A stretch of 64,000 nt of DNA from Macrostomum lignano (GCA_002269645.1 NIVC01000038.1:620001-684000); one strand, 5' to 3'; numbered from the stretch's first letter, positions 1 through 64,000 are shown. Numbers and translations: made by a program. Notes: generated by a model not told the origin, from the sequence alone.

Positions 1-3000
1 GTTATTTACCTGCCTCTGTAGTGCAGCAATAGACTGTCTGCGACCTTCGTCTTCACCAGCAATAGATGCTGCAGAAGATTCAACAGCGAATAGGCGTTGT
101 TTATTATCGCTTTCAGTCTGTTGCAGAAGCACCAGCTGCTGCTGATAGTTGTTTAACTGCTGTTGTAGTTCGACTGTTAGCTTTTGCTGTTCGCCTAAAC
201 CGTTCTCCTGTGCAGCAGAGAAGGATGCCTCTACAGCATTTATCCGTTCGGATACATTTGAAACAAAAATCTGATGCTTAGCATCTAAATTTCTCTGATA
301 CTCTTCAAGCTGCTGCTTCAAATCTTCTGCTTTTACTTGTTTAGTGACCGTCTTCAAGCTGGACTCGAGCTCATCAAGACGCTTTGTCACTGTTAAAGCA
401 AGTTTGCGTTGTTCAACTTCTGCTTCTTTGAGGACAGCCAGCTGCTGCTGGTAAGTGCTGAACTGGTCCTGCAATTCCACTGTTAACTTGGACTGCTCTG
501 ATGCATCCTGCGACTTGCTAGAAGTCAACAATGTCACGGTTGATTCAACAGTTGCAAGACGTTCAGACATGGATGTTGCAAGTTTACGCAGTTCAGCTTC
601 AGCTTCTTTAAGCTTTACGAGATCTTCAACCAGACTTTCCTTATCTGCTCCTAATGAGGTTATTGACGATTCCAATGCAAATAATCGATCAGAAACATTA
701 GCATTCACACTCTGCTGCTCCGTACTAAACTGTTTTAATAGCAATAACTGCTCTTGATAACCGGACAGTTGCTGCTCGAAAGTTTTAGCTATTTTGGAAC
801 GCTCAGCTGAGTTGTGCTCATTTGACAGAGTGGATGCAGTCTCAAGAGCACTTAGACGCTCAGAAACGGCCGAGGAAAGTTTTCGCTGCTCCGCTTCTGC
901 GTCTTTAAGCAACGCCAACTGCAGCTGATAGGCATTGAGTTGTTTTTCCAGATCGGATTTCTGCTTCGCTTGTTCCTTAACCTCAGCTTCTTTCGATAGC
1001 GCATTTGCCGAGACAGCAGCTTCTAGAGCAGTCAACTGTTCCGACAATTTTGCAACAAGCGTTTGCTTTTCAGACTCCTTGTCCTGCAATAGCTTCAGCT
1101 GATCTTCATAACCACTCAATTGATTTTTCATCTCTGCAATTAGTTCTTTTTGCATTTCGTCACTATCAAATTGCTTAACCAAAGCTACAGCCGACTTAGC
1201 CTCTACAGAAGCATTTTCAGAAATCTTCTCATTTGCATCGAGCCGCTCAGAGATGGCGCCTATTTGAAGTTGATATTCTTTTAACTTTTCCTGCAATACC
1301 GAAATCTCATTATTCTGCTTGGTAAGATCAGAATTTGGTTGTGAAGTCTCAGCAGACTCAACATTTACTGGCTTAGATTCGCCAAACGAATTCAGAGTCG
1401 ATTCAACCGACACTAAACGTTGCTGAACAGCTTCTACCAGTTTTTTCTGCTCAGCCTCAGCCTGGCGCAGTTGCTCCAACTGCTTTTGATAATCGCTCAA
1501 ATGTTGTCGCAGATCAATCATTGCTTTTCGCCGTTTACCATCCTCGCCGCCGTCTTTTAGGCTAGCTGCAGAGGAGAGCACAGCTTCAATAGCTAGCAAG
1601 CGTTCTGAGATGCCACTAATTGTAGTTACTTGTTCAGACTCTGCCAGCTGCATTTGCTGTAGCAGCCTGTTCTGATTATCTAAGTCACTGGCCAGCTTAA
1701 GGCGCTCAGCAGTTGCATTCTCATGATTAGATGAAGCCATGAGGTGTACAGATTCGATACGCTCCGACATAGAAACGCTGGATTTTCTCAGCTCGATTTC
1801 AGACTCTTGCAACTGCGACAGCTGCTTCTGACAGGTCTCCATTAGGTTGCGAAGTTCCAGAAGCTGCTTCTCTCTGTCTGAGTCACTATTGCGCAATCCA
1901 GTTTTCACCTCTGAGACTAATTTTTCTACAGCAATTAAACGTTTGACAAAGGAGTCATCTGTCTCGATTTGTTGTACATCTGCCTGTTTCAACAAGTCAA
2001 TCTGTCTCTGATAGTTGACAAGATTCTGTTGCAAATCAGATATAAGCTTTTGCTGGGCAACAGCATCATCATTTTGCTGAGTAGATGACGATGAGGCTAG
2101 CTTAGATTCGACCACATCTAGTCGATCAGATACTGTGGCAGTCAGCTTTCGTTGTTCAGCTTCCACTTGTTGAAGCTGTGATACTTGATCTTTTAACTCG
2201 CCTAGTTGATGTCGAATCACATCGGAAATTTTCTCGCCCTCATTGCTCTTATCATCTTGCTTTCTCGTGCTCGTAGCAGATGACATTGACGTCTCTAAGC
2301 TGCTTAAACGTTTCGCAATGGCGGTTACCAGCTCTTGGTGTCCAGAATCAGTCTGCCGCAGCAATTCAAACTGGTTCTGATGCTGCTTCAACTGCTCATT
2401 GAACTCTTTCATCAAATTACTTCGATCCTTGTTTTCATTTGATTCGTTTATTGTGGCAGATTCTACAGACGATTCTAAAGTAGTCAAGCGACCAGACAAA
2501 GAAGTGGTGGATTCTCGCTGTTCATCACCATCTTTGCGCAGCTGTGCCAACTGCTTCTGGAAATCGGCCATTTGCTGTTGCATATCCTGCTGCATCTTGT
2601 CTTGATTCTCCCTAGAGGCTTTCTCAATCGCAGTGAGCCGATCAGCAACACTCGCAGCATTCTTTTTCTGCTCAGAATCTGCTTCTTTAAGCGACACAAT
2701 CTCCTGGCTATTGTCATTTAACTGCTGTTGAATCTTTACCGTCAAAGTTTGATAGATTGTATCACCTTCGCTTGGTTTGACAACTGATTCAGTTGAAGAG
2801 GCTTTTGGAGGCATTTTTTCAATCGCAATAAGACGCTCGGATATGTCCGACGTCTGCTTGTTTAACTTCGACTCAGAATTCATTAAAGCAGTTAGCTGCT
2901 TCTGCTGCTTCTCTAATTGCTGCTGAAGTAGCTCCGCAAGCTTCTGGCGTTCTTTATCACTTTTCTGCTCAACCGAATCTAACCGTTTGGCCACCAAAGC

Positions 3001-4763
3001 TTCGCTTTTTTTCTGTTCTGAACTGGCTTTCTGCAAAAGCAGTATCATGCTTTTATGCTCACCTATGTCACGCTGCAAGTCTAATAAGGTCTGCTGCTGC
3101 TGCTTCTCAGCAATGGCAGACTCAGATGTTGAGCCTTCAATTAATACCAAGCGATTATTAGTATCAGTGACAAGCGACTTCTGCTCCAATAGTGTCTTCT
3201 GCAACAATGATAGCCGGTTTTCATACTCGCCCAACTGCTCTTTAACATCGACGGCCAGTTTTAAACGCTCTTTTTCAGCATCTTGCTGAGCACGCTGTTG
3301 CTCTGACACCGACTCAGATAGCGACTTCTCCGCTTTTTCAACGGTATCTAACTGATTAACAGCAGTTGCGATATGCTTAGCTTGCTCAGCTGCATGTTTT
3401 TTTAACGACGTTAACTGTTTCTCATGCTCGTTCCACTTCTGCTGACTACGCATTCTTTCATCGCTAACCCGTTGCGTCACAATGTCCATACGCCCTGACA
3501 GTTCCTTCAACATCTGTTGTCGAAGTTCGCCTGCCAAACTCAACTGCGCCTTCTCCAATTTACTAATCCTATCCGACATTGACGAGGTGAACTGCAGCTG
3601 ATCCGCATCTGCTTGACGTAAAACAGCAATTTGACGCTCAATTTCTGTGGAATTATTCTCGTCTGTAGAATCCGAACCGACCACAACTTGGCTATTAGTC
3701 TGTTGAGCTAATCGCTGCAATAGCAGCTTTCTCTGCGCCTCATCATTCTCCCTCTGTTGGGCCAGCAGGTTCAACATGCTACGCATCTCTGTCAGCTCTT
3801 GATTCCAGCGCAGCTCCATGTTGGCAACAATTTTCGAATCGCAGCATCCTTGTTGACCGCCGACTGCATCTAGCGGAACTCCAGTGGAAGTGTGCGCAGT
3901 GGTACCATTGCTATTGCGCAGTGCAGCAAGAATCGGTGACAATACGTACCACCAGACAGTTAGCAAAGCTAGCGGAAGAAATATTAGCAAACACAACAGC
4001 AATAGCAGAGTCGAACTAGAACAGAAACACCACGAGCTTTTGCGTTGAACATTCCGATAATGCTGCTGTCTAGTGACAGAAACCGCCGCAGACCTAGACG
4101 ATGACACAGCAGTAACTGAATCTTTAACTGCCGATATTGCAGAAACCAGCGGAGCCAATACAAACTGAGCAGTCGCTTTTGCCAAATTGGCCGAGAAAGC
4201 TACTGCGGTGAGCAAACCGGAGACTATCTTTTGTTTAGTATTTGCCAGCATAGTTCTACTTGTTGTTGTTGTTGTTGTTGCTGTTCTAACAGTTGACATG
4301 GTAGTCCTACTACTCAAACTAGAATTGTAAGCGTAGTCTGGTTGGTATCGAGCACCTTCATAGTATTGCCTGCTCAGAGTGGCCTCAACCGTGCCTCTGT
4401 CTCCCTGGTGATCCTCATCGTCACTGCCATCATCATCATATTCATGAGCAGCATCTCCCGCTGTCAACGTATCGCCGTCGGCAGTTCGCAGCTTGAATCG
4501 GACAGATCGTCGAACATCAGAAGATGTCAACTTCAACGAAGCAACGCCGTGCAGCCGACAATCGACGTGGCCGCAGTGGACGCCGCCTTCGGCCCGGCAG
4601 CGCGATCTGAGCACACGATCGGACTCGCTGCTGCCGTGCAGCGACAGAGTTGACGCTGAAAATCTTCGACGCTCACGGATGCCAATGCCGCTGCTGCCGA
4701 CGCTGCTGCTGGCAGTCGAGGCCGACGAGGAGCCAACGATGCTGACGGGGCTGACTGGTGCAA
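1..4763 (-). CDS. SUN1: SUN1-like inner nuclear membrane protein, giant exon 5 (Ser-rich nucleoplasmic part, TM helix at ~3940-4012, >1300 aa luminal coiled coil); gene continues past the left edge, where the SUN domain is expected
   Basis: Acceptor ttgcag at 4765/4764, in phase with exon 4. No stop found in the many segments I translated; absence from the ORF track is consistent with an ORF running off the window. Translation includes TLLLLLCLLIFLPLALLTVWWYVL followed by Q/E/L/K heptads. A possible donor CAG|GTAAAT lies at position 10/9. The symbol rests on the N-terminal motif and topology; the SUN domain itself is not visible. Confidence 0.8.
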
Positions 4764-4861
4764 CTGCAATGTGGCGTTAGTGGGAATAAATTTATACTTC
4801 AAAATGCTTTGCAAGTTTGCATATGTAGTGCAGTGAATCAGGAATTAGGGCGTTAGTTAGA

Positions 4862-5296
4862 TACGCCAAACCTGGATTAAACGGGCGCCGAAACTGAATT
4901 AAGGGGCGCCGAAACTGAATTAAGGGGCGCCGAAACTGAATTAAGGGGCGCCGAAACTGAATTAAGGGGCGCCGAATCTGGATTAAGGGCGCTGAATCTG
5001 GATTAAGAGCGCTGAATCTGGATTAAGGGGCGCTGAATCTGAATTAAGAGGCCACCAAACCTGGATTAAGAGGTGCTGAATCTGGATTAAGAGGCCTCCG
5101 AACCTGGATTAAGAGACCACCGAATCTGGATTAAGAGGCCACCGAACCAGGAGTAAGGGGCGCTGAATCTGGATTAAGAGGCCACCGAACCTGGATTAAG
5201 AGACCACCGAATCTGGATTAAGAGGCCACCGAACCTGGATTAAGAGACCACCGAATCTGGATTAAGAGACCACCGAATCAGGATTAAGACACTTAA
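4862..5296. repeat. 21-22 bp tandem repeat (GGGGCGCCGAAACTGAATTAA drifting to GACCACCGAACCTGGATTAAGA) in SUN intron 4
   Basis: About 20 directly visible units. Confidence 0.95.
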
Positions 5297-5370
5297 TCCA
5301 AATTTTCGGATTTTCAAAATGACAATTCACAATCCAAACAAATTAAAAGTCAAAAACACGGATGACTCAC

Positions 5371-5948
5371 TGTTGAAAGGACTGGGCGAGCCAGCAAAAC
5401 AGCCAGCCGTGTTGCCAGGTGGGCTGTGCAAAGGTGATCGACTCAAATTCGGACTGCGCCAATTACGGTGCAGCAACTCGGTCTGATAGCTGCCGCTGGA
5501 AAGTAGTATATTAAGCAATCATAATCATTATGATTATTATTTATTCAACTACACTTTTAGCATAACAACAACACTATACTACTTAGCAGTAACCTTACCT
5601 GTAAGCGTAGGTGTAATTAGATTTGGGCGATCTGGAAAAATAAATATTAATATTAAATACATAAATGATCTAAAAACCATATACTACTACTAATTAGCTG
5701 TAGTAAGTAGTAAAAAACAACTCACACTTCGTGATAAAGTCTGTGATCGTTTGGGTTTAAGTAGGAAAATGTCTCATTCAGCGATGACAGCTCCTCGAAT
5801 CTATAAAAAAACACAAGTTGTTGCATCAATATTAGAGCTTATTTTGCCTTTATACTACTTTTTCGGGCTTGAAATAAGTAGTTAAAACAGCTTAAATGAA
5901 TTTCCAGACTTACGCTGAGGAGCCGTCAGGTGAACCGAAGGCTGACAT
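5371..5948 (-). CDS. SUN1: SUN1-like gene, coding exons 1-4 (5914-5948, 5726-5800, 5599-5631, 5371-5495)
   Basis: ATG at 5948. All junctions are GT-AG with consistent phases (2,2,2,1). Spliced product: MSAFGSPDGSSAFEELSSLNETFSYLNPNDHRLYHEVSPKSNYTYAYSGSYQTELLHRNWRSPNLSRSPL. It resembles the SUN1 N-terminal MRP motif (GYTYALSSSY...DSPRMSRRSL, recalled). Confidence 0.8.
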
Positions 5949-6749
5949 AAACCAGACACACTCGCGAAGTTTGCTGAAATTATCAGTTGTTATCATATTT
6001 GAACTACTTTTAGTAGTGAAAATGTGCTAAATGCGAAGATTAATTTATAATTAACTAAATTGATACGAGTCTGATTTTATCTGCGCAGCGGCTGTAATTA
6101 GCATTTGACCTTTTATTACACCCCCCCTGCTGAACCACTCCCGGGCACGCGCAATTAAATCTAAGCACCAAAGTCAATTACCGGTCCGACAAAATTTCAA
6201 TTAATAATAAAAATCTAATTGTCGCTTAATTAGGCCCTTTTTAAATTAAAAACAAGCAGGTGACTTCAAGTGAAGATAGGAATGATTTTTCAACCAACCA
6301 AAAAAAACAGGTTTTTATTTTCAAAATAAATAGAAGCAATAGAAGCTAGTCTAGAGAAAATCTAAACAGAAAATCACATATTTAAGCTTTTTATAATACA
6401 GTATAACAAGCAACAGGAGTACAGGACGGACCGAAAACATCGCTTGAGATCTTGAAGTTTTTGTTTCTTTGAAAAATAAAAACAGCAGTTTCTCGGTATT
6501 GTAAAATTACTGCAGATTATAAAAACATTTATTCTTATAGGAGAAAAATAAAAAGAAAAACTACATTAGGATACAAGAAAGCAAAATTGGATTTGATAAA
6601 TAAACATAATAGAAGTGTATCACAGCTTTAAACAAATTTTAGCAATCATGCTTATCGGCAGTTCCCACAGTAGTTATTATTAAAATTTAATTATGTAGAG
6701 ATTCCAATTCATAGATATTTATCTTTAATCTGTCTGATTAAAAGATTCT

Positions 6750-8045
6750 GACATTGGGTTCCCTGTCGGTGACCATTGTGTTTAGACTATTGAGTTCACT
6801 GTCAGTGACCATTGTGTTTAGACTATTGAGTTCACTGTCAGTGACCATTGTGTTTAGACTATTGAGTTCACTGTCGGTGACCATTGTGTTTAGACTATTG
6901 AGTTCACTGTCAGTGACCATTGTGTTTAGACTATTGAGTTCACTGTCAGTGACCATTGTGTTTAGATATTGAGTTCACTGTCAGTGACCATTGTGTTTAG
7001 ACTATTGAGATCACTGTCAGTGACCATTGTGTTTAGACTATTGAGTTCACTGTCAGTGACCATTGTGTTTAGACTATTGAGTTCACTGTCAGTGACCATT
7101 GTGTTTAGACTATTGGGTTCACTGTCAGTGACCATTGTGTTTAGACTATTGAGTTCACTGTCAGTGACCATTGTGTTTAGACTATTGGGTTCACTTCCAG
7201 TGACTGTCGTTTAGATATTGGGTTCACTGTCAGAGACCATTGTTTAGATATTGGGTTTCCTGTCAGAGACCATTGTGTTTAGATATTGGGTTTCCTGTCA
7301 GAGACCATTGTGTTTAGATATTGGGTTTCCTGTCAGAGACCATTGTGTTTAGATATTGGGTTTCCTGTCAGAGACCATTGTGTTTAGATATTGGGTTTCC
7401 TGTCAGAGACCATTGTGTTTAGATATTGGGTTTCCTGTCAGAGACCATTGTGTTTAGATATTGGGTTTCCTGTCAGAGACCATTGTGTTTAGATATTGGG
7501 TTTCCTGTCAGAGACCATTGTGTTTAGATATTGGGTTCAATGTCAGAGACCATTGTGTTTAGATATTGGGTTTCCTGTCAGAGACCATTGTGTTTAGATA
7601 TTGGGTTTCCTGTCAGAGACCATTGTGTTTAAATATTAGGTTTCCTGTCAGAGACCATTGTGTTTAGATATTGGGTTCACTGTCAGAGACCATTGTGTTT
7701 AGATATTGGGTTTCCTGTCAGAGACCATTGTGTTTAGATATTGGGTTCACTGTCAGAGACCATTGTGTTTAGATATTGGGTTCACTGTCAGAGACCATTG
7801 TGTTTAGATATTGGGTTTCCTGTCAGAGACCATTGTGTTTAGATATTGGGTTCAATGTCAGAGACCATTGTGTTTAGATATTGGGTTCACTGTCAGAGAC
7901 CATTGTGTTTAGATATTGGGTTCACTGTCAGAGACCATTGTGTTTAGATATTGGGTTTCCTGTCAGAGACCATTGTGTTTAGATATTGGGTTTCCTGTCA
8001 GAGACCAATTTTTAGCTATTGATTTCACTGACAGTGACCATTTGA
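6750..8045. repeat. 36-bp (left) to 35-bp (right) tandem minisatellite downstream of the LRRC34 stop
   Basis: Unit CCATTGTGTTTAGACTATTGAGTTCACTGTCAGTGA, about 36 copies, with no spacers. Confidence 0.97.
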
Positions 8046-8216
8046 AAAGTTTGGTTATACAATTAGGAGCCTCTCTCTAGACTGATTCTTACTAATAAAA
8101 TTATCAACAAAAACTTCGCATTTAGAAAGATATAAAAGAAAAAAATCATAAAACTTCAAGTCATCACAAAAAAGAGTACTCAGCCGCAATGGATCATCAG
8201 ATGAGCTCAATCAGTT

Positions 8217-8834
8217 TTAATTCAGCCGAAACCGCCTATCCTGCGGCACTTGATCTCCGTACACAGGTGCCGTGAACCTGTACAACCGGTAGTCCACATC
8301 CCTGTTCACCTGGGACAGGCACCAGCGATCGTCAACGCTGTAAGCTCGCACATCCGTGTCGTCCTCGCGCAAGCGACCGCTTGATCCCAGCAGTTCAGCG
8401 TACGCAGCTGCACAACTGGCATCCGTGAGGTCGTTGCCCCAGATGAAAAGCCGCTCCAGACTGGTGTTGTACTTGAGCGAATCCGCCACAGCCACCAGGC
8501 CGTCGCTTTTAATCTCGTTAAATTTGATAACCAAACAGCGCAGATTGGTGTTGGCGCCAATCAGTGCGCTAGCGATGCACTTGGCGCCGTCGCATTCCAG
8601 CCGGTTGTAGGACAGATCCAGCAGTTGCAGTGGCGTGTCGCGACACAGCACATTGGCAAGCACTTTGGCGCCGTCCCGGGTGATGCGGTTGCAGCTGAGA
8701 TCCAGCACCGTCAGGGCGCGGTTGGCAACAAGGCCATCGGCGATGCGGTTGGCGCCAAAGTCGCGCATCTCGTACTTGGCCAGATGAAGCTCGCGGAGGC
8801 TGCGGTTCTGGGCCAGCATCTCGCCCATGTGCAC
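8217..8834 (-). CDS. LRRC34: Leucine-rich repeat-containing protein 34, exon 2 (terminal)
   Basis: Acceptor ccgcag|GTG. Translation VHMGEML...LDLSCNRITRDG...LDLSYNRLE...LFIWGN...DTDV matches the recalled LRRC34 C-terminal half; RI-like LRRs. Confidence 0.92.
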   Translation of the reverse strand: MHMGEMLAQNRSLRELHLAKYEMRDFGANRIADGLVANRALTVLDLSCNRITRDGAKVLANVLCRDTPLQLLDLSYNRLECDGAKCIASALIGANTNLRCLVIKFNEIKSDGLVAVADSLKYNTSLERLFIWGNDLTDASCAAAYAELLGSSGRLREDDTDVRAYSVDDRWCLSQVNRDVDYRLYRFTAPVYGDQVPQDRRFRLN

Positions 8835-8856
8835 CTGCGGGTGAGGAGCGGGAACT

Positions 8857-10826
8857 GGGTTCAGGGCTGTGGTGATGATGGGTTCAGAGCTGTTGCGTTA
8901 GGGCTGTGGTTATTATAGCTTCAGGGCTGTGGTGATTATAGCTTCAGGGCTGTGGTGATGATAGCTTTAGGGCTGTGGTGATTATAGCTTCAGGGCTGTG
9001 GTGATGATAGCTTCAGGGCTGTGGTGATGATAGCTTCAGGGCTGTGGTGACGCTGGTTCAGGGCTGTGGTGACGATAGCTTCAGGGCTGTGGTGATTATA
9101 GCTTCAGGGCTGTGGTGATTATAGCTTCAGGGCTGTGGTGATTAAAGCTTCAGGGCTGTGGTGATTATAGCTTCAGGGCTGTGGTGATTATAGCTTCAGG
9201 GCTGTGGTGATTATAGCTTCAGGGCTGTGGTGATTATAGCTTCAGGGCTGTGGTGATTATAGCTTCAGGGCTGTGGTGATTATAGCTTCAGGGCTGTGGT
9301 GATTATAGCTTCAGGGCTGTGGTGATTATAGCTTCAGGGCTGTGGTGATTATAGCTTCAGGGCTGTGGTGACGATAGCTTCAGGGCTGTGGTGACGATAG
9401 CTTCAGGGCTGTGGTGATTATAGCTTCAGGACTGGTGATTATAGCTTCAGGGCTGTGGTGATTATAGCTTCAGGACTGGTGATTATAGCTTCAGGGCTGT
9501 GGTGACGATAGCTTCAGGGCTGTGGTGATGATAGCTTCAGGGCTGTGGTGACGATAGCTTCAGGGCTGTGGTGATTATAGCTTCAGGACTGGTGATTATA
9601 GCTTCAGGGCTGTGGTGATTATAGCTTCAGGACTGGTGATTATAGCTTCAGGGCTGTGGTGATTATAGCTTCAGGACTGGTGATTATAGCTTCAGGGCTG
9701 TGGTGACGATAGCTTCAGGGCTGTGGTGATGATAGCTTCAGGGCTGTGGTGACGATAGCTTCAGGGCTGTGGTGATTATAGCTTCAGGACTGGTGATTAT
9801 AGCTTCAGGGCTGTGGTGATTATAGCTTCAGGACTGGTGATTATAGCTTCAGGGCTGTGGTGATGATAGCTTCAGGACTGTGGTGATTATAGCTTCAGGG
9901 CTGTGGTGATGATAGCTTCAGGGCTGTGGTGATGATAGCTTCAGGGCTGTGGTGATGATAGCTTCAGGACTGTGGTGATGATATAGCTTCAGGGCTGTGG
10001 TGATTATAGCTTCAGGACTGTGGTGATGATAGCTTCAGGGCTGTGGTGACGATAGCTTCAGGGCTGTGGTGATGATAGCTTCAGGACTGTGGTGATGATA
10101 GCTTCAGGGCTGTGGTGACGATAGCTTCAGGACTGTGGTGATTATAGCTTCAGGGCTGTGGTGACGATAGCTTCAGGGCTGTGGTGATGATAGCTTCAGG
10201 GCTGTGGTGATGATAGCTTCAGGGCTGTGGTGACGATAGCTTCAGGGCTGTGGTGATGATAGCTTAAGGGCTGTGGTGATGATAGCTTCAGGGCTGTGGT
10301 GACGATAGCTTCAGGGCTGTGGTGACGATAGCTTCAGGGCTGTGGTGATGATAGCTTCAGGGCTGTGGTGATGATAGCTTCAGGGCTGTGGTGATGATAG
10401 CTTCAGGACTGTGGTGATGATAGCTTCAGGACTGTGGTGATGATAGCTTCAGGACTGTGGTGATGATAGCTTCAGGGCTGTGGTGATGATAGCTTCAGGG
10501 CTGTGGTGATGATAGCTTCAGGGTTGTGGTGATGATAGCTTCAGGACTGTGGTGATGATAGCTTCAGGGCTGTGGTGATGATAGCTTCAGGGCTGTGGTG
10601 ATGATAGCTTCAGGACTGTGGTGATGATAGCTTCAGGGCTGTGGTGATGATAGCTTCAGGGCTGTGGTGATGATAGCTTCAGGGTTGTGGTGATGATAGC
10701 TTCAGGGTTGTGGTGATTATAGTTTCAGGGCTGTGGTGATTATAGCTTCAGGACTGTGGTGATGATAGCTTCAGGGTTGTGGTGATGATAGCTTCAGGGC
10801 TGTGGTGATTATAGCTTCAGGGCTGT
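8857..10826. repeat. 23-bp satellite (TATAGCTTCAGGGCTGTGGTGAT, with 21-bp variants) at the acceptor end of the LRRC34 intron
   Basis: About 85 copies; the array starts about 20 nt from the 3' splice site. Confidence 0.97.
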
Positions 10827-11575
10827 AGTAGTGATATATGTTCAATGGTGGCTGTGAAGACACTGCATTTAGGGCTAGTAGTGATAATTGAAATAAAGTA
10901 GGTAGCAGAGATTAGAAAGCCGGAGATTAGACCCAGTCAGTCAGTACAGAAATGTCCATTAGATCAACTGTGACGAGTTGAAAACTGTGCAAATCGATAT
11001 AAATATAGGAGCTAACAATGCCAAGAAGTACATTTATGAGATTGACCAGTGTAAGTCTTATTGAGCACTTGACTAGAATTCATATGGACTATTTGATTTG
11101 ATTTTATTGATTTCTCTTCCATATAAGTAGTGCACTTGTCTGACTTCACATTGCGTAGGCGGCCTCTACAACCTCCCACTGTCGCGCACAGCACATAAGA
11201 TTTCACTCAGCACGTCAACCCACACACTTGCACTGACACTAGTTAGACAAAACTGCTACAAATGCTTATAAAGACTATAAGACTGTACCCAAGACAGGAA
11301 ACGCCTTTAAACTATCTGTCTTAGTTAACGAGTTCTATATTATACTCGTATTTGACTGTATGGCCTCTACATGCACCTTTTCGTGGCAATTGGAATTGCA
11401 TTTGCCAAAATTTTAACTTCAATGCCCAAATGGACTGCAAAAAAGATAAATACTCATCACTTGTCAAGAGAAATTTAGAAATCAGATGAATGATTATACT
11501 TAATGGTGCCACTACATCTTAATCGTTGCTGCCACTACTCTTACTGAACCTGCAGTGTATCTAGCTAATCAATTA

Positions 11576-12465
11576 CCTGAATCTGAACCCGCTACCTGAA
11601 TATTTTATCTGAACCCCTACCTGAATATTCTATCTGAACCCCTACCTGAATCTTCTATCTGAACCCCTACCTGAACATTCAGTCTGTCTGAACCCCTACC
11701 TGAACCTTCGGTCTGTCTGAACCCCTGCCTGAACCTACCCTGAACCCCTACCTGAACCTTTTATCTGAACCCCTACCTGAACCTTCTATCTGAATCTGAA
11801 CCCCTACCTGAACCTTCTATCTGAACCCCTACCTGAACCTTCTATCTGAACCCCTACCTGAACCTTCTATCTGAACCCCTACCTGAACCTTCTATCTGAA
11901 CCCCTACCTGAACCTTCTATCTGAACCCCTACCTGAACCTTCTATCTGAACCCCTACCTGAACCTTCTATCTGAATCTGAACCCCTACCTGAACCTTCTA
12001 TCTGAATCTGAACCCCTACCTGAACCTTCTGAATCTGAACCCCTACCTGAACCTTCTATCTGAACCCCTACCTGAACCTTCTATCTGAACCCCTATCTGA
12101 ACCTTCTATCTGAACCCCTACCTGAATCTTCTATCTGAACCCCTACCTGAACCTTCTATCTGAATCTGAACCCCTACCTGAACCTTCTATCTGAACCCCT
12201 ACCTGAACCTTCTATCTGAATCTGAACCCCTACCTGAATCTTCTATCTGAAACCCTACCTGAACTTTCTATCTGAACCCCTACCTGAACCTTCTATCTGA
12301 ATCTAAACCTTACCTAAACCTTCTATCTGAATCTGAACCCCTACCTGAACCTTCTATCTGAAACCCTACCTGAACATTCGGTCTGTCTGATCCCCTACCT
12401 GAACATTCGGTCTGTCTGAACCCCTACTTGAACCTGAACCTACCCTGAACCCCTTACCGAACCTT
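11576..12465. repeat. 25-bp satellite (CTGAACCCCTACCTGAACCTTCTAT, with 31-bp variants) at the donor end of the LRRC34 intron
   Basis: About 33 copies; the array ends about 20 nt from the 5' splice site. Confidence 0.97.
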
Positions 12466-12483
12466 CATCAATGCGGCACTCAC

Positions 12484-13122
12484 AGTGGTCTCCTCCTGCT
12501 GAGTCCACAGCAGCGGCCTATTAACATTGATACCACGCAGCGAATCGTTATACTTGAGCACAGTTGACAGAGCAATCACGGCATTAATTTTCAAATCGCA
12601 ATCGCCGAGATCTAGAAACTCCAACGTAGCATTAACCTGCAGCGCCTCAGCAAACAGCATCCCACCAGCATCATTGATTTTATTGCCAGCCAAATTCAGC
12701 TCCAACAAGGTCTGGTTGGTGTGCAAAGATTTAGCAATAGCCTTGGCGCCGGCCTCTCCAACATTGTTGCACATCAGGTTGAGCATGGTAATAGTTTTAT
12801 TACTACTCAACATATCGGCAATGGCTTCGGCACCAGAGTCTCCAATGGAATTATAACGCAGATCCACGCAGACAAAAATGGTGCTGGAACGCAGAGTCCG
12901 GCACAGCACTGCAGCATCGGCATCAACCAGACGAATATTTCTAGTATTCGACAGCTTATTATTGGCGCACAATTTCAAATCGAATGTTTCAACATCGTCA
13001 TCAAATGCAGATTCATCTTTGAGACGTTGGAGCACGTCGAGAACGAACGCATTGGCAGATAATTGGCTGGCTTTGCAATTCTCAATATAGCTGACAACTG
13101 TGTCATATATTGTTTCAGCCAT
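12484..13122 (-). CDS. LRRC34: Leucine-rich repeat-containing protein 34, exon 1
   Basis: ATG at 13122 (the ORF-track start at 13125 is GTG). Donor ACT|gtgagt, phase 0. Motifs LEFLDLGDCDL and NRPLLWTQQEETT|VH match recalled LRRC34 LDLGDCDL and NRPILYSEQEESTVH. Total protein 418 aa. Confidence 0.92.
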
Positions 13123-13396
13123 CACTGCGCTTGCATGATAAAAATGGGATTATTTTTTAAGTCATTTCTCTGGTGTCTGTCTGTGACTCTGTGTGCATGA
13201 ATGCATCTGGCAAGTTGTCTGATAATGTTGATTTAAGTGCAAAATGGTGCACTTCTTGCCTCGAATAAAAAAACAAATAATTCTATCAATACAATGCAAA
13301 TAAAATTACTTGAAGACATTAAGGTCAAGCTATCCAAGAATCATACTGCAAGGTCAAGATTATTGGGATTCATACACATCTAAAATCTAGCTAACC

Positions 13397-13945
13397 CAGG
13401 GATCGGCAAACTTTTTTACCTCAAGGGCTGGATAAAGAATCCAGTTCAAAGCTACAGGCCAGATGAGAGAAGAAAAGAGAGGGGAATAGAAGAGATAAAA
13501 AACAAAACAAGATGAGATAACAGGGGAGAGACGAGAGAAGGGAGAGTAGAGAGAGGAGAGAGAGGAGAGAGGGGAGAAAGGGGAGAAAAGAGAGGGGAAA
13601 GAGGAGAGAGAAGAAAAGAGAGGGGAGAGTGGAGAGGGAGATAGAGGGGAGAGGAGAGGGGGAAAGGAGAGAGAGGAGAGAGGAAAGGGAGATAGAGGGG
13701 AGAGGAGAGGGAGATGGGAGATAGATGGGAGAGAGGAGAGAGGGGGAGAAGAGTGAGGGGAGTAAGGAAAGGGGGAGAAGAAATGGGATAGAAGAGAGGA
13801 AAGTGGAGAGGGGGCAGAGGGGATAAGAAAGAGTAGAGAAAAGACTAACATTGAGTGGGCTAGATTTTTGTTGTGAGCCCAAGGGCCGGATAGAGAGGCT
13901 TTACAAGCTATATGTAGCTGGCAGGCCAGAGTTTGCCAACTCCTA
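13397..13945. mobile_element. hAT/Charlie-type MITE with an internal GA-rich low-complexity expansion
   Basis: Ends CAGGGATCGGCAAAC ... GTTTGCCAACTCCTA resemble Charlie CAGGGGTCGGCAAAC TIRs. Imperfect 8-bp TSD AGCTAACC/AATTAACC. Purine tract at ~13455-13850. Confidence 0.65.
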
Positions 13946-14156
13946 AATTAACCTAACTAATGTAACTACAAGGGTATCTAAAAAGTTTTTTAGACTCAAC
14001 CATTTTACCATTTGCTTGAAAAGATTGGAGTCCAAAAACATTTTAAGTACCCTCATTCATACTTGTATTACATGGAGAATCCTATGCAATTTGGCATTAA
14101 AACAAAAAATGGTGAAATTTGGTGCAAAATCAAAAAGTTTTAACAAGACAATATCT

Positions 14157-14584
14157 GGCAATCTTCTAGTTTTGCACGTTTAATTATTTTAAAGCATTTT
14201 AAATTATTTTCAGCAAAGCAGGTACTCGCATTATCACTGACCAGTGGCAAGCATACAACCAACTGCCCAATCATTTGACAATGAACCACCGGCTACATTT
14301 TGTGGACCCTAACCACCCAGAAGTCCACATGAACACAGTGGAGGGCACATGGGCCCACGCTAAGGCCCATTTCAGGGCCATGCATGGCACGTCCAAGGCC
14401 CTGTTTGACACCCACTTGGACGAATTTCTCTGGCATCGCTGCCACCCGCGCAACACCTTTGGGAACATCCTTTTCTGGGTGGCGCACTATTATGCTGTCT
14501 AAGGCATAAAACATAAAACAAAACTGTCATTAACTGTCATTTTAAAAACAGTTTGAATTAAACGTGCGAAACTAGAAGATTGCC
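14157..14584 (+). mobile_element. Non-autonomous Merlin (IS1595/IS1016-like) DNA transposon, 428 bp
   Basis: 29-bp TIRs GGCAATCTTCTAGTTT(T/C)GCACGTTTAATT and a perfect 8-bp TSD CAATATCT (14149-14156, 14585-14592). Confidence 0.92.
14214..14502 (+). pseudogene. C-terminal exon of a Merlin DDE transposase
   Basis: Acceptor ttttcag|C, then KAGTRIITDQWQAYNQL...TMNHRLHFVDP...HMNTVEGTWAHAK...HLDEFLWHR, the ISXO2/IS1595 signature. The N-terminal part is missing. Confidence 0.85.
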
Positions 14585-14851
14585 CAATATCTTCACAGAT
14601 AGAAAAGTAGCACTTTTTGTTTTTAGGTATATTGATGGCTTCTTTAATTAAAATATGTTAATTAACATTGTATTTTTTATAAAACAGATTCAAATATAGG
14701 CTAAAGTTTTACAAATATAAGTATTTTTCAAATTAAAAAATATAGATTATTGTGTTTTGTTTTTTATGACAAAAGTTTTAGCACATAGTGCAAGCAAACT
14801 TATTTTATGGGAATAATTCTGGCACATAGCACAATAAAACATTTTGGATAG

Positions 14852-16538
14852 GGGTTATTCCATGATAGGGTCATCAAAGGTATAGAAATTTTTTTAAAAA
14901 TTATTTGCAAATGTGAATATTTCATTTTGCATATAATTATGTATAGTTTCATTTTTATGTAGTTTCATACACATTTATCTACCTCTAGGTATATATATTT
15001 TGTTTTGATCATGGTACCCTTGCAAGATTTTAAATGTCCCGCGGGACATTATAAAAAGTTTAATCTAGTTTTCAATAAGAAAAAAAGTTAATAAACATAA
15101 TGCATCAAGTGCATAAATAATAAAAATCTTTCTTTCTTATATCTAAAGACTGAAATTATAAAGTTATATGATCTAATATAGTTCTATCTATCATAATTTT
15201 TTATTTTAAAAAGTTTGACTTTCCTTTTTTAAGTGTTAAAAACGACCATCATTTTTTTTTACAAAAAGTTGTTGTACTAATTTTCAAGAGGTTTAAAAGT
15301 TGGTAATTTTTTGCTAAAATATTTTCTGAGCCTATATTTAAGTTTATAGTCATTTTTGTTAGTTTATGATAAGTGTATCATGCTAAAAAAACCCTGCAAA
15401 GTTACCTAACGACCATCATTTTCTAGTATTCTGAAATTTGTTGATCTTTATAAAACCTGAATTACTATCATTTATTCCTAAATTTTATACAAAAAACTGA
15501 ATTTACTGATATTCTAAAATCATGTCTTTTTTTAATGTGAATTACTTATTCAATTTCTCTTTCAAAGTTTTTACAGTTTTGATTGTAAAGAAAAATATAG
15601 TGGAATTCAAGTCTTTTATTAAAAATGTATACTGTCAATTACTTGTTTGATACCTTAAAATCATTTTCAACCTGCACTATTAAAAAGGTTGTTCCAATTA
15701 CTAACCATGCACCTAGAACTCTCCACTTTAGTTTGCAATGCACCTTAACACATGCCCCAATCTTCAGTATAAGTAGTCTAACTAGACTCAAGTTTTTACT
15801 ATCCATTGGTGCTACTGCTTATTGCCTAACAAATAATCTGTATTTGCCTTTGGTTTTGTTAATTGTTATATTCTATTCTTTGAATTCTTGAATAGATTAG
15901 GACTGTCCATCTTTATGATCATATGTTGAGTTGTGCAATCATGAAGTGATGTTTTTGTTGAAGGTGCATAAGTATGTTTGATCTGAAATGTGAAACAGGT
16001 ATAATAAATTTTATGGTTAGACAAGCAAGTTATAGTTTTTATATGAACAACTATGGATTATAAACAATCTTTTAACCAAGATTGTATCTAAAAATAGAGC
16101 ATCCTAATACGCTTTTAAAAACTGAAGGTCATTTTTTGAAACAAACGACCGTCAGTCAACGACCATCATTTAAGAAAAAATGTGCAACACAGTTCAAGTT
16201 ATCTACTAAAATGTAATAATTGTTTGTAACCATTCATCTAGCTATTGTTTACTACAATTAATGATCAATTGAGACAAAAACTTGCCTGATTCGCAGGAAT
16301 CTTAAACTTAAGTTATAAAGTTGGATACATAAACTTTCACCAAAAACGACCGTCATCGAAAGTTTCTCTCTGCTAAATCAACACAGTAAGACAAATGACT
16401 TTAAAATGTATCTCATCTCAATCTAGAGGTCACGCCCAAAAATATAGAACTCACAAAGTCTCAATTTAGTTTGTCTTTTGTATGATTACTGATTATTTTT
16501 TGCTCCAACCCAACGACCGTCATCTTGTGGAATTACCC
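14852..16538. mobile_element. Non-autonomous DNA element, Sola2-like by its termini
   Basis: Termini GGGTTATTCCA ... TGGAATTACCC with 4-bp TSD ATAG on both sides. The motif AACGACCRTC recurs six times inside. Superfamily assignment is inference. Confidence 0.5.
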
Positions 16539-16689
16539 ATAGGATTTTTTCTAGCATAGGTATGCCATGTCATAGTCTAGATTATACTAGGTATGTGTAA
16601 ACAAAAATTAAAGGGTTACAAATGTATGCCAAAATATGTGCATGCCTATATAGGCCCCCCCTACTCTGAATTCTATACTACAACTACAG

Positions 16690-16815
16690 CAATAAATGAC
16701 CTTTTTTGCATTATAACAATAAATGACCTTTTTTGCATTATAACAATAAATGACCCTTTTTGCATTATAACAAAAAGTGACCCTTTTGCATTATAACAAT
16801 AAATGACCTTTTTGC
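16690..16815. repeat. ~27-bp tandem repeat, about 4.5 copies
   Basis: CAATAAATGACCTTTTTTGCATTATAA units. Confidence 0.85.
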
Positions 16816-19800
16816 TAGTGTTCCGCCATAGCCATAGCTACAGCTATGGGATCCCATGGCAAATATGGTAAAATAGGTGCCTATGGCAACTATGGATACA
16901 CCTATGGTAGCTAGCTGCTCTTATGGCTATGACTAGGGGCCTTGGAAATATGGTAATTGCTATCACATTTTGTAGATTGCTGTAGCTGTAGTTATTAATT
17001 TAAAAAACTGAAAAAATATTAGAAATAGGTAGAGTAAGTGAGGCAGGCAATTCTTCTTTATTCTTTATTCTATTAGTCTGTTTTATTCATCGAAACTATG
17101 TCATTCAAATTCGCGCGAAAAAACTGAGAAACATATTTTGTTTTAATACTCGTATTTTCTATATTATTTTGCGCTAACGAATTTTTGTTTAAAACTGTAG
17201 CAAATTTTATTATAAATAGAAGCGATTTCAGCGGAGGAGAAGACAACCTCGCGCATCGCGGTTCCGCAATAAGTGATTGATAGCGAATAGTAAGAGTTCC
17301 GAGAAAATAAGAATTGAAGAAGTGCTTTCTGTGTTAATTCCTTTTACGAAGTAAGAGTGAAATAGACTGAAGCGTATACAGTACATACTATTAAGAAGCA
17401 GCAGTATTGAGTAGTAAGAGAATACGAAGTAGATCTGAAGTGATCCGTGTAAGAATAACCGGAGGCTGTAACCCTCTGATCTCGGTAACGCCCAAGGACT
17501 TGCAAAGTACATGGAATAATACCAGTATAGCCAATAGACCAGTCAGGCCAAAAGTACAGTAAACGCTACCGGAATCAGAATAAACGCTACCAGAATAACA
17601 AAGAAATAATACTTATAAGGGCTAATAGTTTCCAAGAATAATATCCAAGAATAATTCCAAGAATAATACTCAGACTAAATACTCAGACTAAACTAAGATA
17701 TATACTCAGATCAATTCTAAGAAACGTTTCTCGGATTATTCTAAGATTGATAAACTCATAATTTATTAATAGGATAATCCTGGTGGCAGCAACTTAACAA
17801 GAACACTTAAAGATTAGTGTAGGAAGTTAGTAGCCCTAGCACAGCTTGGTGGCAATTAGTGGGATAGTTGGAGGACAAAAGTAACCCCTACGACAACTTT
17901 AATTGGTGACATAACGGTGGGATAATTTCAGTAAGAGGAAACACGCCTGTAACATAAGTAAAACAAAGATACTTTAGTAAACTATATTATCAATTGAGAA
18001 ACTTATAGGATATACCAATTAAAGTACAATAAAACACTAGCTAACTCTAATTTTTATTAATGTGAAAAAATACAACATTAGTAGGGTACTTGATTAGCAA
18101 TTACCAGTAAGTATTGTTGCTCCGTAAAAAGATGAAATATAATCTTACAAAGGCAATTGAGTGTTTCCTTTTTAAATTAATTCACAGTTGTTTAAGCACC
18201 AGGTTATCTTCTTGGTTTAAAATATTTTGTTTTCTAGACTTTTTGTTAAAACTGGCTATGGCTACAGGAACAATGGGAATATGGTAATATTGGGTCCCTA
18301 TGGCTACAGAATACATAGAATTAGAACAAGCCATAGATTTGCTTATGGCTACGGCTGGTCGGCTATAGTATATGGATCTTCCTTACAGTGGAATACTACT
18401 TTTTGCATGGCATCAAAGACCCTTGTAATCTGATAATTTAGTTGATTATTTAGTTTTCTGTTTATACTATTTATTGTGAAAAGTCTATATGCATGAACAT
18501 TTGTTTAAATGGTATTATTATAAGCTTAAAAACTGGAAAGCTAGAAATTTATACTTATATAAGTGTAGTGAGTCGCTAGTTTAGTTAGGCGCCGCACTAG
18601 TCAGCTGTCTCCCTCGCCCTCGCCCCAGGCTTCTGTCTGCCGCTGGGCAGTTGTCTGTCCCTCCCGCCTGTCCTCTGGCCTGTCCTTTGCCCGTTTGCCT
18701 GTCTGTCTGTTTGTCCTCGTTTGTCCCCTTCTGTTTCGTGTTCCCTTTTTTTGCAGTGCCCAGACAGCTTGGTCTGGCCTGTCTCTGTTTCGTTCTCTGT
18801 TTACCTCTCCAAATTTGGAGTGCTGTTATGTTTTCCGGTCTCACGGTCATGAGTGCCTTCACTTGTGGGCCTTTTTCCTTCTTTAGTCCAAAGTGCAATG
18901 ATTTCATCATTGTACGCTGGGCTCGTGTTTATGAGGGAGATCACGCGTGCCAGGACCCCCTGCCTTCTCTGAGGCAGGGGCCCGCTTGTTGTTGTTAAAT
19001 TTAGCATCAGAGTCAGAGGTGACTCTCGGCGGGGGTCTTTCGTGCTATGGTACAATCGATTCTCCCTATAAATGCAGCCCCTCTCATGGCTTGGCTCAGA
19101 CAAGCGTTTTGCGTTTTCCGTTTTCCGCGTAGCGTTTCTCCTCATCCAGCGAATCTTCTAAGTGTTTTTGTCAAAGTTTGTGCTTAAGTTTAACTCCAAG
19201 ACTCCCAACTTTGCGCGTGCCTGCTTCCGTTGCTCCTGCTATCAATTAAAAAGCCAGCTCAGATCGCCCGGAGCTAGCACTTTCGCTCTCACCCCGCACC
19301 AGCCCGGCAGGGACGGCTGACGGTGGGCACCTTTGCGCGAGAACTGCTAAATCTGCACGAAGTGTGAGTCTCTCTCTCTTGTCTTATTCATTTGCTTCTA
19401 CGAGCTCAGCACCTCACCGAAGGCTGCAACTCTGCGAAGCTGGTGGCAGCACTACCAACGCTACTAGATCAACCCGGAGACTTCCCAGAAGAGCTCAAGG
19501 TAGGCAGCTCACCTGACTGATTGGGAAGTAGCGACAAGAAACCAACCAAGTACTTTACTGGTGGCAGCGGTGGGACCTGCACAAAGACCTGCCAGGCCAC
19601 CTCTAGACGCTATCGAGGAAAGTACAAGCAACCACTTCACTGGTGACTCGGCGGTGGGATCCGACAAGTCAGGGATTCGAGCGACAAGTCAAGGATCCGA
19701 CTTCGAAACACCCAAGCCAATCGCTCTTTCGAGTAAGAATTCGGCTATTCTACTAATTTGAAATGTTTAACGAGAGAGAAGAGAGCCGGTGCAGCAGCCG

Positions 19801-19887
19801 GTTGAGTCCGCATGAGCATATCAGCAGTTCAAGGCCTGCAGCAGCGGCTGCCGCAGCAGCAGCAGCAGTCAAGCAGATGGTCAGCAG

Positions 19888-20510
19888 ATGCCACGGCGAA
19901 ATTCGAGAGGTGAGGCATCCGAAGACCCGCCAGACGAGCTTCTGCCAGGTTTGGACGACCTCGGCCAGAACATCAGGCCCCAGGATGTGAGAACGATGAT
20001 GGCAGCTCCGCAGCAGCAGATGGAGCGGCCGGTAAGCAAGTCTGTTAAGATTGTAAAGTACACGCCCAGCCAGGACATCCACGTCTGGCTCGCCGCGTTT
20101 GAGCAACACTGCGAGATGGAGCGTATTGAAGATCCGATCGAGATGAAGCAGCACCTCGTTGCGAGTCTGGATCTGGCAACTTCTTATCCGGCTCTGCTGA
20201 GTATGCACTTCCCACGCTATGCTGGCTACGAGGAGGTCAAGCAGCAATTGATCGAGAGATTTGCCCGCCATGGTAGCGCTGATGAATATCGAGAGCTGCT
20301 GAGGCGCCGTCAGCAAGGCAAGAACGAGTCAGCAGAAGAGTACGCTGATGCCCTGCGCACCTTAGGAGAGCAAGCGTACCCTCGAATGCACCCTGAATAT
20401 CGAGAGCGAGAGCTGGCTGATCAGTTCTTAGCTGGCATCAGGACACCAGATCTGCGCGAGCGGCTCTATTGGGTCCGCCCAAACAATCTGTTGGCCGCTA
20501 TTCGAGCCTG
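19888..20510 (+). pseudogene. Gypsy gag (Retrotrans_gag-like), fused by deletion to the end of RT
   Basis: YTPSQDIHVWLAAFE...YEEVKQQLIERF...RQQGKNESAEEYADALRTLGEQAYP...QFLAGIRTPDLRERL. Confidence 0.8.
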
Positions 20511-22247
20511 TGCCACAGTCCGTTACTCAACTGAGACAATTCCTAGGCCTCGCCAATTACTACCACAAGTTTGTCAACGGCTATGCTGGAGTTGCTGCGC
20601 CGTTGCATGCCCTGACTCGAAAGGACATCGGCAGCCTGTGGCAGCATTGGACTGATTAGCACCAGGTAGCGTTCGACACGTTGAAGAAGAAGTTGTGTTC
20701 GACTGAAGTTCTCGCTCTGCCCGAGTTTAACTCAGATCCTGATGTGAAGTTTGTCCTAGACACTGATGCCTCAGACATTCGCATAGGCGCTTGTCTTGGA
20801 CAACGGCAATCCGACGGCGTCGAGCGCCCAATTGCATTCTTTAGCCGGAAACTTCGTGATCCTGAGAAGCGCTACACGGTTACGAAGAAAGAGCTGCTTG
20901 CAATCGTGGACGCTAGCGACATTTCCGTCATTATTTAATCGGCAAGAAGTTTGAAGTTCGTTCCGACCATTGGGCCTTGCTGTGGTTGCTGAACCAGACG
21001 CAGGTCACAGGCATCTTGGGCCGTTGGATTGAGCGACTGAGCGAGTTCCGCTTCCAGCTTCACCATCGCAAAGGCAATCACCACGCCAACGCTGACGCCC
21101 TGTCAAGACGCCCGGAGACACCACCGGTTGACTTCAGACATGGCCGACTGCTGGAGCACCCCGGTTCTGCAGCCCGACACGGTGATGACACCAGCCTGGA
21201 GCCGGACTTGGACACCACACGTGAGGCCACTGCGAGAGCAGCCAGCACGAAGAAGGTTCACACTCGCAACAAGGAGGCCGAAACTGCCCTGGCCAAAGAC
21301 CTGGAGGCCACTGCGCCAGCAGCCCTTCAGCACGACGACCATTGCTGCAGTCAACGCCTGGAGACCGGTTTGGACAGCAACCCGGAGGCCACTGATACCT
21401 CAGCCCTCCGCAGAGATGCCCACGCCGGTTGCCGTTACTTGGAGATTCGCCCAGACAAGACCTCGGAGGCCACTGCTGACGTAGACCTCCGTGATGATGT
21501 CCAAGACTGCGGATCTCGGAACCTGGAGACGTCCATGGACCACGACTCAGAGGCCACTGAACAAGCAGCCCTCCTGATGACGGCCCACAACGCAGATCCA
21601 GAGCAGCAATGTAAGTTCAACCCCCGGAGTTTTGCGCTGAGAGTTCTCGCCGTGTTGACAGAGGCCAGACTCTCGCGACGGCTGCAAGGTCAACGCTCTG
21701 TCCCCCGAGCCGATAGACAGCTGCTCATCGCCTGTGCGGAAAGTCGAGTCCCCCGTTGCAACACCGCCCGGTGCTGGAAAAGACTCACCCAATGACGATG
21801 ATGATCGAGCCGACAGCTACGGCTGCCTGTGAGGAGGCGTGCTTCACGTGTTGCGTCTCGCCCTACAGCCAAGAGTCGCCTGGGCTGTGCAGTGGAGGCA
21901 AGTGCACTGCTCCAGCTGCAGAAATTCCTGTCAAGAGAGCGATGATGAGAACTTCGAAACGAGATCAGCGATCGTACGCCGACGTCGTGAGACAAAGTCC
22001 CTCGGAGCGACCTAATCCTGACGCCGACATGACGGAGTCGCGTGATCAACTGCGACCCAAAGAAGCGGAGACTGCGGGAGTCATGAACCCTCAGCCATGC
22101 CGCGCCGTGCTCACTTATTTTCTGAGGTTGCCGATGACGCGGCAACAGTTTGTCGACGCGCAGTGCACCAACCAAGCTATAAGCTACGTGCTCAACTTGG
22201 TCGAGAACAAAGCCCCGAAGCCTAAGTTAAGCCTAAGCCTTGGCTGA
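20510..22247 (+). pseudogene. Gypsy pol remnant: RT C-terminus, RNase H, long repetitive tether
   Basis: PVPQSVTQLRQFLGLANYYHKFV; FVLDTDASD; KKELLAIV; VRSDH; HANADALSR. Stop near 20655 and frameshift near 20915. Confidence 0.88.
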
Positions 22248-23015
22248 AGCATGCGCGTCACTCGGGGACAATTTTGGCCACAGACAGTTTAAATTAAAGT
22301 TCTTCTGTGTCAATAGAAACGGACTTTGTTTGAAATGAATTTCTGCAAGCTCTGATATTTCTTAAAGTGTTTGAAGAAGCTTGTTTCTTTTGAATAAGAC
22401 TTTTTTTTCAAAATAGGAGGTAAAATGGTGTAGAACGGCTTTGCTCTGGTCAGTCTATTCCGTTGCGCTAGTAAAACCTGAGGCGCTTGAAATACTGTTC
22501 GACATCGAGGTAGCACATCGGCATCTCCCACAGTCAGAAATCGGGCCCGGAAAACATCGGAATGAAGATTTGGTGACTGCAGCATCGTCCAGCGAAGAAT
22601 TAAATGTTCCTTGTCACCATTTGTACTTTGTAGTAACGAAAACTAATATGTCGAGACGGAAAAGATAGAAGAGGCATCGTGTATTTTTATAGCAGCGAAG
22701 TAGCTGGCTGCTATAGTTAAACATAAAGAAAGATTCGCCATAGACCATGGAGTTAAAGTTCATACACAACACTCAGATTTGGATGGACAGAACAAGCAAG
22801 AGAGCTGAGAGTGCGGCTGCTGCAGCACTCAGTCAAACCCAATTTCAACCATCAAACTCACTTTCGAGCGGCTGCTGCCTGTCGGGCCTTTGGACTTCTG
22901 CAATGCATGTAAGATCTTTATTTACGCTTGTACCAATATTAGTCTCTGTTTCTGTTGTTTCGTTTAAATACTTTACTGAACAATTCGCGAACTTTGTGTA
23001 CCTCACCCTGCTCCA

Positions 23016-24178
23016 CTAGGATCCAGCAGATTCAGCAGCCTTTATGCAGCACTGATCTCCTTTTGTTTGGTCAGCGACTGTCAGTACGAGAAACTGGACG
23101 ACTTCCCACTCACGATTGCTCAAAGCAGATTTGACAACCTTGATGCAGCACGGATCTCTTTTTGTTTGGTCAGCGACTGTTTGGACAAGAAACTTGAAAA
23201 CTTTCCACTGACAGTTGCATGCAGCAGTTTCAGCTGCAGCGATGCAACACTGATCTTTGTTTGGTCAGCGACTCTCTGGACAAGAAACTCGAAGATTTCC
23301 CACTGACGGTAAAGTGCAGCAGTTTCAGCTGCCTTGACTTTCTGACCATTGCTCGCAGCAGATTTAGCAGCCTCGATGCAGCAGTGATCTCTTTTTGTTT
23401 GGTCAGCGACTGTTTGAATGAGAAACTGGACGACTTCCGACTCACCATTTTTCGCATCAGATTTAGCAGCCTCGATGCAGCAATGATCTCTTTCTGTTTC
23501 ATCAGCCACTTTGTTAACAAGAAACTTTACGACTTGTATCTGACCATTGCTTGCAGCAGATCTAGCAGCCTCGATGCAGCAGTGATCTCTTTTTGTTTGG
23601 CTAGTGACTTTGTCGACGAGAAACTCGACGACTTCCCATTCACGATTGCTTGCAGCAGATTTGGCAGCCTTGATGCAGAAGTAATATCTTTTTGTTTGGT
23701 CATGGACTGTGTCGAAGAGAAAATTTACGACTTCTAACTGACCAATATTTCCAGTATACTTCGCAGACTTGACGGAGAAGTCATCTCTTTTTGTATGGTC
23801 AGCGACTGTCGACACGAGAAACTTGACGACTTCCCAAACACGATTGGATGCTGCAAATTCGGCAGCATCGATGCAGCCCTGATCTCCGTTTGTCTGGTCA
23901 GCGACTGTGTGCACCAGAAACTCGAAGGCTTCCCACTGACCTTTAACTGTAGCAAATCTTGCAGCCTCGATGCAGCAGTCATCTCTTTTTTGTTTATCAA
24001 CGACACTAAGCGCAAGAAACTCGAGGGCTTCTAACTGCCCCTCGCTTGCAGCAAATACTGAATAGCTTTTGCAGAAGTTATATATGTCGTTTTCTGTTTG
24101 TTGAAAAGTCAGATAACCTCTGAGTACCTCGACATCTCCTTTTTTGGCAGCCTTGTCAGCAGTAATTTGTTGGCTCAT
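23016..24178 (-). pseudogene. Ankyrin-like 33-aa repeat protein (about 12 repeats), frameshifted near 23258
   Basis: Repeats CIEAAKSAASNGQWEVVEFLVxxVADQTKRDHC. A 4-nt deletion shifts the frame, the repeats resume in another frame and end at TAG 23016. The lesion could be an assembly error. Confidence 0.75.
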
Positions 24179-24861
24179 TCTACTTAGCACGCTGGTGAGT
24201 GATTTCCACTAGAAGGTAAATATTTCCCTGTTGATGGGTGAGTTGCGTTTTGAATTAAATTAACTTGAAGAAAGGGGAGGCACAGGGAGGCTGAAAGAGT
24301 GGAGGGTGGCTTCACTGCTTTAATGTTTGCAACGAATTTCAAATCATGAAATTTGATGAATCTTACTGATGCTCCATGCTGTCAGAGCGGCAGGTGTTTC
24401 AAAGGTTTGTGCAGCCAGTTGCCAGAAAGATTTTACCGCCTCATCTATCAGCTGCCCTCCCTTTTGCAGCCTCTGGCGAGGCCAACCACCCCAGCCGTAG
24501 CAACCGAAACTTCTCTCCTGAGCATGAGCGCTGAGTCCGTCGCCTTCGCCTCTGTGCACCCAGCATGGCAACGGAGAGGTAGTGACTGCAGCGGCCACCC
24601 CAAGCTGTACTTGATGAGGCTGAGCTGACCCATTGTGCCTCAGTGCAGTCTGAGATCTTCAAAATATATAAAATGCTGCTCAGTCCCTCACCTGTACTCG
24701 CAGCTCTAGCCAGTTGGTTGGCGAGCAGCTCGGCTCTCTGTCCCTCTCTCTCTGTCTCACCCTCACTGCCGACCCGCCACTCCTTCCAGTGCGAATTGAG
24801 ATAAAGGACTCAGGTGCGCTGCTAGCGCCTCCACGTTGATGCCGTCAAGATGGCACCCGTC

Positions 24862-25086
24862 AGTGTTCAGGTCCCAGCCCAGAGTGACAGATCACAGTGC
24901 TCAGGTCCCAGCACAGAGTGACAGATCACAGTGCTCAGGTCCCAGTCCAGAGTGACAGATCACAGTGCTCAGGTCCCAGCCCAGAGTGACAGATCACAGT
25001 GCTCGGGTCCCAGTCCAGAGTGACAGATCACAGTGCTCAGGTCCCAGTCCAGAGTGACAGATCACAGTGCTCAAGTCCCAGCACAG
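24862..25086. repeat. 34-bp tandem repeat, about 6.5 copies
   Basis: GTGCTCAGGTCCCAGTCCAGAGTGACAGATCACA units. Confidence 0.95.
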
Positions 25087-25360
25087 AGCTAATCTCTCTA
25101 GAGAATCCCAGCCAATCCAAACCTCTCTTTCAGAGCAGAAACTCGTCACTGAGGAAGCGGCCAAAATTGTCCAGCAAGTAGCGGTCCATGCCGATGAGGC
25201 CATGGGATCTGAGTTGGCTGCTCACACTGTGGCTCAGTGCGGCCATCGAGTGCCTTGAAGACCGCTGGATCCGGGGCGAGTGCCGAAACATCAGCGTGCG
25301 CATCAGCCTTCTCTGGTCCTCGAAGCCCCAGTCTGTGATGGCGGAGGGCGAAGGAAAAAG

Positions 25361-26470
25361 TTATAAATTGGTCACTCTTGAAATTATCAATTGGTCACTC
25401 TCAAAATTATCAATTAGTCACTCTCAAAGTTATCAATTGGTCACTCTTAAAACGATCAATTGGTCACTCATGAAATTATCAATTGGTCACTCATGAAATT
25501 ATCAATTGGTCACTCTTGATATTATCAATTGGTCACTCTTGATATTATCAATTGGTCACTCTTGATATTATCAATTGGTCACTCATGAAATTATCAATTG
25601 GTCACTCTTGATATTATCAATTGGTCACTCTTGATATTATCAATTGGTCACTCTTGAAATTATCAATTGGTCACTCTTGATATTATCAATTGGTCACTCT
25701 TGAAATTATCAATTGGTCACTCTTGAAATTATCAATTGGTCACTCTTGAAATTATCAATTGGTCACTCTTGAAATTATCAATTGGTCACTCTTGAAATTA
25801 TCAATTGGTCACTCTTGAAATTATCAATTGGTCACTCTTGAAATTATCAATTGGTCACTCTTGAAATCATCCATTGGTCACTCTTGATATTATCAATTGG
25901 TCACTCTTGATATTGTTGTGAGCCCCGTCCTCCGGAGCAACGCCTACAGCTTTAACCTGTCGGGAAGCTGCGACCCCCAGGTCCCCAGTCAGAGCTCCCG
26001 TCCCGCGCCCTAGGGAGAAGCAGAAAAAGGAAAGTAACTCGCGAACACGAACTTACACACCGTAGCCGATGCAGTTCGCCGTGCACTTTTTATGGTAGAT
26101 CGACGAGTCGTTAATAGCCAACGGAGGCGGACCAACGCGCGCAAGGGAGGAGTCTGCCCTCCAGACAGCGACTATATATTTTTCATTGGTCCTACGCGTA
26201 CATGAATATAACTTAAGAACAAATGTACGGTACAGCAGGGGAGGTGGGGCGGGGTGGCGTGATCGGCGTACGCATTGATTATTGATTGGAGGGGTGGGGC
26301 AGACTGGAGGGTTGGGGCGGGGCAGGAGGGCGAGAAAGGGCACGATTGCACAACAATATTATCAATTGGTCACTCTTGATATTATCAATTGGTCACTCTT
26401 GATATTATCAATTGGTCACTCTTGATATTATCAATTGGTCACTCTTGAAACTACCAATTGGTACTCTTGA
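25361..26470. repeat. 23-bp satellite (GAAATTATCAATTGGTCACTCTT) interrupted by a solo LTR
   Basis: About 24 copies left of the insertion and about 5 to the right. Confidence 0.95.
25914..26355. mobile_element. Solo LTR, 442 bp
   Basis: Inverted termini TGTTGTG...CACAACA with 4-bp TSD ATAT (25910-25913, 26356-26359). Confidence 0.85.
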
Positions 26471-27162
26471 AATAATCGATTGGTTACTTTTGGTGACCTG
26501 TGCACAAGTTTATGTGGGTTAGGCTTCTCATGTTGTGAGCAGAGCGGTTGCTATGGGCTCGAATGAGGGTCTGACATCCTGACAGCCGCCTTCCAGACGA
26601 ACTGCATTTGATTTTATTGTCCTGCGCCTGCGGTCCTGTGTGTCTGTCCATAATCTGCTACCTTCAAGATGTGTTGCATACTGAAATTATATTGTGAATT
26701 CTGTGGTTTCAAACTAAGTCCTCGGATTCTTGAGTAGGCGCACCTGTCACTTGGCGGGCCTCCCTGTCTCTTGGTTGGCGTCCCTGTCTCTTGGTTGCTG
26801 CAGAAAACAGTTTGGCATCCAGCAGCCATTTTTTACCATTCGTTGTCAGAGTAAACTTCGTGGAGTTCCCAAAATCAGCTTCTTTTTCAGCTGGTCAATC
26901 CAGTCTGCCCCAGTTCGGAGCAGCTTCTCACTTCTCCTGTGCGGGACAATGGGCGATGCACGCACAGCCGCACTTCCGGTTCAATAGAAATTCTGGTTGC
27001 TAAGGGGAGCTGGATGTCACACCCCCAGACCCGCAGCAGCCGATGCCAACGATACTGCTGTTAACTGCTTGATTTAAAGGCTAAAAATGTTTATCTGACA
27101 GCTGGATTGACAGATCGCATGCTTTGATTTATGGCAAACATTCTTTTCATTGCATTGGCAAA

Positions 27163-27411
27163 ATGACAGCAGCTTCAACTGAAGCGCACATAGCTGATTG
27201 CCCGCAGACGAAGACCTATGCTCTGCTGACGCATCTCAATGTGCCTTTCTTGACTGCCTACGGGGCCGCCGATGCGCTGAGCTCCGTACTCAACTCGTTC
27301 ATCTTGGCGGCTGCTTGCAAAGGCGGCATCACGAAGAGGTCCAGCTTCCGCAGACTGCTCAGCATTGTGGCGGTGCTGAATTGCAGCCTAAGTAGCCTGC
27401 TGATTGCTCAG
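27163..27411 (+). CDS. Orphan first exon of a possible class A GPCR-like membrane protein (N-terminus, TM1, part of TM2)
   Basis: ATG 27163 to donor CAG|GTGAGT, 83 codons. FLTAYGAADALSSVLNSFILAAAC-KGGITKRSSF-RRLLSIVAVLNCSL has a TM1/ICL1/TM2-like pattern. No downstream exons were found. Confidence 0.4.
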
Positions 27412-28208
27412 GTGAGTGGTGATGCTGAACTGCAGCTTGAGTAGCCTGCTGATTGCTCAGGTGAGTGGTGATGCTGAACTGCAGCTTGAGCAGCCTGCTG
27501 ATTGCTCAGGTGAGTGGTGATGCTGAACTGCAGCTTGAGTAGCCTGCTGATTGCTCAGGTGAGTGGTGATGCTGAACTGCAGCTTGAGTAGCCTGCTGAT
27601 TGCTCAGGTGAGTGGTGATGCTGAACTGCAGCTTGAGCAGCCTGCTGATTGCTCAGGTGAGTGGTGATGCTGAACTGCAGCTTGAGCAGCCTGCTGATTG
27701 CTCAGGTGAGTGGTGATGCTGAACTGCAGCTTGAGCAACCTGCTGATTGCTCAGGTGAGTGGTGATGCTGAACTGCAGCTTGAGTAGCCTGCTGATTGCT
27801 CAGGTGAGTGGTGATGCTGAACTGCAGCTTGAGCAGCCTGCTGATTGCTCAGGTGAGTGGCGATGCTGAATTGCAGCTTGAGTAGCCTGCTGATTGCTCA
27901 GGTGAGTGGTGATGCTGAACTGCAGCTTGAGCAACCTGCTGATTGCTCAGATGAGTGGTGATGCTGAACTGCAGCTTGAGCAACCTGCTGATTGCTCAGG
28001 TGAGTGGTGATGCTGAACTGCAGCTTGAGCAGCCTGCTGATTGCTCAGGTGAGTGGTGATGCTGAACTGCAGCTTGAGCAACCTGCTGATTGCTCAGGTG
28101 AGTGGTGATGCTGAACTGCAGCTTGAGCAGCCTGCTGATTGCTCAGGTGAGTGGCGACGCTGAACTGCAGCTTGAGCAACCTGCTGATTGCTCAGGTGAG
28201 TGGTGATG
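27370..28208 (+). repeat. 49-bp tandem repeat made of an exon 3' end plus its splice donor
   Basis: Unit GTGAGTGGTGATGCTGAACTGCAGCTTGAGTAGCCTGCTGATTGCTCAG, about 16 copies plus the original junction. Confidence 0.97.
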
Positions 28209-28399
28209 CGCTAGACTGCAATCATAACTATACGAATACAATACTTAACAGGTTCCTCCTAATTCTTTGCACTTTCATGATCATAGCTGGGCCGATTTCT
28301 ACGAGCGTATTAAGCTAAAATGCTTATATGAGTAGTTTAGTTAAAATGAAGACACAATGAATTAAACACGTTGAAAACCATGAGGGGCTTTAGCATGTG

Positions 28400-28570
28400 G
28401 CTATAATCTGGACCTTCGGCGACATTTTCTCGCAACCAGCTCTCTGACGTCAACTCTGTCCATTCAGCTGACTACGAGCACTAAAATATTTAGGCACGAA
28501 CTCATCAAAACGATCACACACGGTTGTGTACAGCGGCCCTGGCTTTCTACGCGTCAGAGACATGTACATG
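28400..28570 (-). repeat. Unassigned dispersed repeat, copy 1 of 6
   Basis: The reverse complement shares GGGCCGCTGTACAC..GTGTG..ATGAGTTCGTGCCT..GCTGGTTG..ATGTCGCCGAAGG with the copies at 38755, 48195 and 60080. Confidence 0.6.
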
Positions 28571-29799
28571 AACAATTAGTTTGTGTGCACACTGCAATTC
28601 CCAAATGAATCGAACCATATAAGAGTGCGTAGTTTAACGCGAAATTATAGAATTTAATTAGCTGCTCTATCTGTCCTCACTGTGCAGCCTTGAATAAATA
28701 CTGTGTACTTCGCATCATTTATATTGTCACAGTTATCCTTTAAGTAAATTTGCATTAAAACCTGTGCATTCCAGTTTTACCATATGAAAACAGGCGATTA
28801 GAAAATTAACAAGGCAAGAAAACTGTCAATAAAAAACTGATTACCTAGATTGGGAATAAATTATAGCATAGTAATGCTTCATAGCATAATAGTCTCAAGT
28901 TTTAGCCTTTGTGTACTTTAACAGCAGAAGTTGCTACTGCTGCTGTTGCTGTTCGTTTAACTTCAGCAAACAGACAGACAGACGGAAGGATCCTTGATAT
29001 AATTCCCGGGAAATGTTGGAAGAAAACTGCATGGGCCTCACAATCAGAAAGGAATTGTCTTGAGCAAATAGTATCGCAGCCCCATAGTCCGCGAGACTTG
29101 TTATTAAGCTAAGCCATAAATGGTAGCCAATGCACCTAAACGTATAATGTCTGCACTGCCCGCATTCAGTTGAGTATAGGGATACAGTGGGCAGAAGTAT
29201 ATAGCATAGCTACCTGAAATACACACGGGCAGTGCAACTCAGGGCTTATATTCGTTTCGGTAAAGACTTTATTACTTCTTACAGTAGTAGGTAATCCAAA
29301 ACCCCAGCTGTCTAAGATTATCGCTCTATTGGGCTGCGGGCAAAAAACTGCAATTTAATTATTATTCCTCGAGTTCAAACAGATAAGGAATTAGGATTGC
29401 TGTGCGCAGCTGTGGCGTGACTGCAAGTTCTTTGATCGGCTCACAGGTTCTCTCTTTCTCTCTCTTTAGCCCACGAGGTTAGAGAATTTCTTGTAAACGT
29501 AGATTTTTCGTGTCTCTTTTTCGGTTCAATGACAGTCGATTTTCATTCGGTAGTCCGTACGTGTTGCCGATTAAAAATTGACTTTCAGCAATCGATTGAG
29601 CACTTGCACTTGGCTGGATTGGAGTCGAGTACGCACTTTGATAGGGCCTTTCATTGGAGATTTCTGTGCGCACGATCGATTGCTCTTTTTACTTCTAACA
29701 GCTCATTGCGATTAGAAGAAAAAAATTAGTTTCAATATTTCGTTCAAAGTAGATGCATCGCTTCATCTCTACTTATCTATCTGGTGCTGGGGGCACTTG

Positions 29800-29925
29800 G
29801 TTTCTGCATGGTGCCTCTGGCGCCCCTGGTGCTGGCGCCCCTGGTGCTGGCGCCCCTGGTGCTGGCGCCCCTGGTGCTGGCGCCACTGGTGCTGGCGCCC
29901 CTGGTGCTGGCGCCCCTGGTGCTTG
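29800..29925. repeat. 15-bp tandem repeat GGCGCCCCTGGTGCT, about 7 copies
   Basis: Directly visible. Confidence 0.95.
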
Positions 29926-30075
29926 TCAACTTTGACATATCGCCATTCAACTGCTGACATATCGCCATTCAACTTTAAATGACAGTAGGAGTTTACACTT
30001 TCGTTTTAGAAAGTCGAGTTTCATCATTCCATTTTAAAGTTACGCATACGCTTGAAGAACCATCGAATGGCATTG

Positions 30076-30076
<1 letters not shown>

Positions 30077-30108
<32 letters not shown>
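30077..30108. repeat. (CA)n microsatellite
   Basis: About 16 CA units. Confidence 0.95.
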
Positions 30109-30111
<3 letters not shown>

Positions 30112-32409
30112 ATATATAGTCTTACAGTACAAGTGGCAACGACTATACATGTTGAAGCGATGGCGTTACAAGCTGCAGATATATTCTACGAATATAAAAA
30201 TTCTTTTATAGCACCTAAGGGAGGGACTGAGTGCACTGCATCTGCACTCTGCATGCGATGAATCAGTGCATTTCGCCTTGGCAGTATATAGCAAAAATAC
30301 AAGCATAGCAAACTGGGGGTTGTCTTTCCTCGAACCGAGGCACCACACTAAACTAGGTACTAGCTAGTGGATGCTTTTTCTGCAACAATAAAGCAGCAAT
30401 CATCTTCATCAGTCACCCCCAGCCCCAGCAACCCCTCAGCTATTATAGTTAGCTACATTAACAGCATTCGATCTTTGCACTTTGCTTCGCTTCAAGCTGA
30501 CGGCCTATTTCCAACGATGCACTCTACTCTTGGAAAATATAAATCTAAATATACTAAATAATATACTATAAAGTTTTTTTGTGATGCGATCCGTATCGCG
30601 ATATTTAGTACAAACTGGTTTAGTAATTGTTTTCTTAGTTGTAATCTGTTATGATTGAGTGCGTTGTCTCGAATTGACCCGAAACCTAAAACTAATTCAA
30701 CAAAGTGAAACTTTGAGCTTACGACTTTTCGACAACGATATGAAGAATTTTCGAGCTTGTGAATATTCGAGCTCGTGAAACTTCGGGATTGTGTCATGGG
30801 GGGGGGTCGGCTGACCCCTTGACCCCATTAAATCCGTCACTGCAGTAACTATCCACCCCACTGATTACGATCGAGTATGATCATTTGATTTGATTGATAT
30901 GTAGTGGCCGAAGCGTTCCTAAACGCTTTCGAATATTCCTAATTTGAATGGCGTATTGTATTGTACAGTACTTTTCCTTCGACAGAGTAAGGATAATATT
31001 GCGTTTTAGAAGCACAAATTCGAATTTACTTGAAAAAGAAACTCGCTGAGTGCATGCCGTCTTGTTCACGCCGTATAATAAAATTTGTGAAGGCATTCAA
31101 ACATTAAGACTCAACACTAAAAAAATTATTCTATGTAAAAATGCCGCCAAAGAAGAGTAGTTGTTATGATAAAATCAAACAAAAAGAAAATGAAAAGCAT
31201 CGAAACCACAAAACATAATAGGCAATAGCACAAAGCACAACTGAAATGGCGCGATTTCTTCTAGGTCAAAAGTGCCGCGCAGTCCGTGCAACCCCTCCCT
31301 CACTCTCTCCTCCCCCTCCGCCAGAGCGTTATGCGCAACGCGTAGTAGCGAAATCACCCCACCATAATTGCACCCACCCCAGCCCACCCCACCCCAGTGT
31401 ACATTCACTGCCTGGGGGAGAGGGGTGAATTGTTTAACAAAAGCGCCACCGCTGTCCAGGCCCAGCGCAAAGTCAATTCGCTACCCTTCCGTCCCTGCCC
31501 CTGCACCCCTCAATTTCAAGTGAGAGGGAGCAGAGGGTTCACTCCAGGCAGCCCCCTCACTTTCCAGCAAATCTTAGATAAGGCCGCCCCGCTTGTCATC
31601 CAGTCAAATGTACATTGGCTGGAATAACCGCCACCGGGGCTGGATATTTGCACAAGTTGAACGATGCACAATTTTGCTTATATAATTAAAACGACCTTGA
31701 ACTTCCAGCAGAGTAAAATAGTAAGGGAGACTCCGTTATCCTAAAATGGTCTGTCTGTCCTTTTCTACAATTTTCCCAATCTGATTCTCCCACACGGCAC
31801 ACGCCATCCATCGCACCATTCTTCCGCGTGTGTCACCGAGAAGTATTTTAAAGTGCATAGTATACTTTATTTGTATTGTGTTATGCTATTGAAAGATTCA
31901 AGCTCTAGCGATTGAAGTTAAAAACAAATAAACTAAACTTAAAGACGAAAGTACGCAAAAGCAAATGGTGTTGCTGATTTACTTGCTATAAATAGACACT
32001 TATAATACCCTAAAGAATGTAAGTGCAACGGCACTCAATTCGACTTGATGAAGTCAGCTACAACAACCAGTCGAATTTTGTGGAACTACAATCGAATTCA
32101 TTCGAGCTCGAATTTTCTCCGGGCCTCCGATTCGAGTCCGGATTTCGAGTTGCGAGGCCTATTCTTGCAGACTGTTGGCTACGACTTGATCCCGGGTTTG
32201 AGCTAGACCATCTCAGCGGCTGTGCTACAACAACAGGTAGGTGAGTTTCATTTTCTAAATTTAATAATTAAATTAACTCTAAATTAATTCTAAATTAATA
32301 ATTAATTCATGCTACGTTTGCATGTTGCAGCAATTATGAATTTGGAAGAGTACTCTTATATAGAAAATAACTACAAATATTACCAAGGGCAGATATAGCT
32401 AGGAAATCC

Positions 32410-33750
32410 TTACCGTCACCCTTTGCTCCCTCCGTCACCCTTTGTTTTGTTCCCTCCGTCACCCTCTGTCCCCTCCGTCACCCTGTCACCCTCTGTCCCC
32501 TCCGTCACCCTGTCACCCTCTGTCCCCTCCGTCACCCTGTCACCCTCTGTCCCCTCCGTCACCCTGTCACCCTCTGTCCCCTCTGTTACCCTCTGTCCCC
32601 TCCATCACCCTCTGTCCCCTCCGTCACCCTGTCCCCTCCGTCACCCTGTCACCCTTTGTCCCCTCCGTCACCCTCTGTCCCCTCCGTCACCCTTTGTCTT
32701 GTTCCCTCCGTCACCCTCTGTCCCCTCTGTCACCCTCTGTCCCCTCCGTCGCCCTTTGTCCCCCCGTCTCCCTCTGTCACCCTCTGTCCCCTCCGTCACC
32801 CTCTGTCCCCTCCGTCACCCTCTGTCCCCTCCGTTACCCTATTTCCCCTCCGCCATCCTTTGTTCTTCCCTCACCCTCTGTCCCCTCCGCTACCCTATTT
32901 CTCCTCCGTCATCCTTTGTTCTTCCCTCACCCTCTGTTCCCTCCGTCACACTCTGTCACCCTCTGTACCCGGTGTCCGGATTCAACTCCGGTTGAAACCG
33001 GAGACATGAAACGTGTTCGTCTGGTTTGTAGACAAAACTTTCAGCTTTTCTCCGGTTTTCAAATGGCAGAAATACATTACACTCCCGGATGAAAACTGGA
33101 ATTGTAGCCGGATGAATTGCCGCAGGACAAGGCCAAAATTTGCTAGGCGGGTCCCTCACCCTCTTTTCCCTCCATCACACTCTGCCCCTACTGTCACCCT
33201 CTGTCCCCTCCGTTACCCTCTGTCCCCTCCGTTACCCTCTGTCCCCTCCGTCATCCTCTGTCTTTCCCTATCGCACCTCTGTTCCCTCCCTCACTCTGTT
33301 CCCTCCGGTCACCCTAAGCCCCCTCTCTGTCCCTCCCTCAGCTTCTGTCCCCTCCGTCACCCTCTGTCCCCTCCGTCATCCTCTGTCCCCCGCTCCTGCA
33401 CCCTCTGTCCCCTCCGTTACCCTCTGTCCCCTCCGTCATCCTCTGTCCTTCCCTCTTGCACCCTCTGTCCCGTCCCCTCCGTCACCCTATGTCCCCTCCA
33501 TTGCCCTCTGTCCCCTCCGTCATCCTCTGTCTTTCCCTATCGCACCTCTGTTCCCTGCCTCACTCTGTTACCTCCGTCACCCTCTGCCCCCTCTCTGTCC
33601 CTCCCTCAGTCTCTGTCCCCTCTGTTACCATTTGTTTTGTTCTCTCCGTCACCCTCTGTCTCCTCCGTCACCCTCTGTCCCCTCCGCAACATTTTATTGT
33701 TCCCTCCTTTACCCTCTTTACTCTCTGTCCCCTCCCTCTCCCTGATTCCC
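32410..33750. repeat. Pyrimidine-rich ~19-bp satellite (CCCTCCGTCACCCTCTGTC) with a unique insert at ~32967-33152
   Basis: Directly visible degenerate units. Confidence 0.92.
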
Positions 33751-35220
33751 ATTGCCTCACATTCTGTCAAAATAAAAACTTGAAAGTTTAAGTTCGCGCA
33801 AACCTCGCAGGCACGCAACCCCTGACTGATTAAACATTTCGTTAACTGCCAGTTATTCCAATTTCCAGTGTTGTATTTATTTATTTAGAGTTTGCGCGCA
33901 CCAGGTGTCACCCTGGTTGCACAAACGATAAAGCAACACCTAAGAACATTTTAATTAAAATCCAAGTTTGACCTGCGCTATTTGCGGGCTGAGAAAGAAA
34001 AAATTCTAAGCCATGTATAAGCGCAGCGGATTAATTACTCATACCCTGTTGTTGGTGTAACAGAATATACAGAAATAATACTTGTTAGGGTGAAGCAGGT
34101 GCAAGACATGAACCCTTTCGTAGCTGTAAATAAATGTTTAAACATTTCAGCTAGCATGTTGAATAGTTTACTTGAAAGTTCGACCGTACTGCTAGTTTTT
34201 AACATTTCAAGCACCTTATTTCGTTTTTCGCTTAACAAAGCTTGTTCTACAACGTGCTCAAGTGTATTTATGGCGAAAATGTAGCTGCATTTTTCTCTTT
34301 TCATGTTGTTAGAATTCCAGTGTAAAAAATTAGTTCTTATTCTTAATCTTCTGGGTTTTTATTGATTGAAAATACAATTTGATAAAGTCAGTTAGTTACT
34401 GCTTCTCTCACTGTTATAATGCAACAATTGACAACTTCATTGAGTAGCTATAGAGATTGACAGTCGTGACAGATTCCTTATCAGTCCTGCCCTATGCCGA
34501 CCTTTCCTGCTCCTGCCTTTAATATTGATAATCTCATTTCTTCTCAGTCCAAATGTCTCTCCTTCGCATGATCTTTAAAAGTATTTTTTCATTTTTTTTC
34601 AACGTTTCCTATGTTCTCTCGCCTTCCCAAATCTGTATAAATGCTATTTTCTGTCAGCTCAAGCTGAATTTTATTTTTCAATTCCACGTGCGCACTTCTC
34701 AACTCAACTCAAAAGTCGAACTCGTTCTTGCCAGCTCGCATTTCACGTGTTTTTTTCTCGGTACAAAAATGCGATCGATTGTAGAAAAAAGAGCGCGTTA
34801 GCAATGCGCGTTTTCCAGTCGAATATTATCGAAATCTGTCTCTTGGGTAGTTCACTGAGCTGTTAATGTCTGTCTTTTTTCAAGCAGTGAGCAGTTTAGT
34901 TTACAGCCTGACAACTGTAACTCTGCCTCTGCCCCCCACCTCACTCCAAAGAACCACAGCTAGCCTGGCTGCAGTTAGCTTATAAAGCAAAATTTCTGCG
35001 ATTAAAGTAGGACCCAGATATTATCTTATCAATCCCTATACAAATAAACGCATGTGTGCAATTTAATGCCCAACATGCCGCGTCCAATCAGCAGTTTGGG
35101 GGACTCGTGCGGTTTTTCTCTTTAAGCAACAATCGGTTTGGAAAAATCTGGCCACTGACACTCTCTGCGCTTACCTATATAGTACTTTCAAGCCTTAAAC
35201 TGACCTGACTTGTCCTTGCA

Positions 35221-35222
35221 GA
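35221..35222 (+). other. Strong splice acceptor just upstream of the CD36-family ATG (5'UTR intron or trans-splice site); candidate partner donor CAG|GTAGGT at 32236/32237
   Basis: CTGACCTGACTTGTCCTTGCAG|ACAGCC: branch-like CTGAC, pyrimidine tract and AG, 32 nt before the ATG. Confidence 0.5.
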
Positions 35223-35253
35223 CAGCCAGCTGTGAGTGTGCTGTGGCCCCGCT

Positions 35254-36861
35254 ATGCCATCCCAAGCAGTTATTGGCAGGAAATTCAACACCAGACGGCG
35301 TCGGTGCATCCGTCGATGCGTTGGCTGCTTCTGCGGCGTCCTCGCCCTTCTATGCATCGCAGTCGGAGTTGGAATCACGTTTGCATTTGACTATGTCTTC
35401 CAGGAGCAGCTCAAGGTGATGATGCCTCTGGCTAACGGGTCAATGTCCTACAGGGGCTGGTCCGAGCCGCCTAACAAGATCACGTTCCAGATCTGGCTGT
35501 GGAACGTCACCAACCCCAAGGAGGTGATCATGGGCCAGCGGCCCGTGCTGCAACAGGTTGGCCCGTTCGCATTTGCCGAACGGCGCTACAAAGCTAACAT
35601 TACATTTTATCCAAATGACACTGTGTCCTTTTTTGAATATCAGCAGTTCTTTTACCTGCCCGAAAAGTCTTGCGGCAACATCTCTGAGTTGATGATCACC
35701 TCTGTAAACATGCCGTACGCCGTCACCAGCATCCGGATGAAGGCAGTTTCGCCGTTCATGCGCAACATAGCAGGCAGAATGTTTGCCCAGAACAGTGGCG
35801 GCCTGTTCATTACTAGACCGGCGTCTGAGATTCTGCACGGCTACAAGGACGGAGCTTTGAGCATAGTCGAAGGCATGGTACGTCGTTTCCTGCCGCACAT
35901 GCCCTTCCAGAGCACTTCTGGCCTGTTCATTGGCACCAACAACACGCACAAGGGCCAGTTTCTGGTCCACACAGGCCGGGGGAATCTGTCCAGCTTCAAC
36001 AGAGTCCAACGGTGGAACGGCGAACCGGAGTTGAGCGTCTGGCCGGAGAAGAGCGCCAATAAAATTGTTGGCACAGACGGCAGCATGTTCGGTCCAGGGG
36101 TGACGTCATCATCGAAGCTGGACATTTTCAGCACGGACATCTGCTTGTCCCTGCATCTTGTTTACGAGAAACCAGCCGACATTGAGGGCATTCCAGCGTT
36201 GGGCTTTCGACCTTCGCCGGAGATTATGCTCAATGCAACTCTGAGACCAGAGAATAAGGCGTTCTGCTCAGAGAGCGGCTGTCTGGACTCTGGCGTGCTC
36301 AACATCAGCCTGTGCAAAGGCGGCGTGCCTCTGGCGATCTCGTCGCCGCACTTCACTAACGCACCGACCTACGCTAAAGCTGTGATCGGCGTGAGTCCAA
36401 GCGAGGAGGAGTTCGGCACTGCCATCTGCATCGAGCCCAACACTGGATTTGTCATCAACGCCCAGCGTCGAATGCAGATGAACATCATGCTGGAACGAAT
36501 AAGCGGCTTCACTGACACTGAAAAATTGATCGATCCAATGCTCATGATGCCGCTGATGTGGCTGAATGAGTCTGGTCGCATCGATCCCGTGTCAGCCGAG
36601 CTGTTCAAAGCGCACCTGCTGGCCCCAATCCAGATTGTCGCGCTGGCCCAGTGGGTCATCATCGCTGTTGGCATCGTGTGGATCTCCGCTGTGGCGCTGA
36701 CCTGCAGTCTGCTGGCTAGACGGCGGCGGAGACGGCGGCAGAACCGACCGAGCAGGCAGATTGTGCTCAACCGTATGTCGGACGACTCGGATGTGACGGC
36801 CGATGCGGGCCTGATCAGAAAACTGCAAGATCCGAACCTGCGCGAGTCGAACATTGTCTGA
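35254..36861 (+). CDS. CD36/SR-B family scavenger receptor (LIMP-2/SCARB2-like), intronless, 535 aa
   Basis: Two terminal TM helices. Family motifs WLWNVTNPKEV, RPVLQQVGPF, GTDGSMFGP, SSPHF, IEPNTG, PLMWLNE and a Cys cluster. ATG at 35254 (the track start at 35236 is GTG). Confidence 0.95.
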   Translation: MPSQAVIGRKFNTRRRRCIRRCVGCFCGVLALLCIAVGVGITFAFDYVFQEQLKVMMPLANGSMSYRGWSEPPNKITFQIWLWNVTNPKEVIMGQRPVLQQVGPFAFAERRYKANITFYPNDTVSFFEYQQFFYLPEKSCGNISELMITSVNMPYAVTSIRMKAVSPFMRNIAGRMFAQNSGGLFITRPASEILHGYKDGALSIVEGMVRRFLPHMPFQSTSGLFIGTNNTHKGQFLVHTGRGNLSSFNRVQRWNGEPELSVWPEKSANKIVGTDGSMFGPGVTSSSKLDIFSTDICLSLHLVYEKPADIEGIPALGFRPSPEIMLNATLRPENKAFCSESGCLDSGVLNISLCKGGVPLAISSPHFTNAPTYAKAVIGVSPSEEEFGTAICIEPNTGFVINAQRRMQMNIMLERISGFTDTEKLIDPMLMMPLMWLNESGRIDPVSAELFKAHLLAPIQIVALAQWVIIAVGIVWISAVALTCSLLARRRRRRRQNRPSRQIVLNRMSDDSDVTADAGLIRKLQDPNLRESNIV

Positions 36862-38290
36862 TCAATTCGTGTTTTTTGCGCTGGTAAATCATGCAGTTAA
36901 AAAATTCTAGTTCAAACAAAAAGGTCGCAAAAGTGCCGAAGCCTAGCTACTAAAAATAATTACAGCTTAGTGTTAGTTAAGCTACTTTAAGTAGGTAAGT
37001 AAGTTGACTGCACTTCTAGAACGGAATTTTCGACGCAGGCTTTCTCAAATGATTTTATTACTTCCAAAAATGATCCTTACCCACTTAAAATCGAAAGGTT
37101 TTCATTGTGCAATAGTACAAATATTCGGTTTTATTGAATTGCTCTTTGACGCGATCCGAAGGCTTCCTTTTATCTACTGCTAGACTCGTGCTATTATTAC
37201 CTGCTTCTGTAGAGCAATGTGTGCCATGGTCTCTCAGTAATATCAGTTATCCTTCCATTTCAGGCAAATCAGTGCCAAAATTTGCTAAATTTATATTACT
37301 GTTTTCTACTAGACAATTTTTTGCGTCACCAGTAAAGGGTTTTAACTTGCCTTGTAATTAAAAAAAATTTATCTGTGTAAACTTTGATTTGAGCTGCTTG
37401 AGCCAGAACTTTTCTCTTGCAGTTTTAGCTTCACCTGTAAGAGCGCTTTTTAATTAAATTTTAACCAACAATGTACTTTGCTCGCCAAGTACAATTTTTT
37501 AGCTGCCGTTATAACTTCAGACCGCGCTTTCCGAAACTGTATGACTTCTGCTTCCGTTTGAACCATAGCGATGTACTACTTCTCGTCAATTTCTTTGCGA
37601 ATTATTTTTTTGATATCCTATAAATCAACTGATTTTTAGTCTTCTTGTCACATCCGTGCCACAAATCCCCAACTGCTGCTACCAACTCTGAATTACCTGC
37701 ATGCCAAATCTTAAATTGTCCATCTGATTGTCCATCCTTTATCTATTTAGCTAACAACCGTTTATCAGCTTGATAGATTCTGCAGGGTTCACATTGAATT
37801 ATCCAATAAATATATTGTAGCAAATCTGTATAAAAAAGGAATTATTTTACCTGTTTAGTGCCGAAAAACCGAGAAATTAATTAAAGAAGGCTCACCTTTG
37901 TCAATTAATGTTGGACATAATAATTAGAAGGCTAACAACATGCACGAAGGCATTTGCTGTTAAGTTAAGACTGCAGTGACAATTACACTCAGGCTAAAAT
38001 GCCATATTCACTCGCTAGTCGACTTTCATTGTCTTACTTGTAATAATATTAATTATGCCCATAATTGATGAGGTTTTCCGCTAAGAAAGGTTTTAAGCTT
38101 ATTCACGTGGTACAGAATGGTTGAGAATATGCTCAAATTAAGCTTGTTTATAGACAATGGGTGAAACTTCAAATCCAATATTACACAGTCTAACTAAGGC
38201 ACTTTCGCTTCTCTCCGTGACGTCAAATCTATAGTTAAACTGTGTTTAAAAATATACAGTAATTGCATGTAATTTTGCCGCACCTGTGAC

Positions 38291-38665
38291 CAGTGGCGGC
38301 GCAGTATCTCTGGTTGGGGGGGGGGGCAGTAGTTACATGTGTAGGTGGTCACCCCCTTTCCCTACCAATTGTAATTAAACAAATAAAAACAGTTGAATTA
38401 GAACACAATTTTTCTAAGAAAGTAAAAAATTACGAACAAATTATGACACGTCTTACAAAACGAATGTACAACACGAAAATTCGTATAAAATGCATTTTTA
38501 ATCATTGGTGCAAGTTGCATAGCAGGGGCCGTGACCATCTGCCCTCCCTTCCTAGGTCTTTTAGAGGGCCGTGAGGATGGTGGGGTGGTCACCCCTCTTG
38601 AGGCAGTGACCTGTGGTCACCTGGGGGCAGCTGCCCCCCTGCCCCTCCCCCCTGCCCCGCCACTG
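38291..38665. mobile_element. 375-bp MITE with 9-bp TSD
   Basis: TIR CAGTGGCGGCGCAG / CTGCCCCGCCACTG (13 of 14 match). TSD ACCTGTGAC/AACTGTGAC. Confidence 0.8.
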
Positions 38666-38754
38666 AACTGTGACTGGAATTATTAACTGGTTAAACTGAA
38701 GACTTTACACGTAGGCGTCACACGACCCGCACGGCTCCTCAAAATGATTAGAAA

Positions 38755-38878
38755 TTCAGGGGCCGCTGTAGACCCTGTGTGAGCTGTGCATGAGTCCGTG
38801 CCTGTGTACAGTTACTGTGGTGCGCTTTGCATGTGCTCAGAAGTCAGCGCTGGTTGTGGGGCGATGTCGCCGAAGGCT
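38755..38878 (+). repeat. Unassigned dispersed repeat, copy 2 of 6
   Basis: GGGGCCGCTGTAGACCCTGTGTGAGCTGTGCATGAGTCCGTGCCTGTGTACAG...GCTGGTTGTGGGGCGATGTCGCCGAAGG. Confidence 0.65.
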
Positions 38879-39099
38879 TATTACCAGGGTGTCCACTGTC
38901 CTGCGGATATTAATATTCTATATTAACTTTATTATTATTATTTTTGCTTGAAAACACTGCCCTGCTCCTCTTCTCACTCTGAACCTTGCGTCTAGTCTCA
39001 GTCTGTAGCTAGCTCTAATCTCACCATTTGCTGTATCTTCTTTTACCCAGGGTTTTTAGTACAACAATAAAGTTAACCAATTTTCGGCAGAAATCGCGC

Positions 39100-39450
39100 C
39101 ACAAAATATCTTGTCATGTTTCTATAGTCTCCCTGCCATTTAGTCTCACCTTGTGTCTAATATCACCTCACCTGTGCCTACCAACTCATTATAGACATCA
39201 CCAGTGTCTCACCTTTTGTCTAGTCTCACCCAGTGAATAATCTCACCCTGTGTACCTTATCTCACATTGTGTCTCTAATCTCACCCCGTGTCTCTAATCC
39301 AACCTGTTTCTAAACTCACCGGCGTCTTTAAACTCATCAAAAGCCTCTAATCTCACCTTTTAACTAGTCTCCCCCAGTGACTAATCTCACCCTGTGTGTC
39401 TACTCTAATTATGAGTCTCCAATCTTATCCTGTATCGACGATCTCACCTG
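39100..39450. repeat. Degenerate ~17-18 bp tandem repeat (TCTAATCTCACCCTGTG-like)
   Basis: Recurrent TCTCACC core. Confidence 0.7.
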
Positions 39451-40044
39451 TGTGTTTCAAATCCCACCCGGTGTCCTCTCTACTTTCACCCTCTCTCTAT
39501 TTGTCTCAAGTTGCCTCTCCCCTCATCGACTCAGGTGAGTTGGCATTGCCTAACTAGTACAAAGGACATGCATGCTAATTACTGCCGGGATAATATTTAG
39601 CTCAGCACTTGAATTGTTTCTCAGCCCTGCTATCACTCCTCGCTAATCGATGGGGAGAAAAAACTCCTCAGTTGGTTGCTATGCAAGGCGTATAAAAGCT
39701 GCATATAGTTCTGCGATCGTGCATGGGGTTTTTATGGAATTGCCGAGGGCTGCTATTGGAAAGGGGAATAGTTGAAGGTAAAATGCATTTAAACCATTGG
39801 CACGTGTTACAGTGGATAATTTCATTCTCAACTACAATTGTCTTATACTCTCCAACGCGCTCTCACTCAATGGCTCCCGCCTAATATAGGCCTCATTGCG
39901 TGCACTCATTGACGCGCAGACGTGGAGATACAGTATTTTTTCTCTCTGGCAATAATTTCTCACCCCTATCTCACCCCCTATCTCTCAACCTAGGTTGCAC
40001 TTTCAACTTTCAACGTTTTGTCTTTCATCCACTAGAGCTTGATC

Positions 40045-41614
40045 ATGGGGGGTCGCCATGGATTTTATGATGGGGGGACAAAGCCAAGAATTCAACATTA
40101 CATGCACATGACTAAATTTTGGCACTCTCATTTTGGCGCCGCAGGCACTCCTTTTAGCGTCCCAGGCACTCATTTTGGCGCCGCAGGCATTCCTTTTAGC
40201 GTCCCAGGCACTCATTTTGGCGCCGCAGGCATTCCTTTTAGCGTCCCAGGCACTCATTTTAGCGCCGCAGGCATTCCTTTTGGCGCCCCAGGCACTCAAT
40301 TTAGCGCCGCAGGCACTTACCTTTAAGCGCCTCAGGCAGGCACTTATTTTGGCGCCGCAGGCATTCTTTTTAGCGTCGCAGGCACTCATTTTAGCGCCGC
40401 AGGCATTCCTTTTGGCGCCCCAGGCACTCAATTTAGCGCCGCAGGCACTTACCTTTAAGCGCCTCAGGCAGGCACTTATTTTGGCGCCGCAGGCATTCCT
40501 TTTAGCGTCCCAGGCACTCATTTTAGCGCCGCAGGCATTCCTTTTGGCGCCCCAGGCACTCAATTTAGCGCCGCAGGCACTTACCTTTAAGCGCCTCAGG
40601 CAGGCACTTATTTTGGCGCCGCAGGCATTCTTTTTAGCGTCGCAGGCACTCATTTAAGCGCCGCAGGCACTCATTTAAGCGCCGCAGGCACTCATTTAAG
40701 CGCCGCAGGCACTCATTTTGGCGCCGCAGGCACTCAATTTAGCGCCGCAGGCACTCATTTTGGCGCCGCAGGCACTCAATTTAGCGCCCCAGGCCTTCCT
40801 TTTAGCGTCCCAGGCACTCAATTTAGCGCCCCAGGCATTCCTTTTAGCGCCCCAAGCACTCCTTTTAGCGCCCCAGGCACTCCTTTAAGCGCCTCAGGCA
40901 GGCACTTATTTTGGCGCCGCAGGCATTCTTTTTAGCGTCCCAGGCACTCATTTTAGCGCCGCAGGCACTCATTTTAGCGTCGCAGGCACTCATTTTAGCG
41001 CCGCAGGCACTTATTTTGGCGCCCCAGGCATTCCTTTTAGCGCCCCAAGCACTCCTTTTAGCGCCCCAGGCACTCCTTTAAGCGCCTCAGGCAGGCACTT
41101 ATTTTGGCGCCCCAGGCACTCATTTTAGCGTCCCAGGCACTCATTTTGGCGCCGCAGGCACTCATTTTAGCGCCGCAGGCACTCATTTTAGCGCCGCAGG
41201 CACTCCTTTTAGCGCCTCAGACAGGCACTTATTTTGGCGCCGCAGCATTCTTTTTAGCGTCCCAGGCACTCATTTTGGCGCCGCAGGCACTCTCATTTTG
41301 GCGCCGCAGGCACTCCTTTTAGCGCCTCAGACAGGCACTTATTTTGGCGCCGCAGCATTCTTTTTAGCGTCCCAGGCACTCATTTTGGCGCCGCAGGCAC
41401 TCATTTTAGCGCCCCAGGCACTTATTTTGGCGCCGCAGGCACTCCTTTTGGCGCCGAAGTCGATATATTTTGGCGCCCTGAAGAAAAATTATTGATTGCC
41501 ACAACGACTCACAAGGTGGGGTGGGGGGACAAAAGCATTGGCGTGTCCTCCCCAGAGCTTTTACTGGGGGGCATGTCCCCCCTGTCCTCCCCCCCCCCGG
41601 TGGCGACGCGCCTT
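40045..41614. mobile_element. MITE-like element filled by a 21-bp satellite (TTTTGGCGCCGCAGGCACTCA, ~40130-41490)
   Basis: Imperfect TIR ATGGGGGGTCGCCA / TGGCGACGCGCCTT and GGGGGACAAA subterminal motifs. No clear TSD. The satellite itself is certain. Confidence 0.65.
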
Positions 41615-41617
41615 TTA

Positions 41618-44600
41618 CTAACGTTTGGTTGCTGTGTCAATTTGATTCATGCTTCATTCGTTCCTGCGAGCCTGTGAGCCGTTGCCTCTGTCTCCGCACT
41701 GTAATTAATCCTGATTAGAGATTTGTGAGCTTAGCAAAGTTTTTAATTCTAAATGCATCAAGCTCAAATGAGCCATTCTTTTGATTGGTTTGAACGTGAA
41801 CTATGGCTGCCCTGCAGGTATATAGTAGCTATTTTATAGTATCGTGTTCCCCGATTGTTAAGCGTATAGCGTTATCAGCTCACGCCATCAGCTAATGGAG
41901 GCCTCTTTATTTCTTGTTTCTTGTCTTCGCAGAGCGATTTCTACAACAGATTTTTTTCAGGCCAACTACGCATGTGAGCTGTGATGCCAGTTTGTGTTGG
42001 ACGGAGCTGTCAGGATTGTAACAGCTGGAAGTACACACAAGTCTCTTTTTTCAACATTATCGATGGTGACTGCCTTTTTATTTTCTTTCACTTTCCTGGC
42101 TGCTTTTATTTTCATGAACAGTCATAAAAGCCTTTGTTTTTTGTCTAAATGCCTGTGTTAATGTATCAGATAACTCGCAATCTTTCGTCTAAAGATCTCC
42201 CTTACTTCGTCTCTATATACCCTCCACCCCCTGTCCCCTCTAACCCTTTCTATCTATCTCTGTATCTACCCTTTTATATCCCTCCCTATCTCCCTTGGTA
42301 TCGCCCTATATACCCATCTATCTCCCTTCCTATCGCTCTTCATATCGCCCAATCTCCCTTCTATTTCCCATCTCCCTTCCTATCTCCTTTTCTCTCTCCC
42401 TTCCTATCTCCTTCCCTATCTCCATCCATTCTATTTCCCATTTCCCTTCCTATCTCCCTTCCTATCTCCCTTCCTATCTCCCTTCCCATTTCCCTTCCTA
42501 TCTCCCCTCCAATCTTCCCTTCGATCTCCCTTCATATCTTACCCTTTCTATTTATACTCGATCTCTCCTTCATCCCCTCTTTTTCTTCTCTCTTTCCCCC
42601 TTTCTATTGCTTTCCCGTGTCTCTTATTTCACTTCCTTTTCCATCGCTTCCTTCTTCGCTTCCCCACAACCTGTGCTATTCTCAAAACCCCAGTCAACCT
42701 GAACAATTTTCACCTTCCTCTCCATCCTTACACTCGCTCCCGGTGATCTATTTCCGGAATTCTAATCCTTGCCTGAAAATTTCCCTTAAATTTCTTCAGC
42801 AATGCCTCACTTGATCAACTGCTCATTTTTTCAACGAGGCCAAAGAAGCATGTGCTTTGCTTAAATAAGAATTCAAAAGTACAACTCAGAATTAATAGCA
42901 TAATATAAAGGACTTTAGAGAACTTTTACGGTTTGATCAAATAATAGCAGTTATAATCTTTGCGTTAAAGTCTGACAAATGACAACTGCAGATGAAACCT
43001 TCGAATTCAGATCAGAAATTGCACTTTTAATTTGAGCTTTGCATGCCTCAATCGTGTGTGACGATAGCTTGTGTAAACATGTCGATGGGACTTTGGGAGA
43101 ATTCCTTTAATTTTTAATTACAGTATTCGCCATGCAGTTGTACTATTGATGTTAAAGAACCAAGGAAAGAAGAATTTCGCTTTCGACGTCGATATAATAA
43201 TATTGTCATACGTCGGCTGAAATTTGTGGTGTTATTGTAAAAGTACGCATGCCTCTGCTGCAAGACAACAGACAGACAAACAGAACGGATTGAACAGAGT
43301 AGTTTCCTTCTGCGTTAAGTTCCAAGTCTTATAGCGACTTTTTTTTATAAAAAAAGCACAAGCAAATTTTTTGCCTAGCCAATGTCTGCTTCAGCTGGCG
43401 CCATCGGCTCGTGTTCGTCTCTCTCCCTTCCTACCTCTTTCCCTATCTCCATTCTATCTCCCTTCCTATCTCCCTTCCTATCTCCCTTCCTATCTCCCTT
43501 CCTACCTCTTTCCCTATCTCCATTCTATTTCCCTTCCTATCTCCCTTCCTATCTCCCTTCCTATCTCTTTCCCTATCTCCCTTCCTATCTCCCTTCCTAT
43601 CTCCCTTCCTATCTCCCTTCCTATCTCCCTTCCTATCTCCCTTCCTATCTCTCTTCCTATCTCCATTCTATCTCTCTTCCTATCTCCCTTCCTATCTCCC
43701 TTCCTATCTCCCATTCTCTCCCTTCCTATCTCCCTTCCTATCTCCCTTCCTATCTCCCTTTCTCTCCCTTCCTATCTCCCTTCCTATCTCCCTTCCTATC
43801 TCCCTTTCTCTCCCTTCCTATCTCCCTTCCTATCTCCCTTCCTATCTCCCTTCTATTTCCCATTTCCCTTCCTATCTCCCTTCCTATCTCCCATTTCCCT
43901 TCCTATCTCCCTTCCTATCTCCCTTCTATTTCCCATTTCCCTTCCTATCTCCCTTCCTATCTCCCATTTCCCTTCCTATCTCCCTTCCTATCTCCCTTCC
44001 TATCTCCCATTTCCCTTCCTATCTCCCATTTCCCTTCCTATCTCCCTTCCTATCTCCCTTCCTATCTCCTTTCCTATCTCCCTTCCTATCTCCCTTTCTC
44101 TCCCTTCCTACCTCTTTCCTTATCTCCATTCTATCTCTCTTCTATCTCTCTTCCTATCTCAATTCCTATCTCCCTTCCTACTAACGTTTGGTTGCTGTGT
44201 CAATTTGATTCATGCTTCATTCGTTCCTGCGAGCCTGTGAGCCGTTGCCTCTGTCTCCGCACTGTAATTAATCCTGCTATTTGAGTCGATTAGTTTGTGA
44301 GCTTAGCAAAGTTTTTAATTCTAAATGCATCAAGCTCAAATGAGCCATTCTTTTGATTAGTGTAGTCGACCCAAAAGCTTGTGAGAAATTCCAATTTTTT
44401 ATGAAAGATTCGTACTTTTAAAGGCTTTTTTCTTATCGCGATCTCTAATTTCATTTGTACCCGTGTAGGTGCATGCAATTAAATGTGTTTTGTTGTGGCT
44501 GTGTTGTGGTTTTGCTGTAGTTGTGTATAACGGCGTCTAATATGTAGTTTATGTAGTAGTCCTTTAGGAGTTGTGCTGAGGTGTGGGTTGTTTTTTGGCA

Positions 44601-47600
44601 TGTACTCGTATAGGAGTTATAGCTCTTTCAATCAACGCTTTTGATGACACAATTTCATGCATCGGAAGGCCCGTGGCTTAAGGGTTCGCGCCAGCTCCCA
44701 TTTGGTTTGAATGTGAACTATGGCTGCCCTGATTGTTAAGCGTATAGCGTTATCAGCTCACGCCATCAGCTAATGGACGCCTCTTTATTTCTTGTTTCGT
44801 GTCTTCGCAGAGCGATTTCTACAACAGATTTTTTTCAGGCCAACTCCGCATGTGAGCTGTGATGCCAGTTGGTGTTGGACGGAGCTGTCAGGATTGTAAC
44901 AGCTGGAAGTACACACAAGTCTCTTTTTTCAACATTATCGATGGTGACTGCCTTTTTATTTTCTTTCACTTTCCTGGCTGCTTTTATTTTCATGAACAGT
45001 CATAAAAGCCTTTGTTTTTTGTCTAAATGCCTGTGTTTATGTATCAGATAACTCGCAATCTTTCGTCTAAAGATCTCCCTTACTTCGTCTCTATATACCC
45101 TCCACCCCCTGTCCCCTCTAACCCTTTCTATCTATCGCTCCTCCATCTACCCTTTTATATCCCTCCCTATCTCCCTTGGTATCGCCCTATATACCCATCT
45201 ATCTCCCTTCCTATCTCCCTTCCTATCTCCCTTCCTATCTCCCTTTCTATCTCCCTTCCTATCGCCCTTCCTATCTCCCTTCCTATCTCCCTTCCTACCT
45301 CCTTCCCTATCTCCATTCTATTTCCCATTTTCCTTCCTATCTCCCATCCTATCTCCCTTCCTATCTCCCTTCCTATCTCCCTTCCTATCTCCCTTTCTCT
45401 CTCCCTTCCTACCTCCTTCCCTATCTCCATTCTATTTCCCATTTTCCTTCCTATCTCCCATCCTATCTCCCTTCCTATCTCCCTTCCTATCTCCCTTCCT
45501 ATCTCCCTTTCTCTCTCCCTTCCTACCTCCTTCCCTATTTCCATTCTATTTCTCATTTTCCTTCCTATCTCCCTTCCTATCTCCCTTCCTATCTCCCTTC
45601 ATATCTCCCTTCCTATCTCCCTTCATATCTCCCTTCCTATCTCCCTTCCTATCTTCCCTCCTATCTCCCCTTTGATCTCCATTCATATCTTACCCTTTTC
45701 TATTTATAGTCGATCTCTCCTTAATCCCCTCTTTTTCTTCTCTCTTTCCCCCTTTCTATTGCTTTCCCGTGTCTCTTATTTCACTTCCTTTTCCATCGCT
45801 TCCTTCTTCGCTTCCCACACCTGTGCTATTCTCAAAACCCCAGTCAACCTGAATAATTTTCACCTTCCTCTCCATCCTTACACTCGCTCCCGGTGATCTA
45901 TTTCCGGAATTCTAATCCCTGCCTGAAAATTTCCCTAAAATTTCTTCAGCAATGCCTCACTTGATCAACTGCTCATTTTTGCGACGAGGCCAAAGAAGCA
46001 TGTGCTTTGTTTAAATAAGAATTCAAAAGTACAACTCAGAATTAATAGCACAATATAAAGGACTTTGGGAGAACTTTTACGGTCTGGCATTAAAGTCTGA
46101 CAAATGACAACTGCAGATGAAACCTTCGAATTCAGACCAGAAATTGCACTTTTAATTTGAGCTGTGCATGCCTCAATCGTGTGTGACGATAGCTTGTGTA
46201 AACATGTCGATGGGACTTTGGGAGAATTCCTTTAATTTTTAATTACAGTATTCGCCACGCAGTTGTACTATTGATGTTAAGGAAAGAAGAATTTCGCTTT
46301 CGACGTCGATATAATAATATTGTCATACGTCGGCTGAAATTTGTGGTGTTATTGTAAAAGTACGCATGCCTCTGCTGCAAGACAACAGACAGACAAACAG
46401 AACCGATTGAACAGAGTAGTTTCCTTCTGCGTTAAGTTCCAAGTCTTATAGCGACTTTTTTTTATAAAAAAAGCACAAGCAATTTTTTTGCCTAGCCAAT
46501 GTCTGCTTCAGCTGGCGCCATCGGCTCGTGTTCGTCTCTCTCCCTTCCTACCTCTTTCCCTATCTCCATTCTATTTTCCTTCCTATCTCCCTTCCTATCT
46601 CCCTTCCTATCTCCCTATCTCCCTTCCTACCTCTTTCCCCATCTCCATTCTATCTCCCTTGCTATCTCCCTTCCTATCTCCCTTTCTCTCCCTTCCTACC
46701 TCTTTCCCTATCTCCATTCTATCTCCCTTCCTATCTCCCTTCCTATCTCCCTTTCTCTCCCTTCCTACCTCTTTCCCTATCTCCATTCTATCTCCCATTC
46801 TATCTCTCTTCCTATCTCCCTTCCTATCTCCCTTCCTATCTCCCTTCCTATCTCCCTTCCTATCTCTCTTCCTATCTCCCTTCCTATCTGCCTTCCTATC
46901 TCCCTTCCTATCTCTCTTCCTATCTCCCTTCCTATCTCTCTTCCTATCTCCCTTCCTATCTCCCTTCCTATCTCCCTTCCTATCTCCCTTCCTCTCTCTC
47001 TTCGTATCTCCCTTCCTATCTCCCTTCCTATCTCCCTACCTTCCTACCTCTTTCCCCATCTCCATTCGATCTCCCTTGCTATCTCCCTTCCTATCTCCCT
47101 TTCTCTCCCTTCCTACCTCTTTCCCTATCTCCATTCTATCTCCCTTCCTATCTCCCTTCCTATCTCCCTTTCTCTCCCTTCCTACCTCTTTCCCTATCTC
47201 CATTCTATCTCCCATTCTATCTTTCTTCCTATCTCCCTTCCTATCTCCCTTCCTATCTCCCTTCCTATCTCCCTTCCTATCTCTCTTCCTATCTCCCTTC
47301 CTATCTGCCTTCCTATCTCCCTTCCTATCTCTCTTCCTATCTCCCTTCCTATCTCTCTTCCTATCTCCCTTCCTATCTCTCTTCCTATCTCCCTTCCTAT
47401 CTCCCTTCCTATCTCCCTTCCTATCTCTCTTCCTATCTCCCTTCCTATCTCTCTTCCTATCTCCCTTCCTATCTCCCTATCTCCCTTCCTATCTCCCTTC
47501 CTATCTCTCTTCCTATCTCCCTTCCTATCTCTCTTCCTATCTCCCTTACTATCTCCCTTCCTATCTCCCTTCCTATCTCCCTTCCTATCTCCCTTCCTAT

Positions 47601-48170
47601 CTCCCTTCCTATCTCCCTTCCTATCTCCCTTCCTATCTCCCTTCCTATCTCCCTTCCTATCTCCCTTCCTATCTCCCTTCCGATCTCTCTTCCTATCTCC
47701 CTTCCTATCTCCCTTCCTATGTCTCTTCCTATCTCCCTTCCTATCTCCCTTCCTATCTCCCTTTCTATCTCCCTTCCTATCTCCCTTCCTATCTCCCTTT
47801 CTATCTCCCTTCCTATCTCCCTTCCTATCTCCCTTTCTATCTCCCTTCCTATCTCCCTTCCTATCTCCCTTCCTATCTGCCTTCCTATCTCCCTTCCTAT
47901 CTCCCTTCCTATCTCCCTTCCTATCTCCCTTTCTATCTCCCTTCCTATCTCCCTTTCTATCTCCCTTTCTATCTCCCTTCCTATCTCCCTTTCTATCTCC
48001 CTTCCTATCTCCCTTCCTATCTCCCTTTCTATCTCCCTTCCTATCTCCCTTTCTCTCCCTTCCTACCTTTTTCCCAATCCCCATTCTATCTCTCTTCTAT
48101 CTCTCTTCCTATCTGGCCTGTCTCCCTTGGTATCTCTCTTCCTATCCCTTCTATTTCCCATTTCCATTCC
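41618..48170. repeat. Local tandem duplication (unit A 41618-44180, unit B 44181-~48170); each unit has two arrays of the 12-bp CTATCTCCCTTC satellite
   Basis: Both units start CTAACGTTTGGTTGCTGTG and share long near-identical unique segments. Arrays lie at ~42230-42520, 43415-44180, 45110-45680 and 46535-48170. Confidence 0.93.
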
Positions 48171-48194
48171 TGAGAAATGAGAATAGAAGGGAGA

Positions 48195-48320
48195 TAGCGT
48201 GTGCATGAGTGCGTCACTGCGTTTAGTATTGGCGCCCTTGAATGTGCTCAAGGAGTGAGCAGAATGAGAATAATTGCCGTCAGAGCTGGTCATTGTAGGG
48301 CGATGTCTCCGAAAGGCGTT
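48195..48320 (+). repeat. Unassigned dispersed repeat, copy 3 of 6
   Basis: AGCGTGTGCATGAGT...GCCGTCAGAGCTGGTC...GGGCGATGTCTCCGAA. Confidence 0.6.
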
Positions 48321-48854
48321 TCGCGAGGGTAACATTATTATTATTACATACTCAACGCGTACAGACGGTATCAGGAACAATACAGACAGGACACAAGGAA
48401 TTGCAGCGCCTAAATTACTAGACTGGACAAAACAGAAAGGACCGAAAGTATATTGTAGGTCGGGCAGGCAGACTGCAAGCCTCACCCTAAATTAAACTGG
48501 AAATCTATATTTTAGATATTTCAGTAGATATATTTAAGGATTAGCGAGAATTAAGGACAGAAAAACAAATTTGGCGTAGATTTAAAATTATTTGACGTAT
48601 TTATTGGGTTGGGTGGGGGCAGCATCTATGCAGACTCCCTAATTACTCGAGAACTTTCCCGTCTTCATCGACTTGCTCCTTTCAGCCAATCAGCAGGTGA
48701 CCCGCCTCACTGGGCAGTAGGGCTCTCTCAGTCTTGTCCATAAATTCCTTTTCTTAAGCCAGAAAGCAGTAGTTTTTATTGGCTAATTAGCTCTGTTTTT
48801 AAAAAAAAACAACCAGATTAACAGCAATCAAATAATTGATTTTAAATTCTAAAA

Positions 48855-49043
48855 ATGGGAATACAATCCAACGGCAGCAACGGTGCCGACCGGACGCAAG
48901 ATTCTAGCGACGACTCAATGCTGGAATGGGACATTGTCAAGAAGGTGTTCCTCGGACTCTTGCTGTTCAGCTTCAGTCTGGCTACCTCGGTGGGCAATGC
49001 GCTGGTATTGCACGCTGTCAGGACCGAGAAACGGCTGCAGACG
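48855..49043 (+). CDS. HRH1: Histamine H1-like aminergic GPCR, exon 1 (N-terminus, TM1)
   Basis: SVGNALVLHAVRTEKRLQT|gtgagg, phase 0; compare recalled HRH1 LVLYAVRSERKLHT. Confidence 0.88.
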
Positions 49044-49299
49044 GTGAGGCAAAGGACTTAAAAAAACTTCGATTCGTATTTGAAAATCGTCGACCCGTGT
49101 CCTTACGCAAAGAATGCACTGCAGTCATTGTGGATACATTTTCTTTTTCTTAAGCACAACAAATAGCAATAAATTCTATAAAATGAAAACTTCCGTCTCG
49201 ATAGAGAGAGCAGGAGAGCCTAGGAGGCCCGCCCCTGCTCAAACAGCTTGTGGTTAACTTCCTCAAGATTATTGTAAATCTGAATGAGCTTCGCTTCAC

Positions 49300-49500
49300 A
49301 CTCAGTGAACACGGGGACTGTGCACACTCTGTCACACAACAGAGGCAAGAGGCATTACTGCCCATTTCACCGACTTCCCTGAGCACACACACACGCACAC
49401 GGATGCGTACGCAGTCATAGGCACACACACACACACTCACACAGGAGTGTACAGCAGCCCTAACTTTATTTATCGCTAGGCATGTACACTTCACTGTGCC
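49300..49500 (-). repeat. Unassigned dispersed repeat, copy 4 of 6 (inverted partner of 61965-62160)
   Basis: The reverse complement shares GTGTACATGCCTA.CGATAAATAAAGTTAGGGC, CTATG.ACTGCGTACG and GGCAGTAATGCCTCT with the copy at 61965. Confidence 0.75.
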
Positions 49501-49992
49501 TTGGGGGTTGGCCTTCTATAGGGCGTTAATTGCACGAGCAGAGCCAAGCCGAGATTCCAATTTAGCCCCAAAATTAATGCGACTGCACTTGGAATCGAGC
49601 CTGGGCGGCTGGCACATCAGAGCGCCGCACTAGACCTCCATCAAGTGATAAAAAGTTTGAATTTTAGCAGCTTGAAATCTTTATCTTTAAGCCGGCGTTT
49701 AAATTGCATCAATTCATAATAAGATGCATGCAGCCAGACCGTGATCTTTCTGAAGCGCACTTTATCATTTTGAGAGGGATGCCCAGAGGCAATACGAGTA
49801 TATATTGCTTTTTGTCTGCACACGAGGGCTCTCGAATGAATACTGGGTTAGGCTGTGTGAAATACGCCCAACGATTGCAGCCATAAAATAGCACTTCTGT
49901 TTCCACAAGGAAATAAAAGCTTATGTATATGTTGATGATAAAACTAAACCGGAATAAATGTGAATAGATAGACACATAGATAGATGAGAAAT

Positions 49993-50471
<479 letters not shown>

Positions 50472-51460
50472 TTCTAGCGAACCATTGTCTAAGGTAATCA
50501 ATCACAGAATCACAGAGTTAGAGCTAGCGGTGCAATTTCTTGCATCTGTCATCGTGTCATCACCAGTTCCGTGCTACGGCAGAAAGGAATCCATATACCA
50601 GGTATCTGTCCTTCCAGGTTTTCGACCCGCTAAAACTCCTTACCCTGAGGTTTCAATCTTTCCAATTTTTTCCGGGGTTCTTGTAGTTTTTTGTCCGCCT
50701 GTCTACCTGCGCCCGTGCACCTGCAAGTTAGTAAAGGATTGATCGGCTAATGAGATGGGAGAAAGAGACAGACAGACAGACAGAGAACCAAAGCAGCAAT
50801 GCTTCTAGTTGTTTACTTTCAAACTGGATTTTCGAAGAATGGGCAGAATTTGAGCCGTCAACTCCAGATGGAGGGACGATCATTATTTATTGTCAATTAT
50901 CTGTTGAGATCTTTTGAGAAGCACAAAATCATATTGTGGTAGAACAGTCAGTGCAATAAGCAGATATGATGACAGGATTGACTAAGAGTACAGCAAAGAT
51001 GCACTTTCAAGAATTATGCAAATTTGTTGCGATATTCAGTGTCGGAAATCCCAAATGCGAGCCCATTTGGCCAATGGAACTGGCATAGCTCGTAGAGGCC
51101 TGGATCTCCTCAACGAATGCTAATCTGTGATCTTCAAGCAATTTTTGTGACCAAAGAAGCAGACTGCAGTATGAGGAAGAAGCTGCGGTTCGAGAGAGTG
51201 CTGGAGAAGAAGTGGAGTGTTCGAGTTTATTAATTATTCATAACTTGCCTTGGCCAGGGAGTAATTGATTTTGCAGTAGTTGTTTTGTTCTTTCTGATAT
51301 GTTTACCAGTCTCAGGTTCTGTCTGGCTGTCTGGCTAGACTGTTTGTTCTCCCACGCTTGTATGATGGTCTTTGTAAGTTGAGTTGTACTTGCTGCTAAT
51401 ACTCGTAACTGAGGTTATTCAGACTACGGAATACCGCTTGGTTCACCTGGCTATTCGGTC

Positions 51461-54400
51461 AGGGAGCGCCAAAGCTACAGCAATAGGGGCGCCAAAGCCA
51501 CAGCAAGGGGGCGCTCAAAAGCTACAGCAATAGGGCCGCCAAAGCTACACAGCAATAGGGCCGCCAAAGCTACACAGCAATAGGGCCGCCAAAGCTACAC
51601 AGCAATAGGGGCGCTAAAGCTACACAGCAATAGGGGCGCCAAAGCTACACAGCAATAGGGGCGCCAAAGCCACAGCAAGGGGGCGCTCAAAAGCTACAGC
51701 AATAGGGCCGCCAAAGCTACACAGCAATAGGGGCGCTAAAGCTACAGCAATAGGGGCGCCAAAGCTACAGCAATAGGGCCGCCAAAGCTACACAGCAATA
51801 GGGGCGCCAAAGTTACAGCAAGGAGGCGCCTAAAGCTACAGCAATAGGGGCGCCAAAGCTACAGCAATGGGGGCGCCAAAGCTACACAGCAATAGGGGCG
51901 CCAAAGTTACAGCAAGGAGGCGCTCAAAAGCTACAGCAATAGGGGCGCTAAAGCTACAGCAATAGGGGCGCCAAAGCTACAGCAATGGGGGCGCCAAAGC
52001 TACAGCAAGGGGGCGCTCAAAAGCTACAGCAAGGGGGCACCAAAGCTACAGCAAGAGGAGCGCCAAAGCCACAACAAGGGGGCACCAAAGCTACAGCAAT
52101 AGGGGCGCCTAAAGCTACAGCAATAGGGGCGCTAAAGCTACAGCAAGGGCGTGCCAAAGCTACAGCAATAGGAGCGCCAAAGCTACAGCAATAGGGGCGC
52201 CAAAGCTACAGCAATAGGAGCGATAAAGCTACAGCAATAGGAGCGTCAAAGCTACAGCAATAGGAGCATCAAAGCTACAGCAATAGGAGCGTCAAAGCTA
52301 CAGCAATAGGAGCATCAAAGCTACAGCAATAGGAGCGCCAAAGCTACAGCAATAGGGGCGCCAAAGCTACAGCAATAGGGGCGCCAAAGCTACAGCAATA
52401 GGAGCGTCAAAGCTACAGCAATAGGAGCGCCAAAGCTACAGCAATAGGGGCGCCAAAGCTACAGCAATAGGAGCGTCAAAGCTACAGCAATAGGAGCATC
52501 AAAGCTACAGCAATAGGAGCGCCAAAGCTACAGCAATAGGAGCATCAAAGCTACAGCAATAGGAGCGTCAAAGCTACAGCAATAGGAGCATCAAAGCTAC
52601 AGCAATAGGAGCGCCAAAGCTACAACAATAGGGGCGCCAAAGCTACAGCAATAGGAGCGCCAAAGCTACAGCAATAGGAGCATCAAAGCTACAGCAAGAG
52701 GAGCGCCAAAGCCACAACAAGGGGGCACCAAAGCTACAGCAATAGGAGCGCCAAAGCTACAGCAATAGGAGCATCAAAGCTACAGCAATAGGAGCGCCAA
52801 AGCCACAACAAGGGGGCACCAAAGCTACAGCAATAGGAGCGCCAAAGCTACAGCAATAGGAGCATCAAAGCTACAGCAATAGGAGCGCCAAAGCCACAAC
52901 AAGGGGGCACCAAAGCTACAGCAATAGGAGCGCCAAAGCTACAGCAATAGGAGCATCAAAGCTACAGCAAGAGGAGCGCCAAAGCCACAACAAGGGGGCA
53001 CCAAAGCTACAGCAATAGGAGCGCCAAAGCTACAGCAATAGGAGCATCAAAGCTACAGCAATAGGAGCGCCAAAGCCACAACAAGGGGGCACCAAAGCTA
53101 CAGCAATAGGAGCGCCAAAGCTACAGCAATAGGAGCATCAAAGCTACAGCAATAGGAGCGCCAAAGCCACAACAAGGGGGCACCAAAGCTACAGCAATAG
53201 GAGCGCCAAAGCCACAACAAGGGGGCACCAAAGCTACAGCAATAGGAGCGCCAAAGCTACAGCAATAGGAGCATCAAAGCTACAGCAATAGGGCCGCCAA
53301 AGCTACACAGCAATAGGGGCGCTAAAGCTACAGCAATAGGGGCGCCAAAGCTACAGCAATAGGGCCGCCAAAGCTACACAGCAATAGGGGCGCCAAAGTT
53401 ACAGCAAGGAGGCGCCTAAAGCTACAGCAATAGGGGCGCCAAAGCTACAGCAATGGGGGCGCCAAAGCTACACAGCAATAGGGGCGCCAAAGTTACAGCA
53501 AGGAGGCGCTCAAAAGCTACAGCAATAGGGGCGCTAAAGCTACAGCAATAGGGGCGCCAAAGCTACAGCAATGGGGGCGCCAAAGCTACAGCAAGGGGGC
53601 GCTCAAAAGCTACAGCAAGGGGGCACCAAAGCTACAGCAAGAGGAGCGCCAAAGCCACAACAAGGGGGCACCAAAGCTACAGCAATAGGAGCGCCAAAGC
53701 TACAGCAATAGGGGCGCCAAAGCTACAGCAATAGGAGCGTCAAAGCTACAGCAATAGGAGCATCAAAGCTACAGCAATAGGAGCGCCAAAGCTACAGCAA
53801 TAGGGGCGCCAAAGCTACAGCAATAGGGGCGCCAAAGCTACAGCAATAGGAGCGTCAAAGCTACAGCAATAGGAGCATCAAAGCTACAGCAATAGGAGCG
53901 CCAAAGCTACAGCAATAGGGGCGCCAAAGCTACAGCAATAGGGGCGCCAAAGCTACAGCAATAGGAGCGTCAAAGCTACAGCAATAGGAGCGCCAAAGCT
54001 ACAGCAATAGGGGCGCCAAAGCTACAGCAATAGGAGCGTCAAAGCTACAGCAATAGGAGCATCAAAGCTACAGCAATAGGAGCATCAAAGCTACAGCAAT
54101 AGGAGCGCCAAAGCTACAGCAATAGGAGCATCAAAGCTACAGCAATAGGAGCGTCAAAGCTACAGCAATAGGAGCATCAAAGCTACAGCAATAGGAGCGC
54201 CAAAGCTACAACAATAGGGGCGCCAAAGCTACAGCAATAGGAGCGCCAAAGCTACAGCAATAGGAGCATCAAAGCTACAGCAATAGGAGCGCCAAAGCTA
54301 CAACAATAGGGGCGCCAAAGCTACAGCAATAGGAGCGCCAAAGCTACAGCAATAGGAGCATCAAAGCTACAGCAAGAGGAGCGCCAAAGCCACAACAAGG

Positions 54401-57400
54401 GGGCACCAAAGCTACAGCAATAGGAGCGCCAAAGCTACAGCAATAGGAGCATCAAAGCTACAGCAATAGGAGCGCCAAAGCCACAACAAGGGGGCACCAA
54501 AGCTACAGCAATAGGAGCGCCAAAGCTACAGCAATAGGAGCATCAAAGCTACAGCAATAGGAGCGCCAAAGCCACAACAAGGGGGCACCAAAGCTACAGC
54601 AATAGGAGCGCCAAAGCTACAGCAATAGGAGCATCAAAGCTACAGCAATAGGGCCGCCAAAGCTACACAGCAATAGGGGCGCTAAAGCTACAGCAATAGG
54701 GGCGCCAAAGCTACAGCAATAGGGCCGCCAAAGCTACACAGCAATAGGGGCGCCAAAGTTACAGCAAGGAGGCGCCTAAAGCTACAGCAATAGGGGCGCC
54801 AAAGCTACAGCAATGGGGGCGCCAAAGCTACACAGCAATAGGGGCGCCAAAGTTACAGCAAGGAGGCGCTCAAAAGCTACAGCAATAGGGGCGCTAAAGC
54901 TACAGCAATAGGGGCGCCAAAGCTACAGCAATGGGGGCGCCAAAGCTACAGCAAGGGGGCGCTCAAAAGCTACAGCAATAGGGGCGCTAAAGCTACAGCA
55001 ATAGGGGCGCCAAAGCTACAGCAATAGGGGCGCCAAAGCTACAGCAATAGGAGCGTCAAAGCTACAGCAATAGGAGCATCAAAGCTACAGCAATAGGAGC
55101 GCCAAAGCTACAGCAATAGGGGCGCCAAAGCTACAGCAATAGGGGCGCCAAAGCTACAGCAATAGGAGCGTCAAAGCTACAGCAATAGGAGCGCCAAAGC
55201 TACAGCAATAGGGGCGCCAAAGCTACAGCAATAGGAGCGTCAAAGCTACAGCAATAGGAGCATCAAAGCTACAGCAATAGGAGCGCCAAAGCTACAGCAA
55301 TAGGAGCATCAAAGCTACAGCAATAGGAGCGTCAAAGCTACAGCAATAGGAGCATCAAAGCTACAGCAATAGGAGCGCCAAAGCTACAACAATAGGGGCG
55401 CCAAAGCTACAGCAATAGGAGCGCCAAAGCTACAGCAATAGGAGCATCAAAGCTACAGCAAGAGGAGCGCCAAAGCCACAACAAGGGGGCACCAAAGCTA
55501 CAGCAATAGGAGCGCCAAAGCTACAGCAATAGGAGCATCAAAGCTACAGCAATAGGAGCGCCAAAGCCACAACAAGGGGGCACCAAAGCTACAGCAATAG
55601 GAGCGCCAAAGCTACAGCAATAGGAGCATCAAAGCTACAGCAATAGGAGCGCCAAAGCCACAACAAGGGGGCACCAAAGCTACAGCAATAGGAGCGCCAA
55701 ACTACAGCAATAGGAGCATCAAAGCTACAGCAATAGGAGCGCCAAAGCCACAACAAGGGGGCACCAAAGCTACAGCAATAGGAGCGCCAAAGCTACAGCA
55801 ATAGGAGCATCAAAGCTACAGCAATAGGGCCGCCAAAGCTACACAGCAATAGGGGCGCTAAAGCTACAGCAATAGGGGCGCCAAAGCTACAGCAATAGGG
55901 CCGCCAAAGCTACACAGCAATAGGGGCGCCAAAGTTACAGCAAGGAGGCGCCTAAAGCTACAGCAATAGGGGCGCCAAAGCTACAGCAATGGGGGCGCCA
56001 AAGCTACACAGCAATAGGGGCGCCAAAGTTACAGCAAGGAGGCGCTCAAAAGCTACAGCAATAGGGGCGCTAAAGCTACAGCAATAGGGGCGCCAAAGCT
56101 ACAGCAATGGGGGCGCCAAAGCTACAGCAAGGGGGCGCTCAAAAGCTACAGCAAGGGGGCACCAAAGCTACAGCAAGAGGAGCGCCAAAGCCACAACAAG
56201 GGGGCACCAAAGCTACAGCAATAGGGGCGCCTAAAGCTACAGCAATAGGGGCGCTAAAGCTACAGCAAGGGCGTGCCAAAGCTACAGCAATAGGAGCGCC
56301 AAAGCTACAGCAATAGGGGCGCCAAAGCTACAGCAATAGGAGCGATAAAGCTACAGCAATAGGAGCGTCAAAGCTACAGCAATAGGAGCATCAAAGCTAC
56401 AGCAATAGGAGCGTCAAAGCTACAGCAATAGGAGCATCAAAGCTACAGCAATAGGAGCGCCAAAGCTACAGCAATAGGGGCGCCAAAGCTACAGCAATAG
56501 GGGCGCCAAAGCTACAGCAATAGGAGCGTCAAAGCTACAGCAATAGGAGCGCCAAAGCTACAGCAATAGGGGCGCCAAAGCTACAGCAATAGGAGCGTCA
56601 AAGCTACAGCAATAGGAGCATCAAAGCTACAGCAATAGGAGCGCCAAAGCTACAGCAATAGGAGCATCAAAGCTACAGCAATAGGAGCGTCAAAGCTACA
56701 GCAATAGGAGCATCAAAGCTACAGCAATAGGAGCGCCAAAGCTACAACAATAGGGGCGCCAAAGCTACAGCAATAGGAGCGCCAAAGCTACAGCAATAGG
56801 AGCATCAAAGCTACAGCAAGAGGAGCGCCAAAGCCACAACAAGGGGGCACCAAAGCTACAGCAATAGGAGCGCCAAAGCTACAGCAATAGGAGCATCAAA
56901 GCTACAGCAATAGGAGCGCCAAAGCCACAACAAGGGGGCACCAAAGCTACAGCAATAGGAGCGCCAAAGCTACAGCAATAGGAGCATCAAAGCTACAGCA
57001 ATAGGAGCGCCAAAGCCACAACAAGGGGGCACCAAAGCTACAGCAATAGGAGCGCCAAAGCTACAGCAATAGGAGCATCAAAGCTACAGCAATAGGAGCG
57101 CCAAAGCCACAACAAGGGGGCACCAAAGCTACAGCAATAGGAGCGCCAAAGCTACAGCAATAGGAGCATCAAAGCTACAGCAATAGGAGCGCCAAAGCCA
57201 CAACAAGGGGGCACCAAAGCTACAGCAATAGGAGCGCCAAAGCTACAGCAATAGGAGCATCAAAGCTACAGCAATAGGAGCGCCAAAGCCACAACAAGGG
57301 GGCACCAAAGCTACAGCAATAGGAGCGCCAAAGCTACAGCAATAGGAGCATCAAAGCTACAGCAATAGGAGCGCCAAAGCCACAACAAGGGGGCACCAAA

Positions 57401-57607
57401 GCTACAGCAATAGGAGCGCCAAAGCTACAGCAATAGGAGCATCAAAGCTACAGCAATAGGAGCGCCAAAGCCACAACAAGGGGGCACCAAAGCTACAGCA
57501 ATAGGAGCGCCAAAGCTACAGCAATAGGAGCGTCAAAGCTACAGCAATAGGAGCGTCAAAGCTACAGCAATAGGAGCGCCAAAGCTACAACAATAGGGGC
57601 ATCAAAG
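51461..57607. repeat. 6.1-kb satellite of ~21-23 bp units (GGGGCGCCAAAGCTACAGCAATA) with higher-order structure
   Basis: The same variant block restarts at 51705, 53291, 54651 and 55827. Confidence 0.98.
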
Positions 57608-58075
57608 CTTTTACCGAGGAGGCAATCAAGGGGGCGGCGACACAAGAGGTACTTTTACGTAGACTTACGAGTACCTGCTGCAAGGCGGCTCAGTGAGAGC
57701 GCCAGCGGAGAAGCGGAAGTTTCTGACCTGTTTGCTTCCTCAAGCGTTTCCTGCAACGTGAGGGAAAGCCGGAATATGTGATAGATGTGTTCTTGGCTGA
57801 GCAACGCGTCAACAACTTTAAATAGCTGTAAGGTTTGCCAACTTTCTGACTGTTTAGTCAGGGTGAGGCAAAAGGACGCACCGAAAGTTAAGGAAATTTT
57901 GTTAATGGGCTTAGCATTTGCATTAAATTGAAGATCTTTCGGTTAGACAGAAGGCTGAGTATTTGTTTAGTCCGAACTAGGCGCAAAGTAATCTCATATT
58001 AATTTTTAAACAGCGTGTGAAGTCGAGAGGCAATTATGCCAAGAAGGAGTGATACCGCCTGATTATGTTGTTACT

Positions 58076-58447
58076 GGGATTTCCCTGACTGGGATTTCCC
58101 TGACTGGGATTTCCTGACTGGTATTTCCCTGACTGGGATTTACCGATTGGGATTTCCTCGACTGGAATTTCCCTAACTGCGATTTCCCCGACTTGGATTT
58201 CCCTGACTGAGATTTCCCAGATTGGTATTTCCCTGACTGGGATTTCCCTGACTGGGATTTTACCGATTGTGATTCTCCTGACTGTTATTTCCCTGACTGG
58301 GATTTTCCTAATATGGATTTCCCTAGCTGGGATTTCCCTAACTGGGATTTCCCTAATATGGATTACCCCGACTGGGATTTCCCCGATTGGGATTTCCCCG
58401 ACTTGGATTTCCTTGACTGATATTTCTTTGACTGGGGTTTCCCTGAC
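58076..58447. repeat. 15-bp degenerate tandem repeat (GGGATTTCCCTGACT), about 24 copies
   Basis: Directly visible. Confidence 0.93.
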
Positions 58448-59310
58448 TACGACGAAGTACTTTGACTTTGATAGACGACGAAGATTCTCTCAGTAGTTAT
58501 TTAAATATGATCGAAAGAAAACATCTACAAAAAGTTCTAACGTGCCACTAGTCGATTTGATAAAAACTAATTAAAATTTTCAAGCAGAAATTGTGTTTTA
58601 AATCAATTGCAAAAGAAGAAAAAACTATCGACTAGTTTTGTTTTATCTTATTAGTTTTTTGTCTTTATCTCTGTTTGCTTTTACACTCATTCTGCTTTTG
58701 ATGTCGACAGAAGCTGTGCTAGAAAGATGAGGAGTAACCAGCTAGAGGGCTTGGATAACAAAGTCTGAGGATTTCTCTCCGACTTGGTCATCCATTAGTG
58801 ATTAGTGTTGATGAAGAGCCTAATTCGCTTATTTGGATGAGCCCCCCCTCTCAGTTTGGGGGCGGGGGCGGTGGCGGAAACCGGACTCAGAGAGCCGGAG
58901 GGTAAGACGCCGGTTATTTTATGTGTTGTTCTCTCTTTGATTCTCAACAACTATAGAGAGCACAGCTAGAGGAGTTTGAGGCGAGATCAAAGCTTCAGCT
59001 CTGTTTGGTTGCTAACGCAGCTTCGCGTGGCCTGAGATTGTCCCGTCCATCTCCGCCTCTGTCTGTCTGTCTTTATTTATTTCTCGCGTGTTCGCGTGTT
59101 GAGGGAGGCAGGCGGTCTCGGGTTGACTGACAGCTACCTATAGTCCACAGGCTCTAGTTTAGCACGTTAAACTCAGCATATTCTTTGATCTGGCCCAATA
59201 TTTTACATCGTTTTGTTTTGAGTAAACTAAAACGTAATAAATTTAGATCAGATGCGCCACTTACAGGTTACAGGGTCATTGAACCTTATATATGCTTTTT
59301 TCAAGATCAA

Positions 59311-59603
59311 CGGTAATTAATAATTAGTAATTAAGAATAATTTACAACGCCTGCCCTAAATGGGCAGATGTGCAACCGACAGCTCAGCCACAGCTAGGTC
59401 CAAGGACTGGGGGGGGGGGTTGCCACCCACACCCTCAATTACCACAGCTAATTTTGGCACCCATTTTACAGCTGGTTAGATTGAAGCAATGCAGAGTTAA
59501 GTGTCTTGCTCAAGGACACAAATTGTTACGAGTATGTCGAGAATCGAACCCCCGACCTTGAAGTCGCGAAGCCCGATCCGCTTTAACCACTAGGCTGCAC
59601 CCC
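59311..59603 (-). mobile_element. Full-length tRNA-derived SINE
   Basis: Minus strand: A-box-like CAGCCTAGTGG, B box GGTTCGATTC, central GTGTCCTTGAGCAAGACACTTAAC...CTGTAAAATGGG (CORE/MIR-like) and an (ATT)-rich tail. Confidence 0.85.
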
Positions 59604-59751
59604 GTGTCTTTCAACAGTAGAAGCAAGAGTTTGACAAGAGACAAGAGTGCATGGGAAGCAGTGGATCAATGTGAGAAATCAATGGACGGGTCAACTGTAA
59701 GGCCAGTAATGAGGATCTTCCTCTCACTCTCTCTCTCTGTCCCTCTCTCAG

Positions 59752-59849
59752 GTGTGCAACATGTTTATCGTGTCCCTGGCATCAGCTGACCTGATAGTCG
59801 GCACCTTCGTTATGCCGATATCAGCAGTGTACGTTCTCACCGAGGACTG
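59752..59849 (+). CDS. HRH1: Histamine H1-like GPCR, exon 2 (TM2)
   Basis: tctcag|VCNMFIVSLASADLIVGTFVMPISAVYVLTED-W|gtgagt, phase 0 to 2. Confidence 0.92.
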
Positions 59850-60079
59850 GTGAGTAACCCAACAGACCTGAATCAATGCCTACTTACAGGTAAACTTTAT
59901 TAAAGCATCCGCTTTGTACTTTGTGCAGCGTTATTTTTAGGCTTGCAAATTAATCAAAGAAAACGTTGCCTGCTTTTTGCTCTTAACTGTATCGATTGTC
60001 ACAATTAGTGAAGCTAACAAACAAAGCCACTGCGCTTCACTACAAGCAGCCAAACCAAATCGAACGTGGCCCAGAAAGG

Positions 60080-60250
60080 GGCGCACACGCCTGACGATAA
60101 GAAAATCAACGATAGCCGCTGTACATGTACACCCAGTGTGAGCGTGTGCATGAGTTTGTGCCTGTGTACAGTATTGGCTTAGCCTGAATGTGCTCTCAAG
60201 AGTCAGAATTGCCGTCAACGCCGGATGTTGTGGGACGTTGTCTCCGAACA
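60080..60250 (+). repeat. Unassigned dispersed repeat, copy 5 of 6
   Basis: GCCTGACGATAAG...GCCGCTGTAC...GTGTGAGCGTGTGCATGAGTTTGTGCCTGTGTACAGT...GTCTCCGAA. Confidence 0.65.
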
Positions 60251-60738
60251 GAGACCATCCGTGAGCAGAACTTGGCAATCCGGAAGTCTTCAGCTAAACA
60301 GCTAAAAATCCGTCGAAAAAATCCAGCGCAAAAAATCTTTGAAAATCCTTCAAGTCGGGAAAAAGTCTGCCTTCAAGTTCGATTGAACTGGTTCGCAACA
60401 ACTGCAAGTGCAGAAGCCGGAAAGCCAAAAGCAACAATATCGCTGCGAGAGCAGTCAAGCAGATTTTCCTGCTCCTCTAGAAGTGGCTCTCTCAAAGCAG
60501 CTCGGAGTCCTGTTTTGGCCTCTGGGCAATCTTGAACTCGACTGGGCCAGATTTAGAAAGCAAACAGAAATGCCCGGAGGGTGGGTTACGCGGAAGACAA
60601 AAAGCGGCTCCTCAAAGAAGCAAAGAGAGATACGAGAAGACTTTCTGCCAACTTTGCTGGAAAATTGCATACTGATGTGCTGCGTTCACTGCAGCGAGTC
60701 AGTGCTGAAAACCTTTTACAGAATTGCCACTTTGCTTA

Positions 60739-60980
<242 letters not shown>

Positions 60981-61016
60981 GCTGTCCATCAGAGCCGACC
61001 CCGCTCCCAACCGCAG

Positions 61017-61254
61017 GGTGTTCGGCAGGCCGCTGTGCCAGCTGTGGCTGGCAGTGGACTACACCGCCAGCACGGCTTCCATTCTGAATCTGCTGATACT
61101 CAGCTTGGACAGGTACTGGTCTGTCTCCAACCCGCTGCTCTACCTGCCGAAGAGGACTAAGAATCGAGCCAGATTCATGATTTTCCTGGTGTGGGTCACC
61201 TCGGGTCTCTGGCTGATCCCAATATTCAGCTGGCATCGCCTTGTCAACGGTGGG
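61017..61254 (+). CDS. HRH1: Histamine H1-like GPCR, exon 3 (TM3-TM4)
   Basis: ccgcag|[37 protein letters not shown]...LWLIPIFSW...GG|gtgagt, phase 2 to 0. Confidence 0.95.
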
Positions 61255-61333
61255 GTGAGTGCTTTTTGAAGACTGCGGGGATGGGAGTGACTGACTCTGT
61301 GTTCATTTCTGCTCCGCGGTGAGCAGCATCCGC

Positions 61334-61935
61334 GGTAGAGTCTGGTAGAGTCTGGTGGAGTCTGGTAGAGTCTGGTGGAGTCTGGTGGAGTCTGGTGGAG
61401 TCTTGTGGAGTCTGGTAGAGTCTGGTGGAGTCTGGTAGAGTCTGTTGGAGTCTGGTAGAGTCTGATGGAGTCCTGTGGAGTCTGGTGGAGTCTGGTGGAG
61501 TCTGGTAGAGTCTGGTGGAGTCTGGTAGAGTCTGGTGAAGTCTGGTAGAGTCTGGGGAGAGTCTGGTGAAGTATGGTAAAGTCTGGTGGAGTCTGGTGAA
61601 GTCTGGTAGAGTCTGTTGGAGTCTGGTAGAGTCTGTTGGAGTCTGGTAGAGTCTGATGGAGTCCTGTGGAGTCTGGTGGAGTCTGGTGGAGTCTGGTAGA
61701 GTCTGGTGGAGTCTGGTAGAGTCTGGTGAAGTCTGGTAGAGTCTGGGGAGAGTCTGGTGAAGTATGGTAAAGTCTGGTGGAGTCTGGTGGAGTCTGGTAG
61801 AGTCTGGTGGAGTCTGGTAGAGTCTGGGGAGAGTCTGTTGAAGTATGGTGGAGTCTGGGGGGAGTCTGGTGGAGTCTGGTGGAGTTGAATGGAGTCGAAG
61901 AGAGTCTGGTGGAGTCTGGGAGAGTCTGGTGGAGT
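61334..61935. repeat. 10-bp satellite GAGTCTGGT(A/G) at the donor end of HRH1 intron 3
   Basis: About 58 degenerate copies. Confidence 0.95.
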
Positions 61936-61964
61936 CTAAGGTGTTTAAGGACCAACCTTAAAAG

Positions 61965-62160
61965 CACAGTAAAGTGTACATGCCTAACGATAAATAAAGT
62001 TAGGGCCGCGCTGTACACTCCTGTGAGTGTGCGCCTATGCGTATGACTGCGTACGATCCGCGCTTTTGTTTTCCTGCTTAAGGAAGTGGGCGAAATGGGC
62101 CGGCAGTAATGCCTCTCGCCGGTTGAAGGACAATTTCGCTGAAAGTGCACCAGGGTGCAG
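61965..62160 (+). repeat. Unassigned dispersed repeat, copy 6 of 6
   Basis: See the copy at 49300. Confidence 0.75.
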
Positions 62161-62631
62161 ACAGCACCCTGACTTCAACTATATTACTAACTGGTGGAGT
62201 CTTGTGGAGTCTAATGAAGTTTGATGAAGTCATGGGCGCCTAGGGGAGCCTGGGGGAGTTTGAGAGTCCAGATAAAATCCGAGAGAGTCTGAGAGAGTGC
62301 CTGAGGGAATTAGAGAGAGTCTGTGGCTCAAACAACAGACCCAGTTGCTCCTAGCAGAGCCCGATAAGTACGAAGTCACTGCGCAGTAATCTGAGTTGGC
62401 CCCGTGAGTCTGGGAATTGCACAGGTGCCCACTTGCTTGGAGAGTATTCTCTTTGAGGAGAAACGGATCTTGAAGAAGATGGCTGTTAATTACAGGAAAC
62501 TAATTTGTTCGCTTTTAGCGGAAGCTGAGGGAAATCTCTTGATGTATTTTTCCTAGAGTTGTGACTCCCATTTTTCATGCATTAATTCAAGTATTTTTAT
62601 TTTCGATGATATAGCAAGCCAGATCAAAGCA

Positions 62632-62644
62632 GACAAAGACAGAA

Positions 62645-62680
<36 letters not shown>

Positions 62681-62736
62681 TGACTGACTGACTGACTGAC
62701 TGACTGACTGACAGACAGACAGACAGACAGACAGAC

Positions 62737-62773
<37 letters not shown>

Positions 62774-62774
62774 C

Positions 62775-62829
<55 letters not shown>

Positions 62830-62830
62830 C

Positions 62831-62912
<82 letters not shown>

Positions 62913-62980
62913 TAATAGACTGACTGACTGACAGACAGACAGACAGACAGACAGTCAGACAGACAGACAGACAGACAGGC

Positions 62981-63041
<61 letters not shown>

Positions 63042-63124
63042 GGCAGACAGACAGATAGACAGACAGACAGACAGACACTCTCACACAGACAGACAGACAG
63101 ACAGACAGACAGATAGACAGACAC

Positions 63125-63183
<59 letters not shown>

Positions 63184-63202
63184 GTCAGACAGACAGATAC
63201 TA

Positions 63203-63255
<53 letters not shown>

Positions 63256-63258
63256 GGC

Positions 63259-63299
<41 letters not shown>

Positions 63300-63300
63300 G
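62632..63300. repeat. (GACA)n microsatellite with (GACT) and (CA) interruptions near the acceptor end of HRH1 intron 3
   Basis: Directly visible; two similar sub-blocks. Confidence 0.99.
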
Positions 63301-63412
63301 GGTGTGGGGTATGGGGAACAGGGTGTGGGGTATGGGGAACAGGGTGTGGGGTTGGGTGAGTAATCACGTTTGTTTCTAACGCCACGGATATCAAATTGGA
63401 TTTACAACTCAG

Positions 63413-63691
63413 GTGTACACAATCCCGGAGATGGAATGCGACCCCGAGTACAAGGAGAGCTTCCCGCTCAAGGTGGTCACTGGGATTTTTAACTTCTTTA
63501 TCCCATTATTCGTCATGTACTTTCTGTACGGCCGGATTTTTCTGGAGATCAGAAAGAGGTCTGATTTGGAGAAATTTCAAAGCATGCGTCGGAATGGGGG
63601 CCGCCACACTGGCGGCGGGTCGCGATGCTGCCGGGACGAGCTGGAATCCACGACCATCGCCAATGGAGGCGGCAGTGGGAGCCCTAGAAAC
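63413..63691 (+). CDS. HRH1: Histamine H1-like GPCR, exon 4 (ECL2, TM5, start of ICL3); gene continues past the window
   Basis: actcag|VYTIPEMECDPEYKESFPLKVVTGIFNFFIPLFVMYFLYGRIFLEIRKR...N|gtgagt. Confidence 0.93.
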
Positions 63692-63704
63692 GTGAGTTGA
63701 CAGC

Positions 63705-64000
63705 ATAGTTTATGATTTTTACGAGCCTATGCGTTCATGAGTTTATAAGCCCATTATAATTTGAGTTTATAATTTCATGAGTTTATTGGTTCATGAGTTT
63801 ACGTGTTCATGAGTTTATGAGTTTATGAGCTTATGAGTTCATGAGTTTATGTGTTCATGAGTTTATAAGCCCATTATAATTTGAGTTTATGATTTCATGA
63901 GTTTATGAGTTTATGAGTTTATGTGTTTATGAGTTTATGATTTCATGAGTTTATGAGTTTATGTGTTTATGAGTTTATGATTTCATGAGTTTATGAGTTT
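63705..64000. repeat. AT-rich ~8-bp satellite (GAGTTTAT) starting right after the exon 4 donor
   Basis: Directly visible; runs to the window end. Confidence 0.93.

What the first reader, a model, noticed from the sequence alone, without database searches (positions are those of the whole stretch)
1..5948. SUN1-like LINC protein with a giant (>1300 aa) luminal coiled coil encoded by one exon
Seen: an MRP-like N-terminal motif, one TM helix and at least 1310 residues of coiled coil, still open at the window edge, within one 4.76-kb exon. Known: SUN1/SUN2 luminal regions are a few hundred residues and their coiled coil is thought to span the perinuclear space. Inference: this protein could span a much wider nuclear envelope lumen, or act as a specialised (e.g. 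germline or sperm) linker.
Basis: partly seen in the sequence, partly recalled or inferred. Interest (0 to 1): 0.75.

Follow-up and report, generated by a model that had tools for sequence, protein, structure and literature searches.

The report
Giant-stalked SUN nuclear-envelope protein, flatworm
The window holds most of a Macrostomum lignano gene for a normal-looking SUN (LINC-complex) nuclear-envelope protein whose stalk inside the envelope lumen is about four times longer than in other sampled SUN proteins, giving a natural test of whether SUN length sets nuclear-envelope spacing.

Summary
On the minus strand, five GT-AG exons (5996-5914, 5800-5726, 5631-5599, 5495-5371, 4763-1) read in frame for 1693 aa and stay open at the window edge.

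The window is an exact piece of M. lignano assembly Mlig_3_7, contig NIVC01000038.1. The annotated product there (P0151, 1930 aa) is identical to my spliced model over 1681 aa. It continues for 249 aa into a Sad1_UNC domain (Pfam E=1.2e-33; human SUN2 structures E=3e-42). The predicted SUN domain therefore exists.

Exon 5 is 5171 nt in full. The stretch between the membrane helix and the SUN domain is about 1390 aa. The median is 315 aa in 105 of the 148 closest SUN representatives out of 1.84 billion proteins; the longest other reliable values are about 650-720 aa.

The stalk is not one featureless coil. It is at least 21 diverged tandem units of about 58 aa, each with seven heptads plus a Ser/Thr/Asn-rich linker. 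No other database protein shares it. A sister M. lignano SUN gene has ordinary length (1003 aa).

The motif called "MRP-like" is a real SUN1-type N-terminal motif but lies outside Pfam's MRP domain. Function, expression and localisation remain untested.

The parts
5914..5996 (-). Exon 1. The candidate start ATG is at 5996. The public annotation starts 5'-partial at codon 13.
   Evidence: The ATG and the open frame are also present in the duplicate locus L001. The true start and any trans-splice site are not established.
5726..5800 (-). Exon 2
   Evidence: AG/GT borders, in frame. Translation is identical to P0151.
5599..5631 (-). Exon 3. Encodes SPKSNYTYAYS, the first half of the SUN1-type N-terminal motif.
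5371..5495 (-). Exon 4. Encodes GSYQTELLHRNWRSPNLSRSPLHS..., the second half of the motif (SPN[ML]SR). The motif ends near 5423.
   Evidence: The bipartite motif YTY[AS]-x(8-35)-PN[ML][STK]R occurs in 23 of 149 SUN proteins.
1..4763 (-). Window part of exon 5. The full exon is 5171 nt; 408 nt lie beyond the window edge. It encodes the rest of the nucleoplasmic domain, the membrane helix, the whole luminal stalk and, outside the window, the first part of the SUN domain.
4558..4599 (-). Cys/His motif CRAEGGVHCGHVDC in the nucleoplasmic domain, possibly metal-binding.
   Evidence: Within the SUN set examined, it is shared only with the ordinary-length M. lignano paralogue P0003/P0004. Its function is inferred only.
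4105..4185 (-). Weakly hydrophobic stretch before the membrane helix (model aa 299-325).
   Evidence: Kyte-Doolittle hydropathy 1.40-1.48. The comparison with the membrane-associated stretches of SUN1/2 rests on my own knowledge.
3940..4023 (-). Single transmembrane helix (model aa 353-380). Type II orientation: N-terminus nucleoplasmic, C-terminus luminal.
   Evidence: Hydropathy up to 2.87. The N-terminal flank is RQQHYRNVQRKSSW. A C-terminal SUN domain fixes the luminal side.
64..3648 (-). Twenty-one tandem units of about 58 aa (model aa 478-1672). Each has a helical core of about 50 aa (seven heptads, consensus er.Kl..dLqqQL..yQ.QL.lLqqaeaEQ.kl...vSeRL.avEs) plus a variable Ser/Thr/Asn-rich linker.
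   Evidence: Iterated HMM on the protein itself gives 21 domains at E=7e-12 to 1e-21. Mean pairwise identity is 30%. Heptad periodicity. No DNA-level tandem repeat was found in 1-4763.

Best explanation
Identity. This is the 5' five-sixths of a Macrostomum lignano gene of six exons. The product is 1930 aa as annotated, or 1942 aa if translation starts at the ATG at 5996. It encodes a canonical SUN1/2-type SUN-domain protein, the inner-nuclear-membrane half of a LINC bridge.

Shown here:
- a nucleoplasmic N-terminal domain of about 350 aa with the conserved SUN1-type motif;
- one type II membrane helix;
- a luminal helical stalk of about 1390 aa;
- a C-terminal SUN domain that keeps the cysteine that makes the SUN-KASH disulfide in human SUN2, the internal disulfide pair, and a stretch aligning to the KASH lid.

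The stalk is a tandem array of at least 21 old, diverged copies of a seven-heptad helical module joined by short Ser/Thr/Asn-rich linkers. The module is detectable in no other protein, including the sister M. lignano SUN gene of ordinary length. The giant form therefore most likely arose after a lineage-specific SUN duplication, by internal amplification of one coiled-coil module.

Inferred mechanism. Three chains form a parallel trimeric coiled coil that is interrupted at the linkers, giving a jointed rod. Cysteines cluster at its base (C412, C413) and neck (C1712, C1753, C1755) and may staple the trimer. Fully straight, the rod would measure about 156 nm (cores only) to 206 nm (all residues). 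That is several times the 30-50 nm perinuclear space. In a normal envelope it must lie tilted, zig-zagged or along the membrane. It would then act as a long, slack, extensible tether between lamina or chromatin and KASH partners, able to hold the bridge where the two membranes move far apart.
For: Gene model and identity with annotated protein P0151. The window is an exact match to Mlig_3_7 NIVC01000038.1, and the downstream exons are mapped. The assembly belongs to M. lignano. SUN domain: Pfam E=1.2e-33; human SUN2/SUN1 structures E=3e-42 to 4e-40 with TRC, CWAFQG and YTC.YRFRVHG conserved. N-terminal motif shared with mollusc, insect and vertebrate SUN1-like proteins. Membrane helix and charge asymmetry. 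Repeats, heptads and helices. Outlier length: TM-to-SUN linker 1385-1390 aa against median 315 and 95th percentile 638 in the 105 of 148 nearest SUN representatives where a membrane helix could be located; the nominal runner-up (848 aa) is inflated by extra hydrophobic segments. No other protein shares the stalk, by word-indexed search of 5.8 billion clusters and exhaustive phmmer of 1.84 billion representatives. The repeat HMM finds nothing in the other SUN proteins. The paralogue P0004 (1003 aa, same assembly) is the reciprocal best SUN-domain match at 57.6%. A second genomic copy (L001, 96.75% nt identity including introns) keeps the same open frame and length. It shows 24 synonymous and 49 non-synonymous differences, omega about 0.59, binomial p=0.028 for an excess of synonymous changes.
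Against: Nothing here shows trimerisation, nuclear-envelope localisation, KASH binding or expression pattern. I examined no RNA reads myself. The single-exon structure rests on the public annotation, which according to Wudarski et al. 2017 (PMC5730564) was built from RNA-seq. The AlphaFold2 monomer model has modest confidence (pLDDT 70.9, pTM 0.44) and breaks helices at only some linkers. Omega of 0.59 between the two copies indicates only mild constraint over a short divergence. Deleting about 300 aa of the UNC-84 linker did not change envelope spacing in C. elegans (PMC4615189), so stalk length may have little functional consequence. Only the 150 best SUN matches were inspected for length. 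About 1200 more distant SUN-like hits were not.
Confidence: 0.8

Rival explanations
1. The protein is the same, but the stalk is compact. Adjacent helical units fold back on each other at the linkers into antiparallel bundles, as in spectrin-type repeats or the autoinhibitory three-helix bundle of SUN2. The effective span then stays near 30-50 nm, and the extra repeats serve as an unfoldable reserve or as binding platforms rather than as length.
For: Short Ser/Thr/Asn/Gly/Pro-containing linkers separate most units. AlphaFold2 breaks the helix at three of the linkers in a 273-aa sample. The Foldseek matches of that model are antiparallel helical bundles such as BAR and F-BAR domains.
Against: No Foldseek match is significant: none at E<=0.001 and TM-scores of 0.2-0.5. 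Monomer predictions of coiled coils commonly fold back artefactually. The heptad register is continuous through each 50-aa core. One linker was predicted as continuous helix. Pfam HTH_SUN2, the model for the SUN2 bundle, does not match.
Confidence: 0.3
2. The protein is a specialised, non-canonical SUN protein of male germ cells, comparable in role to mammalian SUN3, SUN4 or SUN5. It would act at a sperm-specific structure such as a nucleus-shaping or head-tail junction, not as a general nuclear-envelope bridge.
For: A conventional-length SUN1/2-type paralogue (P0004) exists in the same genome and could cover the housekeeping role. That paralogue's likely transcript is flagged 'Sexual_biased' in the eLife 2016 tables, so SUN genes are germline-regulated in this animal. 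From my own knowledge, Macrostomum sperm are structurally elaborate.
Against: No expression data for the giant gene were found. Mammalian testis-specific SUN proteins have short N-termini and short stalks. This protein has the full SUN1-type N-terminal motif and a long nucleoplasmic domain.
Confidence: 0.2
3. The giant stalk is an artefact of annotation or assembly, or the gene is a decaying duplicate with no function.
For: Mlig_3_7 is highly repetitive and redundant. Omega between the copies is 0.59, a mild constraint.
Against: A 5171-nt exon without a stop codon is kept in two separately assembled loci that differ at about 3% of bases. The two proteins align over 1930 columns and differ only by one residue at the annotated start. 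The repeat units are only about 30% identical and TRF finds no DNA tandem repeat in the exon, so assembly slippage is unlikely. Synonymous changes are in excess (p=0.028).
Confidence: 0.05

Closest known systems
Vertebrate SUN1 (human SUN1; structures 5YWZ, 6R15, 8AU0)
   Same: Type II inner-nuclear-membrane architecture. N-terminal 'YTYA.S.SY ... MSRR' motif. Luminal trimer-type helical stalk made of units joined by flexible linkers (PMC10320395). C-terminal KASH-binding SUN domain (E=3.5e-40 to 4e-40).
   Different: The human SUN1 luminal region is about 460 aa, with two coiled-coil units (PMC10320395). Here it is 1562 aa with at least 21 units. Pfam MRP, the SUN1 nucleoplasmic domain, and HTH_SUN2 match vertebrate SUN1-like proteins but not this protein.
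Human SUN2 (structures 4FI9, 4DXT, 4DXR, 3UNP)
   Same: Best structural-sequence match of the SUN domain (E=3e-42). The aligned equivalents of the KASH-disulfide cysteine, the internal disulfide pair and the KASH-lid stretch are present.
   Different: SUN2 lacks the YTYA motif; that statement rests on my own knowledge. Its stalk is about 300 aa, against about 1390 aa here.
C. elegans UNC-84
   Same: An invertebrate SUN1/2-type protein with a comparatively long luminal linker. It has been used to test the hypothesis that SUN length sets envelope spacing (PMC4615189, PMC4107780).
   Different: From the residues cited in PMC4615189 (deletion 556-861, leaving 60-80 linker residues), the UNC-84 linker is a few hundred residues and is not an obvious repeat array. 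The protein here has a linker several times longer, built of regular heptad repeats.
M. lignano paralogue P0004 (PAA65290.1, BOX15_Mlig001943g4, 'SUN domain-containing protein', 1003 aa)
   Same: Same genome. Reciprocal closest SUN domain (57.6%). Shares the Cys/His motif DR.LRS.CR..GG.HCGHV.C and a similar membrane helix.
   Different: Its luminal linker is ordinary at about 335 aa. It has no copy of the 58-aa repeat and lacks the YTYA motif within its first 200 aa.
CLIMP-63 / CKAP4 (comparison from my own knowledge; not tested here)
   Same: A type II membrane protein whose luminal coiled coil is thought to set the width of a membrane-bounded lumen, the ER sheet.
   Different: It has no SUN domain and no KASH coupling, and a much shorter luminal coil. 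It is a functional analogy only, not a relative.

Membership tests
SUN-domain proteins (Sad1/UNC-84 family, SUN1/2 type) | C-terminal Sad1_UNC (SUN) domain | tested here: met
   Pfam PF07738 at P0151 residues 1797-1928, E=1.2e-33. P0151 is this gene's own product. The domain lies outside the window, encoded by the last 408 nt of exon 5 plus exon 6.
SUN-domain proteins (Sad1/UNC-84 family, SUN1/2 type) | Single-pass type II topology, with the N-terminus nucleoplasmic and the SUN domain luminal | tested here: met
   One strong hydrophobic helix at aa 353-380 with basic residues on its N-terminal flank. This is a sequence prediction only.
SUN-domain proteins (Sad1/UNC-84 family, SUN1/2 type) | Helical coiled-coil stalk between the membrane and the SUN domain | tested here: met
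   Heptad periodicity 0.587 against 0.186 +/- 0.028 in shuffles. AlphaFold2 predicts helices. A helix (VRLHRQLAEYRRRLVAVERL) lies about 20 residues upstream of the SUN domain.
SUN-domain proteins (Sad1/UNC-84 family, SUN1/2 type) | KASH-binding residues: the cysteine for the SUN-KASH disulfide, the internal disulfide pair and the KASH lid | tested here: met
   In the alignment to human SUN2, TRC, GECWAFQG and YTCLYRFRVHG are conserved and a lid-length stretch is present. Actual binding was not tested.
SUN-domain proteins (Sad1/UNC-84 family, SUN1/2 type) | Trimerisation, inner-nuclear-membrane localisation and a KASH partner | not testable with these tools
   These need biochemistry and imaging. 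No multimer prediction was available.
SUN1 subtype (N-terminal signature) | Conserved N-terminal motif PK[TS][DN]YTY[AS].S.SY followed by PN[ML]SR (vertebrates: NTGYTYALSSSY ... SPRMSRRSLR) | tested here: met
   The window encodes SPKSNYTYAYSGSYQTELLHRNWRSPNLSRSPLHS. YTY[AS] occurs in the first 200 aa of 30 of 148 SUN relatives, and the bipartite form in 23 of 149.
Pfam MRP (PF09387; nucleoplasmic domain of vertebrate SUN1) | Match to the Pfam model at or above its gathering score | tested here: not met
   No family matched at E<=1 for the first 500 aa. The model matches vertebrate SUN1-like P0017 and P0028 at residues 65/97 to 353/371, downstream of the YTYA motif. It matches none of the seven invertebrate SUN proteins tested (six with the YTYA motif plus P0005), nor the vertebrate-type P0065.
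Pfam HTH_SUN2 (PF18580; helix bundle preceding the SUN domain) | Match to the Pfam model | tested here: not met
   Only Sad1_UNC was reported for P0151 at E<=0.1. Vertebrate P0017 does match HTH_SUN2.

The most novel reading that the evidence does not exclude
The giant SUN protein forms straight or nearly straight trimeric rods of 150-200 nm. In the cells that express it, perhaps germ cells or mechanically stressed cells of this soft-bodied worm, the perinuclear space is several-fold wider than the canonical 30-50 nm, or the LINC bridge reaches far beyond it. That would be a natural gain-of-length experiment showing that SUN stalk length can set nuclear-envelope geometry.
Probability: 0.15. 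Interest if true: 0.85.

Novelty: new variant of a known kind. Interest (0 to 1): 0.6.

Why it matters
A long-standing idea holds that the luminal coiled coil of SUN proteins acts as a ruler for the 30-50 nm gap between the two nuclear membranes. Shortening UNC-84 in C. elegans did not narrow the gap (PMC4615189). The converse case, a much longer natural SUN protein, has not to my knowledge been examined.

This gene supplies one. Its stalk is about four times the usual length. The worm is transparent, regenerates, and already has transgenesis and RNAi (PMC5730564, PMC11075559). An ordinary-length sister SUN gene in the same genome can serve as an internal control.

The stalk is also a clean example of a long rod built by amplifying a single seven-heptad module. 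That could inform the design of coiled-coil spacers.

Tried and rejected
1. The first homology search, with the N-terminal 600 aa, found nothing. This was a false negative caused by the 8000-candidate word filter. The full 1693-aa query recovered P0001 at 97% identity.

2. Pfam MRP as support for the 'MRP-like' motif was negative. It is also irrelevant, because the MRP model starts downstream of the motif and is vertebrate-centred.

3. P0002 (2451 aa, 24 matched stretches) looked like a second giant SUN protein. It is 24 tandem copies of the last SUN-exon peptide with no stalk, most likely a gene-model artefact from another organism.

4. P0105 appeared to have an 848-aa linker. That region contains further hydrophobic segments, so my simple rule for the last membrane helix overestimates its linker.

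5. The repeat HMM run against 148 other SUN proteins, with their reversed sequences as control, gave one 13-bit hit. The module is therefore not detectably derived from a generic SUN coiled coil.

6. Foldseek of the AlphaFold2 monomer model against the PDB gave no significant match. It does not inform on quaternary structure.

7. Expression class. The supplements of eLife 2016, Front Zool 2015 and Nat Commun 2017 list two other SUN transcripts (3880 nt and 1570 nt) but none long enough for this gene, and one file was truncated in storage.

8. Literature on SUN proteins in Macrostomum or flatworms: the two searches requiring 'SUN domain' together with Macrostomum or flatworm found no paper, and none of the ten listed results of a broader planarian/schistosome search mentions SUN domains.

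9. It would have resampled the same neighbourhood of SUN domains.


Full report
**What is in the sequence.**
The minus strand of window 1-4776 is free of stop codons for 1592 codons and runs off the left edge. Upstream of it lie four short exons with canonical GT..AG borders: 5996-5914, 5800-5726, 5631-5599 and 5495-5371. They join exon 5 (4763-1) in frame and give a 1693-aa model beginning at an ATG at 5996.

The product has three parts.
- The first 352 aa are Ser/Thr/Ala-rich.
- One strongly hydrophobic helix follows at aa 353-380, with Arg/Lys on its N-terminal side.
- The remaining 1313 aa are Leu/Gln/Ser/Glu-rich, with five prolines after aa 430 and three cysteines.

**Where the window comes from, and the missing C-terminus.**
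A search with the whole model found one protein, P0001: 1929 aa, 97% identical, with Pfam Sad1_UNC. Its 90% cluster holds a second member, P0151 (1930 aa). P0151 is 100% identical to the window's exon 5 over 1587 aa and identical to my spliced model from residue 13 over 1681 aa.

P0151 is encoded on NCBI assembly GCA_002269645.1, contig NIVC01000038.1. Window 6000..1 is an exact 6000-nt match to that contig. The accession belongs to Macrostomum lignano Mlig_3_7 (Wudarski et al. 2017, PMC5730564).

In that contig exon 5 continues 408 nt past the window edge, for a total of 5171 nt. It ends at a GT inside the SUN domain, just after ECWAFQ. An 835-nt intron and a 342-nt final exon follow.

P0151 carries Sad1_UNC at 1797-1928 (E=1.2e-33). 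In the near-identical copy P0001 this region aligns to human SUN2 and SUN1 crystal-structure chains at E=3e-42 to 4e-40. The cysteine that forms the SUN-KASH disulfide in SUN2 (TRC), the internal disulfide pair (CWAFQG, YTC.YRFRVHG) and a lid-length stretch are all conserved. The residue roles are from my knowledge of the SUN2-KASH structures.

**The N-terminal motif.**
Pfam found nothing in the first 500 aa at E<=1. I compared the protein directly with the 148 closest SUN-domain representatives.
- The sequence SPKSNYTYAYSGSYQTELLHRNWRSPNLSRSPLHS (exons 3-4) matches a conserved bipartite signature, PK[TS][DN]YTY[AS].S.SY, then 10-15 residues, then PN[ML]SR.
- The signature occurs in SUN1/2-like proteins of a gastropod (Gigantopelta), an abalone and a cricket, and many unnamed relatives (names).
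- Vertebrate SUN1-like proteins carry a more widely spaced form (MDFSRLH..NTGYTYALSSSY ... SPRMSRRSLR).
- YTY[AS] occurs in the first 200 aa of 30 of 148 relatives, far above my rough chance expectation of well under 1% per protein.

The Pfam MRP model matches vertebrate SUN1-like proteins only downstream of this motif. It matches none of the invertebrate proteins that carry the motif. The motif is real and SUN1-type, but 'MRP-like' is the wrong label.

**The stalk is a repeat array.**
An HMM seeded on five similar stretches and iterated on the protein itself finds 21 tandem units in the window. The spacing is 46-69 aa, typically 56-62, with E=7e-12 to 1e-21 per unit. Two degenerate partial units follow in the part beyond the window edge.

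Each unit has a core of about 50 aa, with consensus er.Kl..dLqqQL..yQ.QL.lLqqaeaEQ.kl...vSeRL.avEs. Hydrophobic positions follow an unbroken 3-4 spacing for seven heptads. A variable Ser/Thr/Asn-rich linker follows the core.

Further properties:
- The units are old. Mean pairwise identity is 30%, and TRF finds no DNA tandem repeat in 1-4763.
- Hydrophobic periodicity peaks at 3.5 residues, about 14 standard deviations above shuffles.
- AlphaFold2, run on a single sequence of 273 aa, predicts four long helices. It breaks at three linkers and reads through a fourth (pLDDT 70.9).
- Foldseek on that model finds nothing significant.
- Cysteines are nearly absent from the rod but cluster at its base (C412, C413) and neck (C1712, C1753, C1755). 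This suggests, by inference only, disulfide stapling at both ends.

**How unusual it is.**
An exhaustive phmmer search used the last 1184 aa (stalk plus SUN domain) against 1.84 billion representatives. It gave 2672 hits at E<=1e-3. Apart from P0001 itself, the best 150 match mainly or only the SUN domain, with some extending up to about 300 aa upstream. P0002, which showed 24 matched stretches, is an artefact-like concatenation of one SUN-exon peptide.

| Measure | This protein | Other SUN representatives |
|---|---|---|
| Total length | 1929 aa (P0001) | median 729, maximum 1481 (148 proteins) |
| Last strong hydrophobic segment to SUN domain | 1385 aa | median 315, 95th percentile 638 (105 proteins with a membrane helix located) |

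The nominal runner-up at 848 aa is inflated by further hydrophobic segments. The next reliable values are about 650-720 aa. The stalk also has the highest heptad score and the lowest Pro/Gly content of those examined.

Human SUN1 has a luminal region of about 460 aa (PMC10320395). Here it is 1562 aa. At 0.1485 nm per residue, the cores alone would span about 156 nm and the whole linker about 206 nm. The perinuclear space is 30-50 nm (PMC4615189).

**Origin.**
M. lignano also has an ordinary SUN1/2-type gene, P0004: 1003 aa, three near-identical copies, named 'SUN domain-containing protein' in UniRef. P0004 and the giant are reciprocal best matches in the SUN domain: 57.6% against at most 49% to any other protein. 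They also share a Cys/His motif found nowhere else in the set. The repeat HMM does not match P0004 or any other SUN protein. The most economical reading is a lineage-specific duplication followed by amplification of one coiled-coil module.

**Is it real and functional?**
A second locus (L001, NIVC01001521.1) is collinear with window 7028..1 at 96.75% nucleotide identity, introns included. It has the same gene neighbours, an LRR gene upstream and a CD36 gene downstream. That copy keeps the same open exon and the same number of repeats. The two copies differ by 24 synonymous and 49 non-synonymous changes, omega about 0.59. Synonymous changes are in excess of the neutral expectation (p=0.028).

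M. lignano is a recent polyploid with about 180 Mb of duplicated blocks at >=95% identity. That explains the pair of loci. According to the genome paper, the annotation was built from RNA-seq. I examined no reads myself.

**Mechanism, and what remains inferred.**
Established from sequence: SUN-family identity, topology, helical heptad stalk, repeat architecture and outlier length.

Inferred: parallel trimer formation, hinging at the linkers, nuclear-envelope localisation and KASH coupling.

A straight rod cannot stand perpendicular in a normal envelope. I therefore favour a jointed, slack tether that can accommodate large or variable membrane separation. The main rival is a compact fold-back arrangement. 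I could not find expression data for this gene. I found no literature on SUN proteins in flatworms.

**Verdict.**
Observation confirmed and interpretation supported. The protein is already in public databases as an unnamed prediction. It represents an undescribed, extreme variant of a well-known family, in an experimentally tractable animal.

Noticed in passing
window 4864-5289: A 22-bp minisatellite (about 20 copies, consensus CGCCGAATCTGGATTAAGAGGC) fills most of intron 4 of the SUN gene. The duplicate locus L001 has a related array at 79-88% identity.
   Followed up: partly
window 6753-8042: A 35-bp array of 37 copies lies between the LRR gene and the SUN gene. The homologous stretch in L001 (8955-9222) is only about 270 bp, so array length differs strongly between the two copies of the locus.
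   Followed up: partly
window 8217-13125 (-): An RNI-type leucine-rich-repeat gene (Pfam LRR_6, E=1e-17 to 3e-19) sits directly upstream of the SUN gene, as in L001 and L003, where it is a 421-aa product. Its intron holds 23-bp x84 (8900-10826) and 25-bp x32 (11581-12435) minisatellites.
   Followed up: partly
window 4558-4599 (-): The Cys/His motif CRAEGGVHCGHVDC lies in the nucleoplasmic domain. Among 149 SUN proteins it is shared only with the ordinary-length M. lignano SUN paralogue (SECRRQGGKHCGHVEC). It may be a lineage-specific metal-binding knuckle.
   Followed up: partly
window 35236-36861 (+): An intronless 541-aa CD36-family ORF (Pfam CD36, E=2.5e-122). A different CD36 gene (616 aa) lies just downstream of the SUN gene outside the window (L003 14230 onward), so the family is locally duplicated.
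   Followed up: partly
window 23120-24190 (-): A 356-aa ORF made of 33-aa ankyrin repeats (Ank_2, E=3e-14). Its DNA is itself a 99-bp tandem array at 72-76% identity.
   Followed up: partly
window 51463-57609: A 6.1-kb satellite of a 23-bp unit (GGAGCGCCAAAGCTACAGCAATA, about 267 copies, 86% matches) with extreme AT skew of about +0.6.
   Followed up: no
window 42300-48150: Several arrays of a 12-bp unit (TCTCCCTTCCTA), up to 136 copies, with strong strand asymmetry (GC skew down to -0.74). They create long spurious ORFs in all three plus-strand frames.
   Followed up: no
window 60724-61269 (+): A rhodopsin-family GPCR fragment (7tm_1, E=2.9e-18, with a DRY-type motif LDRYWSV). It is immediately preceded, in the same ORF, by a (GTCT)n microsatellite translated as (CLSV)n. 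This is probably an exon next to an intronic microsatellite.
   Followed up: partly
window 19888-22250: A GC-rich block (57%) with overlapping 160-270-aa ORFs on both strands. The two ORFs I scanned (19888-20655 and 20977-21795) have no Pfam match. It may be a degraded retroelement.
   Followed up: partly
database protein P0002 (not in the window): A 2451-aa database protein consists of about 24 tandem copies of a peptide of about 100 aa containing the last SUN-domain exon (..NWGNPEYTCVYRVQ). It is likely a gene-model or assembly artefact in another organism. It ranks second in SUN searches and could mislead length surveys.
   Followed up: partly
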